From contig CM119379.1 in NCBI GenBank assembly GCA_051294905.1, forward strand, positions 20,274,001 through 20,338,000: DNA of 64,000 nucleotides, written 5' to 3'. Below the pieces are notes generated by a model. The model was not told the DNA's origin, searched no databases, and was given only the letters and a program-made list of their open reading frames with translations. Shown here piece by piece: positions 1 through 64,000 of this stretch. Within the stretch, counting starts at the first letter, position 1. Each line of letters begins with the position of its first letter. The position numbers and the translations under genes were made by a program. Origin of the DNA: Botryllus schlosseri (Eukaryota).

Positions 1-487
1 AGTTGACGATACACTTTGACGCAGATGAAGCAGCCACGTTCCAGAGCTCTAAATATCACATTTTTCACTGTCCAAAGTTACCCCGTTCTGATAAAATTTG
101 ATGGGGTAACTTTGGACATCACATTTTCTTGTATTGATCTAAGGGTGAGCCCACTGAGATTTTGGCCATGGATGAAGACTACTTAGAGGTATCAGCTGCC
201 AAGTTTTGAATCTATGAATCACATGCTATCTATGTTTGGTTGTAAGAAGTTTATTGGCCATCAATTTTGACGAAATTGACCCCCTCCATTACTTTATCAA
301 TGTTGGGTCAAGTTTATCTGGTAGTGAAATGAATCCACCTTTTATAGAGACTACTTGTGGTACTGTTGCCTCATGAAAAAGAATTGGACATCCAGCGGCA
401 GCCCTTTTTCATCAATAACCATTTAAATCTTTTACTGCTTAGTGTCCAAAGTTACCCTTAAGTCCAAAGTTACCCCGGTTTACGGTA
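1..487. mobile_element. One end of a pogo/Tigger-like (Tc1/mariner superfamily) DNA transposon in an SGSM intron; other end off-window
   Basis: Ends in CCAAAGTTACCCCGGTTTACGG followed by TA at ~486-487. Subterminal GTCCAAAGTTACCC recurs at ~70, ~443 and ~464 and is inverted (GGGGTAACTTTGGAC) at ~102. Confidence 0.6.
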
Positions 488-546
488 CTACTATGCTTGA
501 GTGACTTTGCCAGTGGATGGAAACAATAACACCACAAGAACCACAC

Positions 547-3500
547 CTGTATCAGCGATCTCATGTTGGCAAAATGAGCGTCCATGGCTTTTCCAGTCGG
601 GAAGTTATTTTCCATTCTCTGCATCAGCTTGCAGAAGCAACTGAATACTTTGCTCTCGTCGTCCATTAAAAGCAGCAATGGAGCCGCGAGGTCGCACATG
701 CCCTGTAACAATAGATAAGGTCATTTGGCTGCGAAGAAGCTTCCGAGATAGAGGCTAAGAAACAAAGAATTGGATTTGTGAAATGTTTTATGCTCTAATT
801 TTAATTCTGATCTAATTTCTGGTTTTCCTGGAGATGCTACAGGAGAACAGTATAATGCGAAACAAGCCAAACTTGCTGTACAGAATTTGTATTTGATTTG
901 ATATGAGCTTGATTCAATTCCCAAACTTTAGCTGTTCAGTAATTCTAATTCCAATCTTATTTTGAGGCTACAATTCTCATTCTAGTGTAATTTGGAAAAG
1001 CTAAAAACTTTATAGTTTTCAAGTCTACTTTCGGTAAGTGTGAACATGAAATATCTTTATTATAACAGGTTATTATACAAATGATATACGGTATGTCAAC
1101 ATCAATCATATGAATTGCATTTTGGTAAACTCTATTTTCGTAACAAGTTCATGAACAGGGAAATCTAAATTACCTGCATATATCCAATATCTAAATGCCT
1201 CCACACGTAGCTGCACATAATATTCCGGAGCTTCTCGAGATTTTCGCCGTTTGTGAAATATTCATGATTGCGGTCGCAGCGATGCACGTCCTTTTCGATC
1301 CGATGCAAATTGAGGCCGAAGCTCTCCAGCAACTCGTTCTGCAACCGAGAATGAAATCATATCATGCCCCGTAAAACAGTTGGCAGTCATTCTAGCAAAC
1401 ATTCCGTCTTTAGTCGCGTCAACATCAATAATGCATGGCGAATAGGGAATTATACTGCCATAAATACAAGATTTCGGGTGAGAAAAATATAAATATATCT
1501 CCTCCTAATGTGCATATTTATCGATACGGTGAGCTGACACAAAGAAAATTCAAACTACCATAATGAGTTGAATAGATTTCGTTTATTTATTGAATGTACA
1601 CAATCCAGACACAATATTTGGAATTGCAATCCAACTTGCAGAATATACGACGACATGGATTAGGAATAGAATGTCGGCAGTGTGAAAGAATATTGGGACA
1701 AAATATGTTGATTCTGCAGCAAGTACATCAGTTTTTCTACCACAAGTCATTTTATACACGTTTTTTGATGAAAACGTTTAATATGGAAGCAACGCCATGG
1801 TAAAAATAATTACCTGGGACCCGAGATAAGCTCTACAATCTACATGACAATACGATTATTCGTAACGGATCAAAACTTGACTGTTGAGTTGCTGTACTTA
1901 CCGACAATTCACATACAGGAGATCCTCTATCAAGGTAAGACTCGTCCACTTCGTCCAAATCTTGTGATTCACCTATAACACAAAACAGAACGGTCAATAC
2001 AAAAGCAATGATACGAAGAAAAACAGCAGGACATGCTAAAGAACACACGCAATAGAATCATGGCGAAAACACGATTCATTGATAATGCAGCTTCAATCAG
2101 AAACTCATTTAATTCTGGATTTAACGGATCCAGTCTACGAAGATATATTGGAAGAACTACAATGAAAATAATAGACTTATATTTTAAATATGTAAACATG
2201 ATATTACAATATGCGGGCTGAAGACTGAAATAATATAGTATCTAGAGAGACGAGACCAAGCATCCATTCTGGTTAATGCTACTGCACTTCAACATCAAAT
2301 TAAATACATGACAAACATAGGTATGAAAAAAGTGGGAAAATCGAAAATCACTACCTTGATTCAATCCAGCTTCCATATCAATACCATCTTGTTTCACCAG
2401 CGACGGTGGCTTTCGATTAGCAGATTTGGAATCGGACCCGCTTTCACTGGCGGCAATGTCGTCTCTCGTCATCTCGGATTCTGGTTGACACTCGTCGATA
2501 TTGTCCAATTTCATATCCTCGTTCATGCTGTCTCCTACGGCGTCTAACACAGAGCTTGTGATTGAAGAACACCGTTGAGCTATGTTAGAATAATCGGTGC
2601 TCATTGATGAATATGGAGTGTGGTCGCTGGCTTTCGAGTCGCTCTGGCAAAAGAATATAAAACCAGCGTACAGCAATCAGTGCCATCTGTGATTAGCGAT
2701 AGATTACAGGACTAAAAACTGCAATAGCAGTATATTCGAGTGCATTATACAATATAATCGATTATATTATCGGTACCAGGTTCAATGATTTCACAGCTTG
2801 TCTTTTTATCACACCAGTATGGCCTGGATAGCTATTTGCTGATAAGTAATATGTTCTCACAATAGATTTTGTTTTACCAGCGAAACAGTTCAGAATACTT
2901 GACGCAATGAATGTGCTAGCTCTGTTACGCGTCAACAGCAATGAGATATATTCGAATAAGATACCTACTTCATACTGAAGCAGCCTTGTCTATATGATGC
3001 TATGTCGCAAAAATAAATGCACCCAACCTTGGACGGATCACTTCCATCTTTCATCGCGTATCGTTTTCTCATTACTCGGTCGCGAAGATTGTTCGTGGCT
3101 TGTGAGCTATCAAGACTCGAGCTGTTCACATCGGCGCTGGTGGAAGCGTCTTGATCCAGAGACGCAAACACATCGCTCATCGTCGATTGCTTTCGCATAA
3201 CAGGAACAAACTATGAAGACAACCAGTCACAAAACATCCCAATATAATACTGAATGCGTTCACCTGTCTGAGAGGCCCATCTAAACTTGATGACGAACTT
3301 GCAAAACTGTCGTACGATAACTTTGCGGCTAAACTTATCTTCTGCCTCTAGGAAATGGAAAGGAGGTTTTCATGCGAACACTTTTTGAAATGGCATATAT
3401 ATCATTGTGACGATCAAGGACAATAAATTTTTATTAATTCCTCACTTGAACTATGGTGGTCTCGGCAACGCGCCATTCACGCATCACATCCTCGTAATCT

Positions 3501-6500
3501 TTTACCGATTCAGCGTCTATCCGTTCTCTCTCTTCACAGTTGCTATCCAGTGGATAGTGATTTAGTAAAAACGGCCAAATAATGATTCGCATCTCGTGTT
3601 GTATCCCGCCGAAATACACTCGTTTCATCATAGCCTCTGTGTCGACAATCTAGAAAGTGTCGAAGCTGACATTGTTTATCAGCACAATACAAATGTAGAA
3701 TCGCAGACAAATTGGCTTGAACAGTATTTCAGTAAAAACTCGTACTCTATGATAATCCGGCTGCATTTATTCATGTCATGATATCCACTGATGTACATGA
3801 ATAGAAACTTACTAGGAACAGATTTTCAGTGCCGGTATACGGATATTTCAGACTAGTTTGTAAAGTTACAATAAAGTTTTTGACTTGACAAAACCAAAAC
3901 GCCGTTTTGGTAGCAATTGTGATGCAAAAAATTGCTATCAAGACTACATAAAATGAGTATAATTTACTAACTCGAAGACTTCTCAGAGGAGGTCAAAGTA
4001 GTCATCGTATTCAAGGTAAAGTAATGACATGAATTTACATTCAAGTGAAAGTACAAGTAGTGATTTCCAGGTAAGTAAAAAAGTAAGTATTCTAGGTTTA
4101 GTTTTGCCTAAAAAAATAAAAATAAAACTATGAGGAAGTGGTGTCAGTAGGTAAAACCTACTTGGAATACCGTACTTCAAAAAGCAGTACTTCGTTACTG
4201 ACCATCTGTGTGCCCCTTGTGTGACAAGCATGACAGTAGATGAAATCAGTTGTCTCACTAAATATGCATCTTCGTGTTGATAAATTATACTGCTGTGAAA
4301 GTAAACCTTGAAAGCAATAGCCAAGATTAGTAGGCCTACATCCACCATAATCTCTCATTCGCAGAATCCACCCTGGGTGGCAAACCACAGCATATTCATA
4401 TAATAAGAAGGAACTGTGAACTCTAACCTTTCCATCTTCAAGAAAGGAACTCCACACTTCCAAATTGATGGGCGATTCCTGCTCCACCTCTAGCGGAGAG
4501 CTGTCCGGCAAGATCAGGGCAGAAAGGTGTGTGCGTACGGTCGACAGATGACGGCAATGAGCCAGCCAGCCATAAAAAGCCCTTGAAATGATCTGACGAC
4601 GCATTGTGTGACACAATACTTTGAGGGAACTGCGACTGCCGGAAATATGGAAGACAAGAATTATTTCTTGAAATGAGTGTCATTATATTTTTGAAATTGA
4701 CACTACAACTACACGTGCTAGCAAACACCCAGCTTAAAGGCTTGTCATCGTACGTGTGCCCTCATTAGTTTTGATTGGGCCGAGATAGTAAATATATCAT
4801 TGCAGTTATACATGCATAGTTGTTAGGTGTGGGTCTCATGAAACGCTAGTTTTACCCTAAGTAGTTTTGTCCTCTGGTTAGCTTTATTATTGATACCAAG
4901 ATAAAGACAATGTAAGTAAAATAATAAGAGGTTGTGACAGCCACAAAGTGGATTCATTCAACAGAAAGTTCAATTTAATGCAAGAAATGAAGTTGTTCCA
5001 TACCAACTGCAAAGTCACTGTCCTTGTGTGACACAGGAAATTGCCTGGTATTTTCCTCGACATTATTTCCTATGTGCATGAGGATGCTTGCCAGAGATAT
5101 GTGAAGTTTCTGACGAGCTCATTCACACACATTATTACCAGTGAATCAAAGGCACGGTGAATCAATGGAATATATACTTTTATCAATTTTGGAATACATT
5201 ATACATCATACGGAAAAGTTGATGAAAAATTCAATTTCACCTAGAATATGAATTATCCTGAGAATTGTAGCATGTATAAGCTGGTCCGATAGCATAAGCA
5301 TCGAAATTCTCATGGATTGGATCGGAGATGATGGTTCTTTGAGCTGCAAGTGAAATATATCGTTGTTGATAAGCTATGGAGAGAAATTTCAAGTCACACC
5401 AAAATACATGGAGCATGGAAGGAGATTAAGGCAGTTCTGAAACATGCAGTGTTGATGCAATGCAATTGGTGTTTGTGTGACTGGGGATAATACTGAGTCC
5501 AGGGGTTTGCTGAGCCAGTCTCAGGGGTTCGGCTGGAGTCAAGACAAACACCCACTTCATACAGCAGATGTCACGCTGATTTTCAGTAAATTTTGTTTGA
5601 AAACCATGTTTTAATGTTTTTTCTCTTTTAAAGCTATTGTTCATGCGCAGGTCATTTTGTAGACCCGTATTTCATGGTAATGTATCACGCGTGCAGTACG
5701 GTCGTTTTTGTTGAGAGTAGGGGGAAATTTGGGATTAGCTGAAGGCTTGAAGATGAGCGTAAGGGTTCGCCAAGTTAGTAAACGTTAAGAACCACTGCTG
5801 TAGAAGCAGGAATGCCATGGTATATGACATGTGTCAATGAATGGTAGTTAACCTTGTCATGATGCATCAATCGTGGTGGGTGGTAACCTAGCAAGAATAA
5901 TGTCAAATACCTGTTTCGCAAGAGTGTAATTGCAATTATGTCCACTCATACTAGTACTAATGTAACATCGGCTATACGACTGTTTTTAGTCACCTCTTTT
6001 CCAAGGATGTTCAATATGACTGGTGTACCTGAGTAGCCCAGTCCCAGTACACCTACATTCAATCTCAAGCATCAGTCTACGTCGGAAGCCTGGTCACAAA
6101 TCCCCAAACAGAAAAAACAGACTCCCGTCTCGTTACCATAAAGAACACCTTGTTATCAGTCCATCAACCATGATGAATGACGAATAGAAACTAAGTTAGT
6201 GTGCGGGCAGGAGTTACCAAGATTTGGATTTGACTTGTAACTCAAGTTCACAGGGTGAGAAAACGGGCTACAAAAGGATGAATACTGTCTATTGCGATCA
6301 TTTTGATAGAATTCAAATCAGTAGAAGCAGATTTTGAATAAAAGATGTATTGAAACAAGCAGAAATATCGATAACGAGAATAGAAATTTTGTAAGATAAT
6401 ACCTAATCAACTATTTTGCATCAACAAGCATAAAATATTACTAATAACCATGCATTTGCAAGAGACATACACAGAACTGAATTGAAATAAACGTACATGC

Positions 6501-9500
6501 ATCATGCACCACCCAGAATCTTGACCTGTCATCGATCCGTCGAATGGCAAATTCTTTGTGGTGGCTAGATCGACAGAACTGTACCTTCCGAGTAAGAACA
6601 TTGGCAATAGATGTGCATGGCTTGGCCGGGTTACAAACGAGTCAAACAACCTTCTATGATGGGTGGAGATATTTTTTTTAATCACAACGCTACGTGCGAT
6701 CCCTTGACGTTTGGTAGGTTTGTCAGGATCTAAAGCGTGAAAAGTTGAGGTAGAACGTTTTGGGTGCAGACTGCGGAGTGGCATCATTGCGACTGAAATC
6801 ATGTCAGGCGCTTCACAAACAGTTAATCTACTATCATGCAATAGAAATAAATCTGGTAAGGTACAGCATATTCCTTCACCAATGTTCCGGTTACACAACA
6901 TTCACTTGCATATTTGCACATTACATATGTACATGCTCAAGAACATACAACTAGACATGCCATAATTAACATTTCATACAGACATTATGATTTTAAGAAA
7001 CCATTCAATTAAACATAATTATGAGCAGCTCGTGCTTGGTCTTAAAATACTACTCATTCGATAGGCCAAGATAGATTATAGATCTATTGATTTATGGCTT
7101 TGTTTGCATGGTACAAAAGAATGCCGGCGCCTGCGTATTGATCGAATTATCTACCGTGTACATAATTGATTTCTCATAGAATCTTATTAGTAACACAAAA
7201 AGCGTTGCTATCAAATAAATTGACATAGGCTCTCACAGTTCGCTTTCGGATTTCCCGATGTGACACGAAAGACAAAATCGGTCGCTTCCACGTCATCACT
7301 ACTTGTACTTGATTGAGAAGTTCGTTTTCGCAATTTTGGAAACACTTTACCCTGAAAAAAAAGAGCAAGTGTATTAAAATAGGTTTTACGGATAGAAACA
7401 GCATGGTGTTCAGACAAAGCTAAGAAGGAAAAATAGCAACATCTTTATCATTATTTAATGGCCGGACATCACCAACCACATGGCATGGCAAAAGAGGAAG
7501 TATTGTCTAAGGTTATGGCAAACACCAGTGACGAGTCATGTTCCTTCAAACATGGGATGGTGACACCATACAGTTAGGTTCATTCAACTTGGTATGCTGG
7601 GAAATCCTTACAGAATATCCAACGGCAAGTGATCAGTTTCACAGATCATCTGAAAATAGATTTTGCTGGTCCGTAGAGTACACTTTTGTTTCATCCAATA
7701 CTATTTCATATTATTAATGAAACACTTCTCACAAATCTACCAGAGCACACATCCGCAAGTATGAAAATTTCACACTAGAAATCATACCGTTCCATGTTGC
7801 GACCACAGAGGCGGGTCAAGGTGTCCCAGTGGCAGCAGCCCCGTTTCCAAGCATGTCAAGAAAGCAAGGAGGTGGCCACCGGGAGGAAAACAGATCGGAG
7901 GACGCTGCACCCCATCTTGTCCGACAAGCACCAATGTGCCGTTAGCACCGTCTGTATATTAATATGATAAGTTTGATAACTATGGAAAAAATTATGCGCG
8001 TGACATACTTCTATGATGACAATGTAAATACACAACGTCTTTGACGTTTACGCTGATTGCATACTCCCAGTAAGACCTGAAAATTTAAAAAATAAATGGT
8101 CAGATGCAGGATTACGCTGTGCCAGTTGTATGCATATTCCGTATCAGAATATTTTAGAGTAATCAAGATTGAAAAGCTGATTATGATGCATTTAATCATT
8201 AATATATGCACAGGCTATCGATCAGACGTGATCTTACTTGGTAGTCTTTGCTAAGTTTACAAAATCCGCAGTAGCGTATAATCAATGTCGAGCATAATAT
8301 CAATGTTGGGAAAAACAACAGGTAACCTCAAACCGATCACACAAATAATCCACAGAGATCTCACGGCTCACAGCTCTCTTGAAAATTATTTCAGCATCTA
8401 TCAAATCAATATAACGGGACAAATTAAATAGCGGGGGGGAAACCTTGAAAGCATCAATAATCACACGGACATCAAAGCTACAAACACAACCAAGGCTGAT
8501 GCATAATTTATGACAAGAGCCAACCGAGAATACAGGAATCAATACGCTCCAAATTGATACCGTGAGATTTTCTGAAACACATTTCGTATGATATATCATA
8601 CCTAATCACCAGCTGCATACAGCTTTGGTGTGAGACGGAGCTATATCATGGGAAGCAAAAGTATTCTACGTATGAAGAGCATGGAAATAAGTGTGTGACC
8701 TTGAACCAATCACGCTATATAAAATATCATGTTTTGGCTCATAATGAACCAGACAATTGGTCAAGGAGCAAGTTCAAAACAAACATAATCAACTCCCAAG
8801 AAACGAACACCCAGTAGGACTTTCGCAAGAACAACAACCAAAAACCTTCACACTGCATTATATTATAGTTTCTGATATATTATCAAAATGGAAATTACAA
8901 AAAGTGAAATTTATCGTTTCAAGGTAAATAAGAAATGAATTTTAAAAGCAATCATTGCATTACAGATGTCGTTTGCACACACAATTAAATCATAATCTGA
9001 ATAAAATCTTCAATATGTTGAGTCGATTTGATGCTGTTGGTATTATTCTTCACACGATCATAAGACCGCGTCCGGGCATATATGTTTCGCATTCACAGGA
9101 AGCGAGGCATGGAAGTTAAATGCGGTTAAGTCTTTCATTCAGATTGTTCTATACTACGACAGTAGCTGTACTCGTTTTCTCTGCAGGCAGCAATAATTTG
9201 AAAATTTTGCGGTCAATCTAGTGTTATCACTGATAACAGTATGCAGAAAGTGTAAGCAGAAGAAGACTATATGATTATCATACTTTTTCATCTCCAAAGC
9301 ACATCTTATTGAAATGGGCAATAATTGGTTTTGCAAGAATGGACTTTGTTTCACACAGGCAATTTTGTGACAACCATAAATAATAAATCAATTGCCAGAC
9401 AGGCCCTACAATCGAAAAATCCATATTGCAAAGGTATCGCTGGCATATTTTGAATACCGGTAGCGACTAATTGACACCCAATTCACGGATTGAATACCAT

Positions 9501-12500
9501 TTAACTGTGGTCATTACTAACAGTTGAATTTGTTTGAAATGAATGCAAATACACAATGTACCACATGCAGGTGCAGTGAAATGGGTGATATCCAGAAGGC
9601 ACCGACAATATCATGAAGACAAAATACGTTGCAGACACATATACCCAAATTCCCAAGATATCAAGCAAGAAAGTACTATACTCACGAAACATTCTTAGGC
9701 TTCTCATCCGCCTGACCTCGCCGTAAGAATGAGGAAGATTGTTTTACCACTACACCCTTGACATCATGCTTTGGGGCTAACGGAAGTCTAAAAATGTAAC
9801 ACCGATACAAACACATGCACATCTCCAAACACAAAAGAATCCTTGTGACTTACAGCTGCAACAAATCGACCTTTACATGCAAGGCTGCCAAGAATTAACA
9901 CACCATACCATAGTTCCGATTTGTAATTGGGAAGCAATCAAACTTCACATGTATTTTAACCACTATCAGGTTCACTGTAGGTTCAAAATTGTGAATAGAA
10001 AATGCTAGATATTCATGACGGGACTCCTGGAGGGACAGAACTTCCGTATACAATTGAATAATAAATTCATATTGAAAAATAGTAGGCTACATTGAGCTTA
10101 GGCTATCTGCCGGCCTCGATTATCGAAATTTCATGCATGTGACCTCATAATTGGTGATACGACTGTTGATAGGCTATACCAGGGGTGACCAAACTGCAGA
10201 TCGCGAGCCGCATGCGGCTCTTTCCGCATTTGACTGCGGCTCTTTAATGATTCCACACGCGTTTCGTCCATTTTGCTAGAGAGGTTTAACCTGATTATAA
10301 ATTGATGCATTTTATCGCGTATTAACAATATGCGTATTGTTTTCGTGTTGTTTCTTTCCTTATGGTTTACGCACGACTGTTCGCAATTGAACTCTCGAAT
10401 CGAGATCACATAAACGTTTCACCCGCAACAATGGATGCCTGATCAGTGATCGTGATCATCAATCAATGATAATTCATCGTGTTCAACAATGAACTTGATA
10501 ATTAATTACGCCAGCGCAGGTCACAATTCTTTCAGGGCTAGCAATGGTGAATAAGGCTTTTCCATTTGTATTGTAAATGCTAGCAATAACTGCAGAGTTT
10601 GGCCAAGGAAAATTTCGTCGAGATTACAGATTACCGATCCGAAATCTTCCCTAAATTCTCATCAGCACTGCCCCGCACTGCTCAGAGGTCATAACAGCCC
10701 GATTTCAAACACCTTGCAGCCTAGGTGGAGACGTGCCATATCACCACACAATAATAAACTTCATTCGACAGCCTACATCCGTATTTTGGAAATTTTCTGT
10801 TGTGGCTCTTTTAAAGCTAAGATTTTTGACATGCGGCTTGCGCATGAAGCAGTTCTGCCCACCCCTGGACTATACAAATTTCTTCTGTTTTGTTTACTAG
10901 TTGCTGACCATTACCCCGGATGCGAGTCAGCCGAAAATATTCATGATCATGATGATTCGTTAAAACCTACAGAATGTTCCCACCCACCTAACCTTATTTT
11001 TCTCGTTATAAGATATTGATGCTGGCATATATGGGTATTTGCTATTAAATTATTACTATTCAACTTGTCTTTGAATTAATTCAAAGTAAACTGCCTCCAC
11101 AATACATACAAACATGTATATATAACGATACAAGTCAAGTCTCAATTCTCGAAATTTGATCAAGCAGCATGTAAACGGGCCGAACTGAATACCGGTATGG
11201 ACGGTTAATCACATGTAATAGCACACATTTAAAAAATTCACCTCAAATTCAACTACACCGTAACACAGCTGCAGGTTCTATAATTATAGAGTGTACAGAT
11301 TTTATCAATTAAAACTACTTGAGAACGAATTTATAGTCAAAAGAAACACCAATCCCATTGCAGATCGAAGTATGAAATAGGGATTTTACTTTGCATGTTA
11401 AACAAAACACCAATGAAATTGATATAATAAGTAACGAGTAACGACAAGACCTATGAAGTAGCCTACGTATTCTTAATTCCTTCCTAATCGTATCAAACAG
11501 AAATATAAAATTGAACTCATGATCCCAATATATAGGCTACCCAACACACATAGCATGCATGATTTATGAGATGAATCCTTTGGAAAGGTCGTGCTCCTAG
11601 TGCTAGTATTGTTAACAATCTCTAATCAGGCCCAGCGAACGCAAGAGAATGTAAAATTGGAGTTAACTGAGATATGGGTGTTTCAAATTTAGGAAAGATT
11701 TCTCATATAATTTACGATACCTTGATTCTTCCTCTTCCACACCTTCCTCCATTTCCGCGGTGTCATGATTGCAATTCACACTTTTACTGTGTTCATTTAC
11801 ATTCATCAGTTGGTTCGGAGTCCACTTGATGAATAGGGAATCCAGAACTTGATGCAGAGACAAGTATCCGTGGATTGGTGTCATCTCCTCGATCTGATAA
11901 GAATGAATGGCTTTTAACGGTCACACAGTTACTCTGTAGTGCCAATTTCCGATTACTCGCCACTCTGATACTTCATGGCTTGGTGTGCAGCGCGGGAATA
12001 ACTAGGCTACTGTGCTGGTAATTATATACCAGATACCAAAATCTGGATACAGGGAAAGCAAATACGCTTGACAGGTTTTACAATGAGATTCGATACAGTT
12101 GGCAATTTCCTGTAGTAGGAGCTGTTATTTCAAGACCAATACCACATTTTCTCACATCATAAGGTCACTGTCACAGAGGCCTCGACACATATCAAGGTGC
12201 AACATATGTAAAATGTACATTGACACCAAAAGTAATACCAATTTCATGTGTTCAAATTTTAAAAGTGCTTTTACAAGTATGACGCTTCCACAAGAAGGCG
12301 AGTATCTCCAAATGATCTATATAGACTCTCAATTGAAGCCTGTGCTGCAGTGCAGTCTTTCAATTTAGCACAGAGGGGGAGCTGATCAGTGATCATTACA
12401 TACATTTATGGCATTTCAACAAAAATACACATTCTAGGATCCAGTATATTGTAATAATTGTAAGATAACTTGGCATAACTAAAGAAAAATACATCACGAT

Positions 12501-15500
12501 ACTCACCGGCTGTACAACTACATTATTTTTTCCATACAGTAACGTTGATTTGGAGTTTTGATGTAATGATTCCACATAGTCTCTGAAATTACTTCCTGTG
12601 CCGGTAGCGTTGCCAGACTTCTCTGGTTCCGTTGATGAATACTTTGAGAGGGACTGAAGCTTTTTACGGCGTCCTGAAGGTGACTGGTCCTCGTTTCTAC
12701 TAAATAAATTAGTACATTGCGGCCAAACTCAAAATACTAACGTCACATAGGCAAGGAAAATTAATACATCATTTCTAAAAAAGTTTGTTCAATCAAGCAG
12801 AGTTGAGGCAAAAAGAATTATTGAGTAAAGTTTGTAGCTTATCTACATTATCGGCTATACATTACTACAGTACGGGAGTCCAAGATGCAATATTTTGCAT
12901 CGAGATGACGGCTACACAGTAAAAATGCACAATGCAGCAATTGAAACTCTATGCTACCGTGTATAATGGCCACAAAAAACTTTGAATAGCTAGTAGCTAC
13001 TACACCTTTGAAGGCTCTAACTCAAAGCGGCTAAAGGCTTCTCACATCTATTGGCATACGAGTGCAATAGATCAATGTCAATAGATTATCAGAAGTTCCA
13101 AGCCAAATACCAAAATAACCAAATGTAACCTTTTCCCACCTGCAATGAAGTTTGTGCCTTTGCAAAAGCTCGTCAGCCGGAGGGTCTGACCAGTAGTGAT
13201 CTGAAGTTTTCATTTTTGTGTATTCAAGAGCACACGGACCAACTGTAAAACAGAAGATACATCCGAAGACAAATCAATAATAATCCAGAAAAATGATTTG
13301 TTCAAATTAAAATTTGCTACACAAATCTGATCGGACGTTTTAACATGAAGTAATATTCATGTTCATCCATTACTAAAATCAGAATAGAGAAATAGTAAAG
13401 AATCATTATTCACCTAAAAGCGAAGACAGAATGCGTCCTCGCACAGGATCAGAAAATATCGAATCCCTCTCATAATATTTTCTGAAAGAAACATCGATCT
13501 TCATTTGATACCAGAGAGCGAGACGGAATATCTTACGCGCTGTTGTCAACCAAGAACTCCAAGATTTCGTCTAATTTCTTGTCGGTCAGTGCAAGTCTCA
13601 CCCAAATATATTTCAAATGTTGAAGTTGCAGTGACTGGGGCCGAACGACATTTCCTTTTTTTCCGTTTTGAGACAACTGCCTGGAAATCATTTGCAAAAT
13701 ATAGAATAAATTTACAGACTGGTACACCCCAAACATTTGTGAATATTTGCAAACTCAACAAACTTCCTGATTATAGAAAGATATATTTCCAGCAACTATT
13801 GACCAATTGAGAACAAATAGAAAGTTGACGAAGCAGCCTTGTTAAGTAAATGCAATTGAAATAATAATAATAATAATATGAAACTACATCAAAAACTAAT
13901 TATCCACCAACCTATGCAACTATTCACAATTAATAGTAGGCTAATCATATGGATCAACGTGATTTACTAATTTCACCAATAATAGCAATAACCATAGTTT
14001 GTGTACCTTTCAATAGTAGATTGAGTTTCTTCAATTTTAGTAACTAATTGAGCTATATCGGGCAACGATTTTCCGACTTTGTTGAAGAGATTAGCGATTG
14101 AGTTGCTTCTCAAAAAACCTGCTGTCCTTTTTTTCAATCGATTCAGCAGGCACGAGTGTATTGTTACTGCAAGATAAGGATTTAAAGAAATTTCAAATCG
14201 ATATAGAAAGCACGAGTAGCTTATGAATATAAGGATCTATTTCACTTATCATAAACATAACTTCAGGGATATCAGTTCAGTTCGGCTTACTAGAAATTTC
14301 ATCACGATACAATGAAAACCTAGGAAGTAGTCAAAACGAGTTGCTAGGAAAAGGGGAAATCCAACCAGTCGAGTTTATGGTCAATCAGTATGAAACAAAA
14401 CTTATAATTCTGGTGAGAAAATGAGTATGGCAGTGAACCGAAATACATTCTTCGGCCTTTGTAACAGGAGTGAATGTGTTGATACAAACCACAAGTAGCC
14501 TATGCAACAGTGAAATGCCCATACAGTAATGTGAAGGGTTTCCAGTTTCCACACACTTCTACATCAATAGCAGCAGACAAGAATGGCTACTCACTGCAGA
14601 GCCGTAAAACGTGTTCACTTTCTTCATGGACGAATTTCTTGGTCACCGACTCTTCCATGATTGCTTTCACCTATATACATAAATATGAGACAGACAGCGA
14701 TTTGGCATATGCACCTTGATCAATGATATTACAGCCAAGTGAATATATTATCATTATATAACAATCCTCTTTTTAAAATTAAGCTTAACCAGCAGGCTGG
14801 GCCGCACCGGTCAACTGATTCTATAACGTTACCTCAAAATCTGTGACCTTTTTTCACTTGCATGATTTGTTAAGCGTTATATCATATTATGGATCATACA
14901 TATTCTATTCTTGCAACTATTTTATTCGCAAACAACGGAAATGTCAAAAATACAATGATTGGTTATAAAAAGTGAAAACAGTGGCTCTAACGACCATGGA
15001 AGTTGGTATATTTCTATGCTTCCTTTGTTTTAATAACAGTCTGGTGTTTATGATACAGCAGTGCCTTCACGGATATAAAATTTCAATTATATTTTTGTGT
15101 AACCCTTCGATTCTTCATGTAACCTGCATATGGCGGTTTTGAACTGGCATCGGTCTTTTTTCCCCGTAAAACTCAATGTCTGCCATCTCGAAATGGGGTG
15201 TCAATGTCACCAACTTCATCTAATGGTGAGTAGAGTGAAACTACAATACCATTTTCGGATGGTAATAATGTGGCTTATGAGCATTCTTGGCAATTGCTGT
15301 ATTGAGGGATTATTTAATAAAGTATAACTGGAAGTCTCAGAATTTGTTTGAAATATATAACAAATGAACTTGATTACATTGCCTTGGTATGCTTTTCCAA
15401 GTCTCATAAAACAGCCTGAACCTTCAATATAATGGAGATCCTTAGTGTAGAACATAAATTATTCATCCGTTATAGTCATTCAATTCTATCAATGATCACG

Positions 15501-16362
15501 ATCATAGAAAAATTTGTTGACTTAAAATACTGACCTGGGCTTTCACCGATCCCAGTACTTTATCATGATAATCCTTGGCTGAAAAAGCAATCGTTAGGAA
15601 CAGAAATTGTAGATTTTCGCAGAAACCCATTTTAATAACACACTCCCCTATCTCTATACTATTGACAATAATACTTACGTGAATTTTCATTCACCTCCAG
15701 TGGTCCCATTCTGTAAATATGAGTTTTTCCGCAATCCCAATAATGTCCACTTTCTGTAGCTATCGTTAATTCTTAATGTATGCGTAATTACGATTCTACT
15801 AGCATCATACTGTTTTTTGACCCACTGTTATACACCAGCAGCCCATGATTAGTAACCAAAGAGTCTTAAAGTAGCGTCCACGACTGCGGACTCGAAATGT
15901 AAACAGATCCGACTCATTTTTTCTTCTGCAATATTTCTCTTTTTTTTTGTTTTGGGGAATCTGGCATCCGTAACGATAAGGCTGTCATTGAAACAACAAA
16001 ATTTGTCGGTGAAAGTAAGATATCGGCAATTGATGTACATTTGAACAGCTTCTTGGAGGTACAGAACTTCAATATGCAATGTACATTTACAAGCACGGTA
16101 TTTATAAAGGCTCTATTATAAGTGTACAATCTGGAATTAATCTGAATATAGAAGGCGCACAGGTACAAGTCGTAGTTTACATCCGTAAGGTGTCGCAACA
16201 GGACCTGTCGGGGCCGTAAACAGAGTCGTGAAGACCAAAGAAAAGAGAGAAAAATTTCTTGTTTCTTCTATTTTGACCAAACGAAATACCTCCGGTTGAC
16301 GGCATGCTACCGAATGTGCTGATATCTTTAGCATTGAGTTGATGGTGTAAATGCCGCGGCAT
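547..16362 (-). CDS. SGSM1/SGSM2: Small G protein signaling modulator 1/2-like (RUN, PH-like and TBC Rab-GAP domains), multi-exon; 3' exons continue left of position 1
   Basis: GT-AG exons translate to SGSM motifs: MPRH..STG (16290-16362); [14 protein letters not shown] (~15535-15580); [18 protein letters not shown] (~14610-14690); [30 protein letters not shown] (~13140-13245); [15 protein letters not shown] (~11720-11890); SYWEYA..YLHCH (~8020-8080); [16 protein letters not shown] (~7775-7950); [10 protein letters not shown] (~7230-7350); [27 protein letters not shown] (~4430-4620); [17 protein letters not shown] (~3440-3650); [14 protein letters not shown] (1174-1338); [16 protein letters not shown] (547-702). 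Confidence 0.93.
3984..4210. mobile_element. hAT-like MITE with AAGTA-rich interior; related remnants at ~26200-26275, 31540-31830, 37850-38036 and 49000-49199
   Basis: Starts CAGAGGAGGTCA and ends TACTTCGTTACTGACCATCTGTG, versus TACTTCGTTACTGACCACCTCTG at ~49177-49199. Internal AGGCCTAGTTTTGCCTGAAAA-like motif is shared. No TSD recognised. Confidence 0.5.
10180..10260. mobile_element. hAT (Charlie-like) terminal fragment
   Basis: CAGGGGTGACCAAACTGCAGATCGCGAGCCGCATGCGGCTC resembles the CAGGGGTGGGCAAACT..CGCGGGCCGC end at 33156. Partner end not found. Confidence 0.5.
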
Positions 16363-16547
16363 GGACGAGCGTTCTTGATCTCAGTGGTCTGATGTAGCCT
16401 ACGCGGGGTTTTGCGCGCTCTTCGTGCGGCAGAATGTATCTTTATGCTCGACCTGATGAGCGTTCGTAATTCTTACGATGACGTGACTGTTAATGAACTT
16501 GACCTAACCTAATATAATCCAGTCTCTTCCCTGTAGGCTTATAAATA
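16363..16547. promoter_or_regulatory. Compact bidirectional promoter region shared by SGSM (minus) and TRPM (plus)
   Basis: Only 185 bp between the divergent ATGs (16362 and 16548). Locally CpG-rich (TTTTGCGCGC, GATGACGTGAC). An orphan acceptor TCTCTTCCCTGTAG ends at 16536. Confidence 0.6.
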
Positions 16548-19500
16548 ATGTCTGGAGCGTCAATGAAAGAGCTAAACGTCAATTATAGAAATGATGGCTT
16601 TGCGTCGCCGCCACCGTCAAGCACTGGAAAGGCAAGCCGCTGAAGCGCTGAAAGTAGAGGAAGGATCAAACGACACAGTAATGCTATACATCTTATAATG
16701 CATATTGCCTATCATTATGTTGTTGATTCTAACGCTACAACCATATTGTCAGGTAAAAGCTTCATGGGTTGAACTGAACTTCAGGAAGAGAGAATGTGTG
16801 AAATTTATACCTTGTGGCGAAGGACTACAAAAGTATATTTTACATGTATTCTACGCGCGAATAGAATCTTATGAACTAGAATTGTTTAGGTGCGGATGCG
16901 GAAGATTGTTGTCTTCCCATGACCATCTTTACAAAGAGAAGGTACACTTGGATGAACAGAACGTGCGGCCAACAACCGTAACCCTACAAAATGAGCTGAA
17001 AGAAGCAAAGGGTGTAATTCGCGAACAAAATGTGTCTAGCTTTATACAAGTCAATGGCGAAGTGGGTATACCTAGCTGTGTATCAACAAGACTACACAAA
17101 AACAGGGAAATGCACGACCATGGGTAAGCAGACCTGAGTCATGAATGATTAAGAGTTGTTAAAGTTAAGACAGCTTGTTATTGTGGTTGCGATCGATGCA
17201 GACCGGTACGATACATATATAAAATTATCCAACAATCACATGTGACTACATCTGAATCAATAAATGAGCTTAGCCTGCTTGTAAGTTGATACATGTCATT
17301 GAAGTCAATTACATATGACAATATCCCTGATTGGAATCTCCGTCCTTTTTTTGAAATAAATCCTGCGTGATAGAAGCTTTTTTCCGCGTGACAGAGTCAA
17401 CTTTGCGGCGTGACAAGCCAGGTTACTGACTTCAAATGACTGTGTTAAGCCAGTGGCAGGAGATCAGATGGTAATGGTTAGCAACTGGTAAGGTGCAAGT
17501 ACCAACAGACAGTAATCAACAGATCCTGGCTCGAGGATTAGGTCAAAACATTATATACCACATACCAACTGGAATATAGCATTTGGGGTGGCTGAGAACA
17601 TTGACTTTTTTTCAATTTTTTTTAATGAAATCAACGACCCGTGGCGGCGTGACCGCGTGCAACTGGCGACCAAGTCGAGGTGATCCTGCGTGCCTTGGAC
17701 ACCGATTCCATACTGGACAATATCAATAACTTAAATTATCTTTTCACAATGGTTGCAGTAAAGTTCCGCAGTTGGTTACAAAGATCATTCTTTTGATTTA
17801 GGCTGGTTTTTCAGTGTTTTAGATCGCATTTCTAAGGAATATTAAATGCAGCCCAATATTCAACTTCAGATATTTGAACGATGCGAAATGGAATGCAATT
17901 CAACATACTTCCACTTTCCCTACTGACGCATTTGGAACACTGGAATACCAAGGCACTGGAGAGGGTGATAAATCTCAGGTATGAATAAGATAATAATATC
18001 CACATAGACTGTGTATATTTTGCAATATTTTCTGGTCTTCTGTTTGCTTAGGGGATATTCACCAGAGATGTTTTTTTTGCAAGCGTTACAATCTATTTGA
18101 TCACCATGCCAATAGGCTAACCTGGTCCTAAACTTTATATCGTGTGATGTGGTACGTAGGCCTACTTTTCAAAGTTGTTAGAAGGATGATTGCTTTATTA
18201 TCAAGTTACTCAGTAAATCGGGTAATATTCTTGAAGCGTTTTGACACTTTCAATGCCACGAATTAAATTCTTTCAAGAGAGTCTGGGAGGTACATTTCTT
18301 CAATATACAATTGAATAATATATTCATATTAAAATATTTTTGGAGTCAGGGGTAATTGTCAGCAACTGCGTCCATACTTTTTGATCATTCATATTAAAGG
18401 GGCACTGCACTCTAAAAATGATGTGGTCTCAAATTGAAGGGCGAAACGAAATAAAAATTTTGGCCGCAGCCGTTTTCTTCAGAACGCCATGGTAATGGAG
18501 CTGCAATTTATTGAAATCTCGATAGCAACTTCACGCTCCAGCAGTCACGCAGAGATCGAACTTTATATATTTGTCAGCCAATGCTATAAAGGAAATATTT
18601 CGTACCCGCCCTATGTCCTAAAGAAATAGAATACACTAGGCCCGATTTTGACATAAATCTCCTGACTGAACATCTTCCGTTGAACGCGGTATCTAAACCA
18701 CCTTGGCGAGTACGACATATTTTCTTCATAATATTGGCTGACAACGATATAAAGTTTGATTCAAAAATTTTATTTCGTTTTGCCCTTCAATTTGAGACCA
18801 CATTTTTAGAGTGCAGTGCCCCTTTTAAGCCTCTATAGAAATATGATATTGGCACAGCATAAGCAATCAAGCATTTTCCAGCACCTGTCATTATTCTGCT
18901 TGTTTTTCTGCAAAGCATATGTTATGCATCCGGAAGTAAAATATTATGCTATGCTTGTCATTATGACGAGGTCTACATTGTGGCAGATGTTCTACGCGGA
19001 TTTACTATAAAACCATAATCATAATTTATATGTCGTATCTAGACTGGTTGATATTTGTGTGTTTAATGGTTGACCAATATATGCTTTATGTAGATAATTG
19101 ATAAAATCTATCGATTGAATTATGGATTTGATCAAAAGTGTGGAAATAGCATTGATTGTAGTAGTTATCAATCACGATTTATATCAAAATGTCATCTCAA
19201 TTTCTGATCATAATTCTTAGTGCAAGAATGTTAATTTTTGGCATTTTATGATTCTCAAACAAATTTCTTAGACTGACGGCATGTTTATCTCGTTAATAGC
19301 AACCTTTGATGCCATGCCATGCATGAGCATTTGAAGAATTGCGGTATCTGCATTTTTCAGTACATACGATTAGCGCATGACACACCTCCAGACCTTGTAT
19401 TGCGTTTGCTCACGGAGGAATGGGGTCTTCAGAGGCCAAAGATGGTAATCACTGTGCATGGCGGAGTACATAATTTTCAGTTACAGCCGAAAATGCAGAG

Positions 19501-22500
19501 GTAGCCTAATCATTGCTCTAATCCCGTGTCAGTGGCTTGATTATATATTATCTCTATTCCAGGATTTTCTGTGACGGATTAATCAAGGCAGCTAAAACCA
19601 CTGGAGCATGGATTATGCTGTTTGGTCTTAATACAGGTGATTTCATTTCGGCTTTGGGTGTATTAACGAAATTGAGTGTGGTATTTAGTAAAGGCTAATC
19701 TTAGATGACATTAATACGGGTACGGCACAGTTGTTGATTACGAAATACAGTAATGACCCAACCACTATGGATATATTATTTCAAAACATACAAGGAATTC
19801 TACACTCTTGAGAACGACATGAAATCCCTACCTCCTTATTATAAGGTGAATAGTGAAGTAGGCTACTAAGTATTGGGAACTCCTATAAATTTTTGATGAA
19901 TAATTTGATAAGCATATAAAATGCCTTTTTCAACAGGTATTGGTTCAATTGTCGGAAACGCTCTGAAAGAGCACAAGGCACAGTCCCGGGGCAAAATCTA
20001 CAGCATTGGAGTTGCGCCCTGGGGAGTTGTTGCTAATAGAGAGGATCTTGTTGATTCACAGGTCAGTGATGATCGATTAAATTAGACAGATGAATGAATG
20101 GAATTACCTGTAGGAATCTGAAAGCGCGATGTTTGTTTGTTTGTACGTATCTCCATGGAAAAGGTTTTTGTAGTTATCTCCCATGGGAGAGAGATAGATG
20201 GTGACAGTGTGATTATACTGGACTCTTCAGTATAGCTGTTTATCTTTTGTCAGGCTATCAGTTCCTATCAAACCATGAGTGACCCGTTGAGCAAAGGCGC
20301 TGTTCTGAACGCTGCACACTCTCATTTTTTGTTGGTCGATAATGGGACCGAGGGAAAATATGGGACGGAGCTGAAGTTCCGGAGAAAACTGGAAAAGAAA
20401 ATTTCACTGCAGCCGATCAATCAAAGTACGATATGTCGTACGCTATATGTCGGTTTAATCTAGAAATTTTTGATTAGATTGAATAGTGAGATATTACAAG
20501 GTGGTTAGTATCCACTACGAAGTAATAACCTATTTATCACATCAATATTTATGCTGTGTAAACACCATTCAAAATTCGAAATTTGGACTTTCTGTACCTG
20601 TGATAGATGACAGTGACACAATGGGATTACCTGACTATTATAATGCAATATTTTAACTACTCCTGTTTTATTGCCATTTATTGACGAAGTGGCAATGCAG
20701 TTGGACCAAATTTTTTGTAGTTTTCATAAAGCTAAATTCTTCTGCATTCGTCGTTTATTCCTGTTGGGCGGAATGTGACATTTCCTTGTGAAATGAAACT
20801 ATCTGCATTCTGCACGGCATTTTATTTTGTAAAAATATTCTAATAATTTAGTGTCAGTTCTGTGCATGCATAGGATGGAGCACTTTTAGTTCAAATCTCA
20901 GTGAAATTTACATAATTGTCACTCTGGTTCACAGGGCGCAAACACACTATTGATGTAATATTCAAGTCTATTAGGTGTATGTCATTATGTTATCAATTAT
21001 AATGAGATGTAGTAGGTGTTAATCACATAATAACAGAGGCATTATGATATTGGATATGTGTAATTGTAAAAATTGACACCATTGACTGATATTTAATAAT
21101 TCTCCTATTTTAGAACATGGTGGGAAAATTCCTTTGGTGTGTCTTGTGTTAGAGGGCGGCAAGAATATGATCAATGTTGTTTTGGAGAGCGTTCGCCAAA
21201 ATCCCCCGATCCCCGTCATTGTGGTCGACGGCAGCGGCAGGGCCGCAGACCTCCTTGCGTTTGCTCATCAGTATGCAGAAGACGATGGGTGCGTATCCGT
21301 TAATTAGCGCGTAATCGCATATAAAGTCTGCCGGGCCGTTGTGCCCAATGCCTAATTTCCTATGCATAAAAGATGTACAACCATGGCTTAATCGTTACTA
21401 AAGGTCAGTCGGTCATTTGAATGTTGACTACTTCTTTTGATTCTACAGTACCGGTAACTATTTCCGTCATTATTAATGGACAGGCATCTATTCTTTCTAA
21501 TTGGCAAGAGATAATTATTCCCTCAGCTGGAATACAATAATTAACCTTCTTGCTGACTTTGAAATTTTAGACTATTAATCTTCAATGTGAACTCATATGA
21601 TCAATCTGTTCGATATATATTATGGATTCAGTTAATTTACGTGTTCTGTTTTCATAATGGCAAAACAATACATTGAATTATCAAATTACAATGACCACAT
21701 ACCTTGTAATGCATTATTTGTCTATTTATTTTGTTTTCGAAAATCGATCCATGTTATTGATTGTTCAATTCTGTTTAGCACCATGATGGATGAGCTGCGC
21801 GTGCAATTTTTAATGACAATTCAAAATATATTTGCTTGTGAACAAGATCAAGCAAAAATCATTTATCTGACAATCATGGAATGTATCAAAAAAAGAGATC
21901 TCGTGAGTAGGACGCATAGTATAGTAGGATTTTGTTGATTGTTACCTGTAACTTCATTGGAACCAGATCACAATATTCCGGTTAGGACAAGGACAAAGTA
22001 ATCATAATGATTTGGATAACGCTATTCTTACTGCCTCCCTGAAAGGTAAGACTTCCCTTGTATAATATGGATGACATGTAATAGTTGTCTCCTCTAGGGA
22101 AAAGAACCTCGGCACCGGATATGCTCAGTCTTGCTTTATCGTGGAATCGAATTGATATTGCGAAGAGTCAAATTTTTGTTTATGGACAACAATGGCCTGT
22201 ACGTTGGTAATTAATGATGTGTATTACATGTCTTGACGGTGTGTGATACATACTTGACCTTCAAATTGAAAACGTGAATGCGTTCTATTTCATCTATTTA
22301 GCACCTTCTGTGTGTTGATTATGCGGAAGGACTTCTGATATCGCAACCTCATTAGTCTTTATATATATTTAGTCATTACGCTAGGTGTGATATTACGGTC
22401 ATGGATGGTGGTATTGGAAACTTAGTTGTTTACAGTGTTTGAGCCAAGCCCCAATGTCCAAAAGTCTAGTTATTAAGTCTATAGCAATGTCATTATTCTG

Positions 22501-25500
22501 AGTATCAAGTTCGGTTGTGGTTCTAAACTCTACCCTGAAACAGATATGCCCTACACCTGACTACCCATATGTCACAGTTGACTCTTTTCATAGTGATATT
22601 CAACCCTTTATGATATTGCATATTGTCTTCATCTGTCTGCATCGAAAGTGAGAAAGTTGGTCTCTGCACTCTGAATAAGCAGAACTCGAGCTATCAAAGA
22701 CCATTTATAATTCTTGATTGAAGTTTAACCCCTTGTTCTGCATCTCCCACTAACTACGGGCATATTATTTCCTCCTTGATCTATTCTGAGAGAAAGTCAA
22801 AATTTTTTCAGCATGTAAGCATATAATGGTGAAATTTTCTACTATGGAGGAGTGTCTACAAGCTAAACGTGGTTGGTGCTTTTCAGGTTCTATCTCTGGA
22901 GCAAGCAATGATGGATGCTTTAATTCAGGACCGCACCGATTTTGTGAAATTACTCATGGAGAATGGAGTCAGCATGCACAAATTTTTGACGATTTCAAGG
23001 CTGGAGGAACTGTATAACATTGTGAGCACTTTGTGACCATATAACAGCCTTGACAATTTTCTCAAATTCCTAGTTTTCAGAAACCTAAACAATATTTATT
23101 CTTTAACAGAAAAGAATGCCTATCCATCTGCTCTATTTGCTGCAAGACATCCGGAAAAATATCACTTATGGAACCCGTTTCAACCTAGTCGAAATTGGAC
23201 AGGTATTTCGATTGTCAGCATATCAACGAACTCTATCCACTAGATTTGGTGCTTGATAGCTTTGAATAAACAAAACACTATTAGTAATTGCGGACTGTGT
23301 ACATTTTGTACCTTTCTATGTTGCAAGTGGCACTTGTGCGCTTCCGATGCCATAACTTTATAATTTCAAAAAGTAACTTGTTTCTAGGTAGTTTAACGAA
23401 AATATTTTAAAGACATAGACTCTTATTCTCGTTAATACTGATGTAAGCATATAGCACAGTTGCCTATGTTTGATCCGAGCTACTTGATGAATATGATTAG
23501 AGGAAGTCGTTCTATGACAAGTGTATTCAAAGTAGCCAATAAGTGCCAGACTTTGGTTTCACATCGACTTTGTCAAAACTCTGCAATGACAATGATAAGT
23601 ATGTATACAACTCTGCTTGTTAGTTGCTACCACCAGCGAGTTCGCAGCTCCTTAGTTTACTCATAAAATGAAGACACGTTATGGTTTGTAGTTTTGGATA
23701 TATTTCCTGCTATGACACAGACTCTTTAGGAAGACATGGTCATGGCAGTTACATCCAACACCCGAATTTCTTCACTGATATAAACCTCTACTTGGCCGGC
23801 TGCAGCAGGCTATACATTTGTACTCCCTAATTTATTAAACAAACTTGTGGGATGTCGTATGCTAGCGCAATGCATGCGCTTACACAGCTGCGCTTACACA
23901 GCTTTTTAATTGTAATCCAGAAAACCCAGGGTAGGGGGAGTTGTGCTACAAATTTCTTAGTTCTCTGGAGGCTACATCTGATCAATGATTGTATAAATGC
24001 CGCGGCACGCTTAAAATAAAATCCATGATTGCATTCAGCTTGTGGAGTCTTTGATGGGTGGCGCTTATCGTTGCAATTACACGAGGAGAAGATTCCGTAA
24101 TTATTACGCATCTCAAACAAAAACAAGCTTGAAAAAACCGTCCAGCTTCTCGAAGCATTTGCTCCCTGCTAACCTGTCAAAGCATGATGTAAGTAGCTAT
24201 ATTATTGGTGATTTTGCCAACACGTTTACCACTGCTTCATGTCTGGTTTGTATGTCAAGATGTCTTCCTACGGCAATGAGATGAGCACCCTCGGATCGAC
24301 GAAGAAATGCGAAGCTGAAGCAAAAGAAAGTGTTGTCATGTCGTGCGTCTCGCAGTATCCCTTTCATGAGCTCATGGTGTGGGCAGTACTTATGAAGAGA
24401 CAAAAGATGGCGCTTTTCATGTGGCAGCATGGTGAAGAAGCTGTTGCTAAGGTAGGAGCTGGAACGGTGTAGCGTAGGTATCTAATTCACGCTCTCTGTC
24501 AATCAGTTAGGCTCAAGAAACTGGTCATTAGAATGGAAACCACTTCGTTACATTGTCATGTTTGTTTTGAAATATACAATTGGGGATTCTTGAGGCTGCT
24601 TATTGGTATCCTGGGCTGGGATTCTTGAGGCTGCCTATTGGTATCCTTGATTTATAGGATGATTTGGACAGTCAATTCCTAATACCCAGAGTATCTAAAA
24701 TCTTATTATAATTTAGGACATTCTTTTTGTGTGAATCAGGGTTTCTTTGCAACGAAACCAGAAAACTAGATGCTTTGAATATCTTTATCTCCTATCCCCA
24801 TATAGAACTGTCTCCTTGCATAGAAAAATTTAGTGTTCTCGTTCATTCGAATTGAAAATGTTGTAAATTATCTTGATATTCCCTTTGCAGTGCGACTTTC
24901 AATTTTGAATGCGATTGGATTCAGCTTTTGTATTTCTTATATTTGCTTCTCTACATTAGTGTTTTGCTCGTAGCTTTGCCAACATGTAGACATTACTCAT
25001 GAATATGGTGTACTTAGATCATTTAAAGTTTGGGTATGTTTACAATGTATAGTATTTAGTCATGTTTCCGTCTATTCTAAGATGGAGTCGAAGAGGTACC
25101 ATTCTTAGGTACTATTGGTCCTGACATTCAAGTATGAAGCTGAATTTTTCCATAGCGATGTGCTGAGTCTGGTAAACTGTGCAATGATATAGTCATAGTG
25201 CATAATTCCTATGACTCAGTTTTACTGGAAAGTAAGTATCAACATCAACTGGAGTCACACTTATGCATATATTTCCTGAATGACCATGGTAGCAATATGC
25301 AAGAATCCCTTGGTTTATTCAAAGTTGAATCGCATGTACAACAACAGGTGAATCGTTTTGTCCCAATTATTGTTTGCAGACCTGTGGACGAATAATTATA
25401 TAATTTGTGATCATACTTGAAATTTCTGCTCCAGGCGCTGGTTGCTGCCAAGTTGTATAAAGCAATGGCTCACGAAGCTGCTGATGATGAATTAGAACTG

Positions 25501-28500
25501 GAAGAAATGGAGGAATTGAAGAAGTATTCCAGGTAATATGGTCATTTCAATAGGTTTCCGATTTAGTTCTACAACGTGCCCGATTTGCCCAGCGAATTCT
25601 GCGACATCGCCACCAAACTGCTGGAAATATGCTACCGAGCCGACACGGACGCCACTCAACATTTGCTGACGTACGAATTGAAGCAGTGGAGCAAGCACAC
25701 CTGTTTGAGCCTGGCCATTGCCGCGCAACACCGCGACTTCATCGCGCACCCGTGCTGCCAACTTCTTCTCAACGACTTGTGGATGGGCGGGCTCAACGTG
25801 CGCAAGAATTCTAGCTTGAAGGTAAGCCGTTTAGGTGATGTAAAATGAGATTTACAGAACACTTAACCGATGCCGCAATTAGGTTGGATTTGTAGGTTAG
25901 GGTTCCACACACTGCTCGACACGAAAGCATCGATACCAAAAATGGGATCCTTAATGATTGTGAATCGTGAACAGTGCCTGAGCCGGGAGGCTTGACAAAT
26001 CCAACAATGTTTATGGTAAATCTGACTCTAAACAGGTGGAAAATCGCGGAATATTTGATGCTGATCAAATTTTAATCGATTGTAATCCCTGTATAATCAC
26101 TCCCTACCTGAATGATAGTACTGAAGCAGATTTCCCTGTTTACACTCCTTACTCTACTGATTATGATATTAGACTAACTACTCGACAGGTTTCATTATTT
26201 AGGCCAAACTAGCCCAAATTTACTTGCGGTTTTACTTACTCGGAAATTGCTACTGCTACTTGCACTCGAGTAGTAATGTCCTGGGTTGTAACCAAGTTAC
26301 AAGGTTCCGAGTCACAAGTCAATGTCACTTTTATAGTTTTGAAAAGTTGAGTCGTTTTCAATTCAAAACCGAGTCAAGTCCAAGTCACGTAGTAGAGTGT
26401 CGAGTCCGAGTTTGAGTGTTTGGACTCGAGTCCGAGTCCAAGTCATTGTGTTGACTGCTCAGTTTCCAGTTCAAGTCTTGAAAAGCCCGCTCTTTATAAC
26501 TCTGTTTGGTGATATCGAATGGTTCGCATTTACAATATGCCAATTTCCTCACTTTTAGCAGTTTCTGGTCGCATTTTCAAGTACCAGTCTCAATAGACGA
26601 AATCCCGATATTGTGGTGGTATTTTGAGAAAATGACTAAAGTCGAGTCATCAGAAAATCGTGACTCAAGTCCCTCGAGTCGAGTCATTACAACCCGGATT
26701 TGTATTTCCGCTCGAGTTCCAACCATGACCTCTTGACCGTCCTGATCGCGCTCTCGAATATTTCCAGATCATTCTGGGCATCGTGTTCTTCCCGTCGATC
26801 GTCATGCTGCAGTTCAAGTCCCTGGAAGAGCTCAAGCTGATGCCCCAGACTGCGGAGGAGTACATGGACGACAGGAGCGACGTCAGCTCGGTTTCGAGCT
26901 CATCATCGTCACTTTCCTCGACATCATCTTCGTCCAGTTCCAGCACGTCCACGAGTTCTTCTTCAGGGCTACAGGCACGACAATGGTTTGGCTAAAAGGT
27001 TACACTCTGTGAGCGCCCTTTTTTTCATTCTATCGCAGAGGAAGCCTGAAGTTGTTGGTCGGGGCGTGAGCGGTTGGGATGATCCAGATCGACTACCCAA
27101 AGACGGTTACTTGCAGCTCATGCTGCAGCACAAGCAGTTGTCCGTCGGGAAAAAGTTCTACGAGTTCTATAACGCTCCCATTACAAAGTTCTGGTTTCAC
27201 ACGATATCGTTCAATGCTTTCTTGCTCACCTTTACTTACGTTATTTTGGTGAGTATCTCTGTCTGATGTATTTGGTAATGGCTGGCAAGGATTTCTCGTT
27301 GTTTTCTAGGTTAAGATGGAGTCCGCGCCTTCTGTTCCTGAATGGTTCATTGTGTCTTACGTGTTCACTATGTTTTTGGAGAAGGTTTGTTTTGAATGCT
27401 TAGTTCAAATTTTATAGAATTACAAATTGGCTTATGTGCTTGATGATTAATCATGTCTGTGCTCAATGTCAGCACGATATTCATATTGAAATAAACCCTA
27501 ATATTTTCGACGCACGCCGGTCCGGGCTGTCGTTGTGAGTGGCAGTGCATTCTTTCATTTGTGTGCCTTGGAGTCAACATTCATCAAAATACACGAACCT
27601 AGTTTGTGCCAACAAGACGAGCACATGCATAATCTAAAAATAGTACCTTGAGATTAAGCCATCTGTTTGCCTCGGTTATTCAAATTTTCGTGCCTGTAAC
27701 GTCGTATTTGGCGATGCAATTCTTGGTATACAATGTTCTTTTCCATTCTCAACTAATCGCAGACTATTCCCCCTAACAACCGTCAGCTTAAAATATTTGG
27801 GTGTATTTTAATATGAATATACTATTCAATATTGAAGCTTGGTATCTCCAAGAGTGTCCTACAATTCACATATGTCTTTGCAGTTAAGAGAAATCGGAGC
27901 TTCTGAGCCGAGTGGTGTGTACAAGAAGATGAAACTGTGGTTGGGGCAATTCTGGCATTTCGTTGACATGACTTTGATCCTGTTATTTTTCGCTGGCTTT
28001 GCTTTGCGTATGAGTCAAGACAGCCAACTTTTGAGCATCGGGAGAACTTTCTACAGCGTTGATGTATCCTTATGGTATATCAGGTTGCTGAATATATTCA
28101 GGTAGGAATAAGGAGATGTCGTACGGGTGCTTGTCTGCATTACTTGAGTAATACTTTCGCTTTATCACCTGATGAAGGAGCAGAGCTCCGAAAGCTCGTG
28201 TAACTATAATAAAGTAATATTCATACAAGTGGACGTTAAACAGGGTGTGGAAGCTATCAAGGTCTCATGTTTATATATACCGTCTGCTATCGGCACAACA
28301 ACGTATTTGAGTAATACAGTAGAATATGCTGATAGTTCTATCAAACTTAGTACGAATAGAACATATAAACGAATATAACAAAACCTATAGTACAATAGAG
28401 TTATGTGGTTAGGGAAATAACTAGAAGTATCTCGGTGATACCGCTCGCAAACCTGTTGTGGGTATGGTCATTAACCATTGTTCTAAATTATCATTCTATG

Positions 28501-31500
28501 GCATTGTACTTTAATTGTCTCATGCTACAGCTATGCCTTTCGTCTTCCAGTGTCAGCAAGTTTCTCGGGCCCTACGTCACAATGGTTGGGAAAATGATGG
28601 TTGATTTGGCAACGTTCATTATCCTTCTAGCCGTTGTACTTGTTAGTTTCGGCATTACACGACAGGTACTACTACCACAATTGCTGGTAACTATTGTAAT
28701 TCAGTGATTTCCTTCATATTTGTTTTTGGAAGGCTATACTTCATCCGAACGAATCGCCCAGCTGGATGTTACTGAAGAATGTGGTTTTGGAGCCGTATTT
28801 CATGTTGTACGGGGAGGTTTATGCTACGACCATTGACCGTAAGTCTAGTGCTAAGAATGTAGGTTTTCTAGTGATCTGGTTGATTCTAGGACTAGGTATG
28901 TGTTTGAAAATTGTTGAATTCAACTCACAATGTCAGTCTATGATTTCAACGCAATTCTGAGTAGCAACGTTCTTTTGACTTTGTGATGTATCAGATGTAT
29001 CATATTGCCAACGGGGTGTACTCTGGCCTTTACGTCGACCATATAGGACCCTGTAGCCCCCCCAACCTGTGACCCCCAACCATCCTGCTAAACTTACGGT
29101 TCTGATAACATTGTCGATTTAATGCTTCGGAAATGAAGTGTGGGTTGTTTCGTTAATTTCAGCCTGCAGCGAGGATAACGAAGATGCGTTATGCGTCGTC
29201 GGTTCTTGGATTGTGCCTACAGCCATGACGCTCTACCTCCTAGTAGCTAATATACTGCTGCTGAACATGCTGATTGCCGTATTCAAGTAGGTTACGACGA
29301 TAACGATGCATCGGAAATTTGAATGTCATCCGGGTTCTTTGCTCATTTAGCAACACTTTCACCAAAGTTAAAAACATTTCTGACAAGATCTGGAAGTTTC
29401 ACCGTTACGGGATGATCGTGGAGTACGAGTTTCGGCCCATGCTGCCGCCGCCCTTAATTGTGCTCAATTACGTTCCGATGATGTTCCGGCAGTTTTTCAA
29501 GAAGCGAAAGAACGCGATATTCAATTCGGACAGGGGACTCAGTGTGTTCAATTTTGTTATTTACTTCTATATATCTTTTCTGACGATTGTTTAAATTCTT
29601 TAGAGCTCTTTCTGGACGACGACGACGTTGAAAAGCTTCACGATTTCGAGGAGGACTGTTTGGACGACCTGTTCCGGAGGAAAGTTCGCGACGTGCAAAA
29701 CAAGGACTCCGGGGCCAATTTTCAGCTTATGTCTTCCAACTGGTTGGAGAGATTCAACGATTACGCCAACGAGTCTGCCGAAGTGAACGCGGTCATCACG
29801 TCGCAATTGCAATCTCTGGAGGAACGGCTTGAAGCTTTGGAAGAGTCGAACCGCAAGGTGGTGTCGATATTCGTTATCGTTTGTGTGACAGTGTCGGAGA
29901 TTTATATTCTGCAGATCATACGTATGCTGCCGAGTTTCTCTGGGTCTACGGCGCGTAACAGCAATCATTCCAATTCCGAGCCAACGTCTGATGAAGCTGG
30001 TAGGAATGAAATCACGTTATTGTGCTATTGGGAGTTATATATATAATGCATGTTGTATAATATTGCTATTACAATTGAATAACATATCCATATGGAAATA
30101 AACCCGACTGATGCTAGTCGGGGGCAATCGTCTGCAACGAGTAAACATTTCTAAAGAACTGTGTGTATAAACTAGAGTTACCATACATCCTCTTTTAAGA
30201 GGATTTGTCCTCTTTTTTTTTTACTTTTTGAAAGTGTCCTCTGGGACGCCTGAATTTGTCCTCTTTTTGAGAATTTTGGTTGAATGTACGTGGAAATTGG
30301 ACTGAGATATAGGAAATCAGCGGCCAAGCAACTCTGCGACGTGATTTCCCGGACTTGAGCCAGAAAAATGACCTTTTTTTCTAGTCAACCGATCGCAAAG
30401 TCGGAAAAATTTACCGTTTTTCCCGGATTTTACTCCAGTATTGTAACGTAGTATTGTAATTTCATCCGCCCTGCACATACTTGTCTGGTCTACTCTCTCA
30501 CTGATCCAAGCCATGGCAAACTTTTCAGCTTGTTGATGTTATATCTGTCAGATTTAGGGTGCATGAAAAATCGAATGAGATTCCGTCTCGGCCGCATACG
30601 TCAGGATTCGGAAATGAGTACGTTCAGTGACTGGAACCCGTCAAACGGTATCCTTCAAAGGTAGAGCGTTAACCGTATTGAAATTTTAGACTTTTACGAG
30701 GCACATTTATGTTTCTCAGGCTGAAAAGCGTAACCGCGAAAAGGCGGGAACGCCACGCTTCTGAGCATCATTCTAAGGACACCAGCACTTATGATCATAC
30801 AATACGTAAAACAAGCTCTACAGGTAAATTTTGTCAATGCTGATTGCACATTGTACAATGTACATGTACAATGGTACATCCACTTTTCGCAGGCAATTTG
30901 AGAGGCTCGAAGCAAAATCTCGCCACCGAAGGCCGTAGTACGACGACGCTAGCCACCGTTTCGAGTCATACGGCATGCAGTCTACGTACGCTGAGCAGAT
31001 TGTTTATAGACCCTGAAGAAAAGGCCATGTCATGTCAGGTATGCGTGAATCATAGTTTAACTGAACTGTGAAAGCAGGTGTTACACTTGCTTATGCTGAA
31101 CTTGCCACAGATTTTTCAAGATTTTGGCCACGAACCCCAAAATATTTACGAATTTATATTATGTAACGAGACGTATGGGTGTCATAAAGGATAAAGGAAT
31201 TTATTATTTCATTTCACTTCAATGGGCATTCGTGAATCGTAACCAGGAGTCCACTACATTTAAGAGATTCACTTTTTTGCTTTGATTCAGGACTTGCAAT
31301 CCACGAAAGGAAACAAGATACGGGAACATCGCGGATGTCGTTTGGACGACGTTGCTGTGTCTGGGAGTGAATTTTTCCCGTCCGATTTTGTCGATGAAAA
31401 TACGCCGGGAGAAATCAGGTTGGTGATCCCACAGATTGCATCTGAGGCCTTGCCGTTTTTTATTTTTTTTTGTAAGCTGTTGTGTTTTCTTTCAACTGGC

Positions 31501-34500
31501 GCCTGCGGATATCTTGTCGGTATGATTTTGCTGCAAAGGTTGTCAAAGTAGTCGTCGTTGGTGCTCCTGTAGAAGTAGATTGTTAATTTATACTCGAGTG
31601 CAGGTAGGAATGTTTCCAAGACATGTCGATGCTACTGAGAGTAGAAAAGGATGATTTTCAGTTTGCTCTCAGAGATGGTCAATGTAGTCAACGTTGGTGC
31701 TCGTGTAGAAGTAGATGTAGTGATTTCCAAGTAAGTCATTATGCAAGTAATAAGGCCTAGTTTTTGCTGGAAAACTGTTTAGAAGTGGTCTAAAATCAGA
31801 ACCACTTTAGTAAGCAGTGCAAGTAGGCAAAACATACTTGTGTACACACCTGTCTACATGTAACTGCTCTTTCAAGGCACAATCCGTCTTCCATCGGGAA
31901 ACAGCAATGCACCAGCATGAACTACAACAGCGACACTTCCACGTCGAGTGGGAGTGAAACTGAAGTGTCGACAGTTTCACGCAGAAAACCGTTTGTGCAG
32001 CGATCCGCGAAACGCAGACGGGCCGCTTCAGATCTGCCCTCCTTGCTGATCAATAGTCAGAAGAGTTCGTTTGATTATGACGTCGATTCTAACCAATTGA
32101 CGCCGATTCAGGACGAAAGTCCCCTGTCGACAAGGATACAACGAAAGTTTACAAGAGGTGATACTCAAGGATGTTAGGGTGTAATTAAAAAAAGAATTAG
32201 CGGTTAACGTTTTTCCATTTCACCCAATTTCATAAGCCTGGCATCGGGAGATTCCGATAAAGCTGCGTGTTATCTTTGCTTTTTGAGATATCACTATTTC
32301 AATATTTGCTTCATCAGCAATCTACAATTGTATTGAGAATTTTGAGATACTTACAAGCTTAATTTAAGATATAATGTCGGTGTCGGATCTGCAACCATAT
32401 GTTCATGTACTCAAGCTTGACAATTATAAACAAATGACCGTATTTTTAGAATGTCCTGTTAGAATCTTTGTTCACTAATATTTTAAACCAACTGGGCAAA
32501 TTTCTCTTTTCTTGAAAACCATACTGAATTTCAGTACTCATCTGAACTAGAACTGTTTAGGCTGGTAATATTTCGTTTTCTAAATTGTCAATTTTGCTGA
32601 AATTATATTCCAGGTCACAACTCCTTTCCTTTACTCAATTTGGCATTGGAAAGCTCTGTGGATAAAATTGCTATGGAGTCATCTACACGAAAAGCTCATA
32701 CCCCCGTCGGTACAATTAGCAATTCTTTTAAAAGTGAGTAGGGTATTGTAATTGAAGTCGGTCTGGAAAATTATTGCTAGTAACCGGGAATATTGGTATT
32801 TTTCAGACTCTGCTTTTGCCAGAAGCCAGACACCTTTGTCTCTAGTGTCACCGGTTGGGTTTTCGATGAATCAGTCCCAATACAAAAGTGTAACCGACTG
32901 TATTGACACGTCAAAATGGCATGATGTGAATACTGCAACTACGCGGCCGCCTTCGACCCCGTTTGAAAACTGGTGGAACAAGGTATTGTCTTCTTTAAAT
33001 GATCATAATTGTCATACTGCTCTTGGTGTCACATTGCAAGTGATTGTTTTCTTCAATACTTTGATTATCCTCCAATGATAGAAGACTTATTGACCACTGA
33101 GATATGCAGCACATTTCATATTCATAATGACATTCTGCGATCATTCACTATATCCCAGGGGTGGGCAAACTTTTGAGCTCGCGGGCCGCATTCAACATCT
33201 GAATCCATTCGCGGGCCGCACTATATAAAATTGGGACTATAAACCAAAACGCAATATTGGTATTTGATTATATAGTGAGGACACGGAGATAATATATATG
33301 CTTATTTACAACAATCCACACATTGCTTTGATGATATCGTACAAGACTCAGAAACAGTGGCGAGATTTCATAGGCTGGTCGGCCTCAATAACCAATTTGT
33401 CAAAACTATAGCGATGAAAGTCGATTGTCTCGATTCTTAAAACAGGATTGAAAGTTAAATCTCAGAGCAGCGATCTGTTCAAAGATTTACTAATTCAACT
33501 TTTGGTTCAGTTCCAGGACACACAATGCTGACAGCATCATAACCATGTTAGCTTCAAACACGCTACTACTATGTGTAGATAAAATATAAATATCCTAATT
33601 CTATGCATACATACAACGAATCTACCTAAGACACGCGCGAATCGTTTGTATAAGCACATCACTGACATAATTAAAACTGGAGTGGCCAATCTGAAATCAC
33701 ACTCGTGATTCGAATTATGTCAATCTCGTTTAGGATTTCTGTCATGTTTAGCAGATGAAACCTTTCAAACTATGTGGGCTGATGGTTTGATGGCATGGAA
33801 GATTACGACTGTGGATGAGAGATTTTTAAATATGAAATTCAGACTAAATAATTCTGAATAGGATGTAAATCGCACGAAGCGCGAAAAAAATTTTCAGTTA
33901 AGCTCAGCTTCGGGCCCCTGACTTAGAATTATCATGGTGAAATAGGTTAAGAAAAAGTTTAATCAAGTGTCTGCTTTAATCCGATATTTAGTACGCATTT
34001 TATCAATATTTTTAATAAGTTTCTTTATACTCTCGCGGGCCGCACAGAACAGTGTGGCGGCTCGCGGGCCGTAGTTTGCCCACCCCTGATATATCCAATC
34101 GCTTCACAATCTTCTTCAAATTGTGAAATTTACGAAAGTTACTTGAACCATGAAAATATGATGGCCATATTGTAGAATCTGGGTATTATATATGTTCTAG
34201 TTCCCTCACTTGCCCAGGCCAGTTTTGTACCTGCCAAGTTCAGTAATCCCCTGATTTCAAATATTCCCCGATTTACATCTGTTATCGCAGTAACTTCACG
34301 ATATTACGTCGATTGAACCCCACCTACTTTTAATTGCCATTGGCTGAAAATGTAGTAACCAGGCAGTTTTTATATTTACCCTCACAGGCTCACTGAATGA
34401 GGGACAATAACTGGCCAAGTTTGACTTCCTCGATCTCTTAAATTGCGTAATATTCAGCCATTTGTGACATATTCATATTTTCGACGAACAGCCTCCGAAT

Positions 34501-35367
34501 TTCATGTCAAGCCAGCCATCGAAACAGCAAGCAATACAGGAACGGCTATCACACGACGAATGGGATGGGGAAATGTGCGTTTCTTGCATTTTGTTTACGT
34601 TTTGTGACGAGTCTTGATCAGTTTCATCTTGCCAGAACCGAGTCCTCCAAACCTCGGAAAGCGAAACGACACCGCCGGACAAGTGCGATGTCCAACAACA
34701 GTTCGTCTTCCATGAAATCAATGTCTTCCGCACTGGGACAATCCGGGCCGCGTAAACATAGACACAGAAGGAAAAAGAGGAAAAATCCAAAAGCGGCCAC
34801 TGAAGTATGATGATGCGTTAGTGAATGTGAAATCACGTGGTGATAGAAACTCGAAACGACTGACTATTTCCACGACTTTACAGGGATGTGATTGGAAATG
34901 CGAGTGAACGGAGGTGTTTCGAGTAGTTGCAACGCTTGTAGCGCAGTAATATTCTAATTCAGTGCAAGTAGATATAGACCTTAGTTAACCTCTCGCAGTC
35001 TGTGAATTATGTCTGTCAAGAGTTGACTAGCCACGTGTGAATGCGCTTCTAGAAAATGAGGCAAAATAGTGTTAGCATTATGTAGATTGATTTATATAGT
35101 TCATGGGTTAATGTTCTGGCAGCTCAGTCGGCTCTAACTTGCTGTATTATTTATCTGAACCAGCTGGGAATTTTGGAAGAGACAACGCACCCTTCTCTGA
35201 GATTGCCTACTACTACTACTGATGCTGTGTTTGCCGTATCGCCTACCACTTCCAACGCGTCTTCTACGCGAGACTTGAATATCAACAACAGCAGTAACTT
35301 CAATCCACCACCGCCAGAAAAGTACGTAGAGGCAATAATCAAACTCTCACGCGATTGCAGTTTTTAA
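16548..35367 (+). CDS. TRPM3: TRPM1/3/6/7-class transient receptor potential melastatin channel, ~30 exons, no alpha-kinase or NUDT9H domain
   Basis: Phase-consistent exons give: [34 protein letters not shown] (17870-17978), [15 protein letters not shown] (19361-19500), [109 protein letters not shown] (25593-25821), [23 protein letters not shown] (S4), [22 protein letters not shown] (pore), [20 protein letters not shown] (S6), WKFHRY and LPPPL (TRP box), coiled coil, long tail, stop at 35367. Symbol is the nearest recalled match; probably co-orthologous to TRPM1/3/6/7. Confidence 0.95.
18398..18824. mobile_element. Fold-back MITE with TTAA flanks (Kolobok-like)
   Basis: Near-perfect ~50-bp TIR, AGGGGCACTGCACTCTAAAAATG..TCTCAAATTGAAGGGC and its reverse complement. 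TTAA at 18394-18397 and 18825-18828. Inner IR TTTGTCAGCCAAT / ATTGGCTGACAA. Confidence 0.75.
24582..24648. repeat. Tandem duplication of a ~36-bp unit
   Basis: GGGATTCTTGAGGCTGC(T/C)TATTGGTATCC occurs twice in tandem. Confidence 0.8.
26281..26697. mobile_element. GAGTC/GACTC-rich MITE; reverse-oriented relative at ~39260-39570
   Basis: Ends CTGGGTTGTAA / TTACAACCCGG with many CGAGTC/AAGTC motifs. 39540-39571 (TTGTGACTCGGAGCCTTGTGACTTGGTTACCACCCTG) is the reverse complement of the 26281-26320 start. Confidence 0.55.
28161..28203 (+). ncRNA. Minimal type I hammerhead ribozyme-like motif (Penelope-like element remnant) in a TRPM intron
   Basis: TTATCAC-CTGATGA-A-GGAGC-AGA-GCTCC-GAA-AGCT-C-GTGTAA. 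Core CUGAUGA and GAAA, 5-bp stem II, palindromic AGCU in place of stem III, UC cleavage site, stem I CAC/GUG plus UUA/UAA, then AATAAA at 28208-28213. Confidence 0.7.
30173..30440. mobile_element. Partial TAGGGTTACCA-family hAT MITE
   Basis: Starts TAGAGTTACCATAC, has TGTCCTC subterminal repeats and the GACCTTTTTTTCTAGTCAAC core, as in 48248-48608. Far end not found. Confidence 0.6.
33156..34088. mobile_element. hAT (Charlie-like) non-autonomous element, 933 bp
   Basis: 16-bp TIR CAGGGGTGGGCAAACT / AGTTTGCCCACCCCTG, subterminal CGCGGGCCGC repeats, 8-bp TSD CTATATCC / ATATATCC (7 of 8). Confidence 0.9.
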
Positions 35368-35509
35368 ACGATTACGATTTTTACTAGTTACTCGATCTTT
35401 TTACCTCAGTTGGATGTAGGCTTTCTGATGCTATTTAGCAACGCGATGACTAGTTTTACTACATATTCTCTGCTGAAAATTTTGATTACTGTACGTGAAA
35501 CCAGGCTAT

Positions 35510-35830
35510 CTGACAGTCATCGAGCATGCCCAGCACATTCAAGTCAAAATGCAAACAAGTTCTACTGAATCAATACCAGTTAGCCCTCTGGTTTACCAGA
35601 CCACGACCTGACATATCTATCTCGCCTTCCGACACATGCCACCTTTTTTTGTCAACTGTCCTTTTATATTGTCCTCTTCTACTTTTCATTCAGTGTGCAT
35701 GCCTCCTTTTTTACATCGCCTAGGCCAGGTGGGTGTCTGATTTCTTAAAATCGTTTCGACACCTTATCTTTCATTGTATCGCAGTCTTGCGGTTTATTGA
35801 AATGATGAAATTGTTGAATTGAAACTCTCC
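35510..35830 (+). mobile_element. Diverged 3' fragment (ORF end plus 3' UTR) of the CR1/L2-group LINE, just downstream of the TRPM stop
   Basis: Aligns by eye with 53245-53560: GACAGTCATCGAGCATG..CACATTCAAGTC, CCACGAC, TTTCATTCAGTGTGCATGCCTCC, CGCCTAGGCCA-GGTGGGTGTC, TTCATTGTATCGCA. Confidence 0.8.
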
Positions 35831-36801
35831 TGACCTTGTTGTGGGTGTAACTGGGATAAGTAAGTCTAAATATAATGAGGTATATTATAAATGTCCTAAA
35901 TCCTGTTACTTCTTTTCAGCGCTAAATGTGATGATCAGGAATCTTTTTTTGCACGCTACGCATCAATACTCGAGAAGAACCAGCGAGGTCGAGAGAGTGA
36001 GGCTCCAAACTTCGTTCATGATAACCCAGAGGGCCAACCTTTACTTGATACACGGATTTGATGCTTGCTTCGCTTGCAATGATACTCTCAAGACCTCAAA
36101 ACTAGTTCATGCCTCAAGTCGATGAATATCGATCACCATGTATATAGGTTTCCGTCATAGCTGCCGTCTGTAAATATCACCCGAACCTTGCATTATCACA
36201 CTGCCACTGAAAGTGTGCTGTAGATCTTCCACTATTTAAAGTATTGTGATGATGATTTTATTGTAGTGATGTGTCAGTATGCTTCCTATACTTGAACACG
36301 GTTGTATTTTTCCAAAGGGAAGTGGAGTCTTGTGTTATTCTTTATACAGTATTGCTGAGTGTCTGGTTAACGACTGAATATTTATGTGTCTGTTCATGAA
36401 TTCACTGTCATTTTACTTCTCGCTGCCTACAACTGATCATTTGTTAATGTACTTGTCTGGTACTTGAATGTCAATTACGCTTTGTCCTGTTTGAACTGGC
36501 ACTGTTTAAAGGCTTGAATACACATACACATACTTGTGAGGAAAGTGAGGCTGATTAAACGTGGCTGGTGAAGACTTAATGCAAAGGTGTGCAACCTCTG
36601 GTAGTGAGAATGTATGCAGCAGGTAGCTCTGGATGAAAACGAATACAGGCAAGCAGCAGTTAATGAACGCTCTACTTCAGTCCATACCCGAACACCTGAC
36701 CTTTCTGGGGACGATATGTGGATATTTAACGGAGTAATATGAACAATACAGTAAAGACTAGGAACCGTCACTATTGACGAAATGTACGATACCATGGATG
36801 A

Positions 36802-37089
36802 TAGGGTCACTATACGTCGTACTGATTCAGGGTTTTGAAAACGTCCTCCGAGGGCGCCTTAATGTCTTCTTTTACGGCTAAGATAATGGAGAGACTCGAG
36901 TGAAAACGGGCATGAATGACGCTAAATAGGAAATACGTAGTTCAATTTAAGTTGACGACCCTTCCTTTTAGTCAACTCACCAAATTTTACAGCTAAAATA
37001 ACGAAATCGGCCGTTTTCAGTTTTCATCAACTAACTTTTTGGATTTGGTAGAAGTGTCCTCCGCCCTATTCCAAAATATCGTAACCCTA
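36802..37089. mobile_element. Old TAGGGT(T/C)AC-family hAT MITE between the TRPM and SNAPC3 3' ends
   Basis: Ends TAGGGTCACTA / GTAACCCTA. Possible TSD ATGGATGA / GTGTATGA (6 of 8). GTTGAC..TTTTAGTCAAC core and AAGTGTCCTC subterminal motif. Confidence 0.55.
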
Positions 37090-37378
37090 GTGTATGAGGT
37101 CTAGCACCAATACGAACCTTCATAACTAATCGATTGGACTGCTAGATCAGCAATATTTGCCGTTTCAAATTGCGCAATTGTATTGATCCACCCTGGATAC
37201 AACCTCGCCTTCGGAAATTGAACGCCAAATGCGTAAAATATTCCATCAAAAACGGCCCCCTATCAGCTAGTTCGCGAACTCCTGGCTTCTGCGCACTCAT
37301 AACACAACTTACGTCGTCGCTGTTGTCATAATAAATAATGGCAGTAAAAGGCATGTAACAGTACAGAAGGACAAGATA

Positions 37379-40300
37379 TCAGTAAAACAGCACTTCTCTT
37401 CCATTGTAAGGGAACGCTTCGAAGGATCCCGCACAGGTCCCGTCTTTGTTGTAATGCAACATTCTGAAGCAAGCATCGCAGAAGAAGGACGGATCTTCAT
37501 CAGAAAATTCGTCGTTCGTGGTCATCCATTTTGCAGTAAAAAATTCACAGACCTGTTGATATCGGGTTATTGTTAAGAAACGCACGGTGCATTTTAAGTG
37601 AATGAGAACATACTTTACAAGCCGGTGACTTCGTTTTCGACCTTGACACAGAAATTGGATAAGCCGATCTTGACATACAGTCATCGGGGTGTAGTAGCCT
37701 TGCGATAAAATGTTGATATCAGGGAAGCAATCAATTAAAAGTGGAAAACAACTCAAGAGTAGGAGCCATTGATGAAGATTTAGGGTGGCAGTAAAATTTT
37801 CCTGACGCCCAATTGCATTAATATCTAAGCATAAATTGTATTGGGAGCAGAAGCAGTCAAAGTAGTCACACGGTATTCAAGTAGAAGTAGCAATTAAAGT
37901 AGAAAGGTAAGTATTCAAGGCCTAGTTTTGCCTGAAAAACGGGACACTCTCAAGTAGAAATAGTCTTGAATCACTCGATGAAGTAGTGTAGGTTATCAAA
38001 ATCTACTTGTAGTACTTAGTTCCAGACCACCTCTGATTGAGAGCCGGAGATGAGTTTTGAGTAAGAGTCACAAGTCTGAAATTTCAGGAGTTGAGAGCAG
38101 AGTTGGAATCGCCGTTTGAAATTAGTTGGAGTCAGAGTCACAAATTTGAATCTCATCTGAATCGGTAGTGGGTTCGCATAGGAACTTTTGCAACACACCA
38201 GCCCTACTAAGAATGGGACAAAGTCTAATTATTCTCAAACCCAATAACTGCCTCTATAATTGAACCGGTTGCCATGATAATTGCACTTGGCAGTATTTCA
38301 ATCAGTGTTTAACAATGAATAAAATCTCTCAGTAGCACGGCATGAAATTACGGCAGTTCACCTGATGTCTTTGAAAACAATGATGTGTTCGCAATTGCCT
38401 TGATGAACGTAGATATAAGGGGCTCCGAGGCACAGGTGGAGGTCGTCAAAACTATAATCTTCCATGTTGACTTGCTGCAAGTTTTCTGGGAATTCCAACC
38501 CCAGTTCTTTCGCACGGTTGAGAACGGGTCTGAGAAGGATTGACGGGATTACAAGGCTACACGTTTCTGTCATAACCAAGATATCTAGCCAGTTCGACGA
38601 TATCCAAGTATGCTCTGTAACATAATATCTTGTTGTAATAGCCTAATGTATATAGATACTGATATTTCTCCTGGACCAAAGCTATGATACTGTACTACAC
38701 ACGGATACATTGGGAAACTGGACTTGCATACTTGCTCAGGTCATCCCCCGTACTTTCGGATCTGTGATCGTGATAGAACGTGTTCTGGATGAAGAAATAC
38801 CCCGCTTTGAACAAGTCCTTGCAGGTGATATCTTTCGGCAGGTCGGGATCATCCGTGAAACGTCCGATTGGTTGCTGGTCGAGAGGACACGGAATGACGT
38901 CACGCAGCTCAGTGAGATTCTACGCGAGTCGCATAAATTGCAGGTTCCGTCAGAAATACAAGGAATTAATATAAATTGTCCTATACCTGAGAACCTAGGA
39001 CTCGAAAGTTGACGGTGGTGTGCTTGAATCTGCGCAGACTTCTCGGAAAATTCACAGCCACAGTAATGATAGTTTCGGGTGGATTGATTTTATCCTTCTT
39101 ATCCTTGGCTTTTACACCGATCCATTCATCTTGCTGTTATAAGATTTAGAGTCCTTCGTACAAATTCTATACCGAAAGAAGCCTTTCACAACTCAATATC
39201 ACATTGCGGATAACTTTCGTTCCAGTGCGGAGGTGCAGGGTTTTTTCAAAATACGGAAATGACTTGACTCGAGTCAATCATATGACTCAAGAATCAGACG
39301 GCCACGACCGACATTTCATTGTAATTTTGAAAAGAAGTAAAGTAACCACGCACTTGGGATTTCATCTATTGGTACTAATACTTGAAAATGCGACCAGAAA
39401 CTGCTTAAATTGAGGAAAATTAGCATATTATAAATGCGAAGTATTCGATATCATTAAACAGGGTTATAAAAAGTGGGTTTAACAAGACTTTTACTGGAAA
39501 CTGAGCAGTCATCACAATGACTTGGACTCGGAGATTGACTTGTGACTCGGAGCCTTGTGACTTGGTTACCACCCTGTGGAGGTGACTCATTTCACAATAT
39601 TCTAGTTTCAAATAGATCATTTTAACAGGTTAGAAGAGTGACTCATAACTAGAAGGAAGCTTTAAAGTTTCTTTTTCTTGGTTAACACGAGACCGATCCC
39701 TTGTCAAGATATGAACACTCAATGAATCCACAAAACAGGTTAGAGGCTTGTATTACGCTAGCTAGATATTGTGACTCAAAATGACTTGGATTTATAAAGT
39801 GTGCAGCACCGTTTCAAACATATATGTATATCAAGGTGCCTTGAACACGGAACTTATGCCAAAAGCTGCCACGATGGCTTGAAATGGGAGAAAAACCAAA
39901 CCCACCAAATTGCAATCATAGTCCGTATACTTGCTTTTCAGGACAGTTGTCGAGAGTTTACTTTCCAATCGCACTTTGTTCAGTTGCAGCCAGTTCTGTA
40001 TCGTTTCCAATCCTGTATCGAGTGGTACTTGTCGGACATCCTCCCAATTGAGGACTTCATCGTCTCGAGGACACTTTAACCTTTCCGCGCTAAATTCGAA
40101 AGGAATGGGTCACATTAGTACATGCCCAAGTAAGCATAAACTATTAGGTTGAAAAAGAATTCTTATTAAATTCCACAGAAATGCCATACAGACTGGGTAT
40201 GGGCCCAGTATAATGCTCAATGAATTCAAGCATAAATTTTCACCACATTTAAAAATCTGAATTCTCTTTAGTCAATGACCATTGGTGAAACTGCAATCGA

Positions 40301-41819
40301 CACCATAATATGTCAAGCATGAAATAACTAGGGATGGTGTGAACGTGTGAGGTTCACGTTCGCGTTCTGTGTGTGAACCTCGGAAAATTTGAGGTTCGCG
40401 TTCACAACAGAACCTTGGTAGGTTCTGCACTGTGAACCTTTTTCATATATTGCAATTTTCACTTCATTATAACATCTTTGGTTCAAATTTATTGACTTTC
40501 AATTTCAACTGCGCGCCACTCTATGCATGGAGCTGGCAGCATAAACATTCAACACTAAACGAGCATGCCCTTGACAATCTCAAAAAATATTGTTACAAAA
40601 GTTTGCTCGAAATATCCAGCTTTCCGTTTGTGCATATTTAGTGTCTCTGTGCTGTGAGCTTGATCCGCAATCACATGACATCAAGAGCGAAATACACTGT
40701 ATTTTGACAGCGAATGATCCTAATTCAACCAATCAATGAGATTGATATCGTCTTCTGATGTAAAAATCTAGCAGGCGTACGGGGTCAATCTTGACTACAT
40801 ATGTATACTGCATCATAAAAACCAAATCCGTGCGACTGGGGTGTTGGCTATACTGCTGTATAACTTGTTAATGGGGTAATATCGGTAGCAAGTATAGAAA
40901 CACATTTTACACTCTGCTCAATATCCGTGTGGCAATACTCATACGCCGAATACATTGTCCGATCAGGTCGAAATTTATGGCAAAGCGACGCAAGATACTG
41001 ATTTTATGGGATTAATATATCATTTGATTGCCTCAGTTGATACATTTGGCGACGTTTAAAACGTCAATATGTATACTTAAGTACTGAGCTATTACGTGGC
41101 CCCGAGTCGTCGCTCGGTATCGTGTACAGTAGATTAATATAGGCAATCACCTAATTGAAATATGGGGTTGAAATTAGCAATATGACGTCCCGTGACGTCA
41201 TGAAGTTCACATTCGTGTTCACACAGAACCTTTCAAAAAGGTTCACGTTCACACGAACCTGAACCTTTCAGAGGTTCACACCATCCCTAGAAATAACCTT
41301 GCCTGAAAAGATATGGACAATAAAATGAAATAGTGCGCACCTGCACAATTCTTCAAGTTCTTTTACTATGCTAACATCTGTGCAGAGATCTTTCGCAATG
41401 CTTTCTTCATCATTGGCCATAGTCTCATCCGTATCCATATGGTAATCATCCAACACTTCGTCAGCATCCAACTGTTAAAAGGATTAATACTGCTTAGAAT
41501 CCTTTTGAAATATGGTGCAGGCTACAGGTTACTATGCTAACATGTAAAACAATTCTACTACTCTAGTGGATGCAAAATTGCAAACGTCCCAATATGAAAA
41601 GATAGGACAATTGCTTCAAAAACAGTGTAGTGTGTAACGCATCAGTCAAATAATGTATCACCGATATCAACTTATCGCATACGCTGATAAAATTATCGGT
41701 CCTTGAATGATACCTACTTTGAACTGTCCAACATGTATGACAGGCGATATCACACCAGCAAGTTCACGCAGATGGCCGACGGTTCCAGCTCGACCCTTAA
41801 GAGGCTTTAGCGACGACAT
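37379..41819 (-). CDS. SNAPC3: snRNA-activating protein complex subunit 3 (SNAP50), multi-exon
   Basis: Exon 1 MSSLKP..SPVIHVGQFK (41718-41819), then LDADEV..ELEELC, LKCPRDDEV.., FRVLGSQ / [62 protein letters not shown]..YP, and [36 protein letters not shown] (zinc finger); stop at 37379. Confidence 0.92.
40329..41289. mobile_element. hAT (Ac-like TIR) non-autonomous element, 961 bp, in a SNAPC3 intron
   Basis: TIR TAGGGATGGTGTGAAC / GTTCACACCATCCCTA. Perfect 8-bp TSD GAAATAAC (40321-40328 and 41290-41297). GTGAACC/GGTTCAC subterminal repeats. Confidence 0.92.
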
Positions 41820-42529
41820 GATCTCACTCAAATAGCCTATATCATAAACAATAAAAAATTACCTACTATGTAAAAAAGATATTACAAATATAGTAGGCCT
41901 ATGTCGCAGAGAAGTAAAATTTGTCAAACAAAGTAGGGTTTTACTTCCGCTCAAAGTGGGATGGAACCCAATGTAGACACATTTTTGTATAAATATCAAA
42001 AATTCTCATTCCTTTGGCAATGTTTCAAGGCAAATATCTGTTGAATCGACAGCTGGCAGTTTTATGATTCTATCATCTTCATGATTGTCCGGGTCATGAA
42101 GGACTTGGAGTACAAGCATTTTGTAACCATGACAGTAAACATTGCTGGAACGATGGATTGAAATTTCGTACTGCAAACAGGTAACGGGTGTCACAACAAA
42201 ATTTTCAGACTATGCATTGCATGAAAACAGAATTTCGACGGTATGAAGACTTTTTCAAACCATACTGAGTTACTAGTAGGAGTAAAATTCATATTTCAAT
42301 ACGAACACAGTGAGGAGTTGAATTTTTCGATCGAAGCTATTTGGTTGTTTCTTTGACAGTCAATTTTATAAAAATTCCTGTTAATGCAGACACCAGAAAC
42401 TACCAAGCCCATGGAGAGGACAGTTTCTTTTGCTATGACCCAGTGCTGCAATCAGCCTCCCCATGAATATCAAGGCACTTGGTATATCCCGCAGCAAGAC
42501 ATCATAACGAGACGTCAATGGAGCACAAA

Positions 42530-44047
42530 TCATCTCCTATGATGTCTGTGTCTGTCTCGATCACTGTGATGTGATCTCGAATGGCCGTCCGATCTCGAAT
42601 GGCGATGATCATGTTTCCGCCGTTTATCTCCCTTGTCCTCCTTTTCCTTTCGTCTCCTTTTGTTGAGCGTATTTCTAGGGTCGGTGATATCGTATCTGTC
42701 CTCGTTCTCATCCCGATTCATGTCCTTGGCGTCGCGCAATACGGAATCATCATTTTTGAACTTGTGCATCAACCAGCCGACTTTATCGTCCTCGTCGCTA
42801 CTGTCGTTTTTCGTAGTTACCGTAGGCTTGTCATCGTCATCGCTATCGTTCCAATTGGCCTCTTCTCGCACCGTCAGCATTTTCGATTTAAAATTATTCA
42901 ATAACTTCATCGTTTCCTCCTCTCTTCCGGTGCCTTTCTTTTTAGTCACTGCCGTTTTCGCCCTGAACTCCTTCTGCTGCGCCTTATAATCGGCGTATAT
43001 TGGATTCGTTTTTCTCAATTCCTCGCTATCACTATCGCTGTCAGACTCATTTTGTTCCTCAACCTCTTTCTTCTTTTTGGACAATTCGCGTGCAATCTGT
43101 CGCGACTCCTTTCGCAGTTGCTTGATTTTATCCGGGGCACTATCGGTAGACGTTAAACCATCAGTCGAACGCACGTTTCCGCCTTTATTCAAGGTGAGCT
43201 TATCTCTAATGCGTTCGGTCCGATTGCTTTTGCCTTCCTCATCGGATGACGATCTACTGTTTTCAATGACGTCTTCGCCATCACCAGATCCATCTTCTTC
43301 ATTTTTCATCGCAACATCCTCCACAGTCTTCGAACTCAAGCGTGGATCATTAGCTAAATCGTGGCTGCTTTTGGGGCCTTTGAATTGAATATCCATAGAT
43401 TCCTCCTCGTCGGCTTCTGCTTCTTCTCCAAACGACAATAATTTGTAATCCTTAGTAGCACGCGACTGGCTCTTTTTCTTTTTCTCTTCCGCCCTTTTCT
43501 TTTTATCCGGTTCGAAACGAGGCACAATGTCATCAAATGGATTAGCGATGACTTTGGTCTTTTTGATCGACGGGGGATTAATGGGACGCTCGTCCGTGTC
43601 CACACCACAATCACCTAGTCGGATCATATTGTAGATAGTGTCACCCGTTACTTTTCCAAAAATGGTGTGCTTCTTGTTCAAGTCATTACAAGGACCGAAT
43701 GTGAAGAAGAATTGACTCGTGTTGTCGTTCGGCCCAGCGTTGGCCATAGCAACCAGCCCTCTTCTCACGAATCGTAACCGTTGGTGGAATTCATCTTTAA
43801 AAGGTTGGCCATAAATCGACTCTCCGCCCATACCTGTCCCGGTGGGATCGCCTCCTTGTATTATAGATCCGGGAATAATTCGATGGAATATCACGCCGTT
43901 ATAATATCCCTCCATGCAGAGTTGCACAAAATTCCTGCATGCCAATGGGGCCTCTTTTGACCAAAGCTCAATATCAATATCACCCACTGTTGTTTGCAGT
44001 AGAACTTTGCCATCTGTAGATGGCTCCTTTATGTATATATTACTCAT
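42530..44047 (-). CDS. CWC27: Spliceosome-associated cyclophilin CWC27 (SDCCAG10), intronless, 505 aa
   Basis: MSNIYIKEPSTDGKVLLQTTVGDIDIELWSKEAPLACRNFVQLCMEGYY..DEFHQRLRFVRRGLVAMANAG..KHTIFGKV, NPFDDIVPR, LLSFGEEAE, KSSHDL..DPRL, and a charged tail with DPRNTLNKRRR. Confidence 0.97.
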   Translation of the reverse strand: MSNIYIKEPSTDGKVLLQTTVGDIDIELWSKEAPLACRNFVQLCMEGYYNGVIFHRIIPGSIIQGGDPTGTGMGGESIYGQPFKDEFHQRLRFVRRGLVAMANAGPNDNTSQFFFTFGPCNDLNKKHTIFGKVTGDTIYNMIRLGDCGVDTDERPINPPSIKKTKVIANPFDDIVPRFEPDKKKRAEEKKKKSQSRATKDYKLLSFGEEAEADEEESMDIQFKGPKSSHDLANDPRLSSKTVEDVAMKNEEDGSGDGEDVIENSRSSSDEEGKSNRTERIRDKLTLNKGGNVRSTDGLTSTDSAPDKIKQLRKESRQIARELSKKKKEVEEQNESDSDSDSEELRKTNPIYADYKAQQKEFRAKTAVTKKKGTGREEETMKLLNNFKSKMLTVREEANWNDSDDDDKPTVTTKNDSSDEDDKVGWLMHKFKNDDSVLRDAKDMNRDENEDRYDITDPRNTLNKRRRKEKEDKGDKRRKHDHRHSRSDGHSRSHHSDRDRHRHHRR

Positions 44048-44457
44048 TGGAAAATGTATATAAATTCCAATAGTATACTCTAGAAGTAACAGTATTTAAA
44101 ATATAGGTATTTGTATTAAACTGAAATGGTTGACTTAGAAATTTTTATGCATTTGCGTGTATATCTAAAAGTACAATTCGGGATTAGCAATGGTTCAATA
44201 AAATTGTGGCAACCCAGAAGTTGAAAAAACAAGGTTGTGGTAATGACTTCATAAATTGATTTCAACCAGATGACAAACATCTGAAATTTTTGAATTCAAA
44301 TAAAAAAGGCAGCACATAAAGAAGACCTAACATGGATATTGATAGCTTATATCTAACAATCAACCGATTAATTCAAGTTATACGTCAATAAGCATTTTAA
44401 ATTCATCAACATAGAAATCGCTGATTACAGTAAGTAGCATTGAAATTCATTTTAAAT

Positions 44458-45927
44458 TTAACTGTTCCAAGAAAGATCGTCTCCCAGTGCAAGTTTTACA
44501 TGAAGAGCATCTATTTCTTGGCGAGTGGGTGATTTGCAATTTGGCGAACACGGAATATCAAAGGACGAATTATTGCAACTTGATAACAAGTTATTGTTAT
44601 AGGAAGGATTAGGGCGAAGTAAAGCATCTGGAATAATTTCTGTACGATTTTTCATCAGTTCTGTATATGCGACATCTTCCACAATTTTTGCACTTTTGTT
44701 TCCTGTTATCGAGAGCAGTTTGTCCCAGCCGTCCTGGGTATTATCATCGTCACTGAGATCGAAAGACCTGGCACGCTTTACCGATCCCTGTTTGCAAATG
44801 CCGGATTCGTTTGTGACTTTACCAGGCTGCAGATGTACATACTTAGATCTTTTCAACGTAGGATTTGCTGACAGTTTCAAACCACATTTCAGAGTTAGCT
44901 CTCTAGCAGCTTGCTCTAATGATGCAGTTGAGTATGGAATTACGTTTGCATACACATTGTTTGGATTTACATATTTAACAAAATCACAAACTTCACTATA
45001 TGACGAATGAAAAGAGAAACAGTAGCGATAAGAATTATCAGATATTCGTTCACAAATTTGTTCCGGTAATCCCTGATCAGTGAAGTAAAGTGTGCTAAGG
45101 TTGATACTGAGAAAGTTCAAATGCTCCCCTACAAGATCTAGTTTATCCATCTTCATGCATGCAAAGATTCGCGCTGAATCGGGGTTTTCTGTAAGAACAC
45201 TGTAGGTTTGCTTTAAGCATTGATATAAATTCCTTCTGCGGCAATATATCTTGCAATTCATATCTTTATTCAATTCATGGAATATAAATTCATAGCCGTA
45301 CTTGGCACTCAAAAGTAATTTGATTGCATTATTTTCATCTTTTGCGAGCCATTCTCTGATCAAAGTCATTAAAGATGAAACAGATTCTTCTCTACTCGGA
45401 ATATAAACTGCATTAGGAGTGCAAAATGTTGTGTCAACATAAATTGATTTGATGTCTTTTTTCTTCTTATCAAAGGTGTGCAGCGATCTTATACGCTTGG
45501 CAGTGCCTTTGGAGAATCGAAAATCACCGGTATAAAGCACATTTCCTTCTTCCCCTTCAAAAAGAAACATAACTGACCCTGGACAGTGTCCTGCTGAAAT
45601 TAATGTTACAGCAACTGAGCACAATTGATCAGCTTCAACATTGAGTTGTATAATAGTCGAGCTCTCCAGTGGAAGCGAGGCAATGTATTTTTCCAATTTC
45701 ACATACCGCGGATCGGCGAGAAGTAATCCCCTTGTTACATCCGAAACGTATAACTTGATGTCTTTTCCTGATTCCAACGTTTGGAGAAATTTCGAGCTTG
45801 CTAAACCCACCATGTGATCAGTGTGGCAATGTGATAGGAAAAATGCAGATGACGATAAATTTGGTCCATCAAATCGATCAATCGAAATGTACTTGTATTC
45901 TTCCATCAGTCCACCAAAACAGCTCAT
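44458..45927 (-). CDS. DCLRE1C: Artemis (SNM1C) metallo-beta-lactamase/beta-CASP nuclease, intronless CDS, 489 aa
   Basis: N-terminus MSCFGGLMEEYKYISIDRFD, FFLSHCHTDHMVGL, AGHCPGSVMFLFEG..VLYTGDFR, YVDTTFC, CFSFHSSYSE. Tail motifs KRAR and KLALGD match Artemis rather than SNM1A/B. Confidence 0.95.
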   Translation of the reverse strand: MSCFGGLMEEYKYISIDRFDGPNLSSSAFFLSHCHTDHMVGLASSKFLQTLESGKDIKLYVSDVTRGLLLADPRYVKLEKYIASLPLESSTIIQLNVEADQLCSVAVTLISAGHCPGSVMFLFEGEEGNVLYTGDFRFSKGTAKRIRSLHTFDKKKKDIKSIYVDTTFCTPNAVYIPSREESVSSLMTLIREWLAKDENNAIKLLLSAKYGYEFIFHELNKDMNCKIYCRRRNLYQCLKQTYSVLTENPDSARIFACMKMDKLDLVGEHLNFLSINLSTLYFTDQGLPEQICERISDNSYRYCFSFHSSYSEVCDFVKYVNPNNVYANVIPYSTASLEQAARELTLKCGLKLSANPTLKRSKYVHLQPGKVTNESGICKQGSVKRARSFDLSDDDNTQDGWDKLLSITGNKSAKIVEDVAYTELMKNRTEIIPDALLRPNPSYNNNLLSSCNNSSFDIPCSPNCKSPTRQEIDALHVKLALGDDLSWNS

Positions 45928-46074
45928 TTTGGTAGATATTTAAGGGATAAAGATCTGCACCTGAAATAAAGCAATATATGACTGGAGATCCAAAAAGCTA
46001 CCGTACCGTACCGTACCAAGTAACAAAATATCTTATAGCAGAACAGAAAAGGGACATACGAGTGCTGAGGTAGT

Positions 46075-46130
46075 ATAGATAACTAACCTACCTACGGAGG
46101 TTAGTTATCTATATCCGTAGGTTAGTTATC
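46075..46130. repeat. Compound inverted repeat / hairpin next to a (CCGTA)n microsatellite
   Basis: ATAGATAACTAACCT-ACCTACGG-AGGTTAGTTATCTAT is a perfect 15-bp IR; a third arm CCGTAGGTTAGTTATC follows. CCGTACCGTACCGTACC at ~46001-46017. Confidence 0.85.
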
Positions 46131-46399
46131 AGATAGGCCTACGTGATTTCAGAGAAAATCTTTCCTGAGCCATGTATTATCATCATCATCATCATTAATT
46201 ACTGGACAGCAATCTCCGCAAGGCATGTCCTGCAATGTACATTATACCTTCTAGTCCACTCATTAGGTCAGAGAAAGCTGAAAATCGTCATACATTTAAA
46301 AAGAATTATGTTTATAATATCCGCAGACGGGACGGAGAAGTACGGTCTGCTGCGTTTCGTTCTGCATGAGTACGTGTAGCCGCAAAGGGGCTTTTAGCA

Positions 46400-46782
46400 G
46401 ATAATGTCTCAAATTAAAGTTGGAAGTGTGAAACTGGGCCCATTTTCTCGTAAACCCACGGTAGTCGAACTGCAGATAAAATATTTTGACAAAAGGTACA
46501 ATTCCACATCAAGTTACAATACGGAATTCTTTGCTGGGACCCGCTGTAAAAACTACAGCATCGGATTCTCCAAATCATTGCCAAGACCCCAAATGGGCCT
46601 GAATGTGCAACTGATAATTCGCTACTCAAAAGATTTGGTGTTCTAGACATGAGACATGAGGAAGGTAGAAATTGTTAAGTTTATGTATCAGTTCCATTGT
46701 GGTCACAGTTCCCCAAATTTCAAAGACTACTTCACATCGGAATCAAAAGTGCACAGCACAACCATTACACATGCGTGTCCTC
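46400..46782 (+). mobile_element. Degenerate LINE RT C-terminal fragment (older subfamily)
   Basis: Frameshifted homolog of 52770-53150 (KFMYQFHCG..F.DYFTSESKVH), truncated near the HKYNTR motif. Confidence 0.75.
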
Positions 46783-46793
46783 GAAGAACAACT

Positions 46794-47252
46794 ATCATCA
46801 TCATCATTGGTTTATTAGCAATTTTATCAGTTCAATACACCACAAAAATGCGATACAATGAAAAGACAGGAAGATGTCGAAGCGACAAGGAGTAGTCTAT
46901 GGAATCTGACACCCACCTTGGCCTAGGCGATGTAAAGAGGAGGCATGCACACTGAATGAAAGTAAAGAAGATAGTATAGAAGAAGAATGCGACAAGAAAT
47001 AGGGCGGCATGTCATGGGAAGCGAGATCGATAGGTCAGTCGTGGTCCGGTAATCTTGAGGATGGACTGTATTTATTTAGTAGTAATTGCTTGTATTTCGA
47101 CTTGAATGTGGACATGCTCGTCGACTGTCGGATGGCCGGCGGGATACTGTTCCACACATCAGGTCCGGCATATTTGATGGAGCGATGATCTTTTCGGTCG
47201 ATCATATGATATTTGGACGGCGTGGACGCGCGTGTGTTGTACTTGTGCACTT
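46794..47252 (-). mobile_element. Young 5'-truncated LINE copy (ORF end, 3' UTR and (ATG)n tail)
   Basis: HKYNTRASTPSKYHMIDRKD..LPDHD* is almost base-identical to 53130-53341; the 3' end GTATTGAACTGATAAAATTGCTAATAAACCAATGATGATGATGA is identical. Confidence 0.92.
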
Positions 47253-48247
47253 GCGTACCATAATTATGATCATGATCAGGACGGAATACAAGAAAACACA
47301 TTGCTTTATCAAGTATGCCGGACTGTAGTGTGGAACAGCAGTGTGATTTATGTCTTTCTTCTCGTACCACGTGACTTACCATTTATCAGCCCGTGTATTT
47401 CAATTATACGCCAGACTCATTTGCGATATCCTACTGTATATTCCATGCATAATCGACCAATATATCTATCTGAGGCAATAATATCGTTGCATACACGTTG
47501 ACGTTGTCAGATCAACGACTAACGCAAGGAACGTGCGTCTACCACTGCGAGCTATAAGTATTATCTCCCAGCCACACATTACGTGGAACTCAGGTTACAA
47601 CTCTAGCAGGTTATCAGACGACACACGCCTCCTATACCGACTACCCGACAGTCATCGAGTATGTCCATTGTCCAAATTCAAAAAATGATGATGATGATTA
47701 TCATGACGATACCGCTGTTTCACTTTGTCGCCACGATCGAGGCGGAGAAGGAATTTTAGACAGTTATCAATAATCACTGGTCTACACGATTTTTGCGCCA
47801 GGATTTCTTTGAATCATCGTTACCTAATTTTGGGGCGCTGAATCCGAATCTGGCGTTATTTTTGATCTGTCACGTCACGCCACGTTTCCAAAATAACATA
47901 TATATGTCGCTTATCACGACTTTTTCGGGGTAATCAAGTAGATTTTGCGTACTTGAAGTAGGCTACTTATTCAAGTGGTTATGTTTTCAGACTACTTCAA
48001 TTTCTATCTGAACAGTATTATGGATAAACTATTTAGGCTACTTTTGCAATTTAGGTTTTGAAAAGTATAGAAGTATTTTAGGGATAAGATTCCACCACTC
48101 TCATGAGCTAAATTGTCCTTCGAACTGCGTGAAATAGACCCTGAATCACGGTAACTATTAATATATTTTCGAAAATTCAGTAGAAGTGCACTGTGCAGTG
48201 ACATTATATTCATTTTGGGTTAGCCGAGTATACAGGCTATAATAGAA

Positions 48248-48608
48248 TAGGGTTACCACATACGTACTCCTTTAGGAGTATTTGTCCTCCTTTTTCGAGA
48301 TTTTGAAAATGTCCTCCGAGGACTCCTAAATGTCCTCCTTTTTGAGATTTTGTCCTTCATTTTTTTAGAATTTTGGGGTAAAAACCGGGCAAAATTAGAC
48401 CACCGTAAAATAGCACTGAACTGACGCTAAGACGGGACTGGCGGGCATTTCAAGAGCTGAACGAACGTTGACCTTTTTTTAGTCAACCGACTACGAGGAG
48501 GAAGAAGTTTACCATTTTATCAGGATTTCCCACCGGTATAGGCCTACTAAGTTTGAAAATTTAGAAAAAGTGTCCTCTTTTCCCGACTTTCAGAATATGG
48601 TAACCCTA
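48248..48608. mobile_element. hAT MITE, TAGGGTTACCA family, 361 bp
   Basis: TIR TAGGGTTACCA / TGGTAACCCTA, TSD TAATAGAA / TAATAGAT (7 of 8), TGTCCTC subterminal repeats. Confidence 0.88.
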
Positions 48609-49399
48609 TAATAGATGCATCTTGCGATTTCTTATGTAAAGTCACCTCCTATAGTAACTGTCAGAGTCCACTTTTCCAGATTAGGACACGCCATGGACTG
48701 CTAGATTACGATATGATAAGTAAATGCTAGATTGCGAAACTTCAGTTTCAAACGCTATGATGAGCCATTATATTATAAACTGTGATGGAATATTTGATAT
48801 GGCGAAGGGCGACAATGCGGTGTGAACGGAACCACGCAACCCGCTACCTAAATTATATTCACCGCTACGATCATAAAATACTACTGGTCACCCCGAATCC
48901 ACTGCGCTCGCTAAGCGCGACGAAAATTCTGGGCTTTATTCAAATTTTATGAAAATGAAATATTGATGCTCCGTGAAAACAGCCTCGAAATTCCTCAGGC
49001 TATCTTCCCGTTTGGAGGATTAAACTACTTCTACTTGACAAACTGAATATAGCGAAAAGTAAGTAAGTAGATCACAAAATATTTCGAAGTAGAAGTATAA
49101 GTATCGAAAATCAGATCTACTTGAGTAAGTACCAGAAGTAGAGCAAAATTACTTGAGTACTTCGAAAAAGTAGAAGTACTTCGTTACTGACCACCTCTGG
49201 ATATATATATCCCTTGTTGCCAGTCAACATCTGGTACTGTTAAACGTTCTTTCTCCATTCTTGACAACCTATATTTAGGATAAGGACAGACACCTTCTAT
49301 CCAAGAAAGTTGGAAAGTATATTTCGTTCTTATTTTACCATAAGGCGTGATGAAACTACTGTAATTCTTCATAGGTCCAGATTTCGTTAAAATGAAGTT

Positions 49400-49640
49400 T
49401 TTTCATGTAAAAATTTGTCAGTTTTCAAGTCAAAAAAGTTTTGTTTAGGCAAAATTACTTCGTAAGGACAGTCGGTTCCAATCAGCAATGAAGGTAAGTT
49501 GTACGTACATGTACATTTGTACAATTCTAACAGGAAAACACTTAATTTACATACATGAGGTAAAAATTTGGCCAAAATAAAGTTTTTTTAAGGTAAAAAA
49601 TTGTCAAAATTTTGATTTTTTAAGTCAAAATCTTTTGTTT
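49400..49640. repeat. Degenerate A/T-tract tandem-like repeat
   Basis: Repeated (AG/TG)TCAAAA..TTTT units, e.g. AAGTCAAAAAAG, TTGTCAAAATTTT, AAGTCAAAATC, AGGTCAA. Confidence 0.45.
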
Positions 49641-50137
49641 TTAGGTCAATACAAAATCGACCTAGTTACGACTGTTGATGAGAGAATTGTCAAATATGAA
49701 ATTCGGACTATACACAGAGCAATAACTAAATATTCGAGATGAATCACGCGGAGCGCGAAAATAATTTCAGTTGACCGCAGCTTCGCGCCCCGCTTCAGAT
49801 GCTTTTCACGCGCACCATTGATCTAAAAATTACAATAACTGTGATAAGAGCCACTCCACAGTCCACAGTATACAGAGAGTATATATTACAGTATCCGCGC
49901 ACTCAGTGATTTTCGGTAATAACAGCAATGACATGAAATACAGATTGCTTGATATCCCCTCGTCCATAATGGGGATTCGTGTAGCCTATACGTACTACGT
50001 AGTGGCTATATTGATCATCAATCAAGTTATATTGCTATATGCCTATATCCTTGATCCTTGAGTGGTAGATATGGTTGCATGGATGATGGAAAAAGTAAAT
50101 TTTGTAGTTTGATTTGAACATGGAAATCGGAATAATG

Positions 50138-51438
50138 GGGTAGAGTGGGGTAAACCGCCCATTCGAGGTAAGACGCCCACCATCAGTAAATTAGAACAAA
50201 GCGAGTGTTGAATGCGCCACAGTATCGCAAATATCGCCTAATGGACAGACGAATCTGCCACTTTGATTTCCACGCCCTGATGAAGATTTGTAACGTTTTA
50301 TGAGAATGACTCGCGGTGGAAGCGAGTGGCGCAGTGCGCTAAGCGACACTGTCACGACACTAATGGTTACTGGTTACTGCGAGTCTCGACACGACCATGT
50401 TTTTATGTGTCGGAGGTTTATCTGGGCTCCGGGCTCCTCATCGCCGATCCCGCTGCTCACGCAGCGCATTGATAGAAAAAATGACCGAGGAAGAGTGAGC
50501 CGAGCTCCGAAGTCGGCAGCAGAGACCCGAAGTGAAAGCAAGAATGAATGTATGAAAGTGTGGGAGTGGGAGCGCGCGAGCATGAAAAAGTCCAAAGACC
50601 GAAAGCAAAGACGCTCAACTGTACTAAATGCATTGTCGTGGGACACAAGGCCTACACAAGCCTCTGTTGTTGTGTGCAATATAAAAATAATAATGAGAAT
50701 GACTTTTACACATATTCGTACTTTTACAACCAAGGTCATATTTAGCGGAGGCTGCAGAGAGTGTTCCGGTCCTGTTTATGATTTCCCAGCGCGTAGTTGG
50801 TTTTAAGTCACAGTCCAAAGGCGAATTCGCACATCAGTAACCACCTACTAGCTGATCGGCAAACAATGGCGACCTCGAGGCTAAAACGCCTCCCCCTCCA
50901 GTGGGGTAAAACGCCCCACCCCTTAAAGTCCAGTAAATACGGATTGAGTAGTCGTTTATGGGTTCATCAAGGATGCCTTCTCGGAGAACGCCACTTCTAT
51001 TGAAATTGCTATTCGGCTGACGAATATAGGCTATCCCTCTGACTAAATAGGATAAATTTCAAAAATTCCGGCTTTGTTTTTTGATTTATCATAATCAGTT
51101 GATGAGGCGGAGCACCTTGTATAGGTCTGTGTATGGGGATTAAATATTTATCGGTTACTGAGTGGCATGAGGCATATAGTATAGGGTATAACGGGGTGAA
51201 AAGCCAATGGAGGCGTACGTTTTTCCCCACCCATGTAGCAAAACGTCAAATTGGTGAACATATAGATAAATGATGATTTTACGTATGACAATTGATACTT
51301 GGACTATCCAGACGATCGTGGTATAGAGTGGGGACGATATCTCGCGCGCAAATTCCTAAATTCAATCCGTTTCGACTAGTTTGGAGGATATATTATGACG
51401 TTTCCTGCTTAGGGTAGGCGCGTTGCCCCACTCTACCC
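50138..51438. mobile_element. pogo/mariner-like non-autonomous element carrying a nested SINE
   Basis: TIR GGGTAGAGTGGGG / CCCCACTCTACCC followed by TA. GGGGTAAAACGCCCC-type subterminal repeats at ~50150, ~50900 and ~51220. Confidence 0.65.
50318..50700 (+). mobile_element. tRNA-derived SINE-like element
   Basis: A-box-like GAGTGGCGCAGTGCG head, degenerate B-box, central GTGTCGGAGGTTTATCTGGGCTCC shared with 55505-55528, AT-rich tail. Confidence 0.55.
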
Positions 51439-52469
51439 TATTAAATAAATTCCAACTCTGAATGTGATATTGATATTCGAAATGGTTGTAATTACACTTT
51501 CTTAAGAAACAAATTTAGGACTCGCATTTGTAGATCAAACACAGATCATGATTTGGAGTTGGTGCGCGCACTACCCACAATATAGCACCAATCTCGCTCA
51601 ATATATTGTTGCGAGATTAAACTTTGCACTCTTAAGCTATAGGATAATCATAGAGTGACTATAATCCTTCGCACCGTTATATGTGCTAATTTTAACACAG
51701 TTCGAGTAAAGATCTATCTACTACTCTAGTAGTGACCGCACTCTTAACTTGACTATACACTAGGATTACCATATTTAGGTGAGGCAAATTCCGGTCACTC
51801 TTTAGCGTCCACTAGCGGATTTTAAAATGAGGTATGACACATTGTCTGTAAATATGACACCTCACGAGCAAAGCTTTGCCTATCGACCAGAGGTGGACAC
51901 GATCCGTATCTGAAGCCGCTAAGGTTACGACGGTGCATTTATGTGGTTGTGTGCTGTAACCAGGACCGATACAACATTTTTCAGCCCACTCCCATCCAGG
52001 TAAACACTAATCTTGAGCCCACCATATGGTAATCCTAATCGATGCAACTTCTGGGGGGCCATCTGGGCGTTAAATTTTGTGAATGAATTCTGTCTATGAT
52101 ATTGATTCTTCCATATATTACTACAAAATTTTGATTCTCTCTCTGCGCATATGAGCATAGTTAGCGGTATAGAGCAGGTGGAGGATTATGACTTCAAAAA
52201 TTTAGGGAACGTAATTATGCATCGTAAAGTCATGTCATGTCCCACGGATAAGACTATTTATGAGCCTAAATGCCGGTCCGCACCAGTGGGTTGCACATCC
52301 GGTGATTTTTAACCTTTTATGGTCGCTACCCATTTCTAATTTGAAAATGTAACCTAACTCGAAATTTAGTAAGCTGATTACTGGAAAACGGTCAGTGCCT
52401 TTGCCAGACTTATACTCACGGTCTATTTTGGAAGCTGATAACGTTCAACATCTTCGCGAACCCCAGAAC

Positions 52470-53583
52470 AAAGGCAAACGAACCCCACACTGTTTGCTGA
52501 TGATACTCACCTCCTCTCTTCCGCATCTTCGACGGCAGAGCTGGATGCCCTGACTGGTGACCAAATGCCCAAAGTCCATGAGTGGACGGCCCAGAACAAC
52601 CTTTGCATAAACGCCTCGAAATCGCAATTGCTGACAGTCAATTCAAAAAATAACCTAACCGTTAATATCGCTGGTCAGCCCGTTTCCAACACAGATAATG
52701 CCAAATATCTCGGAGTTTTACTGGACTCGAACATGTCCTGGAAGAGTCATATTCAGTCCCTAGAAACTAAATTATCACCGAAGTGCGGCCTGTTCTACAG
52801 CCTTGGGCGCTTCATGCCAGCATGGGTTCTCCTGATACTCTTTAAATCCTTAATCCAATCGAAGTTACATTATGGCATCCTCTGTTGGGGGGCTGCCAGT
52901 AAAACTGCACTCAAGCCACTGCAGAAACTACAGCATAAAGTGCTCCGAATCATAGCTAGGGCCCCAAAGGGGCCTGGCTGCCCATCCAATAAGTCGCTGC
53001 TGAAGAGATTCGGCGTCCTAAACATAGAAGATATGCGGAAACTAGAAATCGCCAAGTTTATGTATCAGTTTCACTGCGGTCGTTGCCCCGAATATTTCAA
53101 TGACTTCTTTACCTCTGAATCAAAAGCGCACAAATACAACACACGCGCGTCCACGTCGTCCAAATATCATATGATCGACCGAAAAGATCCTCGCTCCATC
53201 AAATATGCCGGACCTGATGTGTGGAACAGTATCCCGCCGGCCATCCGACAGTCGACGAGCATGTCCACATTCAAGTCGAAATACAAGCAATTACTACTAA
53301 ATAAATACAGTCCATCCTCAAGATTACCGGACCACGACTGACCTATCGATCTCGCTTCCCATGACATGCCGCCCTATTTCTTGTCGCTTTCTTTTTCTAT
53401 ACTGTATTCTTTACTTTCATTCAGTGTGCATGCCTCCTCTTTACTACGCCTAGGCCAAGGTGGGTGTCCGATTCCATTGACAAATCCAAGTCGCTTCGAC
53501 ATCTTCCTGTCTATTCATTGTATCGCATTTTTTTGTGGTGTATTGAACTGATAAAATTGCTAATAAACCAATGATGATGATGA
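52470..53583 (+). mobile_element. 5'-truncated CR1/L2-group (Crack/Daphne-like) non-LTR retrotransposon: RT C-terminal half with open frame, 3' UTR and (ATG)n tail
   Basis: In-frame PTLFADDT at ~52484-52507 continues into ORF 52565-53341 (NASKSQ, KYLGVLLDSNMSWKSHI, KLHYGILCWG, HKYNTR, GPDVWNSIP..IRQS.S...FKSK). Tail AATAAACCAATGATGATGATGA. Confidence 0.92.
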
Positions 53584-53620
53584 GGTTTAGAGCCACCATC
53601 TTTGACTAAAGCATCTAAAT

Positions 53621-53927
53621 CAGTGGTTCCCAACCTGGGGGGCGTGTGAAAGCATCTGAAATGGGGCGCGAAGAAGCGGCCAACTGAAAAAAGTTTCGCG
53701 CTCGACGCGGTTTACCTCCAATTCACGCATGTTTTTGTGTATATAGACCGAATTTCATATTTTTTAATTCTCTCGTGAACATCATAACGTTTTTTGCCGT
53801 CAAATAATCTGTTGGGGTTGCTAGCATCCCGGTTGGATTTTGTGATATGACGATAAGGGGGGCCCGAAATTTTTCACTATCATAAAGGGGGGGGGGGCGT
53901 GTTTTAAAAAAAGGTTGAGAACCACTG
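53621..53927. mobile_element. hAT (Charlie-like) MITE, 307 bp
   Basis: TIR CAGTGGTTCCCAACCT / AGGTTGAGAACCACTG, perfect TSD ATCTAAAT. Confidence 0.93.
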
Positions 53928-54311
53928 ATCTAAATGGCCTTCCGACACTAAGAATATACCGCTCTACTATAATTGCGATTATAATTAGATTTATTTCGGT
54001 AAATTATGGTTATTTTTATTAATTTATGATTGCATGTTCTGCGAGGGCGGTGGTACACGTATTTAAATCAATGAATGTGACACTAAATCGTGCGCAGCGC
54101 GAAAAAAAAACTCCGAGTGGCATAAATCTGCCCCCCAAAATAATATCGTTCATGTTGATTTACGAAAAAAATTGATCCTATTTCAAGCCTTCGAAATTCC
54201 GGACATTTAGGCATATTTTAGAATTTCCTCCCGGACGCAGTTTGAACAGTGAAATTTCGGACATGTTCGGGAAATTCCGGACGTATGGCAACCCTACTAT
54301 ACACTGTATAT

Positions 54312-55772
54312 CAGGGGTGTTGACTGTTGACCATACTGCCCGCCAGACTATTTAATGCGGTCCGCATAGCAATTCTGAGTAAAATACAAATGGTTGTATT
54401 ATCCAGCACATTTCAATCAAGAATTGAGATGTTTAACAAGATATATTTTCACGTAATATAATCCTCATGACAGGAAATGTTGGACATATTCATATATGCT
54501 ACATCATAACCATCCCACGGCAATGTTGCGTGCTGGGGATTCTTAAATAATAATGAACCAAACCCAGCATACGCGTTTACAGTGTGTATTTTTCTAACAT
54601 CGTATAGCCTATACGCAAGGCTAACGCCGCATCACGAAAAAAACAAAGGAAGCATATAAAGATATCAGATTATATTGTCTGGACCAGCAATTTTAGCGGT
54701 ATATACAGGGTTGCCATAGACATGGACCCAAAAATTAGGACGGTCGAAAAATTAGATTGCCGTTAAAAACGTTTTTGTACATTAGGGCTCTTCAAAAAAT
54801 TTTTTCTCAAATCGCACTGGCTACTTGATAAAATTGTTAGGTTACCTAATTTAGGCCTACACACCAAATTTGGCTCAATTCCAAGCAGTAGCCGCATTGC
54901 TACAGGAGAACAAAGTTTCTATTTATTACATAAAAATAAATAACAAAAATTTTGAAAATTTTCTGTTTACCCCGTGAAAGTGTTAGGTTGTCTATAGAAA
55001 CGATGTTCACCAAATTTGGTTCAATTCCAACCAGTGGAAGCGGAATTATTGCCGTCGAAAGATTTGGATTCTGAATAAAATAGTATTTACGGTGACCAAT
55101 TCTTTAATTCTTTATTATAGTGGCTGTGTGTAGCAGATGTGCGATCATAGATATTTGAAATATAGCTTCGTGTAACTAATACATTTTACGTGTGAATTAC
55201 ATGTAACGATTCCGCATTGGTGTTTTCACTTCTGTGCTATAGCTACTTTTCGGTCCATTTTTCGATAAAACTTTGAACTCAGTGTCAGTGTGCACTTTTC
55301 GCCTCCTCGAATTTGAGAAAGTGAAAACATAACGCGGTATAGATGGGCTGTTGTTGTTATGGTGTTCACGGTGTTTGTCTACTGCAATGGTCATTCACAC
55401 CAGGTCGATTTTTCTTTGCTTTGATTCCGGAGCTGCCGCTTTGTAGCACTGCTGTCCACTTCTAGGCTTTTAACACACCGCTTACGCGGATGAGAGGGAG
55501 AGGAGGAGCCTAGATAAACCTCCAACACTCAGGTAGGAATTCTACAGTCGACCTCGGTCGGACTCGAACCCTCAACCCATTGTGTTGCGGCTGTGGATTA
55601 TACCACTACGCTTTCTCGCCACGCCGTAGTTCTATTTAATGAAAGTATTTACTGCAAAAATCTCAACATTTGTTACAAGTGTGGTGGATAATATATGGAT
55701 TTTTCAATCTACTCAGAATCGCTCCGCGGGCCGGATGAAATCGTCTGGCGGGCCGTATGTTTGACACCCCTG
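54312..55772. mobile_element. hAT non-autonomous element, 1461 bp, with nested SINE
   Basis: Ends CAGGGGTGTTGAC..ACTGCCCGCCAGAC / GTCTGGCGGGCCGTATGTTTGACACCCCTG, TSD CTGTATAT / CTGTATAA (7 of 8). Confidence 0.85.
55385..55620 (-). mobile_element. tRNA-derived SINE
   Basis: Minus strand shows A-box AGCGTAGTGG, B-box GGTTCGAGTCC, then GTGTTGGAGGTTTATCTAGGCTCC. No intact cloverleaf or acceptor stem. Confidence 0.75.
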
Positions 55773-55874
55773 CTGTATAATATACATTCACATCCACCGT
55801 CACGTGACTGCATCTTCCCGGAGGCAGCCGCGATATCAGTCACTATTTCCGTCCTCAATGACTTCATTCATCAC

Positions 55875-56356
55875 TAGGGCAAGTTTTTGATGCAGTAAAA
55901 TCCGCAGAAAGTTGCATTTACGGACAAGTTCCTTGAAATTATTAGGGTATGAGATACTCGAATCGGTCCGTATCCAAGGCACTGTAGAAAAACTCAGCGT
56001 TGGCGACTTCGACAAAATCAATAGTTTAAAAAATTTGACCAAGTGAAAATATAATGTCCGGTGGCCTAGCCTGGACGTGTCACGTTAAATCAGAAAGGAC
56101 CTCAAATTCGAACGACCGTGAAATAATCAACCGATCTATTTACACATGGTGCCAAATATTTCCACTAAAAAGTTAGTTGCATTAAAAATCGAAAAAAAAG
56201 TTTCATTAAAAATCGAAAAAGTTACAAAAATTTGCATGAAAAAATGGAGAAAAGTTGCAAAAGGTTGCAATATAAGAATCCTCCGAACAGCTTAAAGCAC
56301 CACACTACACAACTTCTGAGTATTTAGGAAGCTGCAAACAAAGTTGCGAAGACTAG
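55875..56356. mobile_element. TAGGGCAAG-family MITE, inverted relative of 60241-60661
   Basis: AGGGCAAGTTTTTGATGCAGTAAAATCCGCAGAAAGTTGCATTT matches the reverse complement of ~60617-60660; 56220-56345 matches the reverse complement of ~60270-60420. Confidence 0.7.
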
Positions 56357-57739
56357 ATAGTCATCGATCGATATCACATACTGAGTTCCCACATACAAGC
56401 TCCAATTCCTCGAAGCTCGCGCACCGCAGGAAACGACAGCTTCGCGCACGCTAGACCAAGCAATCGGCGGTACATCGCTTGTTTATATAGGCTCAGGCCG
56501 TGATGAGGAACCGTGTTCTCTTTTTCGGCTATCATTTTATTCTCTCGTTTTCCGCATCTACTTTTTTCTGATTTTAAACATTCACGACGAGTTATTACGT
56601 CACAAACAAAGAAACTGGCTTACGAGAACATGAGAGAGGAAAATGAGTTCACGCATTTTTTCATCTACGAGACACTACGTCACAAACCGGCTGGAACCAG
56701 CTTGCGCTGGTTTTCGCCATGTACTATCGCCTGTTTTTGCCCCGTTTTCGTTGAGATGTTTACGCGTGGTCGCCAGCATATGTCTGGCAAGGTTAATAAG
56801 AATTACCGGTTTGTAGCAAGCTCGATGACTAGGTAGCCTCGAACCTCTATTAGTTCTCGTAAATTCGGTAATTCGTGTTCATGTAAGGCGGATATCATCA
56901 AATTATCAAACAAAATAGCCAGTCATTTAGCGATAGAAGACGGCACGCTATGGTTACGACGAATCTAATTCATAAAAAGCGGTATTGCTCCAATAAAGAC
57001 GAAGTGACTGTGCACTGTGCAGTGTACGTACACCCGTTAAAACTGTGTTTAGATCTCATTCATTCAGATCCGACACAGCACATTGCTTCTGAGTTGAGGT
57101 ATTCCAACCTATGACATGGCGTATGCCTCCTAGTGGCTTGCTATGTTGTCTGCAGTTTCTACATCGAGAGAGATAGAAAAGCGCCGTTTGATGTCGATAT
57201 GTTAATATAAAACCTCATCGATACGTTTAGTTGGTGAGCGGAGGTATTTCGTTATATATGTTGGTGAGTAAATAACAATTGCGGATTAGCGATGAAAACA
57301 AAACTGTCATAATTATTTTGTTCTGGATGTGTATCGTAGTTCGTAAGCGCAATGTCGCGGGACGCCGTGCATTAGCCTGTGTTGTTTGTTCTATGATTTT
57401 AGTCTAAAGCGGAAACCGTGTTGTCCTCGTTTAGTTAACATTTTTCAGGCTCTGTACAAGCATCATTTCTGATATAAACCACATTATAATTGTACACAGT
57501 TAATCACTGGAGTTGAATACAGTTGCATTGCATAGGCCTAGTATACGCTTAGTTTCTGATAAGCATATAGGCATGTCAGCAGCATATAACCTACTTTCAT
57601 TTTAGTGACATACTAGAATATCATCTTAATGATATATTCATTTAAAGGTGTACTTTATCACTTGTACTCGGAATACTCCATTTTACTTATTCGTACCCAA
57701 TATTTTTTCTGCTGGCTTTACAGCAGTGACATTCTCATA

Positions 57740-57793
57740 ATGTCAAACTGTGAGGAACTCAAGAAGCAGATCAAAGGATACATAGAAAGTTAA
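57740..57793 (+). other. Upstream ORF (MSNCEELKKQIKGYIES*) in a probable 5' UTR exon
   Basis: Lies between acceptor TTTACAG (~57723) and donor AAA|GTGAGT (57800/57801). Confidence 0.5.
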
Positions 57794-58675
57794 TTATAAA
57801 GTGAGTAACAACCTCAGAAAACATATATCTATGTGATTAAGTGTCGCTCATCTGTCAATTCTTCTTTTTAAATAGTGTTTGATAATTGATATATATATGG
57901 ACGTATAATGCGGTTTGAGTTATGGGCTCAAAAGTAATTGTCATTGCCATTAATGTAAACCTAAAACAGAATGGATAAGATTTCATGCAATTGTATGTAG
58001 GATCTGTCATGTCCATTGTCCATTTATGAAATTTATTCTTGGCATCACAACATGGATTGTGTTGCCTTCGATTGCCAAAAATGTTGAGGAATTGGTCCAG
58101 TCCACAATATTATGTTCACATTGTTCAGTTAACATGATTTTCCCAGATCATTTTACTTGACTAACTATTGATTTGCGAACTTGATTCAAGATCATAATCT
58201 GGTTTGGCGCTTCTCTGTTCATAGTTGTGTAATTTCAAAATGAAGCTTACTGTCCTGATATTTTATCTTTTTAATTGTCAATTGAGTAGTTTTTGCGGTA
58301 AAACGTTTTTGCTGTGGACTCCACAGACATCTTTTTTTTCGCAAACCAAGGTAAAAACACAGCCCAATACATTGACAAGTGCGTGTCTGGTCAAGCTGAC
58401 AAAACATCTTAGGCAGGGTATGTTTTGTATTTTAAGTTAGCGTACGTAATAAACTACACACAAGCAGCATTCGATATTTTTTTTCGCTCGCTATATCATG
58501 GCTACATCAATATATTACGATCTTTCGAATAAACAAAGTTCATTTTTTACAGTTTCTTCTCAAAAAAAACTAATGTTCTTTCTGCACTGGGATGCTTGCC
58601 CTAAATCTTGTCACTACTGGCATCAACTTTTAAATTATATTAATGACTGAATTAATTTTTAGAATAACGCAACAA

Positions 58676-61600
58676 ATGGCCCATGGCGCACCTGATCTCT
58701 CAGATCTTATGGCCGTTTTTGAAGAACATCAACAAGTGGCGACCACTCTTCATCAGATCAGCAGTGGGCAGAATGTTGATGTGCGGCAGGGGGTGGCAAA
58801 TCTGCCATTTCCTCAAACAGACCTTCCATTCTCAACAGATCTGGATCCACAGACTCAACTAAGCCAAATCCCAGAACTTGATCATGGTATGTGTGAATTG
58901 CATGGAACTCTGAAATTTTGCAGGAAATTGCCTGTTATAGGAAATTAGCACCATAAGGCAATATTTAGAATCAAATACTGTAAGTACTATTTGATGTTTA
59001 GATTATTTTGCAAATGTATCAATTATATACAGGAATTATGTATAAGCAAATTGACAGCCAAATCATATCATATATCACTGTATTTGTTAATAACAAGTGA
59101 TTCACAGAAGCGTATGAAATTATTTACGCATTTAAAAGCGAAGAACCATGTCTAAAGTGTCTAAACTAGGAAACTGTCACTGACGATTGTTTCTTCCATG
59201 GTTGTTGTGCTTGCGATGTGTTGATTTTTGATGATTTGATTAGAACACTCCTTACAATTTAACATTCGTCTGGTTAATATCACACTGTAGTAGGCCTAGC
59301 AGATGATGCCATTTTATGAAGTCCAGCTGTATTTGCCCTGACCAATCTTGACGGAGAGTGTTGAGACTCTAGGCCACTAATTAAGTAGTTGTGCTACTGT
59401 GAAGCAATCAATTATTTACATGGAAATATATTAGAATGAATGTACTAATATTTATAATGGTGATGAATGACGATGACCATTCAATGCTAAAAAACTAGTG
59501 GAGATTGTGGGTTCAACTAGTTGTTATTGATCGTGTTCCATGCTAATGCTAATGCATAGTCTAAGCTTGAGTCTTATCGCTTGTTCGTTGTTGTGTTTCA
59601 GCACTGCCAGGGAACGCATTTTTGTCATCAGACATTGTGCGTGAACCAAGTGCAAGGAACAATACATTAGGAAATGGAAGTGAAGGCATCGGAAGCTTGG
59701 GCTCACTTTTTTTATCATCCATTGAGAGCCAGATTGATCCTGTGAAAAACGAGAACCCAGCATTCAATCGTTCAATACCCCAGCATAATATTCCGAAAGC
59801 AGTTCCGTCGAAGCTCACGCAACAGAACCCATCAAATACCAAATCCACCTTTCAACAAATCAGAACCAATAATATGCCACATTCCCAAAGGAACCCTGCC
59901 AAGTCCAATTACAGTCAATATGGCAATAACCTTGACATGGAGCAAGCAACTGTGGCATTACACACGACTGCCATTAGTTCTGGGGAGCTGGCTGCAAATT
60001 CTAACATGGGGTCACTTCCATTTATCGTACCATCCGAAGTTCAACCGATCGTGCCTCATTTCCAACTTGGAGGTTAGTTGACATAAGGTATTTTTCGGTA
60101 ATTAGTGCGAGTGCGTATCTTACCACTTTTCTATGCTTTTGTAAATTGGGTACCTAATTGAAGACAGTATCATATCATCATGTAAAACAGGACTGATTCC
60201 AAATTGTGACTCCAACTTTGGTAGCGACTCAACTTATGACTACTGGCAAGTTTTTGTAACTTTTGCAACTTTTTTTTACAGCTTCCGACAGCTTCCTAAA
60301 TACTCGTAAAATATGTAGAATGCTGTTTTAAGCTGTTTGAAGGAATCTTATAGTGCAACTTTTTGCAACTTTTGTTCATTTTTTTCATGCAACTTTTCGC
60401 AACATTCTGCAACTTTTTTGATTTTTTGTGAAAGTACACGGCCAAATTGGACTGAAACACCGTAAATCAGCACCGAAGTAACGCTTTTACAGGTATTTCT
60501 GGAGCTTAGCCGGAAAATTGACCTTTTTTTTTAGTCAATCTGGGAAGTTTACCCTTTTTTCTTTTTTATTCTGTTCAACCGAGCAAAATGCAACTTCTGC
60601 AACTTTTGTCAAAAATAAATGCAACTTTCCATGGATTTAACTGCAACAAAAACTTGCCCTACTTAGTACTTATGACTCCTTCTCACTCCCAACTTCTATG
60701 AATTGAAGAATGTGACTCCAACTCCTAAGTTACTCAAAATGTCACAACACTGACTCCGAATCCCCAAACCTGGTTCTCGAATAGGATTGCAGAACCCCTG
60801 GCCACATTTAGCCCTCTTGTATTTGTCATATGCCCCGTGACTTAATTTTCTGACAGTATTCAACATAGCATAAATAGGTACGTTTGTATCAATTTTTTCA
60901 TGAAGTTAATTGCACTTATTGGTAATTTATATTCAGTTTATCCCCATTAAACTTTGGTAGAAATTGTCGAGCACTAAATTACGGTAAACCACTTGCTAGA
61001 TTTCTGATGTAATGCAAGCACTCGATTGCGTGCCCTTGCAGTACCACATCATCACATACATGATGTTACTTTCAAGGTGATTGTCAAGGTATTATTACAA
61101 TGCGCAATTGGTAGATCATCTCTTGTGTTATTATTTAATCTATAAATAGTTTTTCCCATCTGGAAAAATACATGATCAGTTGGAGCATTGCTCAATAAGC
61201 AAATATCGTATGATTCGGACCTTGCATAGACTAGCTTATTCAACCCCTTCAAAATTCTACCCGCCCGATGTAGCATCACTCTTCTGCTTTGTGTTTTTCA
61301 TACAGAATTTTAGAATGATAAAAGAATGTGCGATTCTTGCGTCCCACAGTAATCAAACGGTTCTCCACCCCTGGTATAATGACTGCTTTGTTGTAAATAA
61401 TTTACTATGTAATGTAACGACTGATAATTTTATGCAGATCTAGATATTTTAGCATTGCTCCATTTTATTTAGCCACACAAAAAAAGGTTCAAAGCAATCA
61501 ATTTGTTCATCCTCTGCCTGGTACGAGACAGCACCCAGTACCTACTAATCCACCTCGGCCTCTTTCTGCCGCATCAAGTACATCTGAACATTTGAGCCGA

Positions 61601-64000
61601 CCTGGCAGTGTCCAACAACCGAGCCCTACGTGTGGCTCAAACCATTCTGGAGACCCGGCAACACCGCTAACCCCACAGTCGTACAATGCTGGCACCCCCA
61701 TATATTATAAGCCCGCCACACCTGGGGCGAACGCGTCAGTTCAACAACATACAAGAACTCCAGGATACATGGATATGCATCATTCTCCGCAGGTATTTTG
61801 CAATTATTCAGCCGTAAGTTAACCTTAGGAACGATGAATTTCAAGATTACTTTGAAGCTGCCATTCTTACTTGAGACTGATTTCCTGTGCATTGTGATAT
61901 TTATTTCCCTCAAACCCATGTAAGATTTCTAAGATATTTCGCCCCTCCACGTGTTTAATAAATCACGGTAATGGTAAACATAGGTCCTTGTTTAATATTA
62001 GGCATATTTTTTCACTTTTTAACAGATTCAACAAGTTGTAAGCCCGAAAACGTTTCCTACTACACAGCATTCTGTTGTCGGATTTCAATCTCAACCACCT
62101 TCGCAGCGTATGATGGCATCGAACGAAGCTTTGAACGAATTGCCTACACCAATTAAAGATGCCTTGAACCCTATCAACGATATCGGCTCATTTCACAATC
62201 CAAACGCTGATATTGATCCAGAATGTCTGTGGGGTCCTGAGTCTGCTGTTATGTCGCCAAACTCGTTGTTTGTAAGCACTACTTCAGCTCAATCCTCATC
62301 GAATCTGCCTTTGATAACTCCCGACCAAAATATTGGATTTGGATATTCGACTGATGTGTATGGCACAGGCTTCGCTTCATATCCGAATCGGTTTCAACCA
62401 CGAGATGAATTGCCGTGCGAAGAGTCGTTAACAGAGAAGCAAAACGCCATTCTGGAACAACTTTCGTCCAGCGGCATGAAAAAAGCAGGGGCACAAACAA
62501 TGCAGCAGCCCTCTGTTTTGGGACAGACTGGGAATAAATCGGATCAATTTGGGGTGCAGCCGAGCTCCGGCACGTCCACAATTGACTTGATGAATAAAGC
62601 CACCAATGCCGGACATGCCACTGTGGAAAAGGTTTGACTGTTTTTAGTCATAAATATGTTTTCTTGTTTATCCCAGCCCATATGAATTACGAACCAACTG
62701 AAGCAGCTTAATGATATTTTCTTGGGTGAAGCAGTAGTGTCACCAACTAGGCAGGTTCGTTACAATCAGGATAGATTTCATCGTCCTGGCACATATATTG
62801 TTTAGCTACTTCAATAACTTCAACAAAACCCGGGGCTTGGTGTTATTTTCAGATTTGACATTCCACTAGTATTTTTTCGTGACCTGCTGGCTGCATTTGT
62901 TCGAGTGTAACAATTCATTTATTCAGCTTTCATGAAAAAAATTTGTCATTCTGTTAGGGATAGTTCCCTTCCCTGATTTGGGAGGCCATAAGCCATCAGC
63001 GTATAATGTGAATACGGTATATATTTTCAGCTGCTGGGGTCTCAATATGAAGCCATCAGCCCTGTCAGCGATCCCTCTATGTCACCGGCCAGTAAATCGA
63101 ATCTCCCCGATGAGTTGGCGGACGCTATATTTGCACCGTGAGTACTATCAAATAAATCATATGCTGTATAATGATTCCGTTCACTCCGTATCTTTACAGA
63201 CCCAAATTTACCTCTCCCACCGATCTGCCATCTCATCCGCAAGATCAGAGACCGCCCACCTCCAACCAACCTGATCCCGTACTGATGTACGTGACAAAGG
63301 ACGGCAATCCTAGCAGTCAAGACGATCTGTCAAATTTATTGGCGAACGATAATGTACCGGATCTAATACACTACTCTGAAACTGGGTGGCCATCTCAGCC
63401 GAGCGTTCCCAAGACATCTATCACTACTTCCCAAATGCAGCCCATCTCAACTGCATCTAATCACCCGACAACTGCAAATGTATCACTACAAGAACCTCCT
63501 AGCTTCAATCAATGGAATGCTAATATGAATATTCTGACGCCTAATTTTGGCATGATGGGAAACTCTCAGCAAAGTAGTCGTAGTTTGATGGGTGCGTCGA
63601 ATTTGTCATCCGTGTCTGATATGATTCCCGCTCATAGCGTAACAACATCTCAAAATGTCACTTCTCGTAGCCAGGTGGTAGCCACAAAAGATCGGAAACC
63701 GTTTGGCGTGACTCGGCACAAGTCTGGCACTGACCGAGGAAAGACCACCGCTAAAAGTGGCACGGTGGGCGGCTCGTCTGATCCCACATTTGGTTTTGAA
63801 TCCGACGACGAGGCCGAGTCCATATGTTTAAATAAAGTAACACCCGTAACCACTGGCAAAAAAGCCCCGAAACAGCCCCAGTTGAATTCCTCGGCCGCAA
63901 AATCTCGCATGGCATTTTCCATTCCTGCAAGCGATGACTTGAGACAGCAGATGGAAACTGTAAAACAATTGCAGCAACAGCAATTGAGACTACAGCAAAT
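58676..64000 (+). CDS. Unidentified multi-exon protein, low-complexity Q/S/P/N-rich, probably intrinsically disordered; 3' incomplete
   Basis: Phase-consistent GT-AG exons 58663-58886, 59602-60072, 61473-61792, 62026-62631, possibly ~62708-62754, 63031-63138 and 63199 to the end (open frame through QQLQQQQLRLQQ). No domain recognised. Confidence 0.75.
60241..60661. mobile_element. MITE with GGCAAGTTTTTGT termini, nested in a GACTCC-rich repeat
   Basis: TACTGGCAAGTTTTTGT / ACAAAAACTTGCCCTA, possible TSD CTTATGAC / CTTAGTAC, many GCAACTTTT repeats, and a shared internal core at 60440-60540. Confidence 0.7.

Follow-up and report, generated by a model that had tools for sequence, protein, structure and literature searches.

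We found that an intron of a TRPM channel gene of Botryllus schlosseri contains a minimal type I hammerhead motif, and that this motif is part of a short, highly repeated insert bounded by a target-site duplication. Relics of mobile elements of this kind are already known, and the motif is an unremarkable example. We consider it probable that it is the hammerhead of a retroelement of the Penelope-like-element (PLE) type, that the insert is the 3′ tail of this element, and that the motif is a passenger in an intron that is spliced. Positions refer to the window, which is the whole stretch of DNA that was analysed (64,000 nucleotides).

Architecture of the hammerhead motif

The motif is the 35-mer CACCTGATGAAGGAGCAGAGCTCCGAAAGCTCGTG, which lies at 28166-28200 on the forward strand and occurs once in the 64-kb window. 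Its parts are listed below, with the evidence used to place each of them.

28166-28200 (+): minimal type I hammerhead motif (sequence, pairing list, descriptor match)
28169-28175 (+): core C3-A9, CUGAUGA (sequence)
28176 (+): unpaired A between A9 and G10.1, the ‘extra A’ (sequence)
28177-28181 with 28185-28189 (+): helix II hairpin GGAGC-AGA-GCUCC, 5 bp, loop AGA (pairing list)
28190-28192 (+): G12A13A14 (sequence)
28193-28196 (+): palindromic AGCU in place of helix III, A15.1 to U16.1 (sequence)
28197 (+): C17; predicted cut between 28197 and 28198, from hammerhead numbering
28166-28168 with 28198-28200 (+): helix I, 3 bp (pairing list)
28162-28164 with 28201-28203 (+): helix I extension, 3 bp, with U28165 bulged (pairing list)

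Each position of the hammerhead core definition (C3 U4 G5 A6 N7 G8 A9 / G12 A13 A14 / A15.1-U16.1 / H17) is occupied as expected, including A28193, U28196 and C28197. Pairs are available for a helix I of 3+3 bp and a helix II of 5 bp, and the closing pair G10.1-C11.1 is G28177-C28189. Helix III is a 4-nt palindrome and needs a second molecule. The first-pass annotation of this DNA had described the same architecture, namely an intact core, a 5-bp helix II, a 3+3 bp helix I with a bulge and AGCU for helix III, and the sequence at 28166-28200 agrees with it in full.

PLE minimal hammerheads are marked by a nucleotide that separates position 9 from position 10.1, a G10.1-C11.1 pair, a palindromic 15.2-16.2 and large multi-copy families (PMC4209133). 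These four hallmarks lie outside our descriptor, and 4/4 are present here. They uphold the analogy with PLE minimal type I hammerheads that had been drawn earlier. The extra A, A28176, is present, as reported; it had been described as a departure from the canonical core, but it is conserved among PLE minimal hammerheads (PMC4209133). These features support the assignment of 28166-28200 as a putative minimal type I hammerhead of the PLE kind, in sense to the TRPM pre-mRNA.

When the motif is compared with the metazoan PLE minimal hammerheads of Cervera and De la Pena (2014; PMC4209133), both have the topology of type I, in which helix I is open, and they share the unpaired nucleotide between A9 and G10.1 together with the G10.1-C11.1 pair, and a helix III that is a palindrome (A-GC-U) and pairs only between two molecules. 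Both belong to large dispersed families that consist mostly of single truncated copies. The helices differ: helix II, at 5 bp, is shorter here than in Drosophila virilis (6 bp) and in the Schistosoma families (7-8 bp), and the 3+3 bp helix I with its bulge is unlike that of the described metazoan examples. This group of hammerheads has also been treated by Lunse, Weinberg and Breaker (2017), as cited in PMC6765202.

Insert, target-site duplication and copy number

The hammerhead is carried by a 149-nt insert that has the following limits.

28141-28154 (no strand): left copy of the target-site duplication, 14 nt, TACTTGAGTAATAC (direct-repeat search)
28155-28303 (+): 149-nt retroelement insert, the putative tail of a PLE-type element with its hammerhead (bounded by the duplication; DNA depth)
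28292-28303 (+): AC-rich stretch GGCACAACAACG at the 3′ end of the insert, 106 nt beyond the predicted cut (sequence)
28304-28317 (no strand): right copy of the target-site duplication, TATTTGAGTAATAC, 13/14 identical (direct-repeat search)

The duplication is the only direct repeat of at least 9 nt in the intron, and it brackets exactly the segment of high DNA depth. In simulations, exact repeats of 11 nt or more flanked the motif in 0.5% of cases. The hammerhead starts after the first 11 nt of the insert (28155-28165), and an open reading frame (ORF) opens at the hammerhead (ATG 28172) and continues without a stop across the entire insert. The target is AT-rich, with TATT at the insert junction. 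The footprint of retrotransposition is thus a 14-nt duplication, an AT-rich target and an AC-rich end downstream of the hammerhead.

Summed DNA contig word depth (run X1) rises from about 20 on unique sequence to about 10,000-15,000 over the insert, with 10,736 in the bin 28174-28264 and 14,895 at position 28184. Insert depth is therefore about 500-750 times the single-copy level, where summed contig depth is not the same as strict copy number. In the same run, 49 to 81 distinct variant DNA contigs lie over single insert positions, and at least 80 distinct contigs fall on the insert. This jump in depth means that the insert is present in hundreds of genomic copies. Genome-wide copy number was a check suggested by the first-pass annotation, which had seen a single copy. 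That count is correct for the 64-kb window, where a sensitive blastn search found no second copy of the insert, but the element is not a lone one, as it is highly repeated in the genome.

The motif is conserved across the family. Within it, position 28184, in loop II, is the sole listed position at which 10% or more of the aligned copies differ, and this position is C in 58% of copy depth. Some 31-mers of the insert are shared with two other organisms and a marine metagenome, whereas words of the flanking locus are not. Scans of metagenome and viral contig collections with the hammerhead family pattern gave 0 matches.

Origin of the insert

We propose that a 149-nt 3′-terminal piece of a PLE-type element (28155-28303) was placed in an AT-rich site of the TRPM intron by target-primed reverse transcription. 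The insertion would have duplicated 14 nt of the target. In the inserted piece, a minimal hammerhead of the dimer type would follow the first 11 nt at the 5′ end, and about 106 nt would lead from there to the AC-rich end of the element. The piece may be the tail of a PLE that was truncated at its 5′ end, or else a short element that is non-autonomous and mobilised by PLEs. The parent element presumably uses the hammerhead to process multimers of its RNA. In the TRPM intron the hammerhead would be a passenger, and ordinary splicing would remove it with the host intron.

The anatomy of the insert can be compared with that of PAc, the Poseidon PLE of Anolis carolinensis (PMC11167929). In both cases, the hammerhead lies at the start of an ORF, an AC-rich site about 90-110 nt downstream of the cut marks where insertions end, and insertion is into AT-rich targets that have ATT at the junction. 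In PAc, the stem-loop in which reverse transcription begins is AC-rich and lies 85-92 nt beyond the cut, whereas the AC-rich end lies at 106 nt here, and the PAc endonuclease favours ATT in AT-rich DNA (PMC11167929). The ATG is inside the CUGAUGA box here, whereas in PAc it is at the start of helix II (PMC11167929). Because the AC-rich end, the AT-rich target and the ORF at the hammerhead are as in PAc, we counted them in favour of PLE parentage.

The Penelope context that the first-pass annotation had wished to see does not appear in the 64-kb window: an ORF and Pfam scan of the window revealed no PLE reverse transcriptase (RT) or GIY-YIG ORF, but only ORFs of the cyclophilin type and the metallo-beta-lactamase type. 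As there is also no second copy in the window, the link to an autonomous PLE rests on the motif hallmarks and the insertion anatomy, and it is these that point to a probable PLE parent.

We considered whether the 149-nt unit might be a complete non-autonomous element (retrozyme-like or SINE-like, and mobilised in trans) instead of a 5′-truncated autonomous PLE. We regard this as unlikely. Depth is about 11,000-15,000 and roughly even across the insert after correction for bins that overlap it in part, and this fits many copies that share both ends; however, depth would be just as even if the present copy were truncated and most others longer. The insert resembles non-LTR retrozymes and the Schistosoma SINE-like hammerhead elements in being a short non-coding mobile unit with a type I hammerhead and a short palindromic helix III, and a 2026 preprint that argues for the derivation of animal non-LTR retrozymes from PLE pLTRs (10.64898/2026.07.22.740005) speaks for such an origin. 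Those elements, however, have canonical loop-loop contacts, and they largely form tandem arrays or else carry a pol III promoter. The present copy is single and dispersed, its target is duplicated, the window has no tandem partner for it, and the 11 nt that precede the hammerhead (28155-28165) leave no room for a promoter. We thus favour the truncated tail of a PLE-type element.

As the tail of such an element, the hammerhead insert adds a further dispersed copy to a class that was described in 2014. Its value is as an anatomical example, since it is a short insertion with a target-site duplication that is largely intact (13/14). Additionally, one insert unites the hammerhead with the start of the ORF and with the AC-rich end, features that the Anolis work ties to internal initiation of reverse transcription. 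By analogy, this suggests that the Anolis rule of internal initiation may reach beyond vertebrates.

The host gene and the hammerhead in the TRPM intron

The features of the host gene, and the polyadenylation elements within the insert, are as follows.

27884-28101 (+): TRPM exon, S3-S4 segment (spliced RNA contig joints 27382>27882 and 28098>28548; translation; homologues)
28102-28550 (+): GT..AG intron, 449 nt, which hosts the insert (RNA joint with GT..AG ends)
28208-28213 (+): AATAAA hexamer inside the insert (sequence)
28243-28250 (+): GU-rich GGGTGTGG downstream of the AATAAA (sequence)
28551-28665 (+): next TRPM exon, S4-S5 linker and S5 (RNA contig joints; reading frame)

The intron 28102-28550 is spliced in an RNA contig of run X6 and in one read of run X21. 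Homologues of the upstream exon are TRPM channels, and the alignment is inside their Ion_trans domain. A word-indexed search with the 72-aa exon found no homologue, whereas an exhaustive HMMER search with the same exon found TRPM proteins, of which the best were 47-49% identical and too distant for intron comparison. The spliced RNA contig, the spliced read and the homologues confirm that the host is a TRPM intron and that the hammerhead is in sense, both of which had been stated from the outset. In the raw RNA reads of two runs, depth on the TRPM exons was zero, and at that depth neither a pile-up of read starts or ends nor loose poly(A) ends were listed.

It had further been proposed that the motif is a device specific to this locus. 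According to this proposal, the hammerhead, the AATAAA or both have been co-opted, and dimer-dependent cleavage or intronic polyadenylation truncates TRPM after S4, which results in a pore-less isoform or a brake on expression. We regard this as very unlikely. The intact core lies in sense about 64 nt past the donor (GT 28102-28103), and other copies of the insert family are transcribed on both strands and are potential dimer partners; yet the predicted fold and the published activity of related motifs argue against cleavage. In context, the minimum free energy structure is a non-hammerhead fold of -15.0 kcal/mol, which is predicted to sequester the core and the cut site, while the best hammerhead-compatible fold is at -9.6 kcal/mol. 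Competing local hairpins are thus 5.4 kcal/mol better, and the 4-bp intermolecular helix III is weak. The predicted stability of the whole insert is no greater than that of shuffles (z = -0.14). PLE minimal hammerheads had no detectable cleavage as single motifs and were weak as dimers in vitro (PMC4209133), and in the case of PAc the hammerhead depended on the element's own protein, and RNA-seq showed no ends left by cleavage (PMC11167929). Judged from the fold predictions and this work on other species, the single intronic motif is most likely inactive, without meaningful cleavage of TRPM pre-mRNA.

The case for intronic polyadenylation is similar. The hexamer is present at 28208, as reported, and is followed by the GU-rich element; read-through of the donor gives TTC AGG TAG, and the immediate stop that had been noted there is found at 28103-28105. 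An unspliced RNA contig spans 28272-28577 at a quarter of exon depth. Against this, AATAAA occurs 47 times on the forward strand of the window, so that the probability of at least one in 449 nt is 0.28, and it is found in sense five times within the TRPM gene span 19300-35000. Poly(A) signals near a 5′ splice site are, moreover, suppressed by U1 snRNP. For both routes, the intron is spliced in assembled transcripts, and the insert belongs to a family of hundreds of copies and lies between the two halves of a target-site duplication, so that its presence at the TRPM locus needs no selection. The multi-copy insert with its duplication, the normal splicing, the sequestering predicted fold, the weak published activity of PLE hammerheads and the chance rate of AATAAA all argue against a locus-specific device, and regulation of TRPM by the hammerhead or the AATAAA is unsupported.

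There is precedent for a regulatory reading in the conserved amniote intronic hammerheads (Rfam Hammerhead_HH9 and HH10), which likewise lie in sense inside an intron of a protein-coding gene. However, these ribozymes are canonical and monomeric, they have a real helix III as well as loop-loop contacts, and they are single-copy and conserved at orthologous introns. In contrast, the motif here is without a helix III hairpin or an Rfam match, and it is found in a high-copy repeat.

A related idea, which we find highly improbable, is that AGCU pairs with transcripts of other copies. The rate at which TRPM pre-mRNA is cut after C28197 would then rise and fall with family transcription, possibly with a PLE protein as chaperone, and this would constitute a transposon-load-dependent brake on a host ion-channel gene. 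If an insert copy did cleave host pre-mRNA, a ribozyme from a transposon would be at work on a host gene, which would be a rare case; nothing that was observed points there.

Model searches and chance resemblance

The covariance-model search that the first-pass annotation had recommended gave no support. The Rfam hammerhead models (Hammerhead_1, _3, _II, HH9 and HH10) had no match at the gathering score in the whole window, nor even at E<=10 on 401 nt (28000-28400). These models expect a helix III hairpin, and the motif is without one. By comparison, a liberal minimal-hammerhead descriptor gave 0.003 matches per simulated 64 kb, and its sole match in the real window is 28166-28200.

It is extremely improbable that the motif is a chance resemblance, in which CUGAUGA, a hairpin and GAAA follow one another correctly by accident in an AT-rich intron. 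The absence of an Rfam match would fit such an accident, as would the loose pattern CTGATGA...GAAA, which is found 6 times in the window where 2.3 are expected; even a rate of 0.003 per 64 kb still leads to a few accidental matches in a large genome. However, the motif is in a high-copy repeat and its sequence is kept in at least 90% of copy depth save for one loop base, the insert has the target-site duplication on both sides, and three PLE-class hallmarks are present beyond those in the earlier description. We rejected chance on the descriptor rate, the genomic repeat depth and the target-site duplication, and the latter two effectively refute it.

A hammerhead motif in a TRPM intron

The motif CACCTGATGAAGGAGCAGAGCTCCGAAAGCTCGTG (35 nt) occurs once in the window, at 28166-28200 (+), within a 449-nt TRPM intron (28102-28550; donor GT at 28102-28103) in which read-through past the donor gives TTC AGG TAG. 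One spliced contig of RNA run X6 and one X21 read connect 28101 directly with 28551 across a GT..AG junction. Homologues of the exon 27884-28101 peptide carry TRPM SLOG, TRPM2-like and Ion_trans domains, and the alignment falls inside Ion_trans. Thus, the coordinates, gene and geometry of the first-pass annotation, which had flagged a hammerhead and an AATAAA here, all hold.

Features of the motif and the adjacent AATAAA
28166-28168, +, helix I, 5' strand
28169-28175, +, C3-A9 (CUGAUGA)
28176, +, extra A
28177-28189, +, helix II (GGAGC / GCUCC, loop AGA), a plain hairpin
28190-28192, +, G12 A13 A14
28193-28196, +, A15.1-G-C-U16.1
28197, +, C17
28198-28200, +, helix I, 3' strand
28208-28213, +, AATAAA

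Helix I can be extended by pairing 28162-28164 with 28201-28203, provided that U28165 is bulged. We searched with a liberal descriptor: CUGANGA, 0-1 inserted nt, a helix II no shorter than 3 bp and capped by a 3-12-nt loop, GAA, an A...U palindrome of 4-8 nt, H (any base but G) where the cut falls, and 3 bp or more of helix I. The 28166-28200 site was the sole match in the window; simulation gave 0.003 sites per 64 kb.

The X6 RNA contigs give six short GT..AG TRPM introns within 26900-29600 (27248-27308, 27385-27883, 28102-28550, 28666-28732, 28839-29162 and 29287-29350). In a library of 1.84 billion proteins, identity to the exon peptide 27884-28099 reaches only 47-49% in the best matches; that library seems to lack both the TRPM of this species and any close relatives.

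The motif lies in a repeated insert

Four runs supplied the reads and contigs that were placed on 26900-29600 at a likeness of at least 82%.

Summed contig word depth in DNA run X1 (a rough copy measure only)
Unique sequence: ~20
28083-28173: 1,401
28174-28264: 10,736
28265-28355: 5,805
Beyond 28355: baseline again

Depth in X1 peaks on the hammerhead (14,895 at 28184), and variant letters at single positions are carried by 49-81 distinct contigs. Within 28166-28200, the one difference listed at 10% or more of copy depth is at 28184, in loop II, with C in 58%. Thus, conservation of the motif extends over a family whose copies number roughly in the hundreds.

The intron's sole direct repeat of at least 9 nt, TACTTGAGTAATAC (28141-28154) and TATTTGAGTAATAC (28304-28317), brackets the high-depth segment. 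Prorated bin depths are consistent with edges at 28155 and ~28305, and 0.5% of simulated introns had an exact repeat of 11 nt or more flanking the motif. From this arrangement, we infer that a 149-nt insert (28155-28303) is flanked by a duplication of its target site. Independent 2018 RNA data contain the insert too, in an unspliced X6 contig spanning 28272-28577 whose depth is about one quarter of exon depth. Some insert 31-mers are shared with two further organisms and one marine metagenome; organism A alone yielded the wider locus.

Another repeat, at 27446-27900 in intron 27385-27883 directly upstream of the S3-S4 exon (27884-28101), is far commoner (DNA word depth up to ~100,000 vs a baseline of ~20) and has inverted arms at 27477-27507 and 27790-27820. 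The loose-end consensus of its other copies, CCCCTGACGAGTGTCAGCCG, resembles the hammerhead core (CUGAnGA), and the window copy carries a decayed core version, CCCCTAACAACCGTCAGC, at 27770-27787 (+). Thus, relics of hammerhead-bearing repeats lie in sense in both introns flanking the S3-S4 exon.

Relation to Penelope-like elements

The repeats that flank Penelope-like elements (PLEs) contain minimal hammerheads (Cervera and De la Pena, PMC4209133). Four of their features emerged outside the descriptor of that study, namely large consensus families, a nucleotide between 9 and 10.1, G10.1-C11.1 and a palindromic 15.2-16.2, and all four are present in the TRPM-intron motif. The extra A at 28176, earlier taken as a departure from the core, is thus instead a hallmark of the class, and the Penelope analogy drawn at first pass was right. 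The motif resembles and, by the hallmarks tested, groups with the minimal dimer-type PLE hammerheads. Unlike the hammerheads conserved in amniote introns, it is multi-copy, lacks a helix III hairpin and matches no model. The covariance-model search proposed earlier proved negative: no Rfam model matched the motif at gathering score or E<=10 in a 401-nt slice, as expected because it lacks a helix III hairpin.

In PAc, the Poseidon PLE of Anolis carolinensis, the ORF begins at the hammerhead and the cut falls 26 bp into it; reverse transcription starts 85-92 nt past the cut, in an AC-rich stem-loop at 111-118 bp of the ORF, and the endonuclease prefers ATT within AT-rich DNA (PMC11167929). Similarly, a frame starting at the ATG within CUGAUGA (28172) is uninterrupted across the whole insert, the insert terminus is GGCACAACAACG (28292-28303), 106 nt past C17 compared with 85-92 nt in PAc, and the target is AT-rich (junction ...AACG/TATTTGAG). 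By this comparison, the insertion anatomy fits the PAc pattern. The ORF opened by this ATG (28172-28378, +; 68 codons, no Pfam match) runs through the insert and beyond, and may be a remnant of the parent element's ORF start, as in PAc. The window holds no RT/GIY-YIG ORF and no second insert copy, and scans of metagenome and viral collections gave no matches. The insert is probably PLE-derived, either as a tail left by truncation or as a short unit that is non-autonomous.

Action on the TRPM transcript

The first-pass annotation had proposed that dimer-dependent cleavage or intronic polyadenylation could give a pore-less TRPM isoform or a concentration-dependent brake on expression. The AATAAA at 28208-28213 is unremarkable: the + strand of the window has 47, five lie in sense within the TRPM gene span (19300-35000), and one occurs by chance in 28% of 449-nt stretches. 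Where a 5' splice site is ~100 nt away, U1 snRNP normally suppresses poly(A) signals. With a GU-rich tract downstream at 28243-28250, the sequence alone is compatible with use of this poly(A) site.

As for cleavage, the minimum free energy (MFE) fold of 28155-28215 is -15.0 kcal/mol vs -9.6 for the best hammerhead-compatible fold; the predicted hairpins of the MFE fold bury G5-A9 (28160-28166/28171-28177) and the cut site (28180-28187/28193-28201). Folding of the whole insert is no stronger than that of shuffled sequences (z = -0.14). This copy has A at 28184, which gives one more base pair to the hairpin over the cut site. In vitro, cleavage by a single PLE minimal hammerhead was undetectable and dimers had low activity (PMC4209133); the PAc hammerhead cleaves only with its protein, and public RNA-seq lacks cleavage ends (PMC11167929). 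The folding predictions, these precedents and the normal splicing of the intron in assembled transcripts are indirect evidence against cleavage activity on the TRPM transcript. Raw bulk and single-cell RNA runs have zero depth on TRPM exons, and their reads on the insert, which fall on both strands, all match imperfectly and come from other copies. At this depth, the lack of pile-ups of read starts or ends and of poly(A) loose ends carries no weight. The motif itself is confirmed, as is its Penelope kind by analogy; the regulatory interpretation we consider unsupported and very unlikely.

Elsewhere in the window, a back-to-back pair of long ORFs, both uninterrupted, occupies 42530-44047 (-) and 44458-45927 (-); one of the pair encodes a PPIase of the cyclophilin type, 505 aa in length (Pro_isomerase, E = 3.5e-45), and the other a 489-aa metallo-beta-lactamase/DRMBL protein.
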